This document shows positions 1 through 35,746 of a stretch of 35,746 nucleotides of DNA, one piece after another. The first letter of the stretch is position 1; every line of letters starts with the position of its first letter. This DNA is from an uncultured Pseudomonadales bacterium. Lineage in GTDB: Bacteria > Patescibacteriota > Microgenomatia > UBA1400 > PJMF01. Made by a program: the position numbers and the translations under genes. The notes under the pieces were generated by a model that saw nothing but the letters and a program-made list of their open reading frames with translations, was not told the origin of the DNA and searched no databases. Where the stretch lies: positions 1-35,746 of the forward strand of contig CAZZDG010000003.1 of assembly GCA_964652415.1 (NCBI GenBank), read 5' to 3'.

Positions 1-264
1 ATTATTGGAAAAACACTCCCACAAGTTACTTCAACTCTACTAACGCTTTCTTTAGTTTCTATGGTAGTTGTCATTGTAATTGATGCAATAAATCGCCCCG
101 CACGACCAAATAAAAGAAATCCATTTTCATACATTATGCAACCACTCGAATTTTTAATGCTCCCACTGATTGGGTTTTTCTTCTCAGCACTACCAGGAAT
201 TGACGCACATACAAGATTGATGCTGGGAAAATATATTGAGTATAAGGTCACTGAAAAAGTTTAA
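1..264 (+). CDS. 3' end of an integral-membrane glycosyltransferase (probably family 2); the 5' end lies outside the window
   Basis: Frame 1 is open from base 1 (IIGKTLPQVTSTLLTLSLVS precedes the first Met at 61) to TAA at 262-264. The hydrophobic tail FLMLPLIGFFFSALPGIDAHTRLMLGKYIEYKVTEK resembles C-termini of membrane GT2 enzymes. It heads a glycosyltransferase cluster. The family call rests on recall and context only. Confidence 0.4.
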   Translation: MIGKTLPQVTSTLLTLSLVSMVVVIVIDAINRPARPNKRNPFSYIMQPLEFLMLPLIGFFFSALPGIDAHTRLMLGKYIEYKVTEKV

Positions 265-285
265 TTTTTAAGGTATACTTAAAAG

Positions 286-1920
286 GTGAAAACAATAACA
301 TCACTGTTTAAAAAAATAACTATATTTGACAGAGTATTAGATACACAAACTCCTCTTTTTCTATTACTTGTTTTAGTAGTATTTCTCCGAATCCCTAATT
401 TATTCGAACCATATTGGTATGGTGACGAAGGCATTTACTTAACCATTGGTCAAAGTTTAAACAAAGGTGCAAAACTTTATACAGAAATAATCGATCATAA
501 AACCCCACTCATTTATTACTTGGCTAGAGTACAAACTCAAATGAACTTTAGGTTACTAAATATTGCTTGGATGCTTGTCACAACAACAGCTTTTTATTAC
601 TTCGCAAAAAAACTACTAAAATCTGTTAAACTTACTACATTGGCGGGGTTGATTTTTGTATTACTCACAACTTTGCCTTGGCTAGAAGGCAATATTCCCA
701 ATGGCGAACTTTTTGTTTTAGGATTTGTGTTGGTCGGTTTTTTAATTCTTTCTAGCACCACATACTTCAAAGGTTTTCTCAACCAAAAGCCACAATCAAA
801 AAAAAACCTGTTCCCACTTTTTTTATGTGGTTTTTTTGTAGGACTTGGAATTCTTACAAAAGTACCTTCAATTCTTGATTTAGGTGTCGCATTTAGTATT
901 GCTTACTTTAGTTGGATAAACCTTTTCACCTTCAATGATTGGAAACATAATTTTAAACAACTTTTTATACTTATTCCTCAGGTTATAAGCATACTCGTAG
1001 GTGCACTCACACCAATTCTCGTTTCTATTCTTTATTTTATAAGCATTGGTTCTGGAAAAGACTACCTAGACTTTGGACTACTCTATAATTTTAGATATGC
1101 GGGGAGTTGGGGCTTACCATTTACTCATCCATTTTTAGTTCAAAGTTTTACACTTCCAGGAAAAGCTTTCTATCTAATTGCGCTTTTGTTACTCATTACC
1201 TTACTAAGAAAATACCTCAAACCCGCATTACAATTTATTTTGTTTTGGTTTGCGGCTGATCTCTTTGCATCTCTACTTTCAAATAGACCATACCCTCACT
1301 ACTTCGTGCAACTAGTTCCTCCATTGGCTCTACTCATTGCCATTGGATGGCAGTATTTTATTGATTTATCTGGAGTTGAAAAATTACAATCACTACGCTT
1401 AAATTTACCGGAAACTTTGAAAAAAGTTATTCCACTTTCACTTTCTGCACTTGTCATTTTTCTCTTTGTTGCCGTTATGACCTTATTAGAGTTTAGGCCC
1501 TACCAAACTTTTTCATACTATAAAAATTGGTTTGCACTTGCTACCGGAAAAATCAGTAAAGAGGAGTATCGACAAACTTTCGACTCACTCATGCGAGATA
1601 ACTACAAAGCAGCACCAATAATTAAAGCAACAGGTTCTCCCGATCTTTTTATTTGGGGAACAAACCCAGTACTTTATGCACTAACAGAAACTCAACCAAC
1701 AGGAAGATTTACAGTTTCATTCCATATAAAAGATTTTGATGCATATGGTGAAACAATTCGTGATGTTGTAAAAAAACAACCAACATTTATAGTAGTAATG
1801 AAAAATGAAGATTATATTTTTGCTGAATTAAATAGTTACTTAGTTAACAACTATGTTCCAGATAACAGTAAATTTAATAATTTTGTGCTCTGGAAAAGAA
1901 TGAATGCAAACAATAATTAG
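286..1920 (+). CDS. GT-C fold, polyprenyl-phosphate-sugar dependent glycosyltransferase (ArnT/PMT_2-like)
   Basis: 544-aa ORF with a GTG start 21 nt after the previous stop. It is polytopic, with many hydrophobic segments. The first-loop motif EPYWYGDEGIYLTIGQSL carries acidic residues typical of GT-C enzymes. The C-terminal ~120 aa are soluble. Confidence 0.7.
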   Translation: MKTITSLFKKITIFDRVLDTQTPLFLLLVLVVFLRIPNLFEPYWYGDEGIYLTIGQSLNKGAKLYTEIIDHKTPLIYYLARVQTQMNFRLLNIAWMLVTTTAFYYFAKKLLKSVKLTTLAGLIFVLLTTLPWLEGNIPNGELFVLGFVLVGFLILSSTTYFKGFLNQKPQSKKNLFPLFLCGFFVGLGILTKVPSILDLGVAFSIAYFSWINLFTFNDWKHNFKQLFILIPQVISILVGALTPILVSILYFISIGSGKDYLDFGLLYNFRYAGSWGLPFTHPFLVQSFTLPGKAFYLIALLLLITLLRKYLKPALQFILFWFAADLFASLLSNRPYPHYFVQLVPPLALLIAIGWQYFIDLSGVEKLQSLRLNLPETLKKVIPLSLSALVIFLFVAVMTLLEFRPYQTFSYYKNWFALATGKISKEEYRQTFDSLMRDNYKAAPIIKATGSPDLFIWGTNPVLYALTETQPTGRFTVSFHIKDFDAYGETIRDVVKKQPTFIVVMKNEDYIFAELNSYLVNNYVPDNSKFNNFVLWKRMNANNN

Positions 1921-2272
1921 TACGCAAAAAGAACAAAATACAATTATTCCAAAAGAAATTCAAACTCCTATAACAGTTTCTTGGATTTTATTTTTTTTGT
2001 CTTTAGTTACTACAATTATTTTTTATTTTTTAGCACAACCAGAATTACCTCTCTTCTATACAGTTGCTACCAAACAAGATCAGCTCGCACCAAAATTACT
2101 TTTGTTCATTTTTCCAACAGTCTCTTTATTTATAAATGTTCTCCATTTTTTTATTTTTAGAATTCTACAAAAATACTCTGCAATCTTATTAAAACTTTTT
2201 GTGGGCACAACCATTGGATTACAAATATTGCTTGGTTTCGCACTATTTAGAATTATATTAATTACAACATAA
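1904..2272 (+). CDS. small integral membrane protein, unknown function (3 predicted TM segments)
   Basis: 122-aa ORF whose ATG overlaps the preceding gene by 17 nt and which ends 3 nt before the next gene. Hydrophobic segments: WILFFLSLVTTIIFYFLA, LLLFIFPTVSLFINVLHFFIF, GTTIGLQILLGFALFRIILI. Coding status is supported by operon packing only. Confidence 0.5.
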   Translation: MQTIISTQKEQNTIIPKEIQTPITVSWILFFLSLVTTIIFYFLAQPELPLFYTVATKQDQLAPKLLLFIFPTVSLFINVLHFFIFRILQKYSAILLKLFVGTTIGLQILLGFALFRIILITT

Positions 2273-2275
2273 ATT

Positions 2276-3328
2276 ATGCTAGCATTTATACTTACTTTTT
2301 TTGCAGCATCCCTCATCGCACCAGTTGTTATTACTTTTTATAAAAAAAATGGCTGGGTCGATGACCCTACAACCACAAAACATGCTAAAAAAACTCATGC
2401 GAAAAGTGTTCCTCGTGGCGGTGGACTCGTCATCTTTTTAAGTATAGTGTTAGGCGCACTCTTTTTCTTACATTTTGACAAACATTTAATTGCAATATTG
2501 TCAGGAGCATTAGTGCTCACAATAGTTGGAGTTCTTGATGATATATTTGATATTCACCCAATTGTAAGATTAGGCACCGGTTTACTAGCAACCTTAATTG
2601 TAGTTGGTTCTGGAATTGGAATTGCCTATGTAACTAATCCATTCGGACCTGGAGTTATTCATCTCAATCAACCGCAACTAGCATTTACTCTCCTTGGAGA
2701 ACAACACACTGTTTGGATTTTAGCAGATATTTTTGCAGTGCTTTTTATTATGTGGAATATGAATATTGTGAATTGGTCAAAAGGTGTCGATGGTCAGATG
2801 CCGGGGTTTGTAAGCATTGCTCTCATTTTTGTAGGACTACTTTCTACTAAGTTTATTGATGACCCCACAACATTTAATACTTTATTACTTTCATTTATTA
2901 CTGCAGGGTCGTTCGCAGGCCTGTTAATATGGAACTGGTACCCACAAAGAATTATGCCTGGATATGGTGCAGGCTCTCTAGCTGGATATTTTCTAGCCGT
3001 TCTAGCCATAATTTCTGGAGCGAAAGTTGCAACTGTCTTAATGGTATTGGGAATTCCAACTGCTGACGCAGTTTTTACAATCCTGAGAAGACTTCGAGCA
3101 GGTAAATCACCGTTATGGGGAGACAGAGGTCATTTGCACCACAAATTATTGGATGTTCTCGGTTGGGGAAGACGCAGAATAGCAGTTTTCTATTGGGGCA
3201 CAAGCTTTTTGTTGGGGTTGTCATCATTGTATTTGAATACCACTGGAAAATTGATTACAATGGGGATAGTATTTGGGTTAGTATTTAGCTTCCTTATATG
3301 GGCAAAAATACACACAACAAAAAAATAA
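2276..3328 (+). CDS. polyprenyl-phosphate N-acetylhexosamine-1-phosphate transferase (MraY/WecA/TagO superfamily, WecA/TagO-like)
   Basis: 350-aa polytopic protein. Motifs: VGVLDDIFDI (DDxxD), NMNIVNWSKGVDGQ (NxxNxxDGxDG-like) and GDRGHLHHKLLDVLGW, which is WecA/TagO-style rather than the MraY HHHFE motif. Confidence 0.8.
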   Translation: MLAFILTFFAASLIAPVVITFYKKNGWVDDPTTTKHAKKTHAKSVPRGGGLVIFLSIVLGALFFLHFDKHLIAILSGALVLTIVGVLDDIFDIHPIVRLGTGLLATLIVVGSGIGIAYVTNPFGPGVIHLNQPQLAFTLLGEQHTVWILADIFAVLFIMWNMNIVNWSKGVDGQMPGFVSIALIFVGLLSTKFIDDPTTFNTLLLSFITAGSFAGLLIWNWYPQRIMPGYGAGSLAGYFLAVLAIISGAKVATVLMVLGIPTADAVFTILRRLRAGKSPLWGDRGHLHHKLLDVLGWGRRRIAVFYWGTSFLLGLSSLYLNTTGKLITMGIVFGLVFSFLIWAKIHTTKK

Positions 3329-4326
3329 TGAAGTTCACTACATCTACACTCTACTACATCATCAAAACAGCGCGACCAAAGCAATGGATTAAAAACCTTG
3401 CCTTATACGCAGCACTCATTTTTTCTGGTTTTTTCCTGTACAAACCAGCAGATGCACCCTCATACTTTGCAACAGTCTCATATGCTTTCTTTGTATTTTG
3501 TATTCTCACTTCAAGTATTTACTTTATGAATGATATTGTTGATTATGAAGCAGATAAGCAACACCCTTTTAAGAAAAAACGACCAATTGCTTCAGGTCAT
3601 CTTTCAATAAAATATGCAAAATTCGTAGCCGTATTAGGTTTGATTGCCACTGCAGTTTTTTCTTATCAACTTTCCTTATTTTTTCAAATTTTAGCAATCT
3701 GCTACTTAGTTTTACAAATTTTTTACTCGAAGCTATTTAAGAACATCCCTATCCTCGATGTTGTATCAATTGCTACTGGATTCCTCATTAGAATTTATGC
3801 AGGAGCAGTTGTTGTTAATCTGCATATGAGCGTCTGGTTTTTACTTACTGTAATTTCAGCCTCTTTATTTTTGGCTGTAGGAAAACGACAAAGTGAGAGA
3901 ACCTTACTTCTCGGAAAAAGTGGAGCTACCAACGAAGACTTTGAGCTAGCAACCAAAGAAACAATCGGCGCAACTCGTAAAACACTCAAACGATATAGTC
4001 AAAGACTGCTTGATCAATACACTAGTATGTTTGCCAATGCAACTTGGCTAACCTATGCAATTTTTGCATTTCAAAACGAGATTGATGCGCCACGTGCTCG
4101 AGTCGCTTCATTATATACATTTCTGCCTAAAGCGTTACATACACAAAAATTACTCATGATAACCATCCCTCTTGTTATTTTTGGAGTTATGCGATATCTA
4201 CAACTGGTATATGAAAGCAACCAAGGAGAATCTCCAGAAAAAGTCTTACTAAAAGACAAACCGCTTCTACTCACTGTTTTTCTATTTGGAATACTCGTCA
4301 TGGTTATAACATACGTCTTAACATAA
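3328..4326 (+). CDS. UbiA-family prenyl-phosphate phosphoribosyltransferase (decaprenyl-phosphate 5-phosphoribosyltransferase-like, Rv3806c type)
   Basis: Motifs: RPKQWIKN near the N-terminus, NDIVDYEADKQHPFKKKRPIASG (first Asp-rich motif of this clade), and a C-terminal GESPEKVLLKDKPLL. The start is placed at ATG 3328, which overlaps the upstream TAA by 1 nt (TAATG). The track's ATG at 3298 would overlap the upstream gene by 31 nt. Confidence 0.75.
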   Translation: MKFTTSTLYYIIKTARPKQWIKNLALYAALIFSGFFLYKPADAPSYFATVSYAFFVFCILTSSIYFMNDIVDYEADKQHPFKKKRPIASGHLSIKYAKFVAVLGLIATAVFSYQLSLFFQILAICYLVLQIFYSKLFKNIPILDVVSIATGFLIRIYAGAVVVNLHMSVWFLLTVISASLFLAVGKRQSERTLLLGKSGATNEDFELATKETIGATRKTLKRYSQRLLDQYTSMFANATWLTYAIFAFQNEIDAPRARVASLYTFLPKALHTQKLLMITIPLVIFGVMRYLQLVYESNQGESPEKVLLKDKPLLLTVFLFGILVMVITYVLT

Positions 4327-4343
4327 ATAATGAAAAGAGTTCC

Positions 4344-5675
4344 GTGAAAAATTCAGTTTTTGTAAAATACTATCCTCAATTTTTGTTACTCATTCTAGCC
4401 TTTACCTTTTTGACAAGAATGTATCGACTTCATATTCCCGAAGTGTATGTTTTCGATGAGGTCTATCATGCAGTCACTGCCAAACTCATGGTAGATGGTG
4501 ATACCAGAGCCTATGAGTGGAATAATCCTCCTCCAGAACCAAACACTGCAGTTGACTGGCTACATCCTCCATATGCAAAACTAACACAGGCAGCAAGTAT
4601 GGCAATTTTTGGGAAGAATTCATTTGGCTGGCGATTTAGCTCAGTCATTTTTGGGTGTTTGGTTGTGTTGGTAACAGCAAAAATTGCTGAAGCATTATTT
4701 AAAAATAAACAACTTGCATTACTTTCCGCATTTTTAATTTCTCTAGATGGTTTACTCTTTACAATGTCACGAATTGCTATGAATGATGTTCACGTTACTT
4801 TTTTTATTTTACTCAGCATGTGGCAGTACATTTTGTATGTAAACTCAAAGCGAAAAATAAAAAAATACTTGTTTTTGAGTAGTATCGCAGCAGGGTTTGC
4901 AATTGGAACAAAGTGGTCTGGTGTTTTTGCCATTGGATTTATCGGAATCGTCGAAACTATATATACAGTAAAAACTTTCTTTGGAAAAAGTAGCCTTACT
5001 TTTTTGATTCATCAAATTGGAATATTGCTTGTAACGTGTTTACTCATACCAGCACTTCTATACTTAGGCTCATATTCACAAATGTTCTTAATGGGAAAAG
5101 ACTTTAATCACTTAGTAGAAATGCATAAGAATACATGGTGGTATCAAACTAACTTAACTGCAACCCATCCTGCTCAATCAAAACCAATTCAATGGTTCCT
5201 GAATACAAAACCAGTTTGGATTTCTGTTGATTATGCTTCAAGGGGGTTACGTGGCGATATCTATGCAATTGGAAATCCAGTATTATTTTGGCTGGGTGAT
5301 ATTGCACTTTTTGCCAGCTTAACAGTCTTAATCTTAAACAAACTCAAAAAAAAGAAACATCAACTCTCAAAAGATGCAACCACACTCGGATTGCTTTTGT
5401 TTGCTTATTCAATTGTTTGGATGCCTTGGCAGTTATCACCAAGAATTATGTTCTTTTATCACTATTTGCCTGCTGTTCCATTGCTGAGCATTACCCTTGC
5501 TTACTGGTTGATAAAAATTTGGAATACTCAAAAATTCAAGCTCTTGTCATTCTTGGCAATCGCACTTATTTTTGCATGCTTTGTAGTTTTGTACCCGCAT
5601 TTAACACTAATAAAATTGCCTATTGAAGTTAAAGAAAATTTCTATTTTTTCTTTGATTTTTGGAGACAAAAATAG
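4344..5675 (+). CDS. PMT-family (GT39) phospholipid-carrier-dependent glycosyltransferase
   Basis: 443-aa polytopic ORF with a GTG start. It carries the VFDEVYHAVTA motif (the DE motif of protein O-mannosyltransferase-like GT-C enzymes), then the loop AVDWLHPPYAKL and a C-terminal 4-TM region. Confidence 0.8.
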   Translation: MKNSVFVKYYPQFLLLILAFTFLTRMYRLHIPEVYVFDEVYHAVTAKLMVDGDTRAYEWNNPPPEPNTAVDWLHPPYAKLTQAASMAIFGKNSFGWRFSSVIFGCLVVLVTAKIAEALFKNKQLALLSAFLISLDGLLFTMSRIAMNDVHVTFFILLSMWQYILYVNSKRKIKKYLFLSSIAAGFAIGTKWSGVFAIGFIGIVETIYTVKTFFGKSSLTFLIHQIGILLVTCLLIPALLYLGSYSQMFLMGKDFNHLVEMHKNTWWYQTNLTATHPAQSKPIQWFLNTKPVWISVDYASRGLRGDIYAIGNPVLFWLGDIALFASLTVLILNKLKKKKHQLSKDATTLGLLLFAYSIVWMPWQLSPRIMFFYHYLPAVPLLSITLAYWLIKIWNTQKFKLLSFLAIALIFACFVVLYPHLTLIKLPIEVKENFYFFFDFWRQK

Positions 5676-5862
5676 CTTAGTAGTATACAAAAAAAAGAAC
5701 TTGTAATAGAATCAGTAAAAATACGCATGAAATGCTTACTTTTTACTACATATATGAAATATAGAAACAACAACTACTCATATCAAATTTCTCTCTTTAT
5801 TTTTACAAATAACGGAGAATTTGTTGTGTGATGTTAAATTAATAATATAACAAAAACAGACA

Positions 5863-5890
5863 AGCTCTCCAAAAAAGGAGAGCTTTTTTT
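5863..5890 (+). terminator. candidate rho-independent terminator / SD-sequestering hairpin
   Basis: Stem AGCTCTCC (5863-5870), loop AAAAAA, stem GGAGAGCT (5877-5884), then a T-run to 5890. It lies 190 nt after the PMT stop and ends 3 nt before ATG 5894. Confidence 0.5.
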
Positions 5891-5893
5891 ATT

Positions 5894-6718
5894 ATGAAAA
5901 ATCAAATTGAAACAACACCGATAATATCAATGCATGACATAGAAAATTTTCTTATGTATGTGGTAACTATTGTAAATAGTTATTCACCATCTATACCAAC
6001 TAGTAACGATATTGAAAGTAAAATCAGGGAAAAATTAGAAAATGAAGGTACTATTTTAGATTTTCCAACTGGAAACCATAGATGGATCAAACATGATAAT
6101 CCTGCTTCACCACATCATTATGCAGGAAGCTCTGTTTTATGGGCTGATACTCGCAAAGATAAAAAATCAGATACCTCAATGTCACCATGGGAAGGTGATT
6201 TATCTATAAGTAGAGTTATTAAAGATAAAAATTTTTGTGATGATACAGATACCTATATCGAGACGTCACAACAAACTGATAATAGACTTAGATTCTATCA
6301 TTTTGTTGGGTTTCCAAAAGAAGAAGAAAAATCCATTGTCATCGCTAAAAATATGGCAGATGTGGTTGCGCAATATGGTGCAAAAAGTCAACAAAGATTG
6401 CATATGCATGCGGCCCGAGGCATATATCCTAATGACCCGCTAACTACTACAGAAAGACCACATGAAATATCTTCAGAAAATGTTCTCATTCAACGCATAT
6501 TTGACCTAGGTGTTAAACATTCTTTAGAAAGATTCTCCAAAGAACTCAGTGGATTTGGGACTAGAAGGCAATACATTCAAAGAATTGGTAGTAATGGAGT
6601 TCCTATACAAAGAACCGTGTTTGAGTTTGATACATGGCACGCTGCTCTTGCAGCTACATATGAACTCAAACACTCTATATCACAGCATTGGTTAAAACAT
6701 GCATATACAATTTGCTGA
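5894..6718 (+). CDS. hypothetical soluble protein; no family recognised
   Basis: 274-aa ORF with no TM segment or signal peptide. A GGAG lies 13 nt upstream of the ATG. I can name no motif. It is flanked by 218 nt and 220 nt of unassigned sequence. Confidence 0.55.
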   Translation: MKNQIETTPIISMHDIENFLMYVVTIVNSYSPSIPTSNDIESKIREKLENEGTILDFPTGNHRWIKHDNPASPHHYAGSSVLWADTRKDKKSDTSMSPWEGDLSISRVIKDKNFCDDTDTYIETSQQTDNRLRFYHFVGFPKEEEKSIVIAKNMADVVAQYGAKSQQRLHMHAARGIYPNDPLTTTERPHEISSENVLIQRIFDLGVKHSLERFSKELSGFGTRRQYIQRIGSNGVPIQRTVFEFDTWHAALAATYELKHSISQHWLKHAYTIC

Positions 6719-6938
6719 TCGAATGTACTCTATGCAAAAAGTATTATCCTGCATACCAGTTTTTGCTATAGTCAAACCTTCTATAATGGACCAAAAATAT
6801 ATGAATTGCTCAACAAAATGGATTGTCATACCATTTTCATTGGAAATGCCATCTACTTTGCTTGGAGGAGTAATTTTAAATCGTATAAATGAAAAAAAAT
6901 AATTAGACAATAATGTACAAATTGGAGTTTATCTTTTT

Positions 6939-7646
6939 TTAACTCCAGTAGTCTGGGTATTGCTTCATAAAGTTTTCTCTAGCTGATCCCTTAAGTTTTG
7001 GAATAAACGGCCTAAAATTTACCAATCTGTCTTGGTCTTTCCTGAAGGCTGATAATAATTTGGAAACATAGTGTTGTAAATCTTCAACCATGGATACATT
7101 TTCAATATAAAAATATTTTTTATTAACTCTGCTAGTATCATCTGTGGCAGCCCCAGAGCTTGAAGCGCTAGAACGTGCTGTAAAAGTACCAAGTTTTAGA
7201 AAAGCTTGAATAAATCCTTTATCATAGGAACCAGTATCAACAATCATTTCTAAAGGTAAAGATAAACTGTGCTTATTAAATGGCGTTGTATAAACAATTT
7301 TTTTTAACCTTTTGGTAGTTACAAAAGCAACACTTTTTTTCCATAACGCGCTAACCCACCACCACCCAATTGACATCTCAAGCGCTGCAATCGCTGTAAC
7401 CAATAAATTTACACTTCCTGCTGGAAAACTAGGAATTAAGTTTACAAGGAATCCTGTAATTGTGTACCCAATAACAACCAAAATCAAAGCAATAGCAATC
7501 ACAAACATACGTCTAAAGTGCAACATAATTTTATGTTCACGGGTTACGTATAAAATTTGCTCATCAGTAGCTTGCCCAGGGAATTTATATAAATAGGGGA
7601 ACTCAAAATCTTCTACTTTAAAAATATCAGCTGTTTGTTCACTCAT
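6939..7646 (-). CDS. membrane protein with a TM hairpin followed by a bPH (bacterial PH, YdbS/YdbT-like) type domain
   Basis: 235 aa. Two hydrophobic segments (FVIAIALILVVIGYTITGFLV, LLVTAIAALEMSIGWWWVSAL) are followed by SVAFVTTKRLKKIVY, the pattern of bPH_2 proteins. It is the last gene of the minus-strand operon, 13 nt after the helicase stop. Confidence 0.55.
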   Translation of the reverse strand: MSEQTADIFKVEDFEFPYLYKFPGQATDEQILYVTREHKIMLHFRRMFVIAIALILVVIGYTITGFLVNLIPSFPAGSVNLLVTAIAALEMSIGWWWVSALWKKSVAFVTTKRLKKIVYTTPFNKHSLSLPLEMIVDTGSYDKGFIQAFLKLGTFTARSSASSSGAATDDTSRVNKKYFYIENVSMVEDLQHYVSKLLSAFRKDQDRLVNFRPFIPKLKGSARENFMKQYPDYWS

Positions 7647-7659
7647 TTTGTTGTCCTTT

Positions 7660-10600
7660 TTAAACTTTCTCTATTATATCCGAATTTTCCAAAAACTTAA
7701 GCTCCCTAATTTCACGCATGACTTCCAAGATCAACTGCTTGAGGTCTAACACTGCTTTGTCAGAAATCGTAAATCTACGCGTTGTGTGTTTATCTTTATG
7801 AACTCCATCAGGTTCAACAAAATCAAACTCAACTTGCTCAACAGAATAGTGAAAAGTTGGGTCTAACTCTGCTAGTAATTTATAAAATACCATTTGCCGT
7901 TGTAATCTACCTCGAATCGTCTGTGGCAACTCTAGTTCTCGCTCTGAATAACCACTTGTATTTGCTCCACCAATAATAACATTTTCTGATTTTGGGCCAC
8001 CAGTTTTGTAATCAATGACTCGTACTGTCTTTGCTGCATCATTAAGTAAATCTACCCTATCAATTCTACCAGATAGCTGAATTTCTTGTTCCCCATCAAA
8101 CAAAACAGTTTTGTTAAGCCTACCGCCAAAAAACTTTTCAACAAACAAAGGTGCCTTCTGTCGGTCAACATCACTCAAACTACTCAACACTGCGTCATAG
8201 TAGAAATCAAACACCTTTTTACCATGAGCTAATCTATCTATAAAATCATTTCCAGATAAAAATTCTTTTTGTAATGCATACTCAAAAAATTGCAATACAC
8301 TTTCTTTTGGTAAATTAGTTCCACTCTTTTTCAATTCACCGTAGAATTGTTCAAGTGCATAATGAACTGCTGTACCAAATGAAAGTACGGGGGTTTTTGC
8401 CCTTGGTACCCGAAGTAGTGAATTAATCATAAACTCATGAGGATCTTCAAGGTAGTTGTTTAAAGCTGTCACAGATAACTGAAATTCAGACACCAGCTGT
8501 GTAAAAAATTCTCGCATCTGTTGTGTATATATTGCTTCGGAAACAGTTGAGCTTGTCAATAACTTCTCTAATAATTTTTCAGAATTCTCCAACAATTTCT
8601 TATTCTCTGAATCGGCCAACGGTATTGCTTTTTCACCTAATTCTGAAATAAACATTGAACCAAGTAAATCTTTCCCATCAGCTCGCATTTTTGAAAAAGT
8701 TAGGTACGCCTTCTTGCTGGCTCGAGTTAACGCCACATAAAAGAGTCTGCGATCATCTTCATTCTTTTCTTTTTTCTCAACATCAACAGTTCTTAAAATA
8801 CTTTCTGGCAATGGCAGTAACTCGCGCGACCTTCCATTACCCCATTTTTTATCTACACACCCAATTACAAAAACGTACTGCCATTCTTTTCCTTTTGCGC
8901 TGTGTGCAGTAGAAAGAGCAACTCTGTTTTTAGTTAACTTAAAATCTTCAATCGGGATTTTAATATTGTGCTCGCGCATGACAGTGAGTCTTTGCAGAAA
9001 TTGATCTAATCCAAACTGTCGATCAGCATTCACAAACTGTTTGACGACGCTATACAAAGAGTTGAGTGCAAACAAATGGTTTGTTTTTACAGTTTCCGTA
9101 AGAATAAAGTCACTAAAACCAAAACCATCCGGTTTTTTTTCTTCACCATCTTGTGTTACATCTGCATTATTTTTTGAAATGAGTAAACTAAACCATTCAT
9201 GAAACAACATATTTTTGCTCAGGTTATACCAAGAAATTAACTTTTGTTTAAAAGTTACAGCTTGTTGAAACTCAACTTGAGTCAAACCATAATTTTCTGC
9301 TATATCAATAAAATCGAATTCTAAAACCTCACCAATTGTTTTGTGTATCTTTCCAGCAATTCGAGCTAGCTTATACACCATAACTCTGTCCAAGCCAACC
9401 CAACTATACTGCATAACTTCAAATAATTTAAGCGTGTCTGAACCCAATGCAACTTCTTGCATTGCTTGTAAAAAATGAAGCAATTGGATAATAAGCAAGT
9501 CTTCTAAAACAGAACCACCGATTGAAAGTTCAAAAGGTATCTCCCACTTTGTGAAAATTTCTTGTAATGCTTGTGCCTCTTTGTTGTTCCGATACAAAAC
9601 TGCAATTTCTTCTAATAACACACCATTCTTTTGTAACTTTTTTATTTCTTCAGCCACAAAAAGTAATTCAACTGTTTCACTTTCAGCCTGGTATGTTGTA
9701 ATAAAACTGTCAACTCCTTTTGCAGAAACCAGTTTTTGCGTCAGTGCTTTTGATAACTGACCACCACCAGAAAAATCTAAACTATTATGAGAAATCAATT
9801 CGTGTGCAGCATCATATAACTCTTGATAACATCTGTACCCAGTTTTGAGTGTAATAATTTGAGTTTCTGAGTACCGTGAAACAAACTCAAGCATATTTTC
9901 TGTAGACGCCCCTTGAAATCTAAAAACAGATTGGTGTGGATCACCAACAACAAAAATATTAGGATTTTCGTCCCAAAATGAACCCAATAATTCTACAATT
10001 TTATTTTGGCTTGCATTAGTATCCTGATATTCATCAACTAAAATATATTGAAATCGCTCCTGATAATCTAGGAGCAACTCTTCATCAGATTCAAATGCCT
10101 GAACCACAAAAATAATCATGTCATCAAAGTCATAACGCTTACGCTTTTGCAACTCTGCTGAGTATTTTGTGAACACTGTGTGTAGTTCTTTTTGTTTCGC
10201 TAGATTTTTTGCTTTTTGTAATAGTGAGGCAGAAAGTTTCGTCTTGGATTTTTTGCCACTGTTTGCTTTTGCATTTTGATCTTCCCAGTACTCAATTGTT
10301 TCTTGTTCTAATTCCAATTTTTCTGATTCTAAAATCTCTGCAAATTTTTCTGGATTTACATATTCTCTTTTTAACTCTGAAATTCTTTTAATCACTTCTT
10401 CTAAATAATGTAACGGACTGCCCAGAGGTTTCAGATCTTTTAAGTTCGAGTTTAATAGTAAATACTCAAAAATTTCAAATCGCTCAAAATTTGAAAGTGG
10501 TTCGCTCCCTTTTTTTATAGGAAATTTTTCTGGATAATTAATAATAACTTCACTAGCAAAGCCATGAAACGTCATAATGTTGACATAATAGCCTTGTGTG

Positions 10601-10848
10601 CCAATCAAAGAGACAATCCGCTGTCGCATATTTTGCGCAGCAGCATCGGTAAAAGTAAGGGCGAGAATATTTTGCGGATTTTGGTCAGTTTCTAAAAGAA
10701 TTTTTGCAACACGTGTCGCAAGCACTTGGGTCTTACCAGTCCCAGGACCTGCCATAACCATGACTGGACCATCAATTGTATCAACAGCCTTTTTTTGTTC
10801 AGGGTTGAGTTTGTTATAGGCGGTAGTGAAGTTTTGGTTTTCCTGCAT
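7660..10848 (-). CDS. UvrD/PcrA-type SF1 DNA helicase fused to a C-terminal RecB-family PD-(D/E)XK nuclease (AddA-like single chain)
   Basis: 1062 aa. Helicase motifs: AGPGTGKTQV (Walker A), LVDEYQDTN (motif II), VVGDPHQSVFRFQGA (motif III), TAHSAKGKEW and FYVALTRA (motifs V/VI). C-terminal nuclease motifs: GRIDRVD ... VIDYKTG ... QMVFYKLL. Confidence 0.9.
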   Translation of the reverse strand: MQENQNFTTAYNKLNPEQKKAVDTIDGPVMVMAGPGTGKTQVLATRVAKILLETDQNPQNILALTFTDAAAQNMRQRIVSLIGTQGYYVNIMTFHGFASEVIINYPEKFPIKKGSEPLSNFERFEIFEYLLLNSNLKDLKPLGSPLHYLEEVIKRISELKREYVNPEKFAEILESEKLELEQETIEYWEDQNAKANSGKKSKTKLSASLLQKAKNLAKQKELHTVFTKYSAELQKRKRYDFDDMIIFVVQAFESDEELLLDYQERFQYILVDEYQDTNASQNKIVELLGSFWDENPNIFVVGDPHQSVFRFQGASTENMLEFVSRYSETQIITLKTGYRCYQELYDAAHELISHNSLDFSGGGQLSKALTQKLVSAKGVDSFITTYQAESETVELLFVAEEIKKLQKNGVLLEEIAVLYRNNKEAQALQEIFTKWEIPFELSIGGSVLEDLLIIQLLHFLQAMQEVALGSDTLKLFEVMQYSWVGLDRVMVYKLARIAGKIHKTIGEVLEFDFIDIAENYGLTQVEFQQAVTFKQKLISWYNLSKNMLFHEWFSLLISKNNADVTQDGEEKKPDGFGFSDFILTETVKTNHLFALNSLYSVVKQFVNADRQFGLDQFLQRLTVMREHNIKIPIEDFKLTKNRVALSTAHSAKGKEWQYVFVIGCVDKKWGNGRSRELLPLPESILRTVDVEKKEKNEDDRRLFYVALTRASKKAYLTFSKMRADGKDLLGSMFISELGEKAIPLADSENKKLLENSEKLLEKLLTSSTVSEAIYTQQMREFFTQLVSEFQLSVTALNNYLEDPHEFMINSLLRVPRAKTPVLSFGTAVHYALEQFYGELKKSGTNLPKESVLQFFEYALQKEFLSGNDFIDRLAHGKKVFDFYYDAVLSSLSDVDRQKAPLFVEKFFGGRLNKTVLFDGEQEIQLSGRIDRVDLLNDAAKTVRVIDYKTGGPKSENVIIGGANTSGYSERELELPQTIRGRLQRQMVFYKLLAELDPTFHYSVEQVEFDFVEPDGVHKDKHTTRRFTISDKAVLDLKQLILEVMREIRELKFLENSDIIEKV

Positions 10849-10857
10849 TACTGAGTC

Positions 10858-11397
10858 TTATGATATTTTAAGTTTTCGCGCTACAATTTGAATGACACTA
10901 CTTGCTACCGGATCAACAATTTCTCCAGTATCTATCATTTGTAAAGCTTCTAAAATTGGAATAAAGCGCTTTTCTTCCACAAATTCATTAGTATCTGAAA
11001 CGTCTTCGTTCGGCAACTTTACGAAGTTAACTTTAGCAAAAAAAATGGTTTCTTTTTCTGAGGAACCACTACTTAATGGATAAAATTCTATTAATTTCTC
11101 AATTGAAACAACTTCAACTCCAGTTTCTTCTCTGAGCTCACGAACTGCTGACTCTTCTGGATCCGTCCCGTCGATTGCTCCTCCTGGAATACCCCATTCC
11201 ATTTTACCTATTGGATATCTATATTGTTTAATAAGTAAAATCTCTTTACTAGCATTTACCACTGCAACTCCCGCACCGTCACTTCGACGCATATACCCGT
11301 AAATACCTTCTTGACCATTTGGAAATTCTATATCATCTTCAAAGACTTCCATCCATTTGTTTTTATAGACACTCTGGGAACTAAGTTTTTTAAACAT
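10858..11397 (-). CDS. Nudix hydrolase (ADP-ribose pyrophosphatase-like)
   Basis: 179 aa. Nudix box GGAIDGTDPEESAVRELREETGV (REUxEExGU is perfect). The N-terminal YKNKWMEVFEDDIEFPNG is typical of ADPR-pyrophosphatase-type Nudix proteins. Confidence 0.88.
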   Translation of the reverse strand: MFKKLSSQSVYKNKWMEVFEDDIEFPNGQEGIYGYMRRSDGAGVAVVNASKEILLIKQYRYPIGKMEWGIPGGAIDGTDPEESAVRELREETGVEVVSIEKLIEFYPLSSGSSEKETIFFAKVNFVKLPNEDVSDTNEFVEEKRFIPILEALQMIDTGEIVDPVASSVIQIVARKLKIS

Positions 11398-11402
11398 ATG
11401 CT

Positions 11403-12593
11403 TTATTCTAATTCATCTAACCCATCATCCAACTCCAACTGCGCAATTCCCGGCAAACTTCCCCCGATAATTCCTTGCAAATCACCGTACATATTGGAAG
11501 TACTCATAATAACTTTCTCAATTTCTTTCTCGCGTTTACTCCAAATTCTGCTAAACGATCTTTTCTCTGTTTCCAAATCTTCTTTCATACTCACAAACGC
11601 CATCACAATATTTTCTACCCGGTTTTTAAACTGAGCTCCAGATAAATATTTATACAGCATATCCATTTTTTCATCTCGCCCTACCAAAGATTGCTTTACT
11701 TTAGCAACTTCTACCAACTGAATTCGCAAAGCATTCACCAAAGGGATAATATGTGGGTAAGAAACCACCCAGACACCATTTTTTAAACCAAAACCCTTAA
11801 TATCATCAGGAAGTACTTGCGTAACCAAAATTGCAATATCCGCTTTGACTAAACCCTGATCACTCTTGAGTTTAGAAATCCACCCATCACTAAATGCCTT
11901 AGTATTTTTTGATTCCCAAATTATTGTTCCGGAATGTGTCCCAATTTTTGCATTCACTTTTTGCACTAAATCCGCACCTTTTGCTCCAGTTGCCACATCA
12001 CTAATTTCATCAGTTACAAAAGTATGTGCCAACAACTCTCGCAAGTCGTTTTCTTGAACCTCACCTTGAATCTGCATAGAACCTTGCTCAGCTTTTCGCT
12101 TCAAATCACCAATTTGAGCGCGCATCTGTTCAAGCTGCTTATCCTTTTCTTGCAATTTCAAGCGTTGCGCTTCAGCCTCTTCTTTTTTAGTATCTGCAAC
12201 TATTTTGCTTCGCTCTTCATCAAGTTTTCGAGCCATTTCTAGCTCAATTCTCTTTTCTTTTTCTTCTAATTCACGTGATTTTTTCCTCAATTCAAGTTCG
12301 TGCTTTTCAGACTCTTCTAACTTTTTTGAATTTTCTCTTAACTGTTCCTGTAACTCAGCAAGTTCTTTTTCTTTTTGTTTCTGTAGTTCGCCAGTTTCTT
12401 TTTCAACCTTCTCTTGAGCATGTTTTTGAGCGACAAGCCACAATTTCTTTTTTTCTGCTTCAAGTTGAGTTCCATATTCTTTTTTTTGTTGTTCAAGTTT
12501 GTCTTTGAGTTTGTGCTCAACTTCTTGCGAGAGTGCTTGTGTTAGAGGAATTTGTTCTCCACAGTTTGGACAAGTAATAGTTTGATCTGGCAT
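11403..12593 (-). CDS. DUF2130-type protein: N-terminal zinc ribbon, long coiled coil, C-terminal PD-(D/E)XK-like domain
   Basis: 396 aa. It has CPNCGEQI at residues 8-15 and about 150 aa of K/E/Q-rich heptad-like sequence. This is followed by GEVQENDLRELL ... KGADLVQKV ... TIIWESKNTK (an E / D / ExK arrangement). The DUF2130 assignment is from recall. Confidence 0.7.
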   Translation of the reverse strand: MPDQTITCPNCGEQIPLTQALSQEVEHKLKDKLEQQKKEYGTQLEAEKKKLWLVAQKHAQEKVEKETGELQKQKEKELAELQEQLRENSKKLEESEKHELELRKKSRELEEKEKRIELEMARKLDEERSKIVADTKKEEAEAQRLKLQEKDKQLEQMRAQIGDLKRKAEQGSMQIQGEVQENDLRELLAHTFVTDEISDVATGAKGADLVQKVNAKIGTHSGTIIWESKNTKAFSDGWISKLKSDQGLVKADIAILVTQVLPDDIKGFGLKNGVWVVSYPHIIPLVNALRIQLVEVAKVKQSLVGRDEKMDMLYKYLSGAQFKNRVENIVMAFVSMKEDLETEKRSFSRIWSKREKEIEKVIMSTSNMYGDLQGIIGGSLPGIAQLELDDGLDELE

Positions 12594-12602
12594 AATTATT
12601 CT

Positions 12603-12824
12603 TTATTTTTTGTCTTTCAACTTTCTAATTTGAACATCAAGCTGTCGTCCCTTTTGTTGATATATTTTGTTGAGTGGCTCTGGACTAGCAAACTCCTTCT
12701 TGAGGAGATTTTTTCGATCGACTGCGGCTTTCAGAAGCGCTTGGTTCATTCCTAACGCTCTTTTTTGCCCAAAAGAAGTTGGCTTTACAACTCTACTGAT
12801 CCCCAATGGTTTAAAAAATTTCAT
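12603..12824 (-). CDS. small, strongly basic hypothetical protein (73 aa)
   Basis: Its ATG overlaps the stop of the upstream peptidase gene by 4 nt (12821-12824), and its stop lies 9 nt before the DUF2130 start. It is lysine/arginine-rich. No family is recognised; coding is supported mainly by operon packing. Confidence 0.5.
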   Translation of the reverse strand: MKFFKPLGISRVVKPTSFGQKRALGMNQALLKAAVDRKNLLKKEFASPEPLNKIYQQKGRQLDVQIRKLKDKK

Positions 12825-13465
12825 TCCTCTTTCTTTGCCTCTAAAATAAGAACATCATTATCTGTCAGTGCCACAAAAATAATTGCATGATTGAGATAGT
12901 AGTCTACAACTGAGTTTATTTTCTGAGATTCTGGATGATCTGATCGAAAATGAGGAGCAACGCTAAAATCAATCAACCCTAGACCTTGGGTTATTCTCTG
13001 TTTTTGATATTTTTCGGGATTTATCTCAGGATCATCAACAAGCTCTAACCCATCCAAGCTTGGACTTAAGACACACATGCCTGCACTAAATCCAGCATAA
13101 ACAAAGTCGTCCCTCAAAGCTAATTCATTCAAAATTATGTCAAAACCACTTTCTTGAAATGCACGCCTTAAGACAAAGACATTTCCACCACGAACATACA
13201 CAGCATTGAATTGCTCTATTTTTTGCCTGAGCTCCTGTTGTTTGCCAAAATATTCGCGTAAATCAACCTGCTCAACTTCTAAACCTAAGCCTTCGATATC
13301 TCTTTTATCTCTTTGCACTGATTTTGTCAGCTCAAAGTAGTTATTAGTAAAATCAAGAGCATTAGTAATCAAAGCAACTTTTTTGTTTTTTGTAACAGAA
13401 ATCAATAAATTCTTAAATTTTTCTGGATATTCTCCTAATCGGTATGATGCGAGGTAAAGCTTCAT
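12821..13465 (-). CDS. S51 family peptidase (peptidase E / dipeptidase E-like)
   Basis: 214 aa. Motifs: VYVRGGNVFVLRR (the GGNTF-like motif), YAGFSAGMCV (GxSAG nucleophile elbow) and VAPHF (His). It is the first gene of the minus-strand operon. Confidence 0.72.
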   Translation of the reverse strand: MKLYLASYRLGEYPEKFKNLLISVTKNKKVALITNALDFTNNYFELTKSVQRDKRDIEGLGLEVEQVDLREYFGKQQELRQKIEQFNAVYVRGGNVFVLRRAFQESGFDIILNELALRDDFVYAGFSAGMCVLSPSLDGLELVDDPEINPEKYQKQRITQGLGLIDFSVAPHFRSDHPESQKINSVVDYYLNHAIIFVALTDNDVLILEAKKEE

Positions 13466-13668
13466 AGCAACAGCATAACAAAACAGGTAAAAAACTCAAC
13501 TGCAATAGTGCTACAGTTTATGTAAGAAAAGGATAGTAGTATTTACTCAGAAAAACAAAACTGCATATGGTTATTTTGAAAAAAGTTTGCTTTACTTACT
13601 TGTAATCAAAAAACCCAAAGAAAGTTTTGTAACAAAGTATCAGTATATATAACAAAAGCAAGGAACAT

Positions 13669-14733
13669 ATGACAAAAAAAGCTCAAACACAAAATCCTGT
13701 AGAAAACACTAGCGAACAATCAGCTAAACAACAAGCTGTTGCAATTGCAATGCAACAAATTGAAAAAGAATTTGGCAAAGGTTCTGTCATGAAAATGGGT
13801 GATTCAATGCGTAATATGGCAACAGTTCCTGTCGTTTCAACCGGATCTTTAGCCTTAAATCTCGCACTTGGCATCGGAGGATTTCCAAAGGGTAGAATTC
13901 TCGAAATCTATGGACCAGAAGCATCTGGTAAAACAACTCTTTGTTTACACGCCATTGCAAATGTACAAAAAGCTGGTGGAGTTGCCGCATTTATTGACGT
14001 TGAACATGCACTTGATCCACAGAGAGCAGAAAAGATTGGCGTCAATCTCGATGAATTATTAATTTCTCAACCAGACTATGGTGAACAAGCACTTGAAATT
14101 GCTGAAAAGCTGATACGTTCTGGTGGTGTTGAAATTGTCATCATCGACTCTGTTGCAGCATTGGTTCCAAAATCAGAAATTGAGGGTGAAATGGGCGATC
14201 ACCAGATGGGAACTCAAGCTAGACTTATGTCTCAAGCAATGAGAAAACTCACTGGAGCAATTAGTAAAACTAAAACCTTAGTTATTTTCACTAACCAAAT
14301 CCGTCACAAAATTGGCGTCATGTTCGGTTCTCCAGAAACAACCACTGGGGGCAATGCACTTAAGTTCTATGCCTCTATGAGATTAGACATTAGAAAAATT
14401 GGCAACATTCAAGAAGGTGATGCAATTGTTGGCAGTCGCCACAGAGTAAAAGTTAAAAAGAATAAACTAGCTCCTCCATTTCAAGAGGCAGAGTTTGACA
14501 TGGATGCAAACGGAATTTCTATGACTGGAGATGTCGTTGACATCGGTGTTAAAGAAAATGTCATTCAAAAAGCTGGTAGTTTCTTTAAGTATAATGGTGA
14601 AGTTATCGCTCAGGGTCGTGAAGCTACTAAGGCATACTTAGAAGAAAACCCAAATATAATGAAAAAGATGCAAAAAGAAATTTGGGATTCAATTAAAAAA
14701 GAAAACAAAATTGACGAACCAAAAGAAGAATAA
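13669..14733 (+). CDS. recA: recombinase RecA
   Basis: 354 aa. Motifs: [10 protein letters not shown] (Walker A), IIDSVAAL (Walker B), [14 protein letters not shown] and the [30 protein letters not shown]2 region. AAGGA lies 7 nt upstream of the ATG. Confidence 0.98.
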
Positions 14734-14756
14734 AAAGTAACAAGAAATGGCAGTCC

Positions 14757-14778
14757 CACCCCGAGTACACTCGAGGTG
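14757..14778 (+). terminator. weak candidate recA terminator hairpin
   Basis: CACCCCGAG (14757-14765), loop TACA, CTCGAGGTG (14770-14778): 9 bp with one mismatch. Only a poor T-tract follows (tgatagtttatt). Confidence 0.3.
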
Positions 14779-14794
14779 TGATAGTTTATTCTCA

Positions 14795-14823
14795 TTGACT
14801 TAACTTGTTTTTGAGAGTACAAT
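14795..14823 (+). promoter_or_regulatory. near-consensus sigma-70 type promoter reading toward rny
   Basis: TTGACT (14795-14800), a 17-nt spacer, then TACAAT (14818-14823). The predicted transcript start is near 14830, giving a leader of about 250 nt before ATG 15078. Confidence 0.55.
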
Positions 14824-15077
14824 GCGAAGGTATGCTCAGATCTCTAAAATAGAGAGGGAAGCAAACAGACTAAAGTATTTTGAAATTATTACAAGAATAG
14901 TACATAATGAGTAACAGAAGATATATAGAGAACGATAAGTTACCACAGTAAATCACTGCTGGGTGTTGTCGTGCAACTCAAATAGTTACTTTTAATTTTC
15001 TCAATACATAAGGATGTTTCCCCCACTACTGATCAAAGCAGTTAATAATTACGTATATTTGAAAAAGTAAGGAACAT

Positions 15078-16697
15078 ATGTCATTTTTTGGAAATCTATC
15101 AACACTGTTTGCACCACAACAGGCTGCAAAACAACAACAAAGGCAACAAGCACAACAACAAACAGGTAAACAAGCTCCAGTTGTTCATCCTGCACCAAAA
15201 GTTGCTATTAACAAACAACAGAAAAAACAAAAAAAACAGCAGCTAAAACCACAAGAAGTCAAAACTCAACTGGTCATCCCTGAAAACATCCAGCAAATCA
15301 AAAGAGATGCTGAAGCAAAAGCAAGAGAGATTATTGTCGAAGCAAAATCTGAAGCACTACAACTGAGAAGCAAAGCTGAACTCGAACAACGAGAACTTGC
15401 AAGACAGCTAGAACAACAACAAAGAAGTTTACAAGCTAAACTCGACCGTATCGACGAAAGACTTGAAGTCATCGGCACAAAAGAAGAACAACTTGAAAAG
15501 AAACGCTTTGAAATTGCTGAGCTCAAGCAAGATGTCGAAAAAGAAAAAGAAGGTGTACTCAAACAACTAGAAAAAGTTTCAACCCTCACCAGAGATGAAG
15601 CAAAAGATTTACTCCTACAACGTCTTGAAAAGAAACTCAGTCAAGAAATGGCTCTGTTAATTAGACAAAAGGAAGAAGAAGCACATGCAGAAGCTGATGA
15701 TAAAGTTAAAGAAATTTTAATCGATGCTATGAAACATGGCGCAACAGATTATGTACCTGAGTACACAATCTCAGTGGTAACTCTTCCTTCTGAAGATACT
15801 AAGGGCAAAATCATTGGTAAATCAGGAAGAAATATCAATGCTTTTGAAAGAAGAACAGGTGTTGATGTCGACTTGGACGTCTCCCCAACTGAAGTTCGTC
15901 TCTCCTGCTTTAATCCAGTTCGCAGAGAAATCGCAAGAATTTCCCTTGAACGCTTAATCAAAGACGGTCGTATTCAACCAACCAGAATTGAGGAAGTTGT
16001 TGATAAAGTCGAAAAAGAAATGGATAAAACCACACTCGAAGCAGGTAAAAAACTCTGTCACGATGTTGGAATTTATAACTTGCCAATAGACCTTATGAAA
16101 ATGCTAGGAAAATTTAAATTTAGATTCTCTTATGGTCAGAACTTAATTGCCCATACACTTGAAGAAACAAAAATTGGAATCAAAATTGCCCATGAGCTCA
16201 ACCTTGATGTAAATGTCGTTAAACTTGGTTGTTTGCTACATGATATTGGTAAAGTTTCTGAAGAAGTAGAAGGTTCACACGTTGAACTTGGTATTAAAAT
16301 TGCCAAACGATACGGCATCTCACAACCAGTGATTGATTGTATTGCACAACATCACGAAGATGAACCATTTACTGGTCCAGAACAAATGGCTGTGTACATT
16401 GCTGATGCGATCTCGGGTGCAAGACCTGGTGCTCGCTATGAAAACTACGATGAATATGTACAAAGATTACAAAAACTTGAAGAAATTGCCATGCAATATA
16501 AAGAAGTAAAGCAAGCATATGCAATCCAAGCAGGTCGCGAAATTCGCGTGCTTCTTGAACCAGAACAATCTAAAGATGATGATGTAAAGAACTTGAGCCT
16601 TAAAATCAGAGATGAAATTAAAGAAAAAGTTACCTACCCAGGTACAGTCACTGTTACCGTCATTAGAGAAACCCGTGGATCTGAGGTGGCTAAATAG
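15078..16697 (+). CDS. rny: ribonuclease Y
   Basis: 539 aa. It has a coiled-coil region, a KH domain (GKIIGKSGRNINAFERRTGVDV) and an HD domain (AHTLEE ... LLHDIGK ... QHHED). An in-frame TGA at 15060-15062 rules out any N-terminal extension. Confidence 0.95.
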   Translation: MSFFGNLSTLFAPQQAAKQQQRQQAQQQTGKQAPVVHPAPKVAINKQQKKQKKQQLKPQEVKTQLVIPENIQQIKRDAEAKAREIIVEAKSEALQLRSKAELEQRELARQLEQQQRSLQAKLDRIDERLEVIGTKEEQLEKKRFEIAELKQDVEKEKEGVLKQLEKVSTLTRDEAKDLLLQRLEKKLSQEMALLIRQKEEEAHAEADDKVKEILIDAMKHGATDYVPEYTISVVTLPSEDTKGKIIGKSGRNINAFERRTGVDVDLDVSPTEVRLSCFNPVRREIARISLERLIKDGRIQPTRIEEVVDKVEKEMDKTTLEAGKKLCHDVGIYNLPIDLMKMLGKFKFRFSYGQNLIAHTLEETKIGIKIAHELNLDVNVVKLGCLLHDIGKVSEEVEGSHVELGIKIAKRYGISQPVIDCIAQHHEDEPFTGPEQMAVYIADAISGARPGARYENYDEYVQRLQKLEEIAMQYKEVKQAYAIQAGREIRVLLEPEQSKDDDVKNLSLKIRDEIKEKVTYPGTVTVTVIRETRGSEVAK

Positions 16698-16721
16698 TGT
16701 ACAATTTTGAAAGAGATAGTT

Positions 16722-16940
16722 ATGAATAACTTTTGGTTAATCGCACAAGCAGTTTTATCAGTACTCATTATCACAGCCGTGCTCTTACAGGCCCAGGGTG
16801 GTGGAATTGGTCCGGCATTTGGTGGTGGTGGTGAAAACTACCATACTAGACGTGGTTTGGAAAAAGTACTGTTTAATGCAACAATTGTACTAATTGCATT
16901 GTTCGCAATCGTATCTATTGGATCACTGATAACTAAATAA
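16722..16940 (+). CDS. secG: preprotein translocase subunit SecG
   Basis: 72 aa from ATG 16722: a TM segment, the Gly-rich loop LLQAQGGGIGPAFGGGGENYHTRRGLEK, then a second TM segment. The track's TTG at 16707 is possible but adds only MKEIV. Confidence 0.85.
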   Translation: MNNFWLIAQAVLSVLIITAVLLQAQGGGIGPAFGGGGENYHTRRGLEKVLFNATIVLIALFAIVSIGSLITK

Positions 16941-16963
16941 CTCGTAAGTACACGAAAGCTTAG

Positions 16964-18364
16964 ATGAGAAGATTGTATTGGTATTTAACAACATATGCCA
17001 AAAAACATGGACTGATTTTTGTTGCATCAATTGTTTTTGCTATAGCAATTTTTTCATTCATAGTCCCCTCACTCATATCTTTTTTAGAAAATAAAAAAAC
17101 ACACCATGTTGGTTTGATTGGTGATTATAATATTGACACACTCCCCAGAGAGGTAACAGAAAAACTCAGTGCCGGATTAACAACTATTGCTAATGATGGT
17201 ACAGTTGAGCCTTTGCTCGCTGGCCGATGGAGTGCTGAACAAGATGGAAAAACATATCGTTTTATCTTGAAAGATTCCATCTATTATACTGACGGTCGCG
17301 TACTTACTACTGCAGATATTAACTACAACTTTCCAAATGTAGAAACCATCATAACTCCGAATGATATTGTATTTAAACTGCCAGATTCCTTTGCTCCTTT
17401 TCCTGTGGCAGTATCCCAACCAATCTTAAGAAAAGAAGAACAACCGTATAAAATGATTTTGACTAGACCAACACTTATTGGCGTAGGACCCTACACTTTA
17501 GTAGATTACTCAAAAATTGGTAATAGAATTTCAGAAGTCATTTTGGAAAGCAGAGAGGATAAATACATTTACAAGTTCTACCTAACAGAAAAAGATGCTG
17601 TAACAGCTTTTAAACATGGTGAAATTGACATACTTCCTGAGTTATCTCAAGCATTCGATATTGGCGAATGGAAAACAGTAAAAATTGAAAAAAATATCGA
17701 TTTTAGTAAATACTTAGCTGTATTCTTTAACATGCGAGAACCAAAATTTACAAAAAATCTCAGACAAGCACTTTCTTACGCTGTAGCAAAACCAAGTGAT
17801 GACTCAAGAGCAATTGGACCAATAAATCCTGAATCATGGGCATATCTACCCGCTCTAAAATCATATGAAAAAAATATTGAAAGAGGTATTGAAAGAATAT
17901 TAGATGAGCCACCACAAGAGAAATTAGAACTCAACTTAACTACAACATCAACATATCAAGAACTTGCTGAAGAGCTAATTAAACAATGGGAAGAATTTGG
18001 CGAGCAAGCATTCACTTCTTGCCAAACGTCAAATAAAATTACTGACAAATCGGTATGCGAGAATATGAAATTGAAGGTAAGTTTGAAGATCACCAACTTT
18101 CCTGATGTGAGTAACTATGAAATGCTTCTAATTGGACAAGAATCCCCTGCTGACCCAGATCAATATCAGTTATGGCATTCAGGCGAAAGCACCAACTTTT
18201 CTGGATATAAAAACACTCGTATTGATAATTTGTTAGAAAAAGGTCGTCAAACAACTGAGTTCCAAGAGAGAAAAGAGATTTATCAAGAATTTCAACAATT
18301 TTTCTTAGAAGATGCTCCAGCAATTTTTATCAAACATTTAGATACCTACACAGTTAGTCGCTAA
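16964..18364 (+). CDS. family-5 (peptide/nickel type) ABC substrate-binding protein homologue with an N-terminal TM anchor
   Basis: 466 aa. It has the N-terminal hydrophobic segment LIFVASIVFAIAIFSFIV. The motif LAGRWSAEQDGKTYRFILKDSIYYTDGRVLTTADINYNF matches the hallmark SBP_bac_5 N-lobe pattern. No cognate permease or ATPase gene is adjacent. Confidence 0.7.
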   Translation: MRRLYWYLTTYAKKHGLIFVASIVFAIAIFSFIVPSLISFLENKKTHHVGLIGDYNIDTLPREVTEKLSAGLTTIANDGTVEPLLAGRWSAEQDGKTYRFILKDSIYYTDGRVLTTADINYNFPNVETIITPNDIVFKLPDSFAPFPVAVSQPILRKEEQPYKMILTRPTLIGVGPYTLVDYSKIGNRISEVILESREDKYIYKFYLTEKDAVTAFKHGEIDILPELSQAFDIGEWKTVKIEKNIDFSKYLAVFFNMREPKFTKNLRQALSYAVAKPSDDSRAIGPINPESWAYLPALKSYEKNIERGIERILDEPPQEKLELNLTTTSTYQELAEELIKQWEEFGEQAFTSCQTSNKITDKSVCENMKLKVSLKITNFPDVSNYEMLLIGQESPADPDQYQLWHSGESTNFSGYKNTRIDNLLEKGRQTTEFQERKEIYQEFQQFFLEDAPAIFIKHLDTYTVSR

Positions 18365-18375
18365 AAATTAAAAGT

Positions 18376-18576
18376 TTAGGATTCTTCAGGAATTACGAGC
18401 CAAAGCAACACATAAGGAACAATTCCAGGTAATCCGCCCGGCATAAGTAATAATACCCAAAAAACACGCACTAAAGTAACATCAATATCAAAGTAGTTTG
18501 CAAGCCCTTGGGCAACTCCACCAATTTTTTTACCTTCTTTTGGTAGCAGAAGTCTCTTATTTTTTAAATTTTTCAT
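18376..18576 (-). CDS. PspC domain-containing membrane protein
   Basis: 66 aa. KKIGGVAQGLANYFDIDVTLVRVFWVLL is the PspC-domain signature, followed by a TM segment. Confidence 0.8.
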   Translation of the reverse strand: MKNLKNKRLLLPKEGKKIGGVAQGLANYFDIDVTLVRVFWVLLLMPGGLPGIVPYVLLWLVIPEES

Positions 18577-18610
18577 AATGGCTCTATTATATACCAGTGC
18601 AACCTAAGGT

Positions 18611-19630
18611 CTATAAATGTCGCATTTTTTTGCGTATAAACTCAAACGCAGCAGTAACTGTATATTTTGCTGACAAAGGGATATCATGAGCATGTAGATA
18701 CTCAACAGGTGTACCACCAAAACCTGTTTTGAACATTGTTACTCCCGCAAAACGGTGGTTAATTGCACCTTCTGGTGCAATACCCCAAAAATTATAATGA
18801 ACACAGCCACGTTTTTTTGCCTCTAAAATTGCTGCCCACTGGCATGCATAACTCCCTGGTAATTTACCATTTTCTTCTGTAGAAATTCCATAGTGATACA
18901 CCGCTTCACCATTATAGAATATAATAAATGCTGAAGCCAAAAGTTTACCCTCATAATACGAATGAAATAAAGAAACTTGGTTATCTTGCGCAAAAGCTTT
19001 AAATTGTTCATGTAAAAAATCATAAGAAAAGGGAACAAAACCGTGACGGTTGGCTAAAACAACTTGATTGTCATAAAATGCTTTTATCTCATCCGGGTTA
19101 CTAGTTTGTGTAACAACAATACCAAGCTCAATTGCCTTACGTATTGCAGAGCGATGGTTTTTTCTCATTTGAGCTAATAATAATTCTTCTGTTTGAGCAA
19201 GATTTAGTTGCAAAGTCAAATCTGCAGTTAAGTGCATTTGTGAAGCTCTTGCGCCTATGCGAGCCACTCTTTCGCTTAATTCACCACTCTCCAACTCTTG
19301 AGGTCTAAATCTAATAAAATCGACTTTTTGTTCTTGCGCAATACCTTTTATTTGCGCGAATGCATACTCAAATAACTCAGAATTCTGCCAATCCATAATC
19401 GGACCACCAGCAATTGTAATATAGTTTCCTCGTTTTGCCTTTTCAACAATCAATAACGCTAAACCTGCAACCTGTTGCTCATCTTGAAACAGAAGTCGTA
19501 CAACGGTTTTCCCTAAGCCTTCATGAAAAACACCCCAGTTCCACGACTGTAAAAAATTAGCTTCAGGAAATTGTGTAATGGCTTTTTCCCAAGTTTCTTT
19601 ACTCGCTGTTGTTACTGTAGTTAAGTTCAT
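18611..19630 (-). CDS. FemAB-family aminoacyl-tRNA-dependent peptidoglycan peptide-branch transferase (FemX/MurM-like)
   Basis: 339 aa. It has the N-terminal FLQSWNWGVFHEGLG motif, tandem GNAT-like halves, and C-terminal YNFWGIAP ... GVTMFKTGFGG. Confidence 0.85.
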   Translation of the reverse strand: MNLTTVTTASKETWEKAITQFPEANFLQSWNWGVFHEGLGKTVVRLLFQDEQQVAGLALLIVEKAKRGNYITIAGGPIMDWQNSELFEYAFAQIKGIAQEQKVDFIRFRPQELESGELSERVARIGARASQMHLTADLTLQLNLAQTEELLLAQMRKNHRSAIRKAIELGIVVTQTSNPDEIKAFYDNQVVLANRHGFVPFSYDFLHEQFKAFAQDNQVSLFHSYYEGKLLASAFIIFYNGEAVYHYGISTEENGKLPGSYACQWAAILEAKKRGCVHYNFWGIAPEGAINHRFAGVTMFKTGFGGTPVEYLHAHDIPLSAKYTVTAAFEFIRKKMRHL

Positions 19631-20871
19631 GATAGAGAATCCTCAAGGAGTATTTTACAAATCTTCTGTACTTTTTTAAGCGTCATCTCTCGATGTGTTG
19701 GTAAATTCAAAACTTGTTCAGCTAATCTCTCAGCATTTGGGCAACTTCCTTCAACATACTTCGTTGCATATCCAAAATTGCCGCAATCTACAGCACGGCG
19801 ATACCATCGATCAGAAACATATACTTTATTTTTCTTTAACACTCTAACTAATTTTTCAACTTGAGCACTGTTTTTACAACAAATACTTAACCGTAAATTA
19901 CTTGAACGCTGTAGCTCACTTTCTGTAATTAAAACTTGCAAGTCACTTCCTGCTAAAAGTCTCGAGTATTCTTTAGCCATGCTCAACCGGTGCTCTAACT
20001 GCCGTTCTAAGTTATGAAACTGGAATAAAGCTAAACCTGCATATGCTGGGTGCATCCATGTCATTTTGTCGGTCTTACTTTTAATAGGATTACTCAATAA
20101 ACCAAAAGCTTTGCTAATCATCAAAACAACTTTCCCCAAGCCTATATGATGAGTCTTGCGAATAAGAGAAGTTATATCAGGATATAGTAAATCCTCATAT
20201 ACAAACGAGAATGGAGTTTTACCAATCATGGTTTTTACGTAAAATAACCGTTCTGCTTGTTCAGGATTTAAATTCTGAAATAAAACCGATCCACCAGAAA
20301 CTGCATCAACTATTTTATCTCTTCCAAAAGAAAAAATGACAGCATCAGCTCTACTGCCGAGTATTAAACCATCCTCATCAACTCCACCAATACCCTGAGC
20401 AAGGTCCTCAATAAATAGTATCCCTTCTGCATGACACCATTTTTGTATGGCAACACTATCAGCAGAAATCCCTAAACTATGTTGTACTAGCACCGCTTTA
20501 GCCTTTGGATACTTTTTAAAAGTTGCTGAGATGCTCGCAACCGTAAGATTCGTACCGATATCACCTATATCTGTGTATACAGGTTGCATTTTTGCCCGTT
20601 TTATTCCCTCCTCAATTGCATAACAAGTAAATGCTTGTGTAATAATTTCACTCCCGGGCTCTAATAAAACACGGAGGCAGGCCTCAATAGCATCACGACC
20701 TTTGTATAAACTTAAAACAGTCGCTTCGTTTCTGTTGCTTGCAAATGTGTCAATTAAGTATTTTTCTAATGTTAACAAATTAGATTTTGGTGCATAAAAG
20801 ATACTTCTTAAACTCAGCGAGACAAACTGCAGTGAATAATTAGAACCTAAACTATTGAAAATTGATTGCAT
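19627..20871 (-). CDS. DegT/DnrJ/EryC1/StrS-family PLP-dependent enzyme (sugar aminotransferase-like)
   Basis: 414 aa. Motifs: GSEIITQAFTCYAIEEGI, FIEDLAQGIGG and the Schiff-base lysine context AVIFSFGRDKIVDAVSGG. Its stop overlaps the FemAB start (ATGA at 19627-19630). Confidence 0.78.
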   Translation of the reverse strand: MQSIFNSLGSNYSLQFVSLSLRSIFYAPKSNLLTLEKYLIDTFASNRNEATVLSLYKGRDAIEACLRVLLEPGSEIITQAFTCYAIEEGIKRAKMQPVYTDIGDIGTNLTVASISATFKKYPKAKAVLVQHSLGISADSVAIQKWCHAEGILFIEDLAQGIGGVDEDGLILGSRADAVIFSFGRDKIVDAVSGGSVLFQNLNPEQAERLFYVKTMIGKTPFSFVYEDLLYPDITSLIRKTHHIGLGKVVLMISKAFGLLSNPIKSKTDKMTWMHPAYAGLALFQFHNLERQLEHRLSMAKEYSRLLAGSDLQVLITESELQRSSNLRLSICCKNSAQVEKLVRVLKKNKVYVSDRWYRRAVDCGNFGYATKYVEGSCPNAERLAEQVLNLPTHREMTLKKVQKICKILLEDSLS

Positions 20872-20877
20872 AATTAC

Positions 20878-22374
20878 TTATTGTATATACTTTTTTGTCC
20901 ATGAAGGCATCCTGCCCTCAATAATAATAAGATCACTTGATTCTAAATTTGAGACAACTTCAGCCAGTTGTTCACTTTCAGTGAGCAACTCCGAATCAAA
21001 AACTTCAATAAATTCTTGCTTACCAGATTCGCCGAGAAATACTACTTGGTCAAACACTTTTTGTGCTTGTCTTGCTAATTTCAAATGAATTTCTTTTGAA
21101 TCATTCCCCAAATCAACAATACCTGGTGTAATCAAAACTTTCTTTTGAGCACTCATAGATTTTGCCAATGAAATAATCGCACTAAATCCTTTTGGGTTAC
21201 TTGTATCACCGTCATCAACAACTCGTACCCCACTGGCTAAAGCATATATGAGAACAAACTTTTCATTAGGAATAAATGACTCGATTGCAGCAATAATTTC
21301 TGGTTTTGTCATCTTAAAACGCAAGGCTGTAACAATCACTAAGTGAATAGCTTCAATATACTGCTCGCCAATAATCTGTGTCTTAACTGGGGTATCATCC
21401 CAGCTAAATTGCAATTTGCCTTCAGAATTTAAACAAACTTTTTCTATTTTTACTTTTTCATAGTATTTATTCACACCAACCAGCTGAGCCCTATTCTGGT
21501 CACTTCCTGCTTCATAAATTCGCCGTGTTTGAGGATCATACAGATTGCAAATCACGACTGCCTTTTTTGGCAAACTGGCAACAAGCTCTGCCTTTGCTGA
21601 AATAATTTCTTCCAAACTACCAAACAACCCCACATGTTGTTTTGTCAAACCAGTAATCAAAGCTAGTTGAGGCTGAATCCACTTTGCAAGTTCCCCGATT
21701 TCACCTTTTTTGTATGCAGCATACTCAATAATTGCAATTTCTTCACCCTTATACCCTCTGACAACACTATTCGCCACAGAATATTTAGTATTATACGATT
21801 TTGGTGTCATGAAAACTGAATGTTTTTTTTCTAATACATGAGCTAACAACATTTTTGTTGATGTCTTACCATAGCTTCCGGTTATACCAATTACTGTAGG
21901 TTTGTGTGCTTGAATAAGCTTTTGTGCTTGCAATAAACGTTTGTAAGTCTGGATATACGCAAGTACTGTAGTTGGCAGAGCACTCATTAATGCAAAAAGT
22001 GGAATTGTAATGAGATACACCAGCATAACTGTAAGAATCATAAGGAACGTGTACCAAAGTGGGTATGGATACCAATTCAATAAATATGTAACTCCTAAAG
22101 AGATTCCCACTTTGAAATAAATAATAGTCAAAATAACAAAAATCAATGCTAATAATAGGGAACGAGGTGTCAATTTTGGACGCTTTAATCCTGTTCTAGT
22201 AAAATCTTGCTTTTGAGGAAAAAATCTCAACAATTCTTGCACACCCTCTGCCGAAAGTAAGAATAAGAATATCCTATCAAATCTATACTCTTTTTGTTGC
22301 AAAATACCAAACCATCGTAATGACCTGATAAAAAATGAGGTTGCAAAAAGGAGTACTGCTAGTGTTGTCTTCAT
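20878..22374 (-). CDS. Mur ligase family protein (MurF-like central and C-terminal domains) with a polytopic N-terminal membrane domain
   Basis: 498 aa. Residues 1-150 contain several hydrophobic helices (LAVLLFATSFFI, LLLALIFVILTIIYF, WYTFLMILTVMLVYLITIPLFALM). These are followed by VIGITGSYGKTSTK (the Mur-ligase P-loop), AIIEYAA, ALITGLTKQH and VVDDGDTSNP. Confidence 0.85.
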   Translation of the reverse strand: MKTTLAVLLFATSFFIRSLRWFGILQQKEYRFDRIFLFLLSAEGVQELLRFFPQKQDFTRTGLKRPKLTPRSLLLALIFVILTIIYFKVGISLGVTYLLNWYPYPLWYTFLMILTVMLVYLITIPLFALMSALPTTVLAYIQTYKRLLQAQKLIQAHKPTVIGITGSYGKTSTKMLLAHVLEKKHSVFMTPKSYNTKYSVANSVVRGYKGEEIAIIEYAAYKKGEIGELAKWIQPQLALITGLTKQHVGLFGSLEEIISAKAELVASLPKKAVVICNLYDPQTRRIYEAGSDQNRAQLVGVNKYYEKVKIEKVCLNSEGKLQFSWDDTPVKTQIIGEQYIEAIHLVIVTALRFKMTKPEIIAAIESFIPNEKFVLIYALASGVRVVDDGDTSNPKGFSAIISLAKSMSAQKKVLITPGIVDLGNDSKEIHLKLARQAQKVFDQVVFLGESGKQEFIEVFDSELLTESEQLAEVVSNLESSDLIIIEGRMPSWTKKYIQ

Positions 22375-23090
22375 TTCAAAAATTCTCCAATAACATTTGC
22401 AGTTTCAGCTGGATGGGTGAATTGGGGAGAATGCCTCGCGCCCTCAACTACAGAAAGCTGACTATTTGGTATGAGATCTAACATTTTTTGCGCATGTTTA
22501 AAAGGAGTTACTCTGTCTTCTGCACCCCAAACTATCTTTGTTGGGCATTGAATTTTTGGTAAATCTTCTAAAATCTCATCATCAAGTACTTTTGACATTG
22601 TTCTCCTCAATAATGGTGGCGCATTTTTATAATCACCTTCTCGAGCAAGTTTGTATAATAAATCTCTTAGAATCGTGGCCTGAAATAGTATTTTGCCAAT
22701 TTTTGCTAAAAATAAAAATACTGCTCTTTTAACAACTTGTTTGAAAGCCATATCTCGAATTCCTGCACTATCTAAAAGTACTAATTTTGAAACGAGCTGA
22801 GGATTTTGCGCTGTAAATCTTGCCGCAATTTGCCCTCCAAAAGAATGACCCAACAACAGTACCTTGCCACTTTCAGTTGATTTTTTAATTTCTTTGCCTA
22901 CCCACGCAACAAAATCATCTAAATCCCAAACTTCATTGAGTGGTGCCGAAAGCCCTGGAATTTTTAAAAAAATCACACTCAACTCATCATGGTTTTTCTT
23001 GAGTTTTTCAATAAAAGGTTGCCACACCTCTTCATTCAAGTTACCACTTCGAACTGCCCACCCATGCAAAATATATACCGTATTTTTCAT
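22371..23090 (-). CDS. alpha/beta-fold hydrolase
   Basis: 239 aa. It has the LLLGHSFGG nucleophile elbow, VWGAEDRV (Asp) and GARHSP (His). Its stop overlaps the Mur-ligase start by 4 nt. Confidence 0.85.
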   Translation of the reverse strand: MKNTVYILHGWAVRSGNLNEEVWQPFIEKLKKNHDELSVIFLKIPGLSAPLNEVWDLDDFVAWVGKEIKKSTESGKVLLLGHSFGGQIAARFTAQNPQLVSKLVLLDSAGIRDMAFKQVVKRAVFLFLAKIGKILFQATILRDLLYKLAREGDYKNAPPLLRRTMSKVLDDEILEDLPKIQCPTKIVWGAEDRVTPFKHAQKMLDLIPNSQLSVVEGARHSPQFTHPAETANVIGEFLK

Positions 23091-23149
23091 ATTTGATTCA
23101 CTCTAGTATCTCAAGAGAAACCCAAAGATTCAAGACTTGATCCTAATAG

Positions 23150-23177
23150 TTGCAACTTCACTATATACCCTTATACT
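23150..23177 (+). promoter_or_regulatory. candidate sigma-70 type promoter for the cyclophilin/DUF4012/prfB run
   Basis: TTGCAA (23150-23155), a 16-nt spacer, then TATACT (23172-23177). The -10 element ends 3 nt before ATG 23181 and 9 nt before ATG 23187. Confidence 0.45.
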
Positions 23178-23180
23178 AAT

Positions 23181-23858
23181 ATGATTATGAAACCAAATTA
23201 CAAATACCTTACATTTATTGCTGTTATAATTACCTCTGCAAGCATTTTATCTGGATGCACTGATCCTGCAAAAAAAAGTGATCAAAAGATTAATTTAACC
23301 GACTCAAAAATCACAACTCAAGAAACAAATAATACAAATACAGAAAGGCCAAACACAATGCCAGAAATAACGTATAAAGCACTAGAAGATTTCAAAAAAA
23401 TTGAGGCAAAACAAGCAGTTTTTGAGACTACAAAAGGCACCTTAGTCATGGACTTGTATCGCGAACAAGCTCCACTCACTACTGCAAACTTCCTTGATCT
23501 TATTGACAGCGGTTTCTATGATGGCATTATTTTTCACCGAGTTATTCCAGGCTTCATGGCTCAAGTTGGTGATCCATTTACCAAAGACCCAACAAAAACT
23601 GAAGCACAATGGGGAATGGGAGGACCAACCTACAGAATAATGGACGAGTTTCATCCTGAGTTAAAACATGATACTCCAGGCATACTATCTATGGCAAACG
23701 CAGGTCCAAACACTGGAGGTAGCCAAATTTTCATTACCTACGAACCAACACCACATCTAGACGGCAAACATGCTGTTTTTGGAAAACTAGTTGAGGGTAT
23801 GGAAGTGTTAGAGTCTATCACCAAAGGCGACAAAATCATTAAAGCCTCATATAGATAA
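23181..23858 (+). CDS. cyclophilin-type peptidyl-prolyl cis-trans isomerase, lipoprotein
   Basis: 225 aa. It has a signal peptide with the lipobox ILSGC. The catalytic core includes [32 protein letters not shown] and [14 protein letters not shown]. The true start may be ATG 23187 (MKPNYKY...). Confidence 0.9.
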
Positions 23859-23861
23859 CAT

Positions 23862-25379
23862 ATGAAAAAATCCACTATCAGTATTGTAGGTCTGATTTTA
23901 GTCAGCATACTACTGATTGGTGCGACTATTTTTCAAAATATTACTACATTGAGTACTTTTTCTAATGCGTTTGTTTCACTTTCTAGTGCAAACTCAAACT
24001 CAGATAAAATTATTTTTGATCTTTCAATTGTATCTCAGTTAACAACTGTAATTGATTCTGTGGCAAAAGCAAAACTCACTACACTCTTCTTACCCAAAGA
24101 TCAAAGAGAACTTCTTGGGAATATAAAAAAAATCACTCCAGAAATACAAACTGTGTTGCATGAACTATCCGAGGGAGAACAACGCTGGATTTTACTATTC
24201 CAAAATAGCAATGAAATTCGAGCGACAGGCGGTTTTATGGGATCATATGCACTTATTGAATTAAATCAAGGTAAAATAACTCAAATAAATATTGAAGATA
24301 TATATGATGCGGATGGTCAATTTAGCGGATACTTTGATGCGCCAAGTGGCGTCTCACATTATCTAAGTGGAGGGAAAGGACTTCGTCTTCCTGACGCAAA
24401 TTGGAACCTCGATACTAAAAAAAGTGCTGAACAAATTTTACCATTTTTTGCCCTTGGAAATAAACAAAATATTAAAGGAATCATTTTTGTTAACTTAGAA
24501 TTTGCAAGAAAATTACTCTCCTTCCTTGGCCCACTTGAATTAACTGACTACAACACAATTATCACAGAAGAAAATATTGACGAAGTACTCAGATCTAGAA
24601 GAGATGATTTCTTTCCCGGAAGTATGCAAAAAAAACACATGCTTTCTTTATTGCTCACTCAAGTAAGAATCCAAATACTCAAACTTGAACCAAAACAGTT
24701 TATGTCATTACTCACTCTAACTGCAGAAGAAATTCAAAAACATAATTTACAGTTTTATTCTAACAATCCTGTGATCGATACTATTTTCTCGGGGCACAAT
24801 ATGAGACAAACAATTAACATTCCAGAAAGTTCTGAGTACATCTACCTTGTTGAATCTAACGTAGGAATAAATAAAGCAAACAAAGGAATTACCAGAGAAG
24901 TTACTATCAATAAAAAAGATGCAAATCGAACTGTCATTATTTCCTTTACAAACAAAAATAAAAAGCCAACAATTTCAAAACTAACCGCACTTACTGAACT
25001 TGAATCACCACAAACAGTTAATGCCACTGCGACAGAGTCGAACACAATTACACACCTAGCGTACATTAATTACCAAAGAATTCTCGTTCCAAAAAACTGG
25101 GAACTAACCACTGTAGAATACAAGAACAACAAGATTGCCGAAATAGACAAAGAAGTCATTACATACAATGATACGGAATTTAACCAAATAGGTTTTCTTG
25201 TTGTCTTACATGAAGAAGAACAAGCAAACCTTATAATATCGTTCACTACTCCAGAAGATTTTGACCAAATTTTCATCCAAAAACAACCTGGTTTACCTAC
25301 AACAAAGTATATTCTAGAGTATAATCAGAAGCAGTCTATTACGGAGATAGAAAAAAACTCAGTGGTTAATTACCCATAA
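23862..25379 (+). CDS. DUF4012 domain-containing extracytoplasmic protein with an N-terminal TM anchor
   Basis: 505 aa. N-terminal anchor ISIVGLILVSILLIGATIF. The motif LLFQNSNEIRATGGFMGSYALIEL matches the DUF4012 signature (recall). The start lies 3 nt after the PPIase stop. Confidence 0.72.
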   Translation: MKKSTISIVGLILVSILLIGATIFQNITTLSTFSNAFVSLSSANSNSDKIIFDLSIVSQLTTVIDSVAKAKLTTLFLPKDQRELLGNIKKITPEIQTVLHELSEGEQRWILLFQNSNEIRATGGFMGSYALIELNQGKITQINIEDIYDADGQFSGYFDAPSGVSHYLSGGKGLRLPDANWNLDTKKSAEQILPFFALGNKQNIKGIIFVNLEFARKLLSFLGPLELTDYNTIITEENIDEVLRSRRDDFFPGSMQKKHMLSLLLTQVRIQILKLEPKQFMSLLTLTAEEIQKHNLQFYSNNPVIDTIFSGHNMRQTINIPESSEYIYLVESNVGINKANKGITREVTINKKDANRTVIISFTNKNKKPTISKLTALTELESPQTVNATATESNTITHLAYINYQRILVPKNWELTTVEYKNNKIAEIDKEVITYNDTEFNQIGFLVVLHEEEQANLIISFTTPEDFDQIFIQKQPGLPTTKYILEYNQKQSITEIEKNSVVNYP

Positions 25380-25388
25380 ACATATACT

Positions 25389-26480
25389 ATGATACTTGAT
25401 AAAGATGATGCCATTATTTTAGAACAAGCTGCAGAATATCTGACTGCAGTTTCTATCACAGAAATCGAGTCTCAACTCAAAGAAAAAGAGCAACTCACAT
25501 ACGAAGCAAACTTTTGGCAATCTAGTAGTGCTCAAAAAGTAATGAAAGAAGTTTCATTGCTCAAAGAAAAAATTTCAGAATACGAAAAAACAAAACAATT
25601 CCTTGATGATATCGAAGCTTACCAAGAACTTCTTGCAGAAATTCCAGAAGAACAATCTGCAGAATTAACTCAAGAACTAAATAAAACAATTAAAAAACTA
25701 GGCAAGCTTGTAAATGAGCTCAAATTAAAACAATATTTGAGTGGCAAATATGATAGTTACTCAGCCATTCTCTCAATTCATTCTGGCCAAGGAGGAACAG
25801 AAGCTATGGATTGGGCCTCAATGCTGAAACGCATGTTTTCTAGATATTTTGAAAGAAAAGGTTGGAAATCTACAATGGTTAGCGAATCTAGGGGTGAAGA
25901 AGCTGGCATTAAGTCTTGTGAGTTTGAAATTGAAGCATCATATGCATACGGTTTCCTAAAACATGAACAAGGAACACATCGCTTAGTACGTCAAAGCCCG
26001 TTTAATGCTGACAATTTACGACAGACTTCATTTGCCCTTGTTGAAGTTTTGCCATTAATTGAGGAAAATGACGAAGATCTACCACTTGCTGATTCCGATC
26101 TTGAATGGAACTTTTCTCGAGCAGGTGGAGCTGGTGGCCAAAATGTAAACAAGGTAAATACCGCTGTTGAATTAACTCATACTCCTACCGGAATTACTGT
26201 GAGATGCCGAGAAGAAAGATCTCAAGTTCAAAATAAAGAAAGAGCACTTCAAAAATTAAAAAGTAAACTTGCTCAGATAGAAGCTCAATCTCTTTCTGCA
26301 GAACTAGCAAAAGAAAAAGGTGCTCATGTTGAAGCAAGTTGGGGCACTCAAATAAGAAATTACGTTCTACACCCATATAAACTCGTAAAAGACACTAGAA
26401 CCGGTGTTGAAACATCAGAAACAGATCGAGTACTTGACGGAGATATTGAAGAATTTATTCAAGCAGAAATAAAATTGTAA
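25389..26480 (+). CDS. prfB: peptide chain release factor 2, encoded in a single uninterrupted frame
   Basis: 363 aa. It has the SPF tripeptide (RQSPFNA) and the GGQ motif ([11 protein letters not shown]). The N-terminal region aligns with full-length RF2, with no internal in-frame stop. Confidence 0.95.
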
Positions 26481-26524
26481 AAAAATGGCATTTAACATAC
26501 AAATCGGGTATACTAAAACTACGT

Positions 26525-27061
26525 ATGAAAAAAATTTCAATAATTGACGATGATTTACTCCTAGAGCATAATCAGGATTCGTCTGATACAGACACAAACA
26601 ATACAACTACTCAAGAGAAAGATGCATCTATGAATGTTGCTCCAAAAATAATGATAGCACTCACCATCGTGGCCGTTATGGCTGGTGTTGGAACTGGTTT
26701 TGGAACTTTCAGATTAACAAATAAGGGCTCTGCAGCAGAACTTACTACTGCACCAACAAATACTACAGGAGTAAAAGCTGGAGACGAGTTTGGTAGCAAA
26801 GATGAAGCTTTTGATTCACATGCAATTGGATACATTGAAGAAGGTGGGCTTGACGGTGAAGGTTCACACAAACTCCTCAGACCAGGTGGAGGTTCTCAAA
26901 CAGTGTACCTCACTTCATCTGTGACCGATCTTGACCTCTTTGTTGGTATGGAGGTTGAAGTTTGGGGCGAAACATTCAAAGGCCAAAAAGCTGGATGGTT
27001 TATGGATGTTGGCAGAATCAAAGTCGTGGCTGTTGATGCAGAATCACCTGCCGAAGAGTAG
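26525..27061 (+). CDS. hypothetical single-pass membrane protein
   Basis: 178 aa. It has an acidic/T-rich N-terminus, the TM segment IMIALTIVAVMAGVGTGFGTF, and a C-terminal beta-rich segment (VYLTSSVTDLDLFVGMEVEVWGETFKGQKAGWFMDVGRIKVV). No family is recognised. Confidence 0.55.
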   Translation: MKKISIIDDDLLLEHNQDSSDTDTNNTTTQEKDASMNVAPKIMIALTIVAVMAGVGTGFGTFRLTNKGSAAELTTAPTNTTGVKAGDEFGSKDEAFDSHAIGYIEEGGLDGEGSHKLLRPGGGSQTVYLTSSVTDLDLFVGMEVEVWGETFKGQKAGWFMDVGRIKVVAVDAESPAEE

Positions 27062-27110
27062 TTTTGATCTTGCTTTTATACCCAGTTTCAGTCTAAACTA
27101 AACAAGAGTT

Positions 27111-28049
27111 ATGATCGTATTTTCTTCTGTCAGCAAACAGTTTTTACCAGATACCTATGCACTCAAGGACATTTCATTCGAAATTAGTCCTGGCGAGTTG
27201 GTTTTGCTAACTGGTCCTTCAGGAGCAGGCAAATCAACTTTGATGAAATTACTCACAAAAGAATACGATCCAACCTCCGGCAAAATTCTTTTTCATGGCA
27301 CCAACCTTAAAGATATTCGTGACTCCAAAATCCATGAACACAGACGTAAAATAGGTGTTGTTTTTCAAGAAGATAACCTAATACCAGAACTCAATGTTTG
27401 GGAAAATATTGCTTTGCCACTCTCAATTATTGGGAAAGACGAAGCCGAAATTGAAGAACGAATCACTGACTTACTAGAACTTGTATCACTCACTGATAAA
27501 GCTCTGCACTTTCCTAAACAACTATCAGGAGGAGAAGCTCAAAGAATTGGTATTGCCCGGGCTCTCTCTACTGCTCCATCAATCATTTTTGCTGATGAAC
27601 CAACAGGAAACCTCGACCAAGAAAATTCAATACAAATAGCAAAATTACTCACCAAAATTAATGAGCTTGGCACCACCGTTTTATTTTCAACTCACGATCA
27701 TGATGTCATTGGCCAACTCAGCGCTCACCGCCATATAGTACTCACTGATGGAGCCATAATAAGTGATACTGCAGATAAAACTAAAGATAAAAAAGTAGCA
27801 ACACAACCTAGTATTGATACCAAACCTCAGTCAAATAAAGAAGAAAAGAAGCAAGGATTTTTTTCAAGCCTATTTAATAAAACAAACGCAAGCGAAAAGG
27901 TACGTGTGTCAGATTTAAAGGATGAAGATAGACAACTCGAACTAGAATTAGAACCAAAAGAAAAAATAGATACCGAGATTGAAAACGTCAAAGAAGATAA
28001 AAAAGAAGACTCAAGCAAAAAAAAGCAAAGTAAACAAAAAAAGAAATAA
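27111..28049 (+). CDS. ftsE: cell-division ABC ATPase FtsE with a ~90-aa Lys/Glu-rich C-terminal extension
   Basis: 312 aa. Motifs: GPSGAGKST (Walker A), LSGGEAQRIGIARAL (signature), IIFADEPTGNLD (Walker B) and STHD (H-loop). The canonical domain ends near residue 218. Confidence 0.9.
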   Translation: MIVFSSVSKQFLPDTYALKDISFEISPGELVLLTGPSGAGKSTLMKLLTKEYDPTSGKILFHGTNLKDIRDSKIHEHRRKIGVVFQEDNLIPELNVWENIALPLSIIGKDEAEIEERITDLLELVSLTDKALHFPKQLSGGEAQRIGIARALSTAPSIIFADEPTGNLDQENSIQIAKLLTKINELGTTVLFSTHDHDVIGQLSAHRHIVLTDGAIISDTADKTKDKKVATQPSIDTKPQSNKEEKKQGFFSSLFNKTNASEKVRVSDLKDEDRQLELELEPKEKIDTEIENVKEDKKEDSSKKKQSKQKKK

Positions 28050-28918
28050 TGAACTCATTTACTACTGCCCTCACTACAATTAGAAGATCTCCCTACCAAG
28101 CTCTTACCTCTATTCTCATGGTAGCAACCACTTTTTTTGTTGCCTATGTTTTTTCTATTTTTATGATTGGCTCCAAAATTGTTTTAGAACATTTCGAAAC
28201 ACAACCACAGATTCTCGCTTTTTTCGTACTCGAAACCAAACCAGAAATTATAGAATCAGTCGCAAAAACAATGGAAGAAAGGCCATATGTTTCTTCTGTA
28301 GAAATTATTTCACAAGAAGAAGCTCTCAAGTTATACCAAAAAGATAATAGTGATGACCCATTACTTTTAGAATTAGTCACTGCAGATATCTTACCAGCAA
28401 GTGTTGAGGTTTCTGGAATCGACATTGATTCATTAGCCTTGATTAAAAAAGACTTAGAAAGCTTTAGTCAAATTGAAGATATCGAATATCAAGAAGATGT
28501 TATCTCAACCTTATCTAGTTGGATCACAACTATCGAACTTGTTGGAGTAGGCACTACGGTTGTATTGGGCACCATATCATTTTTGATTATCATGGTAATT
28601 ATTGCTATGAAAGCAAATGTGCAAAAGAAAAAAATTGCAATAATGCGGATGCTAGGTGCTACCAAGTGGTATATTAAGGCACCATATATGTACGAAGGCA
28701 TTATTTATGGACTAATCGGAGCACTCCTGGGTTGGCTTGCTATGTTTGCAACACTTCTCTATCTAACTCCTTCAATAAATAGTATGCTTGGAGATATTTC
28801 GCTCCTACCTGCCCCAATAGAATTTTATGTACTACATGCGGCAGGTGGTGGTGTGTTAGGAATGTTTCTTGGCGCTTTTGCAAGCATATTTGCTATCCAA
28901 CGATTCATTAAAAATTAA
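28049..28918 (+). CDS. ftsX: cell-division permease-like protein FtsX
   Basis: 289 aa. The ATG overlaps the ftsE TAA (TAATG). It has TM1, an extracytoplasmic domain (VSSVEIISQEEALKLYQKD), then three C-terminal TM segments of the FtsX/MacB type. Confidence 0.85.
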   Translation: MNSFTTALTTIRRSPYQALTSILMVATTFFVAYVFSIFMIGSKIVLEHFETQPQILAFFVLETKPEIIESVAKTMEERPYVSSVEIISQEEALKLYQKDNSDDPLLLELVTADILPASVEVSGIDIDSLALIKKDLESFSQIEDIEYQEDVISTLSSWITTIELVGVGTTVVLGTISFLIIMVIIAMKANVQKKKIAIMRMLGATKWYIKAPYMYEGIIYGLIGALLGWLAMFATLLYLTPSINSMLGDISLLPAPIEFYVLHAAGGGVLGMFLGAFASIFAIQRFIKN

Positions 28919-28924
28919 GTTACA

Positions 28925-30184
28925 ATGAGTAAAATCATGCAAAAAATTAGAGTAGCACTAATAGCTTTATTTTTGTTCTTACTTGTATCTGTAGAAAACA
29001 GTTTTGCAAGAAATTGTGAGGCCGATTTTTCATGTAATGAAGCTGATGATACATATTCAACTTGCTTAGAAAATAAAAAAGCATGTTTGGAAGAAGTTTT
29101 AGCAGAAACAAGGGCCAAAAAAAACACTTTAGAAAATGCTATTAGCATCATAAATGGTAACGTGAATATCCAACAGGTAAAAATTTCACAAACAAAGAAT
29201 GAAATAGCAATTCTTGAGAGAGAAATCACAGATCTAGACAACAGAATTTCAGGATTAAGTATTTCTCTCGATAGGCTCTCTACTTTATTAGTTGAAAGGA
29301 TTCGGAGCCAATATAAACGTGAACAAGTAAATCCACTTTCAGTTTTTGCTTCTACAAGATCGTTGGCAGAATTTATGTCACAGTATCGATATCTGCGCTT
29401 AGCCGGCAAGCAAACTGCTCAAGCTATGCAAAAGGCAGAAAACCAAAGAACTGTATATGATGAACAAAAAGAACTGAAAGAAATAAAACAAGAAGAAATA
29501 GAAACGAAAAAAAATAAACTACAACAAATTCAAAATGAACTCGTTGGACAACGCAAAGAGCAACAAAACTTACTCTCAGTAACAAAAAATGATGAGCAAA
29601 AATTTCAACAACTCCTAAAAGAAGCACAAGAACAAATTAATTCTATTCGTAGATACGCAGTAAGTAAGGGTGGTTCTTCTATTCTTTCAGGAAAAACAAG
29701 TTGCGATGACTGGGGCTGTTACTATAATCAAAGAGATAGCGCTTGGGGTAACCAACTTATCGGTAGAAGTAACGAAAATATGGCTGAGGTTGGCTGTTTA
29801 ATCACAGCAGTAGCAATGATAACCTCACATTATGGAAAAACACTCACGCCTGCTCAAATTGCGGGAAGTTCAAACCCATTCTTCTACAATACAGCTGACA
29901 TGCTTTGGACTTGGTCTGGTCAAGTAAACGGAGTAACAGCGACACGGTCTAGGGTTGGCTATAATGTCGCAGCTCTGGATGCAGAACTTGCTACAGGCCG
30001 TCCCGCTATAGTAAGAATCACAGCAGGAAATAGTGTAGGAACTCACTTTGTTGTTATTACCAAAAAAGAAGACGGCAAATATATCATGAAAGATCCATAT
30101 GAATCTGATGGAAACAATATACCTTTCACTGATAAACACTCATTATCTCAAATAACTGCAGTCGATAGAGTTACTGTTCAATAA
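28925..30184 (+). CDS. secreted coiled-coil protein with a C-terminal papain-like cysteine peptidase domain (Peptidase_C39_2-like); putative FtsEX-controlled cell-wall hydrolase
   Basis: 419 aa. It has a signal/anchor segment (ALIALFLFLLVSV). Residues ~55-245 are heptad-rich (EIAILEREITDLDNRISGL; KELKEIKQEEIETKKNKLQQIQNEL). The C-terminal domain reads YYNQRDSAWGNQLIG ... AEVGCLITAVAMITSHYG ... GTHFVVITKKEDGKYIMKDP, giving candidate Cys291/His374/Asp390. The start lies 6 nt after the ftsX stop. Confidence 0.75.
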   Translation: MSKIMQKIRVALIALFLFLLVSVENSFARNCEADFSCNEADDTYSTCLENKKACLEEVLAETRAKKNTLENAISIINGNVNIQQVKISQTKNEIAILEREITDLDNRISGLSISLDRLSTLLVERIRSQYKREQVNPLSVFASTRSLAEFMSQYRYLRLAGKQTAQAMQKAENQRTVYDEQKELKEIKQEEIETKKNKLQQIQNELVGQRKEQQNLLSVTKNDEQKFQQLLKEAQEQINSIRRYAVSKGGSSILSGKTSCDDWGCYYNQRDSAWGNQLIGRSNENMAEVGCLITAVAMITSHYGKTLTPAQIAGSSNPFFYNTADMLWTWSGQVNGVTATRSRVGYNVAALDAELATGRPAIVRITAGNSVGTHFVVITKKEDGKYIMKDPYESDGNNIPFTDKHSLSQITAVDRVTVQ

Positions 30185-30222
30185 TTTTTTTCCTCCTTCA
30201 CACGCTACACTTAATGTAAGAC

Positions 30223-31059
30223 TTGCCAAATATAATCGATATTGTGAAAACACTCATTTTCGCAACCCTACTCTTTTTTTTGTTTGCCACTCCAGCTAAT
30301 GCGCAAGTGGTACTTTCTGAAGTGTATCCTGCCCCCACTTCAGAAGAAAAAGAATGGGTAGAACTATTCAACACTTCTGCAGAAATTGTAGACATTTCTG
30401 GTTGGAAATTGTTTGAACATTTTTCTAGTAAAAATGAGTTAACAACATTCACAAATCTGCAAATTGAACCCTATGGTTTTATTGTCTTTGAGCTTCCAAC
30501 AAATAAACTCAACAACTCTGAAGAAAAAATTACACTAGAAAATAGTACTACAACAGAAGTGAGCGAAATTCACTATACAAATAGCGAGTCACAGAAAAGC
30601 TTCAGTTTTTTATTTCTCTCTGAAAATGAAATAGGGCAAACCTTACAACTCGGAATATCAACTAAGAATGCTATAAATCAACTCGAACCAATAATAACCC
30701 CTCAACCTACTTCTGCACCAGAACCATCAAAAACACCTCTTCCACAAACAGAAATTGCTCAGATAACTCAACAAGAAAATACAACGGCAACTACAAAACC
30801 TATACCACCCCCTATCAACTTACCAGTACCTCTTTCAGACAAAACAACTACTACTCCCATTAAAAACCAAAAATTGGAACAATTCCGTGCTATCAGTACC
30901 CTACTCAAACTACCAAAATTGGGTAAAACTGAAAAAGAAGGGTTGGAAAAACGACTACCCCAACTATCGTATTTAGTTCAAAAAAAAGTCTCAAAAGTTG
31001 GTGTAATTAGTGCTATAATTGGAGGGTCAGTACTACTATTCATTGGATTTCTATTGTGA
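30223..31059 (+). CDS. lamin-tail-domain (LTD) surface protein with a Pro/Thr-rich linker and C-terminal TM anchor
   Basis: 278 aa. It has a signal peptide ending PANA/QV. VVLSEVYPAPTSEEKEWVELFNTSAEIVDISGWKL is the LTD signature. It then has a P/T/Q-rich linker and the C-terminal anchor VGVISAIIGGSVLLFIGFLL. The start could be TTG 30223 or GTG 30244. Confidence 0.72.
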   Translation: MPNIIDIVKTLIFATLLFFLFATPANAQVVLSEVYPAPTSEEKEWVELFNTSAEIVDISGWKLFEHFSSKNELTTFTNLQIEPYGFIVFELPTNKLNNSEEKITLENSTTTEVSEIHYTNSESQKSFSFLFLSENEIGQTLQLGISTKNAINQLEPIITPQPTSAPEPSKTPLPQTEIAQITQQENTTATTKPIPPPINLPVPLSDKTTTTPIKNQKLEQFRAISTLLKLPKLGKTEKEGLEKRLPQLSYLVQKKVSKVGVISAIIGGSVLLFIGFLL

Positions 31060-31448
31060 GTATTTTTAAAAATGGTGTATCATTTAAAAAAGTTTTAATT
31101 GCATATTTACCCCCAACAATGTGGGCAGCACTTATCTTTATTTTTTCTTCACAATCTATACTTCCGGGATTTGAAGAATCGGCTCTCAATTTTATTTTTA
31201 AAAAACTTGCACACATTTCAGTCTACCTCGTCTTATACCTTTTAGTTGTCCATGCTGTCATTAGTACAATTTCTGAAAAGAGATCAAAAACAGTTATATT
31301 GCTACCAATTTGCATTTGTCTTATGTATGCAGTTAGCGACGAATTTCATCAATCACTCGTGCCTGGAAGATACGCAACTTTAAGAGACATAGGTTATGAC
31401 TCACTTGGCATTGGCATTGCTTTTCTAAAAAAATACGGGTATATATAG
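31056..31448 (+). CDS. VanZ-like family membrane protein
   Basis: 130 aa. The GTG start overlaps the upstream TGA (GTGA). Four hydrophobic segments. KKLAHISVYLVLY and SDEFHQSLVPGRYATLRDIGYDSLG match the VanZ signature. Confidence 0.78.
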   Translation: MSIFKNGVSFKKVLIAYLPPTMWAALIFIFSSQSILPGFEESALNFIFKKLAHISVYLVLYLLVVHAVISTISEKRSKTVILLPICICLMYAVSDEFHQSLVPGRYATLRDIGYDSLGIGIAFLKKYGYI

Positions 31449-31461
31449 CCAAAAATGAAGG

Positions 31462-31489
31462 TTGACACACTTTTAAAATAGTTGATAAT
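31462..31489 (+). promoter_or_regulatory. candidate sigma-70 type promoter for the HU gene
   Basis: TTGACA (31462-31467), a 16-nt spacer, then GATAAT (31484-31489). GAAAGG lies 5 nt upstream of ATG 31577. Confidence 0.5.
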
Positions 31490-31576
31490 AGTTCATCTCA
31501 GGTACTTGTAAAAGTGCTATAAAATGATCATTAAGTAGTAGCAAATAGTGGCAACACAAATTTAGAAAGGTCATAC

Positions 31577-31852
31577 ATGACAAAATCACAACTGATCGCA
31601 ATAATCGCAAAAAAAGCACACCTAACCAAAAAAGCATCTAACGACGCAGTCGAAAGTATGTTCGATGAGATTAATAGAGCTCTTAAAAAAGGCGAAAAAG
31701 TCGTAATTTCTGGATTCGGAACTTTTTATGTCAGCAAAGTTGGTGATAAGCAAGTTGTCCCATTTGGCAACGAACAAAAACGTCAAACCATCAAAGGTCA
31801 TAAAGTTGTCAACTTCAGAGTTGGCAAGCCTCTTAAAAAAGAAGTTTGGTAA
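31577..31852 (+). CDS. hup: HU-family nucleoid-associated DNA-binding protein
   Basis: 91 aa. MTKSQLIAIIAKKAHLTKKASNDAVESMFDEI ... ISGFGTFYV ... VNFRVGKPLK is the canonical HU/IHF fold signature. Confidence 0.93.
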   Translation: MTKSQLIAIIAKKAHLTKKASNDAVESMFDEINRALKKGEKVVISGFGTFYVSKVGDKQVVPFGNEQKRQTIKGHKVVNFRVGKPLKKEVW

Positions 31853-31871
31853 AATCTTTTTTGAAAACTGT

Positions 31872-31913
31872 AAAACCTCGGTTCCTAAAAATCAAAACGA
31901 ACCGAGGTTTTTT
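31872..31913 (+). terminator. rho-independent terminator of the HU gene
   Basis: The 13-bp stem AAAACCTCGGTTC (31872-31884) pairs with GAACCGAGGTTTT (31899-31911) around a 14-nt loop. The T-run extends to 31913. Confidence 0.8.
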
Positions 31914-31938
31914 AATACCTTAGTGCTAAAATAGAAAA

Positions 31939-32739
31939 GTGTTTAAGAAATATTATTCTATCTTCCGCTACATGTTTACTCGCACCCTTCAATTTAGAGC
32001 AGAGATTGTAGTGTATAGTTTTCTTGATGTCTTACCATACTTTGTATTGTTTTATGTTTGGAAAGCTATATATACACAAGTTGACACTCTCAATTCTTTC
32101 TCCTTCAACCAAATCGTCAACTACTATCTTCTAGTAATCGTTGTTGAACGTTTGAGCGCCACCCACTTTGAAAGTTGGCGAAGCGAAGAAATTAGGATGG
32201 GTAAAATCGACTACTTTCTCACCAGACCTTTTTCATATATCAGCGAAATCTATTCTAAAGAAGTAAGCTCAAAACTTATTAGTATATTGTTCTCTATCCC
32301 AATCGTTTCATTATTCATTGTTGCGAATATATCAGCATATAATATTGATCAATCATACCTAACACTCCAAAATCTAGTTATTTTTCTTGTTTTGATGTTG
32401 GTAGCACATACTATTCAATTTTTTATCGCGCTCTGGATAGTTCTTATCACTTTCTGGGTAGAAGGCTCAAGTGGATTAGAACACTTTAAATGGATTGTTT
32501 TAACTCTCTTTAGCGGTGCAATGATACCAGTTGAGTTTATGCCTAATTGGCTTGCAAGTATAACTAATATCCTTCCTTTTAAATATGTTTTCTCAGTTCC
32601 CATTACTGTCTTGCAGGGCAAATATTCTCTCACAAACTACGATCTTACCTACTTAGTCATTCTTTTATTTGCTATGGGCATCTTCTCAACTTACTTGTGG
32701 TCAAAAGCAAAATATAAATACTGTTCAGCAGGTGGCTAA
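31939..32739 (+). CDS. ABC-2 type transporter permease (ABC2_membrane_6 / DUF990-like), pair 1 subunit A
   Basis: 266 aa with a GTG start and about 6 TM segments. N-terminal TRTLQFRAEIVVYSFLDVLPYFVLFYVW and the C-terminal ...YKYCSAGG tail are characteristic of this permease family (recall). Confidence 0.72.
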   Translation: MFKKYYSIFRYMFTRTLQFRAEIVVYSFLDVLPYFVLFYVWKAIYTQVDTLNSFSFNQIVNYYLLVIVVERLSATHFESWRSEEIRMGKIDYFLTRPFSYISEIYSKEVSSKLISILFSIPIVSLFIVANISAYNIDQSYLTLQNLVIFLVLMLVAHTIQFFIALWIVLITFWVEGSSGLEHFKWIVLTLFSGAMIPVEFMPNWLASITNILPFKYVFSVPITVLQGKYSLTNYDLTYLVILLFAMGIFSTYLWSKAKYKYCSAGG

Positions 32740-32749
32740 ATATAAAAAA

Positions 32750-33538
32750 ATGAAAAAATATTGGATACTCTTTCTAGCTTTCAGAAAAATTCAGGTCATG
32801 AAATTCATGGAATATCGTGGCGACTTTTTTTTCTGGATGATTGTCTCGCTTATGTGGACAGCATTTAACTATTTTTACTTTGGGCTCGTATTCTCACAAG
32901 GAAAAGGAATTGAAGGTTGGAGTTACGATCAAATTATGTTGCTCATTTCTTTTTACACCATGATTGATGCATTCACCTGGTCAGTTTTCTGGCCAAACAT
33001 GAGCGAATACACTAAGCAAATTTTTAACGGAGAATTGAGTAAATACCTACTACTTCCAGTAAACACTATTTACCTTCTCTTGACACAATACGCCACCTAT
33101 CACAACATACCTCGATTTTTTGTGGGATTATTTGTACTCATACATACTATACAAAAACTTGGGCTCACTGTGAGCTTTTCACAAGTACTTCTAACACTCA
33201 TTGTGTTTTTCTTTGGAATTCTCCTTATTTATAGTTGCTGGTTTATATTAGCAACAACCTCTTTTTGGGTTGAACGACTTGATAATATAAATGAAGTTAT
33301 GCCACAATTTAGATCAATTTATCAGGTTCCAACTAAAGTTTTCACCGGTCTACCTGGTTTCATTTTTAGTTTTATCTTACCACTTGGATTAGTTACTACA
33401 CTCCCAAGTGAGATAATACTAGGAAATACTAACACCCCCTTCATACTATATTTAATTGTAAGCAGTCTACTCTTTTTTGCCCTTTCAGTTGGATTTTTCA
33501 AACTTTCTATTAAAAAATACACAAGTGTAGGTGGATAA
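32750..33538 (+). CDS. ABC-2 type transporter permease, pair 1 subunit B
   Basis: 262 aa from ATG 32750, 10 nt after the previous stop. The track's start at 32669 would overlap the upstream gene by 71 nt. N-terminal MKFMEYRGDFFFWMIV; C-terminal ...KKYTSVGG. Confidence 0.72.
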   Translation: MKKYWILFLAFRKIQVMKFMEYRGDFFFWMIVSLMWTAFNYFYFGLVFSQGKGIEGWSYDQIMLLISFYTMIDAFTWSVFWPNMSEYTKQIFNGELSKYLLLPVNTIYLLLTQYATYHNIPRFFVGLFVLIHTIQKLGLTVSFSQVLLTLIVFFFGILLIYSCWFILATTSFWVERLDNINEVMPQFRSIYQVPTKVFTGLPGFIFSFILPLGLVTTLPSEIILGNTNTPFILYLIVSSLLFFALSVGFFKLSIKKYTSVGG

Positions 33539-33561
33539 TAAAAATAAGGTAAAATAAGTCT

Positions 33562-34551
33562 ATGAAACAAACAATTATTTCAGTTACAAATCTCTCGAAA
33601 CACTTTAAGGTCTATAAAAAAGAACCTGGGCTTGCCGGTTCTTTTAAATCCTTGTTTAAAAGAAAATATGAAACGGTCAAAGCTGTGAATGATGTCTCTT
33701 TTGAAATCAAGGAGGGTGAAATAATCGGATTCATAGGTCAAAATGGCGCTGGAAAAACTACTACACTCAAAGTACTCTCTGGACTCTTATTTCCAACTAC
33801 TGGATCAGTGAGCGTTCTCGGATTTAATCCATGGGATAGAAAATCTGAATTCCAAAAGCAATTTGCATTGATTATGGGGCAAAAAAACCAACTTTGGTGG
33901 GACTTGCCGGCAATTGAATCATTCTTACTCAATAAAGCAATTTATGAAATTCCTGACAAACAATTTGAACAAACACTAGAAAAACTCAGCGTACTTCTAG
34001 ATGTGAAGGATATTTTGCAAATCCAAGTTCGCAAACTTTCACTCGGGCAAAGAATGAAATGTGAACTCATCGCTGCCTTACTTCATAATCCGAAAGTACT
34101 TTTTCTTGATGAACCTACAATCGGACTTGATGTTGTCATGCAAAAAACCTTGCGCGACTTTATTAAAGAATACAATAAAGAATTTGGAGCAACAATCATT
34201 CTAACCAGTCACTACATGGATGATGTCAAAGAACTGTGTGAACGAGTCATTATTATTGATCATGGTACCAAAATTTATGATGGAGCATTAGATAAAATTA
34301 TTAAAACATATGCCCGTACTAAAACACTCACGCTTGCTTTCTCTGAACCAGTAACTCAAAAAGAGCTTGAAGAATTTGGAACCATAAAATCGTTTGGAAA
34401 TGACCAAGCAACACTTTTGGTAAAAAGAAGTGAAGCGACCCAAACTGCAGCAAAAATTTTAAATAAATACAAAGTGCATGATCTCAATATTGAAGAAGCA
34501 CCAATTGAGGCCATCATCAGAGAAATATTTTCGCAAAAACGCGATCAATGA
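33562..34551 (+). CDS. ABC transporter ATP-binding protein (partner of the ABC-2 permeases)
   Basis: 329 aa. Motifs: GQNGAGKTT (Walker A), LSLGQRMKCELIAAL (signature), VLFLDEPTIGLD (Walker B) and TSHYM (H-loop), plus a C-terminal ~90-aa accessory domain. Confidence 0.93.
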   Translation: MKQTIISVTNLSKHFKVYKKEPGLAGSFKSLFKRKYETVKAVNDVSFEIKEGEIIGFIGQNGAGKTTTLKVLSGLLFPTTGSVSVLGFNPWDRKSEFQKQFALIMGQKNQLWWDLPAIESFLLNKAIYEIPDKQFEQTLEKLSVLLDVKDILQIQVRKLSLGQRMKCELIAALLHNPKVLFLDEPTIGLDVVMQKTLRDFIKEYNKEFGATIILTSHYMDDVKELCERVIIIDHGTKIYDGALDKIIKTYARTKTLTLAFSEPVTQKELEEFGTIKSFGNDQATLLVKRSEATQTAAKILNKYKVHDLNIEEAPIEAIIREIFSQKRDQ

Positions 34552-35339
34552 ATAAATACGTAACACTACTACAACTCAGTTGGCAAAACGGATTGGCCTA
34601 CAGAGCCACCGTAATCATGTGGCGTCTGAGACAATTTTTGGAAACTTTAATGTCTCTAACAGTGTGGGTAGTCATTTTTGAGAGTAACCCTCAAGCGTTT
34701 CAATACACAAAAGACAGCATGATTACCTACATCTTTTTGGTTTCTTTTCTACAAAGTGTCATTATTGCAACATATCTCAATGGTTTGGCACAAAAAGTAT
34801 ACTCTGGTGAAATCAGTAACCATCTCTTAAAACCAGTCAATATTTTTGGATACTTTGCAATCGAAGAAATTGCTGACAAACTTAAAAACTTCAGTTTTTT
34901 GCTTATTGAGACACTTATTCTCTTTTTAATTTTCAAACCTGTCATCGCAATCCCCGAACTTGGAATATTCCTCCTATTTGTAACATGGTCATTATTGGGC
35001 GTCATCCTTAATTTCTTCATCACACTCATTTTTGGATCATTTGGTTTTTGGAGTCCTGACACATGGGGACCACGATTCTTATTTTATATGATAGTCAATT
35101 TTACAGCCGGAAAATTATTTCCCCTAGATATTTTGCCAATAACTTTACAAAAAATCCTCTATTTCACTCCATTTCCTTACCTGTCTTTTGTGCAAATTCA
35201 ACTTTTTTTACAACGATTGAATACGCAAGAAATGATCAGACACAGTTTAGTGTTTTTGTTTTGGGTAGGATTACTAGGACTTTTAGTTGTTACGCTCTGG
35301 AAAAAAGGCCTGCGAAGTTACGACTCTGCAGGAAGATAA
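34548..35339 (+). CDS. ABC-2 type transporter permease, pair 2 subunit A
   Basis: 263 aa. The ATG overlaps the ATPase stop (ATGA). N-terminal NGLAYRATVIMWRL; C-terminal ...RSYDSAGR. It resembles the 31939 gene product. Confidence 0.72.
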   Translation: MNKYVTLLQLSWQNGLAYRATVIMWRLRQFLETLMSLTVWVVIFESNPQAFQYTKDSMITYIFLVSFLQSVIIATYLNGLAQKVYSGEISNHLLKPVNIFGYFAIEEIADKLKNFSFLLIETLILFLIFKPVIAIPELGIFLLFVTWSLLGVILNFFITLIFGSFGFWSPDTWGPRFLFYMIVNFTAGKLFPLDILPITLQKILYFTPFPYLSFVQIQLFLQRLNTQEMIRHSLVFLFWVGLLGLLVVTLWKKGLRSYDSAGR

Positions 35340-35345
35340 ATAAAT

Positions 35346-35746
35346 ATGAGAATAAAAACCTATACTAAAGTATGGTCGCTCTTTGCAAAAAATGCATTAC
35401 AAGAAACATTTATAAATCGAGCATCGAATATGTTGTTTTTTTTAGGAAAAACAATCAGAGTCATAATGTCTTTGCTTTTTCTATACTTAATTAAACAAAA
35501 CATTCAAACTTTTGCAGAATACACCAGTGACCAGCTCGTTGTGTTTTTCCTAACCTACCAAATCATCGATATTATTGTTCAAACTATGTATCGAGGAGTA
35601 TATATTTTTAGTAACTTAGTAAGAAGTGGTGAGTTTGATTTTTTACTAACAAAACCAATCAACCCACTTTTTAGAGCTCTCACTGGAAAACCAGATATCA
35701 ATGACTTCATCTTTTTGTTTCCGAATCTGCTTTTAGCAGGCTATAT
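35346..35746 (+). CDS. ABC-2 type transporter permease, pair 2 subunit B (5' part; runs off the window)
   Basis: My translation from ATG 35346 (6 nt after the previous stop) is open to the window end. It reads MRIKTYTKVWSLFAKNALQETFINRASNMLFFLGKTIRVIMSLLFLYLI ... GEFDFLLTKPINPLFRAL. It is not in the supplied track because it has no stop. Confidence 0.65.
   Translation, partial: MRIKTYTKVWSLFAKNALQETFINRASNMLFFLGKTIRVIMSLLFLYLIKQNIQTFAEYTSDQLVVFFLTYQIIDIIVQTMYRGVYIFSNLVRSGEFDFLLTKPINPLFRALTGKPDINDFIFLFPNLLLAGY

Follow-up and report, generated by a model that had tools for sequence, protein, structure and literature searches.

The largest protein encoded at this locus, a helicase-nuclease of 1062 aa, resembles AddA, RecB and AdnB in having an N-terminal SF1A UvrD-like motor, a C-terminal RecB-family PD-(D/E)XK nuclease with the motifs GxxD...DYK...QxxxY, a similar length and genomic proximity to recA. 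It likewise resembles PcrA, UvrD and Rep, which are its closest matches in sequence over residues ~10-750 (1pjr, 6e-62; TIGR01073, 325 bits) but lack its extra RecB nuclease domain of ~300 aa, and it shares a UvrD-family similarity with GajB of Gabija (PADLOC GajB model, 2.4e-80; GajB in the PDB, ~5e-11). Among the proteins encoded beside it, the DUF2130 protein (PF09903, COG4487) is analogous to RmuC in combining a long coiled coil with a nuclease core, as has been proposed for RmuC (PMC3424549), but has no match to Pfam RmuC (PF02646). A 235-aa membrane protein resembles the bPH_2/YdbT-like proteins in that two TM helices precede a helix-capped PH-like beta-sandwich, and differs from them by extra conserved N- and C-terminal segments. 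The window analysed here (35,746 nucleotides in full) belongs to a Patescibacterial, Woesebacteria-like genome of ~0.9 Mb, the assembly of which is 94% complete.

The helicase-nuclease

Pfam matches to UvrD-helicase (1.5e-65), UvrD_C (9.7e-33) and PDDEXK_1 (7.9e-20) bear out the first-pass annotation of the 1062-aa protein as a UvrD helicase with a RecB-type nuclease, and we can conclude that it unites an SF1A helicase of the UvrD/PcrA-like type and a RecB-family PD-(D/E)XK nuclease in a single chain. Walker A and DExQ are kept in 42/42 orthologues, and the nuclease motifs (G927/D930, D946-Y-K948 and Q985...Y989) in 41-42 of the same 42. An orthologue is furthermore present in 60 of 61 relatives, up to the level of the order, and the sole genome without one is only 65% complete. 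The cluster is thus anchored by a gene that belongs to the core of the order.

Unlike AddA and RecB, however, the protein has a helicase core nearer to that of PcrA/UvrD, the nearest PDB match being PcrA with AdnB, AddA and RecB far weaker, and it falls below all NCBIfam equivalog cut-offs, as seen for addA (TIGR02785, score 112 against a cut-off of 708), recB (TIGR00609, 123 against 696) and TIGR02784 (107 against 861). Fe-S cluster cysteines, another feature of the AddAB, RecBCD and AdnAB comparison, are missing as well, since the protein holds only 2 Cys. The first-pass annotation had raised the questions of whether another PcrA/UvrD and an AddB are encoded elsewhere in the genome. The former is, as there are two UvrD-family genes, namely the helicase-nuclease and, on C2, a PcrA-like gene of 657 aa; a paralogue of ~650 aa is likewise found in nearly all relatives. 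The helicase-nuclease can accordingly not be regarded as the sole PcrA/UvrD orthologue, its own TIGR01073 score of 325 being also below the cut-off of 911. An AddB was by contrast not found, and neither was a RecC, RecD or AdnA partner, in the 94% complete assembly. With two UvrD-family genes and one other PDDEXK_1 gene, a 314-aa ORF, the genome has no second RecB-like gene either, and the helicase-nuclease is its only RecB/AddA-type enzyme. RecO and RecJ are present. By its domain architecture and by analogy to AddA and RecB, we infer that the enzyme would unwind and resect DNA ends or gaps to yield single-stranded DNA for RecA, and that it would do so with no AddB, RecC or AdnA as a partner.

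The notion that the cluster is an anti-phage defence island, either Gabija-like by way of a GajB-type helicase or of a Nudix-containing kind, stems from the observations that the 1062-aa protein matches the PADLOC models of GajB and of the DRT helicase, and that the Nudix protein matches the candidate system PDC-S07 (7.7e-6). The GajB matches are however of the generic UvrD-family kind, and no GajA OLD-family ATPase/TOPRIM nuclease was detected among the six proteins by PADLOC or among the neighbours by Pfam, nor is a partner of any other system present. Furthermore, the helicase-nuclease differs from Gabija in carrying its own RecB nuclease domain, and as a core gene in conserved housekeeping synteny it behaves unlike defence genes. 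GC content stays level at ~0.35 throughout the region, which gives no hint of an island, and the matches of the DUF2130 protein to LmuB and ZorA span the coiled coil only. PADLOC found no defence system in the six proteins. A defence island is extremely improbable, and the surveillance or defence module entertained in the first-pass annotation has no support.

Packing of the six genes and their neighbourhood in relatives

Upon renewed ORF calling, all six minus-strand genes were recovered at the positions first assigned to them (Table 1), with the same junctions, i.e. first the 4-nt overlap and then gaps of 9, 5, 9 and 13 nt, and with recA starting 203 nt from the S51 start on the opposite strand. 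A Logan contig from an independent assembly spans positions 6600-13700 with 0 differences, and the cluster sequence occurs in DNA metagenome runs only.

Table 1. Positions of the six clustered genes and of neighbouring features in the window
Feature	Position	Strand	Length	Remark
S51 peptidase ORF	12821-13465	minus	214 aa	
Small basic protein ORF	12603-12824	minus	73 aa	
DUF2130 ORF	11403-12593	minus	396 aa	
Nudix ORF	10858-11397	minus	179 aa	
Helicase-nuclease ORF	7660-10848	minus	1062 aa	
2-TM PH-like membrane protein ORF	6939-7646	minus	235 aa	
recA	13669..14733	plus		TIGR02012 9e-152; divergent neighbour
PMT-type (GT39) glycosyltransferase	4344..5675	plus		Pfam PMT and PMT_4TMC
Promoter-like motif CTACA-N5-TGTAAG(AA)	13511..13526	plus		points to recA, inside the 203-nt spacer

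The six genes are probably co-transcribed, and the S51/small-gene overlap, which is found in three genomes, suggests translational coupling of these two. Co-transcription does not imply a common function, however. The reading that all six genes constitute one repair or nucleic-acid surveillance system, with the peptidase, the Nudix protein and the bPH protein as signalling or effector parts, draws on their contiguity on one strand with gaps of at most 13 nt and on the S51 stop overlapping the small-gene start. Such tight spacing is nevertheless common in this genome, where 42% of same-strand ORF pairs have gaps of at most 15 nt and three runs of at least six genes are spaced in this way, so that the packing is unusual but not exceptional. 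Moreover, as judged by crude ORF calling with BLAST and HMM thresholds on relatives sampled within one order, all six genes are contiguous in this genome only; the five genes other than the helicase-nuclease are distributed independently and patchily, and the helicase-nuclease itself has different neighbours in relatives. The closest relatives have unrelated genes for a glycosyltransferase, a peptidase, a GNAT protein or a histidine ammonia-lyase between cluster members. In one of them (G004) a histidine ammonia-lyase gene overlaps the helicase-nuclease stop with its start and is followed by GNAT, M20 peptidase and GT87-like genes before the bPH gene is reached, while three unrelated genes lie between DUF2130 and the small gene. 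In the closest relative (G007) two genes, both absent from the genome studied here, separate bPH and helicase-nuclease, and the number of other genes at this position ranges from 2 to 6 across G007, G004 and G006. The six genes consequently do not travel together, contrary to the system implied by the first-pass annotation, and we regard a six-component system as highly improbable.

The DUF2130 protein and the accessory genes

The DUF2130 protein matches PF09903 over the full length of the profile (1.4e-64; 218 bits against a gathering score of 26.7), a family that has been listed within the PD-(D/E)XK superfamily (PMC3424549). Its layout comprises an N-terminal CPxCG knuckle, a helix of ~170 residues, a PD-(D/E)XK core and a C-terminal helical hairpin. 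The coiled coil and the D...ExK signature noted earlier are thus recovered as a long helix (residues 18-191) and the triad D208...E227-x-K229, but what had been described as a zinc ribbon is a single knuckle, with just one CxxC (C8, C11) and no second pair to make up four Cys. In 38 sequences drawn from many phyla, C8, P9, C11, D208, E227 and K229 do not vary. The AF2 model (pLDDT 80.6, above 90 in the core) gives Foldseek matches to MspJI, the SPARDA nuclease, the DdmD nuclease and PaqCI. DUF2130 occurs in 26 of the 61 relatives; outside the genus, 16 of 17 genomes show no linkage between it and the helicase-nuclease. Among 80 sampled loci from many phyla it has no conserved neighbour outside Patescibacteria, and the 4 loci in which it lies beside the helicase-nuclease are all Patescibacterial by their other genes, whatever their labels.

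The S51 call is substantiated by PF03575 (1.6e-21; score 77 against a gathering score of 23.9), the protein being PepE-like with the PepE equivalog below cut-off. Orthologues at the same site are limited to G000, G004, G006 and G007; the gene is absent from five of the nine genomes of the genus and unlinked elsewhere. The Nudix protein likewise contains the RELREETG motif ascribed to it, scores above gathering for PF00293 (1.2e-15; 58 against 21.1) and is ADP-sugar pyrophosphatase-like (NudE/YffH-like), with the NudE and YffH subfamily matches below cut-off. Its orthologues lie beside the helicase-nuclease in G000, G004 and G007 only and are unlinked in G022, G034 and G010. A Nudix gene adjoins the small gene in the G009-type locus, however, and a loose Nudix association is for this reason possible. 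The description of the 235-aa protein as a 2-TM bPH protein stands as to the TM hairpin and the PH-like fold, but not as to the family, since no Pfam bPH match (bPH_2, PF03703) was obtained even at E<=10. Its AF2 model (pLDDT 85) has TM helices at 39-70 and 76-104, a beta-sandwich and a C-terminal helix, and the top Foldseek hits, 3dcx, 3hsa and 3b77, are all bacterial PH domains (probability ~1, target TM score ~0.5). The family appears to be Patescibacteria-specific, and orthologues are widespread within the bacterial family, mostly elsewhere in the genome and rarely linked to the helicase-nuclease.

The cluster is very likely a lineage-specific mosaic, brought together by chance around a core housekeeping helicase-nuclease. 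The ancestral layout in the family would have been recA reading away from a divergent series of the small basic protein, in some cases DUF2130, and the helicase-nuclease, with PMT converging on the latter, and recA together with small-(DUF2130)-helicase-nuclease is the likely ancestral unit. Two insertions would have followed, shared by this genome with a few close relatives: an S51 gene on the upstream side of the small gene, and a Nudix gene separating DUF2130 from the helicase-nuclease. In this genome alone, bPH and helicase-nuclease would have become neighbours through the loss of two membrane glycosyltransferase-like genes. The short junctions are an outcome of genome compaction. The S51, Nudix and bPH genes are incidental to the helicase-nuclease unit, although it may be held against the mosaic that a recently assembled operon could still have gained a joint function.

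The small basic protein and the neighbourhood of recA

The 73-aa protein is basic (pI 10.8), matches nothing in Pfam, NCBIfam, PADLOC, PHROGs or the PDB, and by sequence belongs to a narrow Patescibacterial family. Homologues are found in 21 of the 61 relatives (13 genera), and a search of 1.84 billion proteins gave 84 representative clusters, nearly all of them stand-alone proteins of 48-133 aa. In part of the family such an orphan basic protein of 57-109 aa precedes the helicase-nuclease, which sets the locus apart from AddAB, RecBCD and AdnAB. The small gene lies directly 5' of the helicase-nuclease in G009, G031, G027, G021, L177, L181 and L182 and directly 5' of DUF2130 in the genus itself, G017, L094 and L095. 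Within the family it is often divergent from recA, and many genera have a recA->RNase Y pair at a distance of 0.2-4.5 kb from either the small gene or the helicase-nuclease.

The recombination unit beside recA envisaged in the first-pass annotation is thus upheld in part, since several genera of the family have the small protein and the helicase-nuclease, in some genera with DUF2130 as well, side by side in the interval from recA to PMT, but S51, Nudix and bPH fall outside it. It is conceivable, if somewhat doubtful, that these three form a true recombination and repair machine, divergent from and co-regulated with recA. The small basic protein would then serve as a loader or as one of the subunits, and the coiled-coil nuclease, as a dimer, would tether or process ends. 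In agreement with this notion, the order small gene, DUF2130, helicase-nuclease is kept in the genus, G017, L094 and L095, the DUF2130-helicase-nuclease pair reappears in the more distant L168, and loci with and without DUF2130 between the small gene and the helicase-nuclease interleave in the helicase-nuclease tree. Furthermore, the small gene remains directly 5' even where the gene upstream of it changes, its homologues precede a RecQ helicase instead in one clade, and recA is the divergent neighbour at many loci. However, DUF2130 is absent or unlinked in most genomes that have the helicase-nuclease and stands alone outside Patescibacteria, and where the two are separated (G002, G008 and G001) the small gene is found beside DUF2130 and not beside the helicase-nuclease. 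The functionally unrelated PMT is an even more conserved neighbour, convergent with the helicase-nuclease in most family loci and some order-level loci. Synteny here thus persists without a functional link, and at such phylogenetic depth it is weak evidence. Co-regulation likewise finds poor agreement with the recA spacer, since its only conserved motif resembles a general recA-directed promoter and not a shared operator. CTACA-N5-TGTAAG(AA), which members of the family conserve ahead of recA, has 9 exact copies in the genome against ~0.6 expected from a base-composition estimate. Eight of the nine copies are intergenic, the others are followed after 2-47 nt by the start of an ORF that reads the same way, and no copy is found on the minus strand within the cluster.

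Within the mosaic that we favour, the small protein offers a new lead, if a modest one. Its family could, with due reservation, be undescribed, Patescibacteria-specific and dedicated to recombination helicases and nucleases as their partner or regulator, the physical or regulatory role being one that we infer. If this were true, the small protein may replace the missing AddB/RecC-type accessory function, or it may alternatively govern a minimal response to DNA damage in such reduced genomes.

Gene order and its conservation

The six genes lie on the strand opposite to recA, the start of which is 203 nt away, and are closely joined: in the direction of reading, the first two overlap by 4 nt, and the remaining junctions are gaps of 9, 5, 9 and 13 nt. 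ORFs, junctions and the distance to recA are exactly as the first-pass annotation had them, and its main domain calls (S51, DUF2130, Nudix, and UvrD with a RecB-type nuclease) were borne out by Pfam. Since a Logan contig independently assembled from a public run covers positions 6600-13700 with 0 differences, the junctions are no assembly artefact, and a misassembly at the bPH/helicase junction is likewise ruled out by this contig crossing it. The call of a two-TM bPH protein holds at the level of the fold but not in Pfam: the 235-aa protein has no Pfam bPH match even at E<=10, whereas its AF2 model (pLDDT 85) shows a PH-like sandwich after two TM helices, with its best PDB matches among bacterial PH-domain proteins.

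Coordinates of the genes and sequence elements discussed (G000, source genome, with contigs C; other G numbers, relatives; L numbers, public or relative contig loci)
Feature	Location	Strand	Basis or remark
S51 peptidase	12821-13465	minus	ORF, Pfam Peptidase_S51
Small basic protein	12603-12824	minus	ORF, 73 aa
DUF2130	11403-12593	minus	Pfam DUF2130, 1.4e-64
DUF2130 knuckle	12546-12581		residues 5-16
Nudix	10858-11397	minus	Pfam NUDIX
Helicase-nuclease	7660-10848	minus	1062 aa; Pfam UvrD-helicase, UvrD_C, PDDEXK_1
bPH-type protein	6939-7646	minus	235 aa; AF2 fold
Motif CTACA-N5-TGTAAG(AAT), window	13511-13526, 30205-30220		
Motif copies, G000	C1:12645-12660; C2:27528-27543; C30:396-411; C43:5286-5301, 508-523		
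AAAACCCAAA element	~13600-13625		recA leader; same position in L033-L038, L095, L175, L183, L190
Stand-alone PDDEXK_1 ORF, G000	C34:1053-1712		314 aa; Cas4/RecB-like
ORF directly downstream of DUF2130	L033:12222-12449; L034:13124-13342; L073:10705-10947		conserved, 72-80 aa; G004, G006, G007
Histidine ammonia-lyase / helicase-nuclease, G004	L033:6759-8390 / 8390-11575		
Small gene with RecQ	L185:3920-5810; L188:1012-2803; L186:3976-6365		G016; G032; G020

The sequence originates from a freshwater-sediment metagenome, and all public runs found to contain it are of metagenomic DNA; the source genome, of which the window is contig C3, amounts to 887 kb at 94% completeness. Close homologues carry the public labels Candidatus Woesebacteria or Patescibacteria. 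Four loci with recA/small/DUF2130/helicase-nuclease/PMT synteny (L093, L095, L097 and L130; PMT is a GT39-type glycosyltransferase gene) are among public MAG records titled 'Pseudomonadales bacterium', labels that are probably wrong, since the genes of these records are 44-86% identical to those of the Patescibacteria window.

Tight coupling of the six genes is in itself unremarkable, because close packing is common throughout the source genome, where 42% of same-strand ORF pairs have no more than 15 nt between them and three runs of >=6 such genes occur. How closely genes without a functional relation can be coupled is well illustrated by the congeneric genome G004, in which the last base of the helicase-nuclease stop codon is also the first base of the histidine ammonia-lyase gene. 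Sigma-70 promoter and terminator scans within the cluster were uninformative, with promoter-like counts at chance level and terminator-like matches inside genes. Dense same-strand packing is no evidence of a functional module in the ultra-compact genomes of Patescibacteria/CPR, which is a useful caution.

The first-pass annotation had further proposed that the six genes form one system, either a repair supra-operon paired with recA or a nucleic-acid surveillance module. While the observation itself stands, the six-component system is left without support by the very comparison that the annotation had suggested, since the distributions of the genes differ and their neighbourhood is plastic even inside the genus. 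Among 61 genomes, namely the source and 60 relatives (8 of the same genus, 28 from the family's other genera and 24 from the order's other 18 families), a full-length orthologue of the helicase-nuclease is present in 60, the lone exception being 65% complete. DUF2130 is found in 26/61, the whole genus included; 17 of its carriers lie outside the genus, and in just one of these does it adjoin the helicase-nuclease. For S51, orthologues at this position are limited to four genomes, all within the genus, and for Nudix to three; the Nudix protein of the G009 type is an ambiguous case, sharing ~36% identity with that of the window, similar to other paralogues, and clearer orthologues in other genera are unlinked. 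The bPH protein is common in the family, mostly elsewhere in the genome. In the closest relative, G007 (helicase-nuclease 77% identical), bPH and helicase-nuclease are kept apart by two membrane glycosyltransferase-like genes, and in G004 by six genes, among them those for an M20 peptidase, a GNAT and a histidine ammonia-lyase; three unrelated genes separate DUF2130 from the small gene in G004 and G006, ~8 kb lies between DUF2130 and helicase-nuclease in G002, and G005 has just small-DUF2130-helicase-bPH. The two genes that part bPH from helicase-nuclease in relatives are absent from the source genome, and the 13-nt junction is therefore the product of a recent deletion. A conserved ~75-aa ORF 3' of DUF2130 in G004, G006 and G007 is likewise absent from the source genome and is unrelated to a 78-aa ORF of G008.

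What is conserved, in the family and at some order-level loci, is a backbone consisting of an envelope-gene block that ends in UbiA and PMT and is convergent with the helicase-nuclease, beyond which a variable stretch leads to recA and RNase Y. We consider it likely that the cluster is a mosaic peculiar to this lineage, with a core single-chain helicase-nuclease at its centre. S51 peptidase, ADP-sugar-type Nudix and membrane PH-like protein are best regarded as housekeeping genes with no connection to it, which would have come alongside through insertions and one deletion.

The helicase-nuclease and DUF2130

All SF1 motifs of the helicase-nuclease are conserved in 41-42 of 42 orthologues, as is the RecB-nuclease signature (G927xxD930, D946-Y-K948, Q985xxxY989), and since there are only two cysteines, an Fe-S cluster of the AddB/Cas4 type is lacking. 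The nearest motor is PcrA/UvrD (PDB 1pjr, 6e-62), AdnB, AddA and RecB being much weaker PDB matches, and the protein scores under every NCBIfam equivalog cut-off. A separate ~650-aa PcrA-like paralogue is also found in each genome. The 94% complete source genome yielded neither a second RecB/AddA-like gene nor an AddB-like one, the partner sought at the suggestion of the first-pass annotation; it does encode RecO and RecJ and has one other PDDEXK_1 gene, a stand-alone 314-aa ORF. From this architecture and the lack of alternative genes we infer that the protein is a partner-less single chain providing an end-processing function of the AddAB/RecBCD type, of which it could be the minimal, single-chain counterpart. 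Near-universal in occurrence, it appears to be the sole end-processing helicase-nuclease of this Patescibacteria order.

The notion of a defence island might draw on PADLOC, in which several of the proteins have matches. Those of the helicase-nuclease are however to generic UvrD-family models only (GajB, DRT helicase), with no GajA accompanying GajB, those of DUF2130 to LmuB and ZorA are coiled-coil matches, and the Nudix protein has one weak match to a candidate system. Other evidence against a defence island is the core status of the helicase-nuclease, its housekeeping synteny and a GC profile that stays flat.

In DUF2130 the coiled-coil helix (~170 residues) and the D...ExK triad proposed earlier are confirmed, the triad D208...E227-x-K229 being invariant, but instead of a four-Cys zinc ribbon the N-terminus has one conserved CPxCG knuckle. 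The alpha/beta core is modelled with high confidence, and a fold search places it nearest to PD-(D/E)XK nucleases (MspJI, the SPARDA and DdmD nuclease domains, PaqCI), whereas a sequence search against the PDB gave coiled-coil noise only (YmcA/RicA). The family is listed, with function unknown, in a census of the PD-(D/E)XK superfamily (PMC3424549). The invariant single knuckle at the tip of the long helix resembles the Rad50 zinc hook, and one may speculate that it could mediate zinc-dependent dimerisation.

The recA spacer

Throughout the family, a near-palindromic motif, CTACA-N5-TGTAAG(AA) (CTACA-N5-TGTAAGAAT), has been conserved 5' of recA. The 887-kb genome holds nine exact copies against about 0.6 expected, as estimated from base composition; 8/9 are intergenic, and apart from the recA copy, which lies 142 nt 5' of recA, the intergenic copies are found 2-47 nt 5' of an ORF start in the same orientation. 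Since the copies are mostly intergenic, close to ORF starts and of like orientation, the motif looks like a general promoter element directed at recA, and it is a candidate for a Patescibacterial promoter element or the site of a global regulator. An operator shared between recA and the cluster was rejected, the motif being general and recA-oriented with no minus-strand copy within the cluster, and no evidence for or against co-regulation of the cluster with recA was found. In many genera a conserved AAAACCCAAA element is present 30-85 nt 5' of the recA start codon, which may be a leader or translation signal.

The small basic protein

Searches of Pfam, NCBIfam, PADLOC, PHROGs and the PDB gave no match to the 73-aa protein (pI 10.8), but the gene is real and conserved. 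A profile built from nine homologues finds it in 21/61 genomes and 13 genera of the family, and an exhaustive profile search of 1.84 billion proteins returned 84 representative clusters, nearly all stand-alone and of 48-133 aa. Domain fusions were uninformative as a functional clue, as the two long matches are multi-stretch coiled-coil. Conservation resides in the C-terminal ~50 residues, with the pattern ERxxLxxAExAxxDPL...RGxxLxxRIxxL.

The position of the gene is strikingly regular. It is found immediately 5' of DUF2130 throughout the genus (adjacent in 7/9 genomes) and also in G017, L094 and L095, in which DUF2130 is in turn followed by the helicase-nuclease; it immediately precedes the helicase-nuclease in G009, G031, G027, G021, L177, L181 and L182 (gaps of -17 to 65 nt) and lies 1.3 kb upstream of it in G022. 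In one clade homologues are found not by the helicase-nuclease but directly 5' of a RecQ-family helicase (DEAD, Helicase_C and RecQ_Zn_bind, with or without HRDC) in two genomes and with one gene between in a third. The upstream neighbour varies (S51, Nudix, divergent recA, unrelated genes). The independent lineages are fewer than the loci, since five of eight public-contig look-ups re-sampled lineages already seen (G008, G001, G009 and G031 types). In L183/G031 a 392-aa protein is encoded between the small gene and recA; its reading as a divergent DUF2130 was dismissed (hhalign probability 0.1%).

In a quick tree of the helicase-nuclease, small-helicase and small-DUF2130-helicase states are interleaved within the family clade, which fits an ancestral small-DUF2130-helicase order from which DUF2130 was repeatedly lost or displaced. 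It is conceivable, though we hold it somewhat doubtful, that this family-level kernel of small protein, sometimes DUF2130, and helicase-nuclease beside recA is functionally meaningful. Against it stands that PMT, an unrelated gene, keeps its place in the neighbourhood even more persistently, so that at this depth synteny says little about function, that the small gene remains with DUF2130 where DUF2130 and helicase-nuclease split, and that outside Patescibacteria DUF2130 has no conserved neighbour and does not adjoin the helicase-nuclease in 76/80 loci across phyla. The interest that remains lies in the partner-less helicase-nuclease and in an orphan small basic protein consistently preceding DNA helicase or nuclease genes, a modest but testable lead; should the small protein act as cofactor or regulator, it would open a way into the organisation of recombinational repair in these reduced, uncultivated bacteria.

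Follow-up and report, generated by a model that had tools for sequence, protein, structure and literature searches.

A four-gene block on the minus strand of the 35.7-kb contig analyzed here (referred to as the window) probably encodes a module that completes and branches the peptidoglycan stem peptide, with its ligase serving as the MurF-type enzyme of the organism. The ligase is a MurF-type enzyme itself, in a membrane-embedded form, and probably not an additional enzyme beside MurC-F. The block and its surroundings comprise the following features:

23091..23180, no strand: spacer separating the divergently oriented hydrolase and cyclophilin genes; no other gap of notable size precedes the four coupled genes
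22371..23090, minus strand: alpha/beta-hydrolase, 239 aa, cytoplasmic, esterase-like (Pfam Abhydrolase_6/1, E value of 1e-17)
21904..22374, minus strand: ligase residues 1-157, predicted membrane domain with helices 2-27, 70-101, 106-122 and 124-157 in the AF2 model
22162..22299, minus strand: basic juxtamembrane loop of the ligase, aa 26-71, QQKEYR.DR...G.KRP..T.R (invariant columns in 68 sequences)
20878..21903, minus strand: ligase residues 158-498 and stop codon, catalytic core of the MurF type (HMM, PDB sequence matches and Foldseek)
19627..20871, minus strand: DegT-fold PLP enzyme, 414 aa (Pfam DegT_DnrJ_EryC1, E value of 3e-36, 125.7 bits)
18611..19630, minus strand: FemX-type FemAB protein, 339 aa, short form without the coiled-coil insert (Pfam FemAB, E value of 2e-38)
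18376..18576, minus strand: PspC-domain gene, 66 aa (Pfam PspC, E value of 3e-21)

The original prediction had described four coupled minus-strand genes, and a renewed check of the ORFs and the sequence reproduced all coordinates, overlaps, gaps and motifs. The ORFs of 239 (hydrolase), 498 (ligase), 414 (DegT-like) and 339 aa (FemAB) are joined by ATGA overlaps at 22371-22374 (hydrolase/ligase) and 19627-19630 (DegT-like/FemAB) and by a 6-nt gap at 20872-20877 (ligase/DegT-like), and the motifs GHSFGG, GITGSYGKTST, SFGRDK and FLQSWNWG start at residues 81, 163, 181 and 26 of the hydrolase, ligase, DegT-like and FemAB proteins, respectively. The block is flanked by the cyclophilin gene and an SBP_bac_5 gene and lies outside any dcw cluster. 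The intergenic region 23091..23180 likely represents the promoter region of the operon; promoter-like matches on its two strands did not exceed the shuffle expectation. At the other end, the 34-nt distance between the block and the PspC gene was confirmed. We rejected PspC as a part of the unit, since it adjoins the block only in the closest relatives (L001/L002; absent in L003-L010) and the 34-nt gap contains a promoter-like sequence (TAGACC-16-TATAAT), which places the gene probably outside the unit.

Catalytic core and membrane domain of the ligase

In Pfam, the ligase matched Mur_ligase_M (E value of 2e-29) and, weakly, Mur_ligase_C. Among the NCBIfam models, murF (TIGR01143) scored 180.8 bits over profile positions 65-403 of 418, compared with 64 bits for murD, 51 for murC, 43 for murE and 16-19 for MurT. 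The murF score misses the curated cutoff of 288.6 bits, as do those of all the membrane forms (168-181 bits within the window subfamily and 234-274 bits in the others), whose matches all begin at profile position ~60-74. Ranks 1-10 in a Foldseek search with the ligase model were all occupied by MurF, and the sequence matches in the PDB were MurF as well. When the ligase was placed by HMM and Foldseek against MurC-F, MurT, CapB, FolC and cyanophycin synthetase, the families named for a phylogenetic placement in the original prediction, MurF was nearest. The notion of a MurT-like ligase separate from the cytoplasmic MurC-F line thus found no support, given 180.8 bits for murF against 19 for MurT and the ten MurF structures at the top of the Foldseek ranking. 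Other identities were rejected: MurT, whose models reach 15.6-18.7 bits where 800 are required, is outranked by MurF structures, while cyanophycin synthetase (24 bits), folC (27 bits) and CapB/PgsB all come after MurF, MurE and MurC in the Foldseek ranking. Members of the family are already annotated as MurF by JGI and NCBI.

The central, ATP-binding domain of the core carries the P-loop GITGSYGKTST together with E217, H247 and K261. Across 84 homologues, K170, E217 and H247 are present in 100% and K261 in 92%, and these positions align with MurF; K261 corresponds to the lysine that is carbamylated in MurD/E/F, E217 to the Mg-binding glutamate and H247 to the catalytic histidine. The C-terminal domain is divergent (F373, H430, DDGDTSNP). 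In the membrane forms linked to Ddl, this amino-acid-binding domain keeps R373 (100%), DDxYNxNP, N430 and N487-D488, all of which are missing from the window subfamily. H430 occurs in both CPR groups, as opposed to N430 in the Ddl-linked group, and other CPR members retain DDxYNxNP. The window subfamily is the most divergent one, with an altered amino-acid-binding domain; because it combines the lowest MurF scores with the loss of the residues typical of the Ddl-linked group, addition of D-Ala-D-Ala by the window ligase may fail.

The N-terminal part of the ligase is of a different kind. Neither the HMMs nor the structure search linked residues 1-157 to the N-domain of MurF, and in the AF2 model of the protein (pLDDT of 92.8), which covers the membrane domain as the original prediction had advised, a predicted membrane domain of 3-4 helices stands in place of the UDP-binding N-domain. 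The ligase had originally been called membrane-anchored, which was correct, yet an understatement, as its N-terminal 157 residues form a conserved multihelix domain. Hydrophobic segments were found at the N terminus of 85/85 homologues, and the domain is homologous across phyla (Q26 in 98%, Y30 in 100%, R34 in 82% and T69 in 92%). A profile of the domain, run against 1.84 billion representatives, matched only the N terminus of such ligases and was not found in other proteins, and in a Foldseek search against the PDB only the Mur core was aligned, leaving the membrane domain with no structural counterpart there. The loop of residues 26-71 holds on average 11.8 K+R versus 5.1 D+E and, by the positive-inside rule, is therefore predicted to face the cytoplasm.

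Compared with the MurF structures 4qf5, 3zl8, 4cvm and 1gg4 (Foldseek E value of 4e-22, TM ~0.6-0.7), the ligase thus has the same central and C-terminal folds, P-loop, Mg-binding Glu, His and carbamylated-Lys position, and its relatives also share with MurF the murF slot or ddl adjacency described below. Unlike MurF, it has the ~157-aa membrane domain instead of the UDP-binding N-domain, the P-loop variant GSYGK and an accompanying alpha/beta-hydrolase gene; moreover, the window subfamily has F373 in place of the pan-Mur Arg and DDGxxSNP in place of DDxYNANP, and its score stays below the cutoff.

Gene neighborhoods and partner enzymes

We collected 85 ligase loci from more than 8 phyla and found the membrane form in Patescibacteria, Chloroflexota, Poribacteria, gut Muribaculaceae and Clostridia. 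Whether the linkage of the ligase to the FemAB, DegT-like and hydrolase genes persists in relatives had been raised with the original prediction; it proved to be strongly conserved, the same four genes recurring in the same order in 19 related loci down to ~25-30% ligase identity, which is far beyond chance. Across loci, the median intergenic gaps are 7.5 nt (hydrolase-ligase), -0.5 nt (ligase-DegT) and -8 nt (DegT-FemAB).

The consistent neighbors of the block in relatives are mur/fts genes and not polysaccharide genes. In a poribacterial locus (L018), in which each gene was classified by NCBIfam or Pfam, the order is FtsI-MurE-hydrolase-ligase-Ddl-MraY-MurD-FtsW-MurG-MurC. A Gottesmanbacteria locus (L017), which contains no further MurF, reads FtsI-MurE-PgeF-like-MurC-MurB-MurA-GlmU-hydrolase-ligase-DegT-...-FemAB-kinase-MraY-FtsW-MurG, and L040 reads MurE-MurC-MurA-GlmU-GlmS-hydrolase-ligase-DegT-FemAB. 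In these two loci as well as in L018, L012, L019, L026 and L028, the ligase gene stands where a dcw cluster carries murF and/or adjoins ddl, and no MurF other than the membrane ligase was found in those mur/dcw clusters of relatives that contain MurC, MurD and MurE. The location of the block inside dcw/mur clusters supports the earlier proposal that the set assembles or decorates a peptidoglycan precursor, and the membrane-embedded nature of the ligase is supported as well; the idea of an extra ligase is not, as the relatives fill the murF slot beside ddl with this very gene. It looks likely that the ligase is the sole MurF orthologue in the relatives, and it may well be the only one in the genome that the single 35.7-kb contig of the window represents.

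What lies downstream of the ligase divides the loci. Ddl adjoins it in 42 loci (non-CPR), directly downstream in 34 of them, whereas DegT-like and/or FemAB genes follow in 28 loci, all from Patescibacteria; none of these 42 and 28 loci has both types of neighbor, and a search for a Ddl-like ORF in every locus of the DegT/FemAB type revealed none. As a separate observation, the CPR clusters carry an N-truncated MurE.

The hydrolase gene adjoins the ligase gene in 73/85 loci and lies immediately upstream of it in 66, with overlapping junctions in 21/66 and with the catalytic triad intact. This triad consists of Ser83 (within GHSFGG), Asp192 and His220, and residues 9-11 (HGW) form the oxyanion motif. 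Among 73 orthologues, S83 is conserved in 98%, D192 and H220 in 100% and H9-G10-W11 in at least 93%; D153-Y154 is conserved too. The nearest solved structures are generic carboxylesterases/lipases, and homology searches for a function in NCBIfam and among solved structures returned only generic esterases and lipases, not peptidases.

The DegT-like protein has the invariant Schiff-base K186 and D156 and three invariant motifs of its own subfamily (FNSLGSNY, YKGRDAI and DRWYR). Foldseek with its AF2 model (pLDDT of 95.8) led to ArnB, Spr1654, WbpE and PseC at 17-20% identity, that is, only to generic sugar aminotransferases. Its fold (TM ~0.7) is that of DegT/ArnB/WbpE/PseC, and it keeps their Schiff-base Lys and pyridine-nitrogen-binding Asp. 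Unlike these enzymes, the window protein has FNSLGSNY and DRWYR, and its YKGRDAI aligns with NGTHALE of AHBA synthase, so that YKGRD replaces the NGT that we take to be the usual cofactor-phosphate motif of the DegT family. Unlike the genes of DegT sugar aminotransferases, its gene sits at the ddl position and has no dehydratase or oxidoreductase partner within the operon. Among its top 120 homologues, the named entries were all from Patescibacteria or apparently mislabelled, and many shared contigs with ligase matches. By sequence, the protein appears to represent a subfamily specific to Patescibacteria, in the position held by Ddl in other phyla.

Among the four genes, FemAB shows the strongest conservation (51-78% identity in L001-L010). 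The Pfam match extends over the full length (132.5 bits, with the cutoff at 24). The best NCBIfam match is Weissella-type FemX, at 68 bits (cutoff, 500), and the second best a PEP-CTERM-associated FemAB family at 49 bits. Matches in the PDB comprise an aa-tRNA-dependent peptide synthase, Staphylococcus aureus FemX/FemA and Weissella viridescens FemX, to which the protein aligns over residues 11-292 and which is likewise a short FemAB-family form of ~335 aa without a coiled coil. A candidate for the C-terminal catalytic Lys motif (F-K-x-G-F) is its MFKTGFGG, which aligns with RFKLGFGG of the aa-tRNA-dependent peptide synthase 9wqy. Identity to FemX/FemA/FemB and MurM is low, as the FemX score reflects. 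The protein is predicted to be an aminoacyl-tRNA-dependent peptidyltransferase of the FemX type, as originally proposed. The use of aminoacyl-tRNA fits with the SerRS and LysRS genes adjoining the block in some lineages (upstream of it in ~14 loci). Within the window, a scan for tRNA and Rfam features returned none, and FemAB therefore has no dedicated tRNA there.

Proposed pathway and alternative readings

In textbooks, MurF is a soluble cytoplasmic enzyme and an antibiotic target. We propose that the membrane form would retain the ATP-dependent Mur chemistry, activating the stem tripeptide as an acyl-phosphate and then adding the C-terminal amino-acid unit, and that it would have lost the soluble UDP-binding N-domain and gained the membrane domain with its conserved basic cytoplasmic loop. 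Because of this replacement, the ligase probably acts beside MraY on the inner side of the membrane, where its substrate would be either UDP-MurNAc-tripeptide received at the membrane or a lipid-linked MurNAc-tripeptide. The translationally coupled hydrolase would be an obligate partner of the ligase, probably a subunit of a common complex or an editing esterase. The FemX-type enzyme would use aminoacyl-tRNA to attach a branch amino acid to the stem peptide, and a transamination step connected with this precursor would fall to the DegT-fold enzyme.

Points against this module are the position of the window block outside a dcw cluster, the low MurF scores and altered C-terminal residues of the window subfamily, the absence of Ddl from loci of the DegT/FemAB type and the resemblance of the hydrolase to esterases rather than peptidases. 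In an unlikely variant of the same pathway, the patescibacterial ligase would add no Ddl-made D-Ala-D-Ala. The ligase would obtain its amine substrate through the gene directly downstream, which encodes Ddl in other phyla and the DegT-like enzyme (possibly acting with FemAB) in Patescibacteria, where the stem would then have a different end. The strict either/or arrangement of the 42 and 28 loci argues for it, as do the translational coupling of DegT to the ligase (median gap of -0.5 nt) and the systematic changes in the C-terminal domain, which receives the incoming substrate (H430 versus N430; R373 and N487-D488 missing). However, these group differences could reflect phylogenetic distance alone, other CPR members keep DDxYNxNP, Ddl could be encoded elsewhere in CPR genomes, FtsI-type transpeptidases in the same loci need a donor resembling D-Ala-D-Ala, and the DegT fold matches nucleotide-sugar aminotransferases rather than amino-acid enzymes.

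According to the original prediction, the ligase would be an extra, MurT-analogous paralogue, modifying lipid II at the membrane while a regular cytoplasmic MurC-F line runs beside it. MurT/GatD indeed shares with the present system a Mur-ligase fold devoid of the UDP-binding N-domain, a small co-encoded hydrolytic partner and an action on a membrane-proximal peptidoglycan precursor, the last of these being predicted here from the genes, and a canonical MurF could lie elsewhere, as the window is one contig of the genome. We nevertheless regard this as quite improbable: the sequence of the ligase has no affinity to that of MurT (16-19 bits; cutoff of 800) and MurF structures outrank MurT, the ligase is the sole MurF-type gene beside MurC, MurD and MurE in the clusters of relatives, and Ddl adjoins it in 42 loci. 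In addition, this ligase is an integral membrane protein, unlike the soluble MurT, and its partner is a Ser-Asp-His alpha/beta-hydrolase and not a glutaminase. Decoration of a polymer other than peptidoglycan (an exopolysaccharide, S-layer glycan or teichoic-acid-like polymer) is very improbable. The PEP-CTERM-associated FemAB match, the usual service of DegT enzymes in glycan pathways, exemplified by the sugar aminotransferases, and the PMT/GT4/UbiA glycosylation genes at 286-5675 of the window would suit it, but those genes are 13 kb away and unlinked to the block in relatives, where the neighbors are mur/fts genes and the ligase is MurF-like.

The completion and branching module with a membrane-embedded MurF hence remains our preferred reading. 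A more far-reaching form of it, in which the membrane MurF and its esterase-like partner act on lipid-linked MurNAc-tripeptide and, in Patescibacteria, attach a unit derived from the DegT-like and FemX-like enzymes and not the D-Ala-D-Ala of Ddl, is distinctly unlikely. With a lipid-linked substrate, the MraY and MurF steps would be inverted in order or physically fused, and this arrangement would then span Patescibacteria, Chloroflexota, Poribacteria, Muribaculaceae and others; the truncated MurE of CPR clusters would fit with a broader departure of the late Mur steps from UDP recognition. Whether the ligase uses a UDP-linked or a lipid-linked substrate is a testable question.

CPR genomes have been reported to contain essentially complete peptidoglycan pathways (PMC7143001). 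Our data suggest that Patescibacteria, scavengers of most building blocks, may finish the stem peptide differently. A literature search brought up no account of a membrane MurF, of a hydrolase linked to MurF or of an operon with such a composition, in agreement with the earlier remark that no such operon was known to be characterized; the membrane form of MurF and its hydrolase partner appear to be so far undescribed. Because the family is automatically annotated as plain MurF, the difference has been hidden. A widespread integral-membrane MurF would revise the picture of the last cytoplasmic precursor step in these groups, and two conserved enzymes, the hydrolase and the DegT-like protein, are now flagged in cell-wall synthesis.

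The four-gene block and the core of its ligase

ORF calling in the window placed the four minus-strand genes exactly where the original prediction had them, and the ATGA start/stop overlaps at 22371-22374 and 19627-19630, the 6-nt spacing at 20872-20877 and the 34 nt ahead of the PspC-domain gene were likewise recovered, as were all four quoted motifs in the translated proteins. The features are as follows.

22371-23090, minus strand: alpha/beta-hydrolase
20878-22374, minus strand: Mur ligase
19627-20871, minus strand: DegT/DnrJ/EryC1 (DegT-like) enzyme
18611-19630, minus strand: FemAB protein
18376-18610, with the preceding gap: PspC-domain gene; the 34-nt gap contains a promoter-like TAGACC-16-TATAAT

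These protein assignments come from Pfam, which in the ligase recognized the Mur central domain and a weak C-terminal domain, while residues 1 to ~150 were hydrophobic and matched no known domain. The window is low-GC Patescibacterium DNA whose nearest protein homologues carry the names Patescibacteria or Pacebacteria, and it also encodes RecA, RNase Y, SecG, PrfB, FtsEX and PMT-type glycosyltransferases. No other mur gene was present within the window, and RNA scans of it revealed neither tRNA nor Rfam features. The PspC gene adjoins the block only in the closest related loci, L001 and L002, where it is 92% identical.

The top NCBIfam model for the ligase was murF (180.8 bits), followed by murD (64), murC (51), murE (43), cyanophycin synthetase (24) and MurT (16-19 bits). 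This score lies below the curated cutoff of 288.6, and the match spans only positions 65-403 of the 418-position profile. Sequence matches in the PDB were all MurF, the best being Thermotoga MurF 3zl8. An AlphaFold2 model built from an alignment of 68 homologues was confident (pLDDT 92.8, pTM 0.86), and its ten best Foldseek matches were MurF structures, with MurE, MurC, cyanophycin synthetase and MurT ranking lower; the alignment was limited to ~370 columns, corresponding to the central and C-terminal domains. The ATP/Mg residues, namely, P-loop K170, E217, H247 and, at the carbamyl-lysine position, K261, are kept across the family. These sequence and model comparisons support the view that the ligase is a MurF with a different N-terminus, in a membrane-embedded form.

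The membrane domain and differences between ligase groups

In the model, residues 1-157 are predicted to form long helices at 2-27, 70-101, 106-122 and 124-157, and a small helical insert at residues 32-58 bears the invariant basic motif QQKEYR.DR...G.KRP..T.R. By charge counts, both the basic loop (~12 K+R) and the linker to the catalytic domain are predicted to face the cytoplasm; since the uncharged stretch 72-143 lies between these two cytoplasmic segments, an even number of membrane crossings is predicted. Three to six hydrophobic segments precede the P-loop of each ligase in all 85 related loci, which comprise the best 80 of at least 591 relatives from a one-genome-per-species scan and five fetched by exact protein. 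The domain is homologous across phyla (Q26, 98%; Y30, 100%; R34, 82%; T69, 92%). When a profile of this domain alone was searched against 1.84 billion cluster representatives, it retrieved only 149 proteins, nearly all of them ligases of 470-550 aa that carry this domain at their very N-terminus. This confinement points to a dedicated domain of the ligase family, beyond a generic anchor.

In all membrane ligases the MurF model match begins only at position ~60-74; most score 234-274 bits, and the window's subfamily scores 168-181. The C-terminal domain of the Ddl-linked ligases conserves R373-L374, which we take to be the pan-Mur 'GR' motif, together with N430, N487-D488-L489-P490-D491 and DDxYNxNP. 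H430 is found in both Patescibacteria ligase groups, and the window's subfamily differs further in F373, G487-R488 and DDGxxSNP. These substitutions could reflect a different incoming substrate or mere divergence.

Many family members are annotated in databases plainly as MurF, among them the Bacteroidales-type relatives so labeled by NCBI in Muribaculaceae (Duncaniella, Paramuribaculum) and some Clostridia; a Bacteroidales-seeded search returned ~8000 close relatives, 526-538 aa in length. In the searchable literature, neither a membrane MurF nor its juxtamembrane motif or partner hydrolase was found to be described.

The hydrolase partner and the genomic context

An orthologous hydrolase gene adjoins the ligase in 73 of the 85 loci and lies immediately upstream in 66, where the two genes overlap in 21 and the gap has a median of 7.5 nt. 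Loci with this pair are labeled Patescibacteria, Chloroflexota, Poribacteria, Clostridia, Bacteroidales, cyanobacteria, Omnitrophota, Verrucomicrobia, Nitrospirae and Bdellovibrionota. Several records (L007-L010, L014, L021 and L036) are titled 'uncultured Pseudomonadales' or 'Gammaproteobacteria' and have Patescibacteria-type gene content and synteny; their MAG taxon labels look wrong and unfit for phyletic distribution. The hydrolase triad Ser83-Asp192-His220 and the HGW oxyanion motif are 93-100% conserved, and the sequence is closest to small carboxylesterases and lipases rather than to peptidases.

Clustering of the neighbor genes, followed by identification of the clusters, revealed three recurring contexts. 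Five Poribacteria loci share the arrangement RsmH-like, FtsL-like, FtsI, MurE, hydrolase, membrane ligase, Ddl, MraY, MurD, FtsW, MurG and MurC, so that the ligase holds the murF slot, and a second MurF-type gene is absent from these five clusters. Chloroflexota, Clostridia, Bacteroidales and others carry hydrolase, ligase and Ddl, often with MurA ahead. The Patescibacteria order is hydrolase, ligase, DegT-like and FemAB, found in settings such as the following.

Gottesmanbacteria locus L017, block side: FtsI-MurE-PgeF-like-MurC-MurB-MurA-GlmU-[hydrolase-ligase-DegT]
The same locus, after [hydrolase-ligase-DegT]: three unrelated genes-FemAB-DagK-like kinase-MraY-FtsW-MurG
Locus L040: MurE-MurC-MurA-GlmU-GlmS-[block]
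Saccharibacteria locus L015: MurD-FtsW-MurG-LysRS-x-SerRS-[block]-FtsQ

Over all loci, 42 have Ddl beside the ligase, 28 have DegT and/or FemAB there, and none has both; no Ddl-like ORF occurs anywhere in the latter 28. Loci of the window's own lineage (L001-L010) have the block displaced from the dcw cluster to a site flanked on one side by a cyclophilin/DUF4012/PrfB/FtsEX group and on the other by an SBP5/SecG/RNase Y/RecA group, a synteny that persists down to 38% ligase identity.

The original prediction had set the ligase in a pathway separate from the cytoplasmic MurC-F line. Against this stand both murF as the best NCBIfam model and the occupation of the murF slot in relatives. The data instead support a peptidoglycan stem-peptide module made of a MurF-type ligase and its hydrolase partner, extended in Patescibacteria by a PLP enzyme and by a branching enzyme of the FemX type; the membrane-face chemistry and tRNA-dependent branching proposed at the outset are plausible.

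In L017 (2264-3481) and L040 (2108-3334), MurE has just 405-408 aa and the murE model match begins at about position 70, so that the N-terminal (UDP-binding) domain is seemingly missing; in L017, MurE starts 7 nt past FtsI and a separate N-domain ORF is absent. A Cu-oxidase_4 gene of the peptidoglycan editing factor family (PgeF-like; L017:3484-4203) lies between MurE and MurC in this Gottesmanbacteria cluster.

The DegT-like enzyme, FemAB and flanking genes

All named entries within the best 120 matches of the DegT-like subfamily were Patescibacteria or apparently mislabeled, and many matches share contigs with ligase matches. The protein retains the Schiff-base K186 and D156, the aspartate for the pyridine nitrogen, and the invariant motifs FNSLGSNY, YKGRDAI and DRWYR are particular to the subfamily, YKGRDAI aligning with NGTHALE of AHBA synthase. 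Its very confident model (pLDDT 95.8) matches the nucleotide-sugar aminotransferases ArnB, Spr1654, WbpE and PseC at an identity of only 17-20%. The operon encodes no dehydratase or oxidoreductase to supply a keto-sugar.

FemAB, the block's most conserved gene, encodes in the window a short, Weissella-FemX-like form. Immediately ahead of the four genes, ~14 Parcubacteria/Saccharibacteria-type loci (e.g., L015:5867-9168 and L049:4743-6218) carry LysRS and SerRS genes, a neighborhood that may be linked to aminoacyl-tRNA supply for the FemX-type enzyme. Three loci (L044, L049 and L066) carry an extra FemAB paralogue immediately upstream of the ligase besides the downstream copy, which suggests multi-residue bridges in some lineages.

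Elsewhere in the window, a GT4 (WecA/MraY-family) phosphosugar transferase and a UbiA prenyltransferase are clustered with a pair of PMT-type (dolichyl-phosphate-mannose-like) glycosyltransferases at 286-5675; together they may constitute a module for lipid-linked glycosylation that has no connection with the block. At 27111-30184, a 419-aa protein whose C-terminus is a Peptidase_C39-like domain comes after FtsE-FtsX, and the equivalent position in related locus L005 gives a faint Peptidase_M23 match; the protein may be an FtsEX-controlled cell-wall hydrolase in these organisms. Upstream of the block, a lipoprotein-like cyclophilin and a DUF4012 protein (23181-25379 in the window, and in L001-L009) are divergently encoded and kept throughout the window's lineage.
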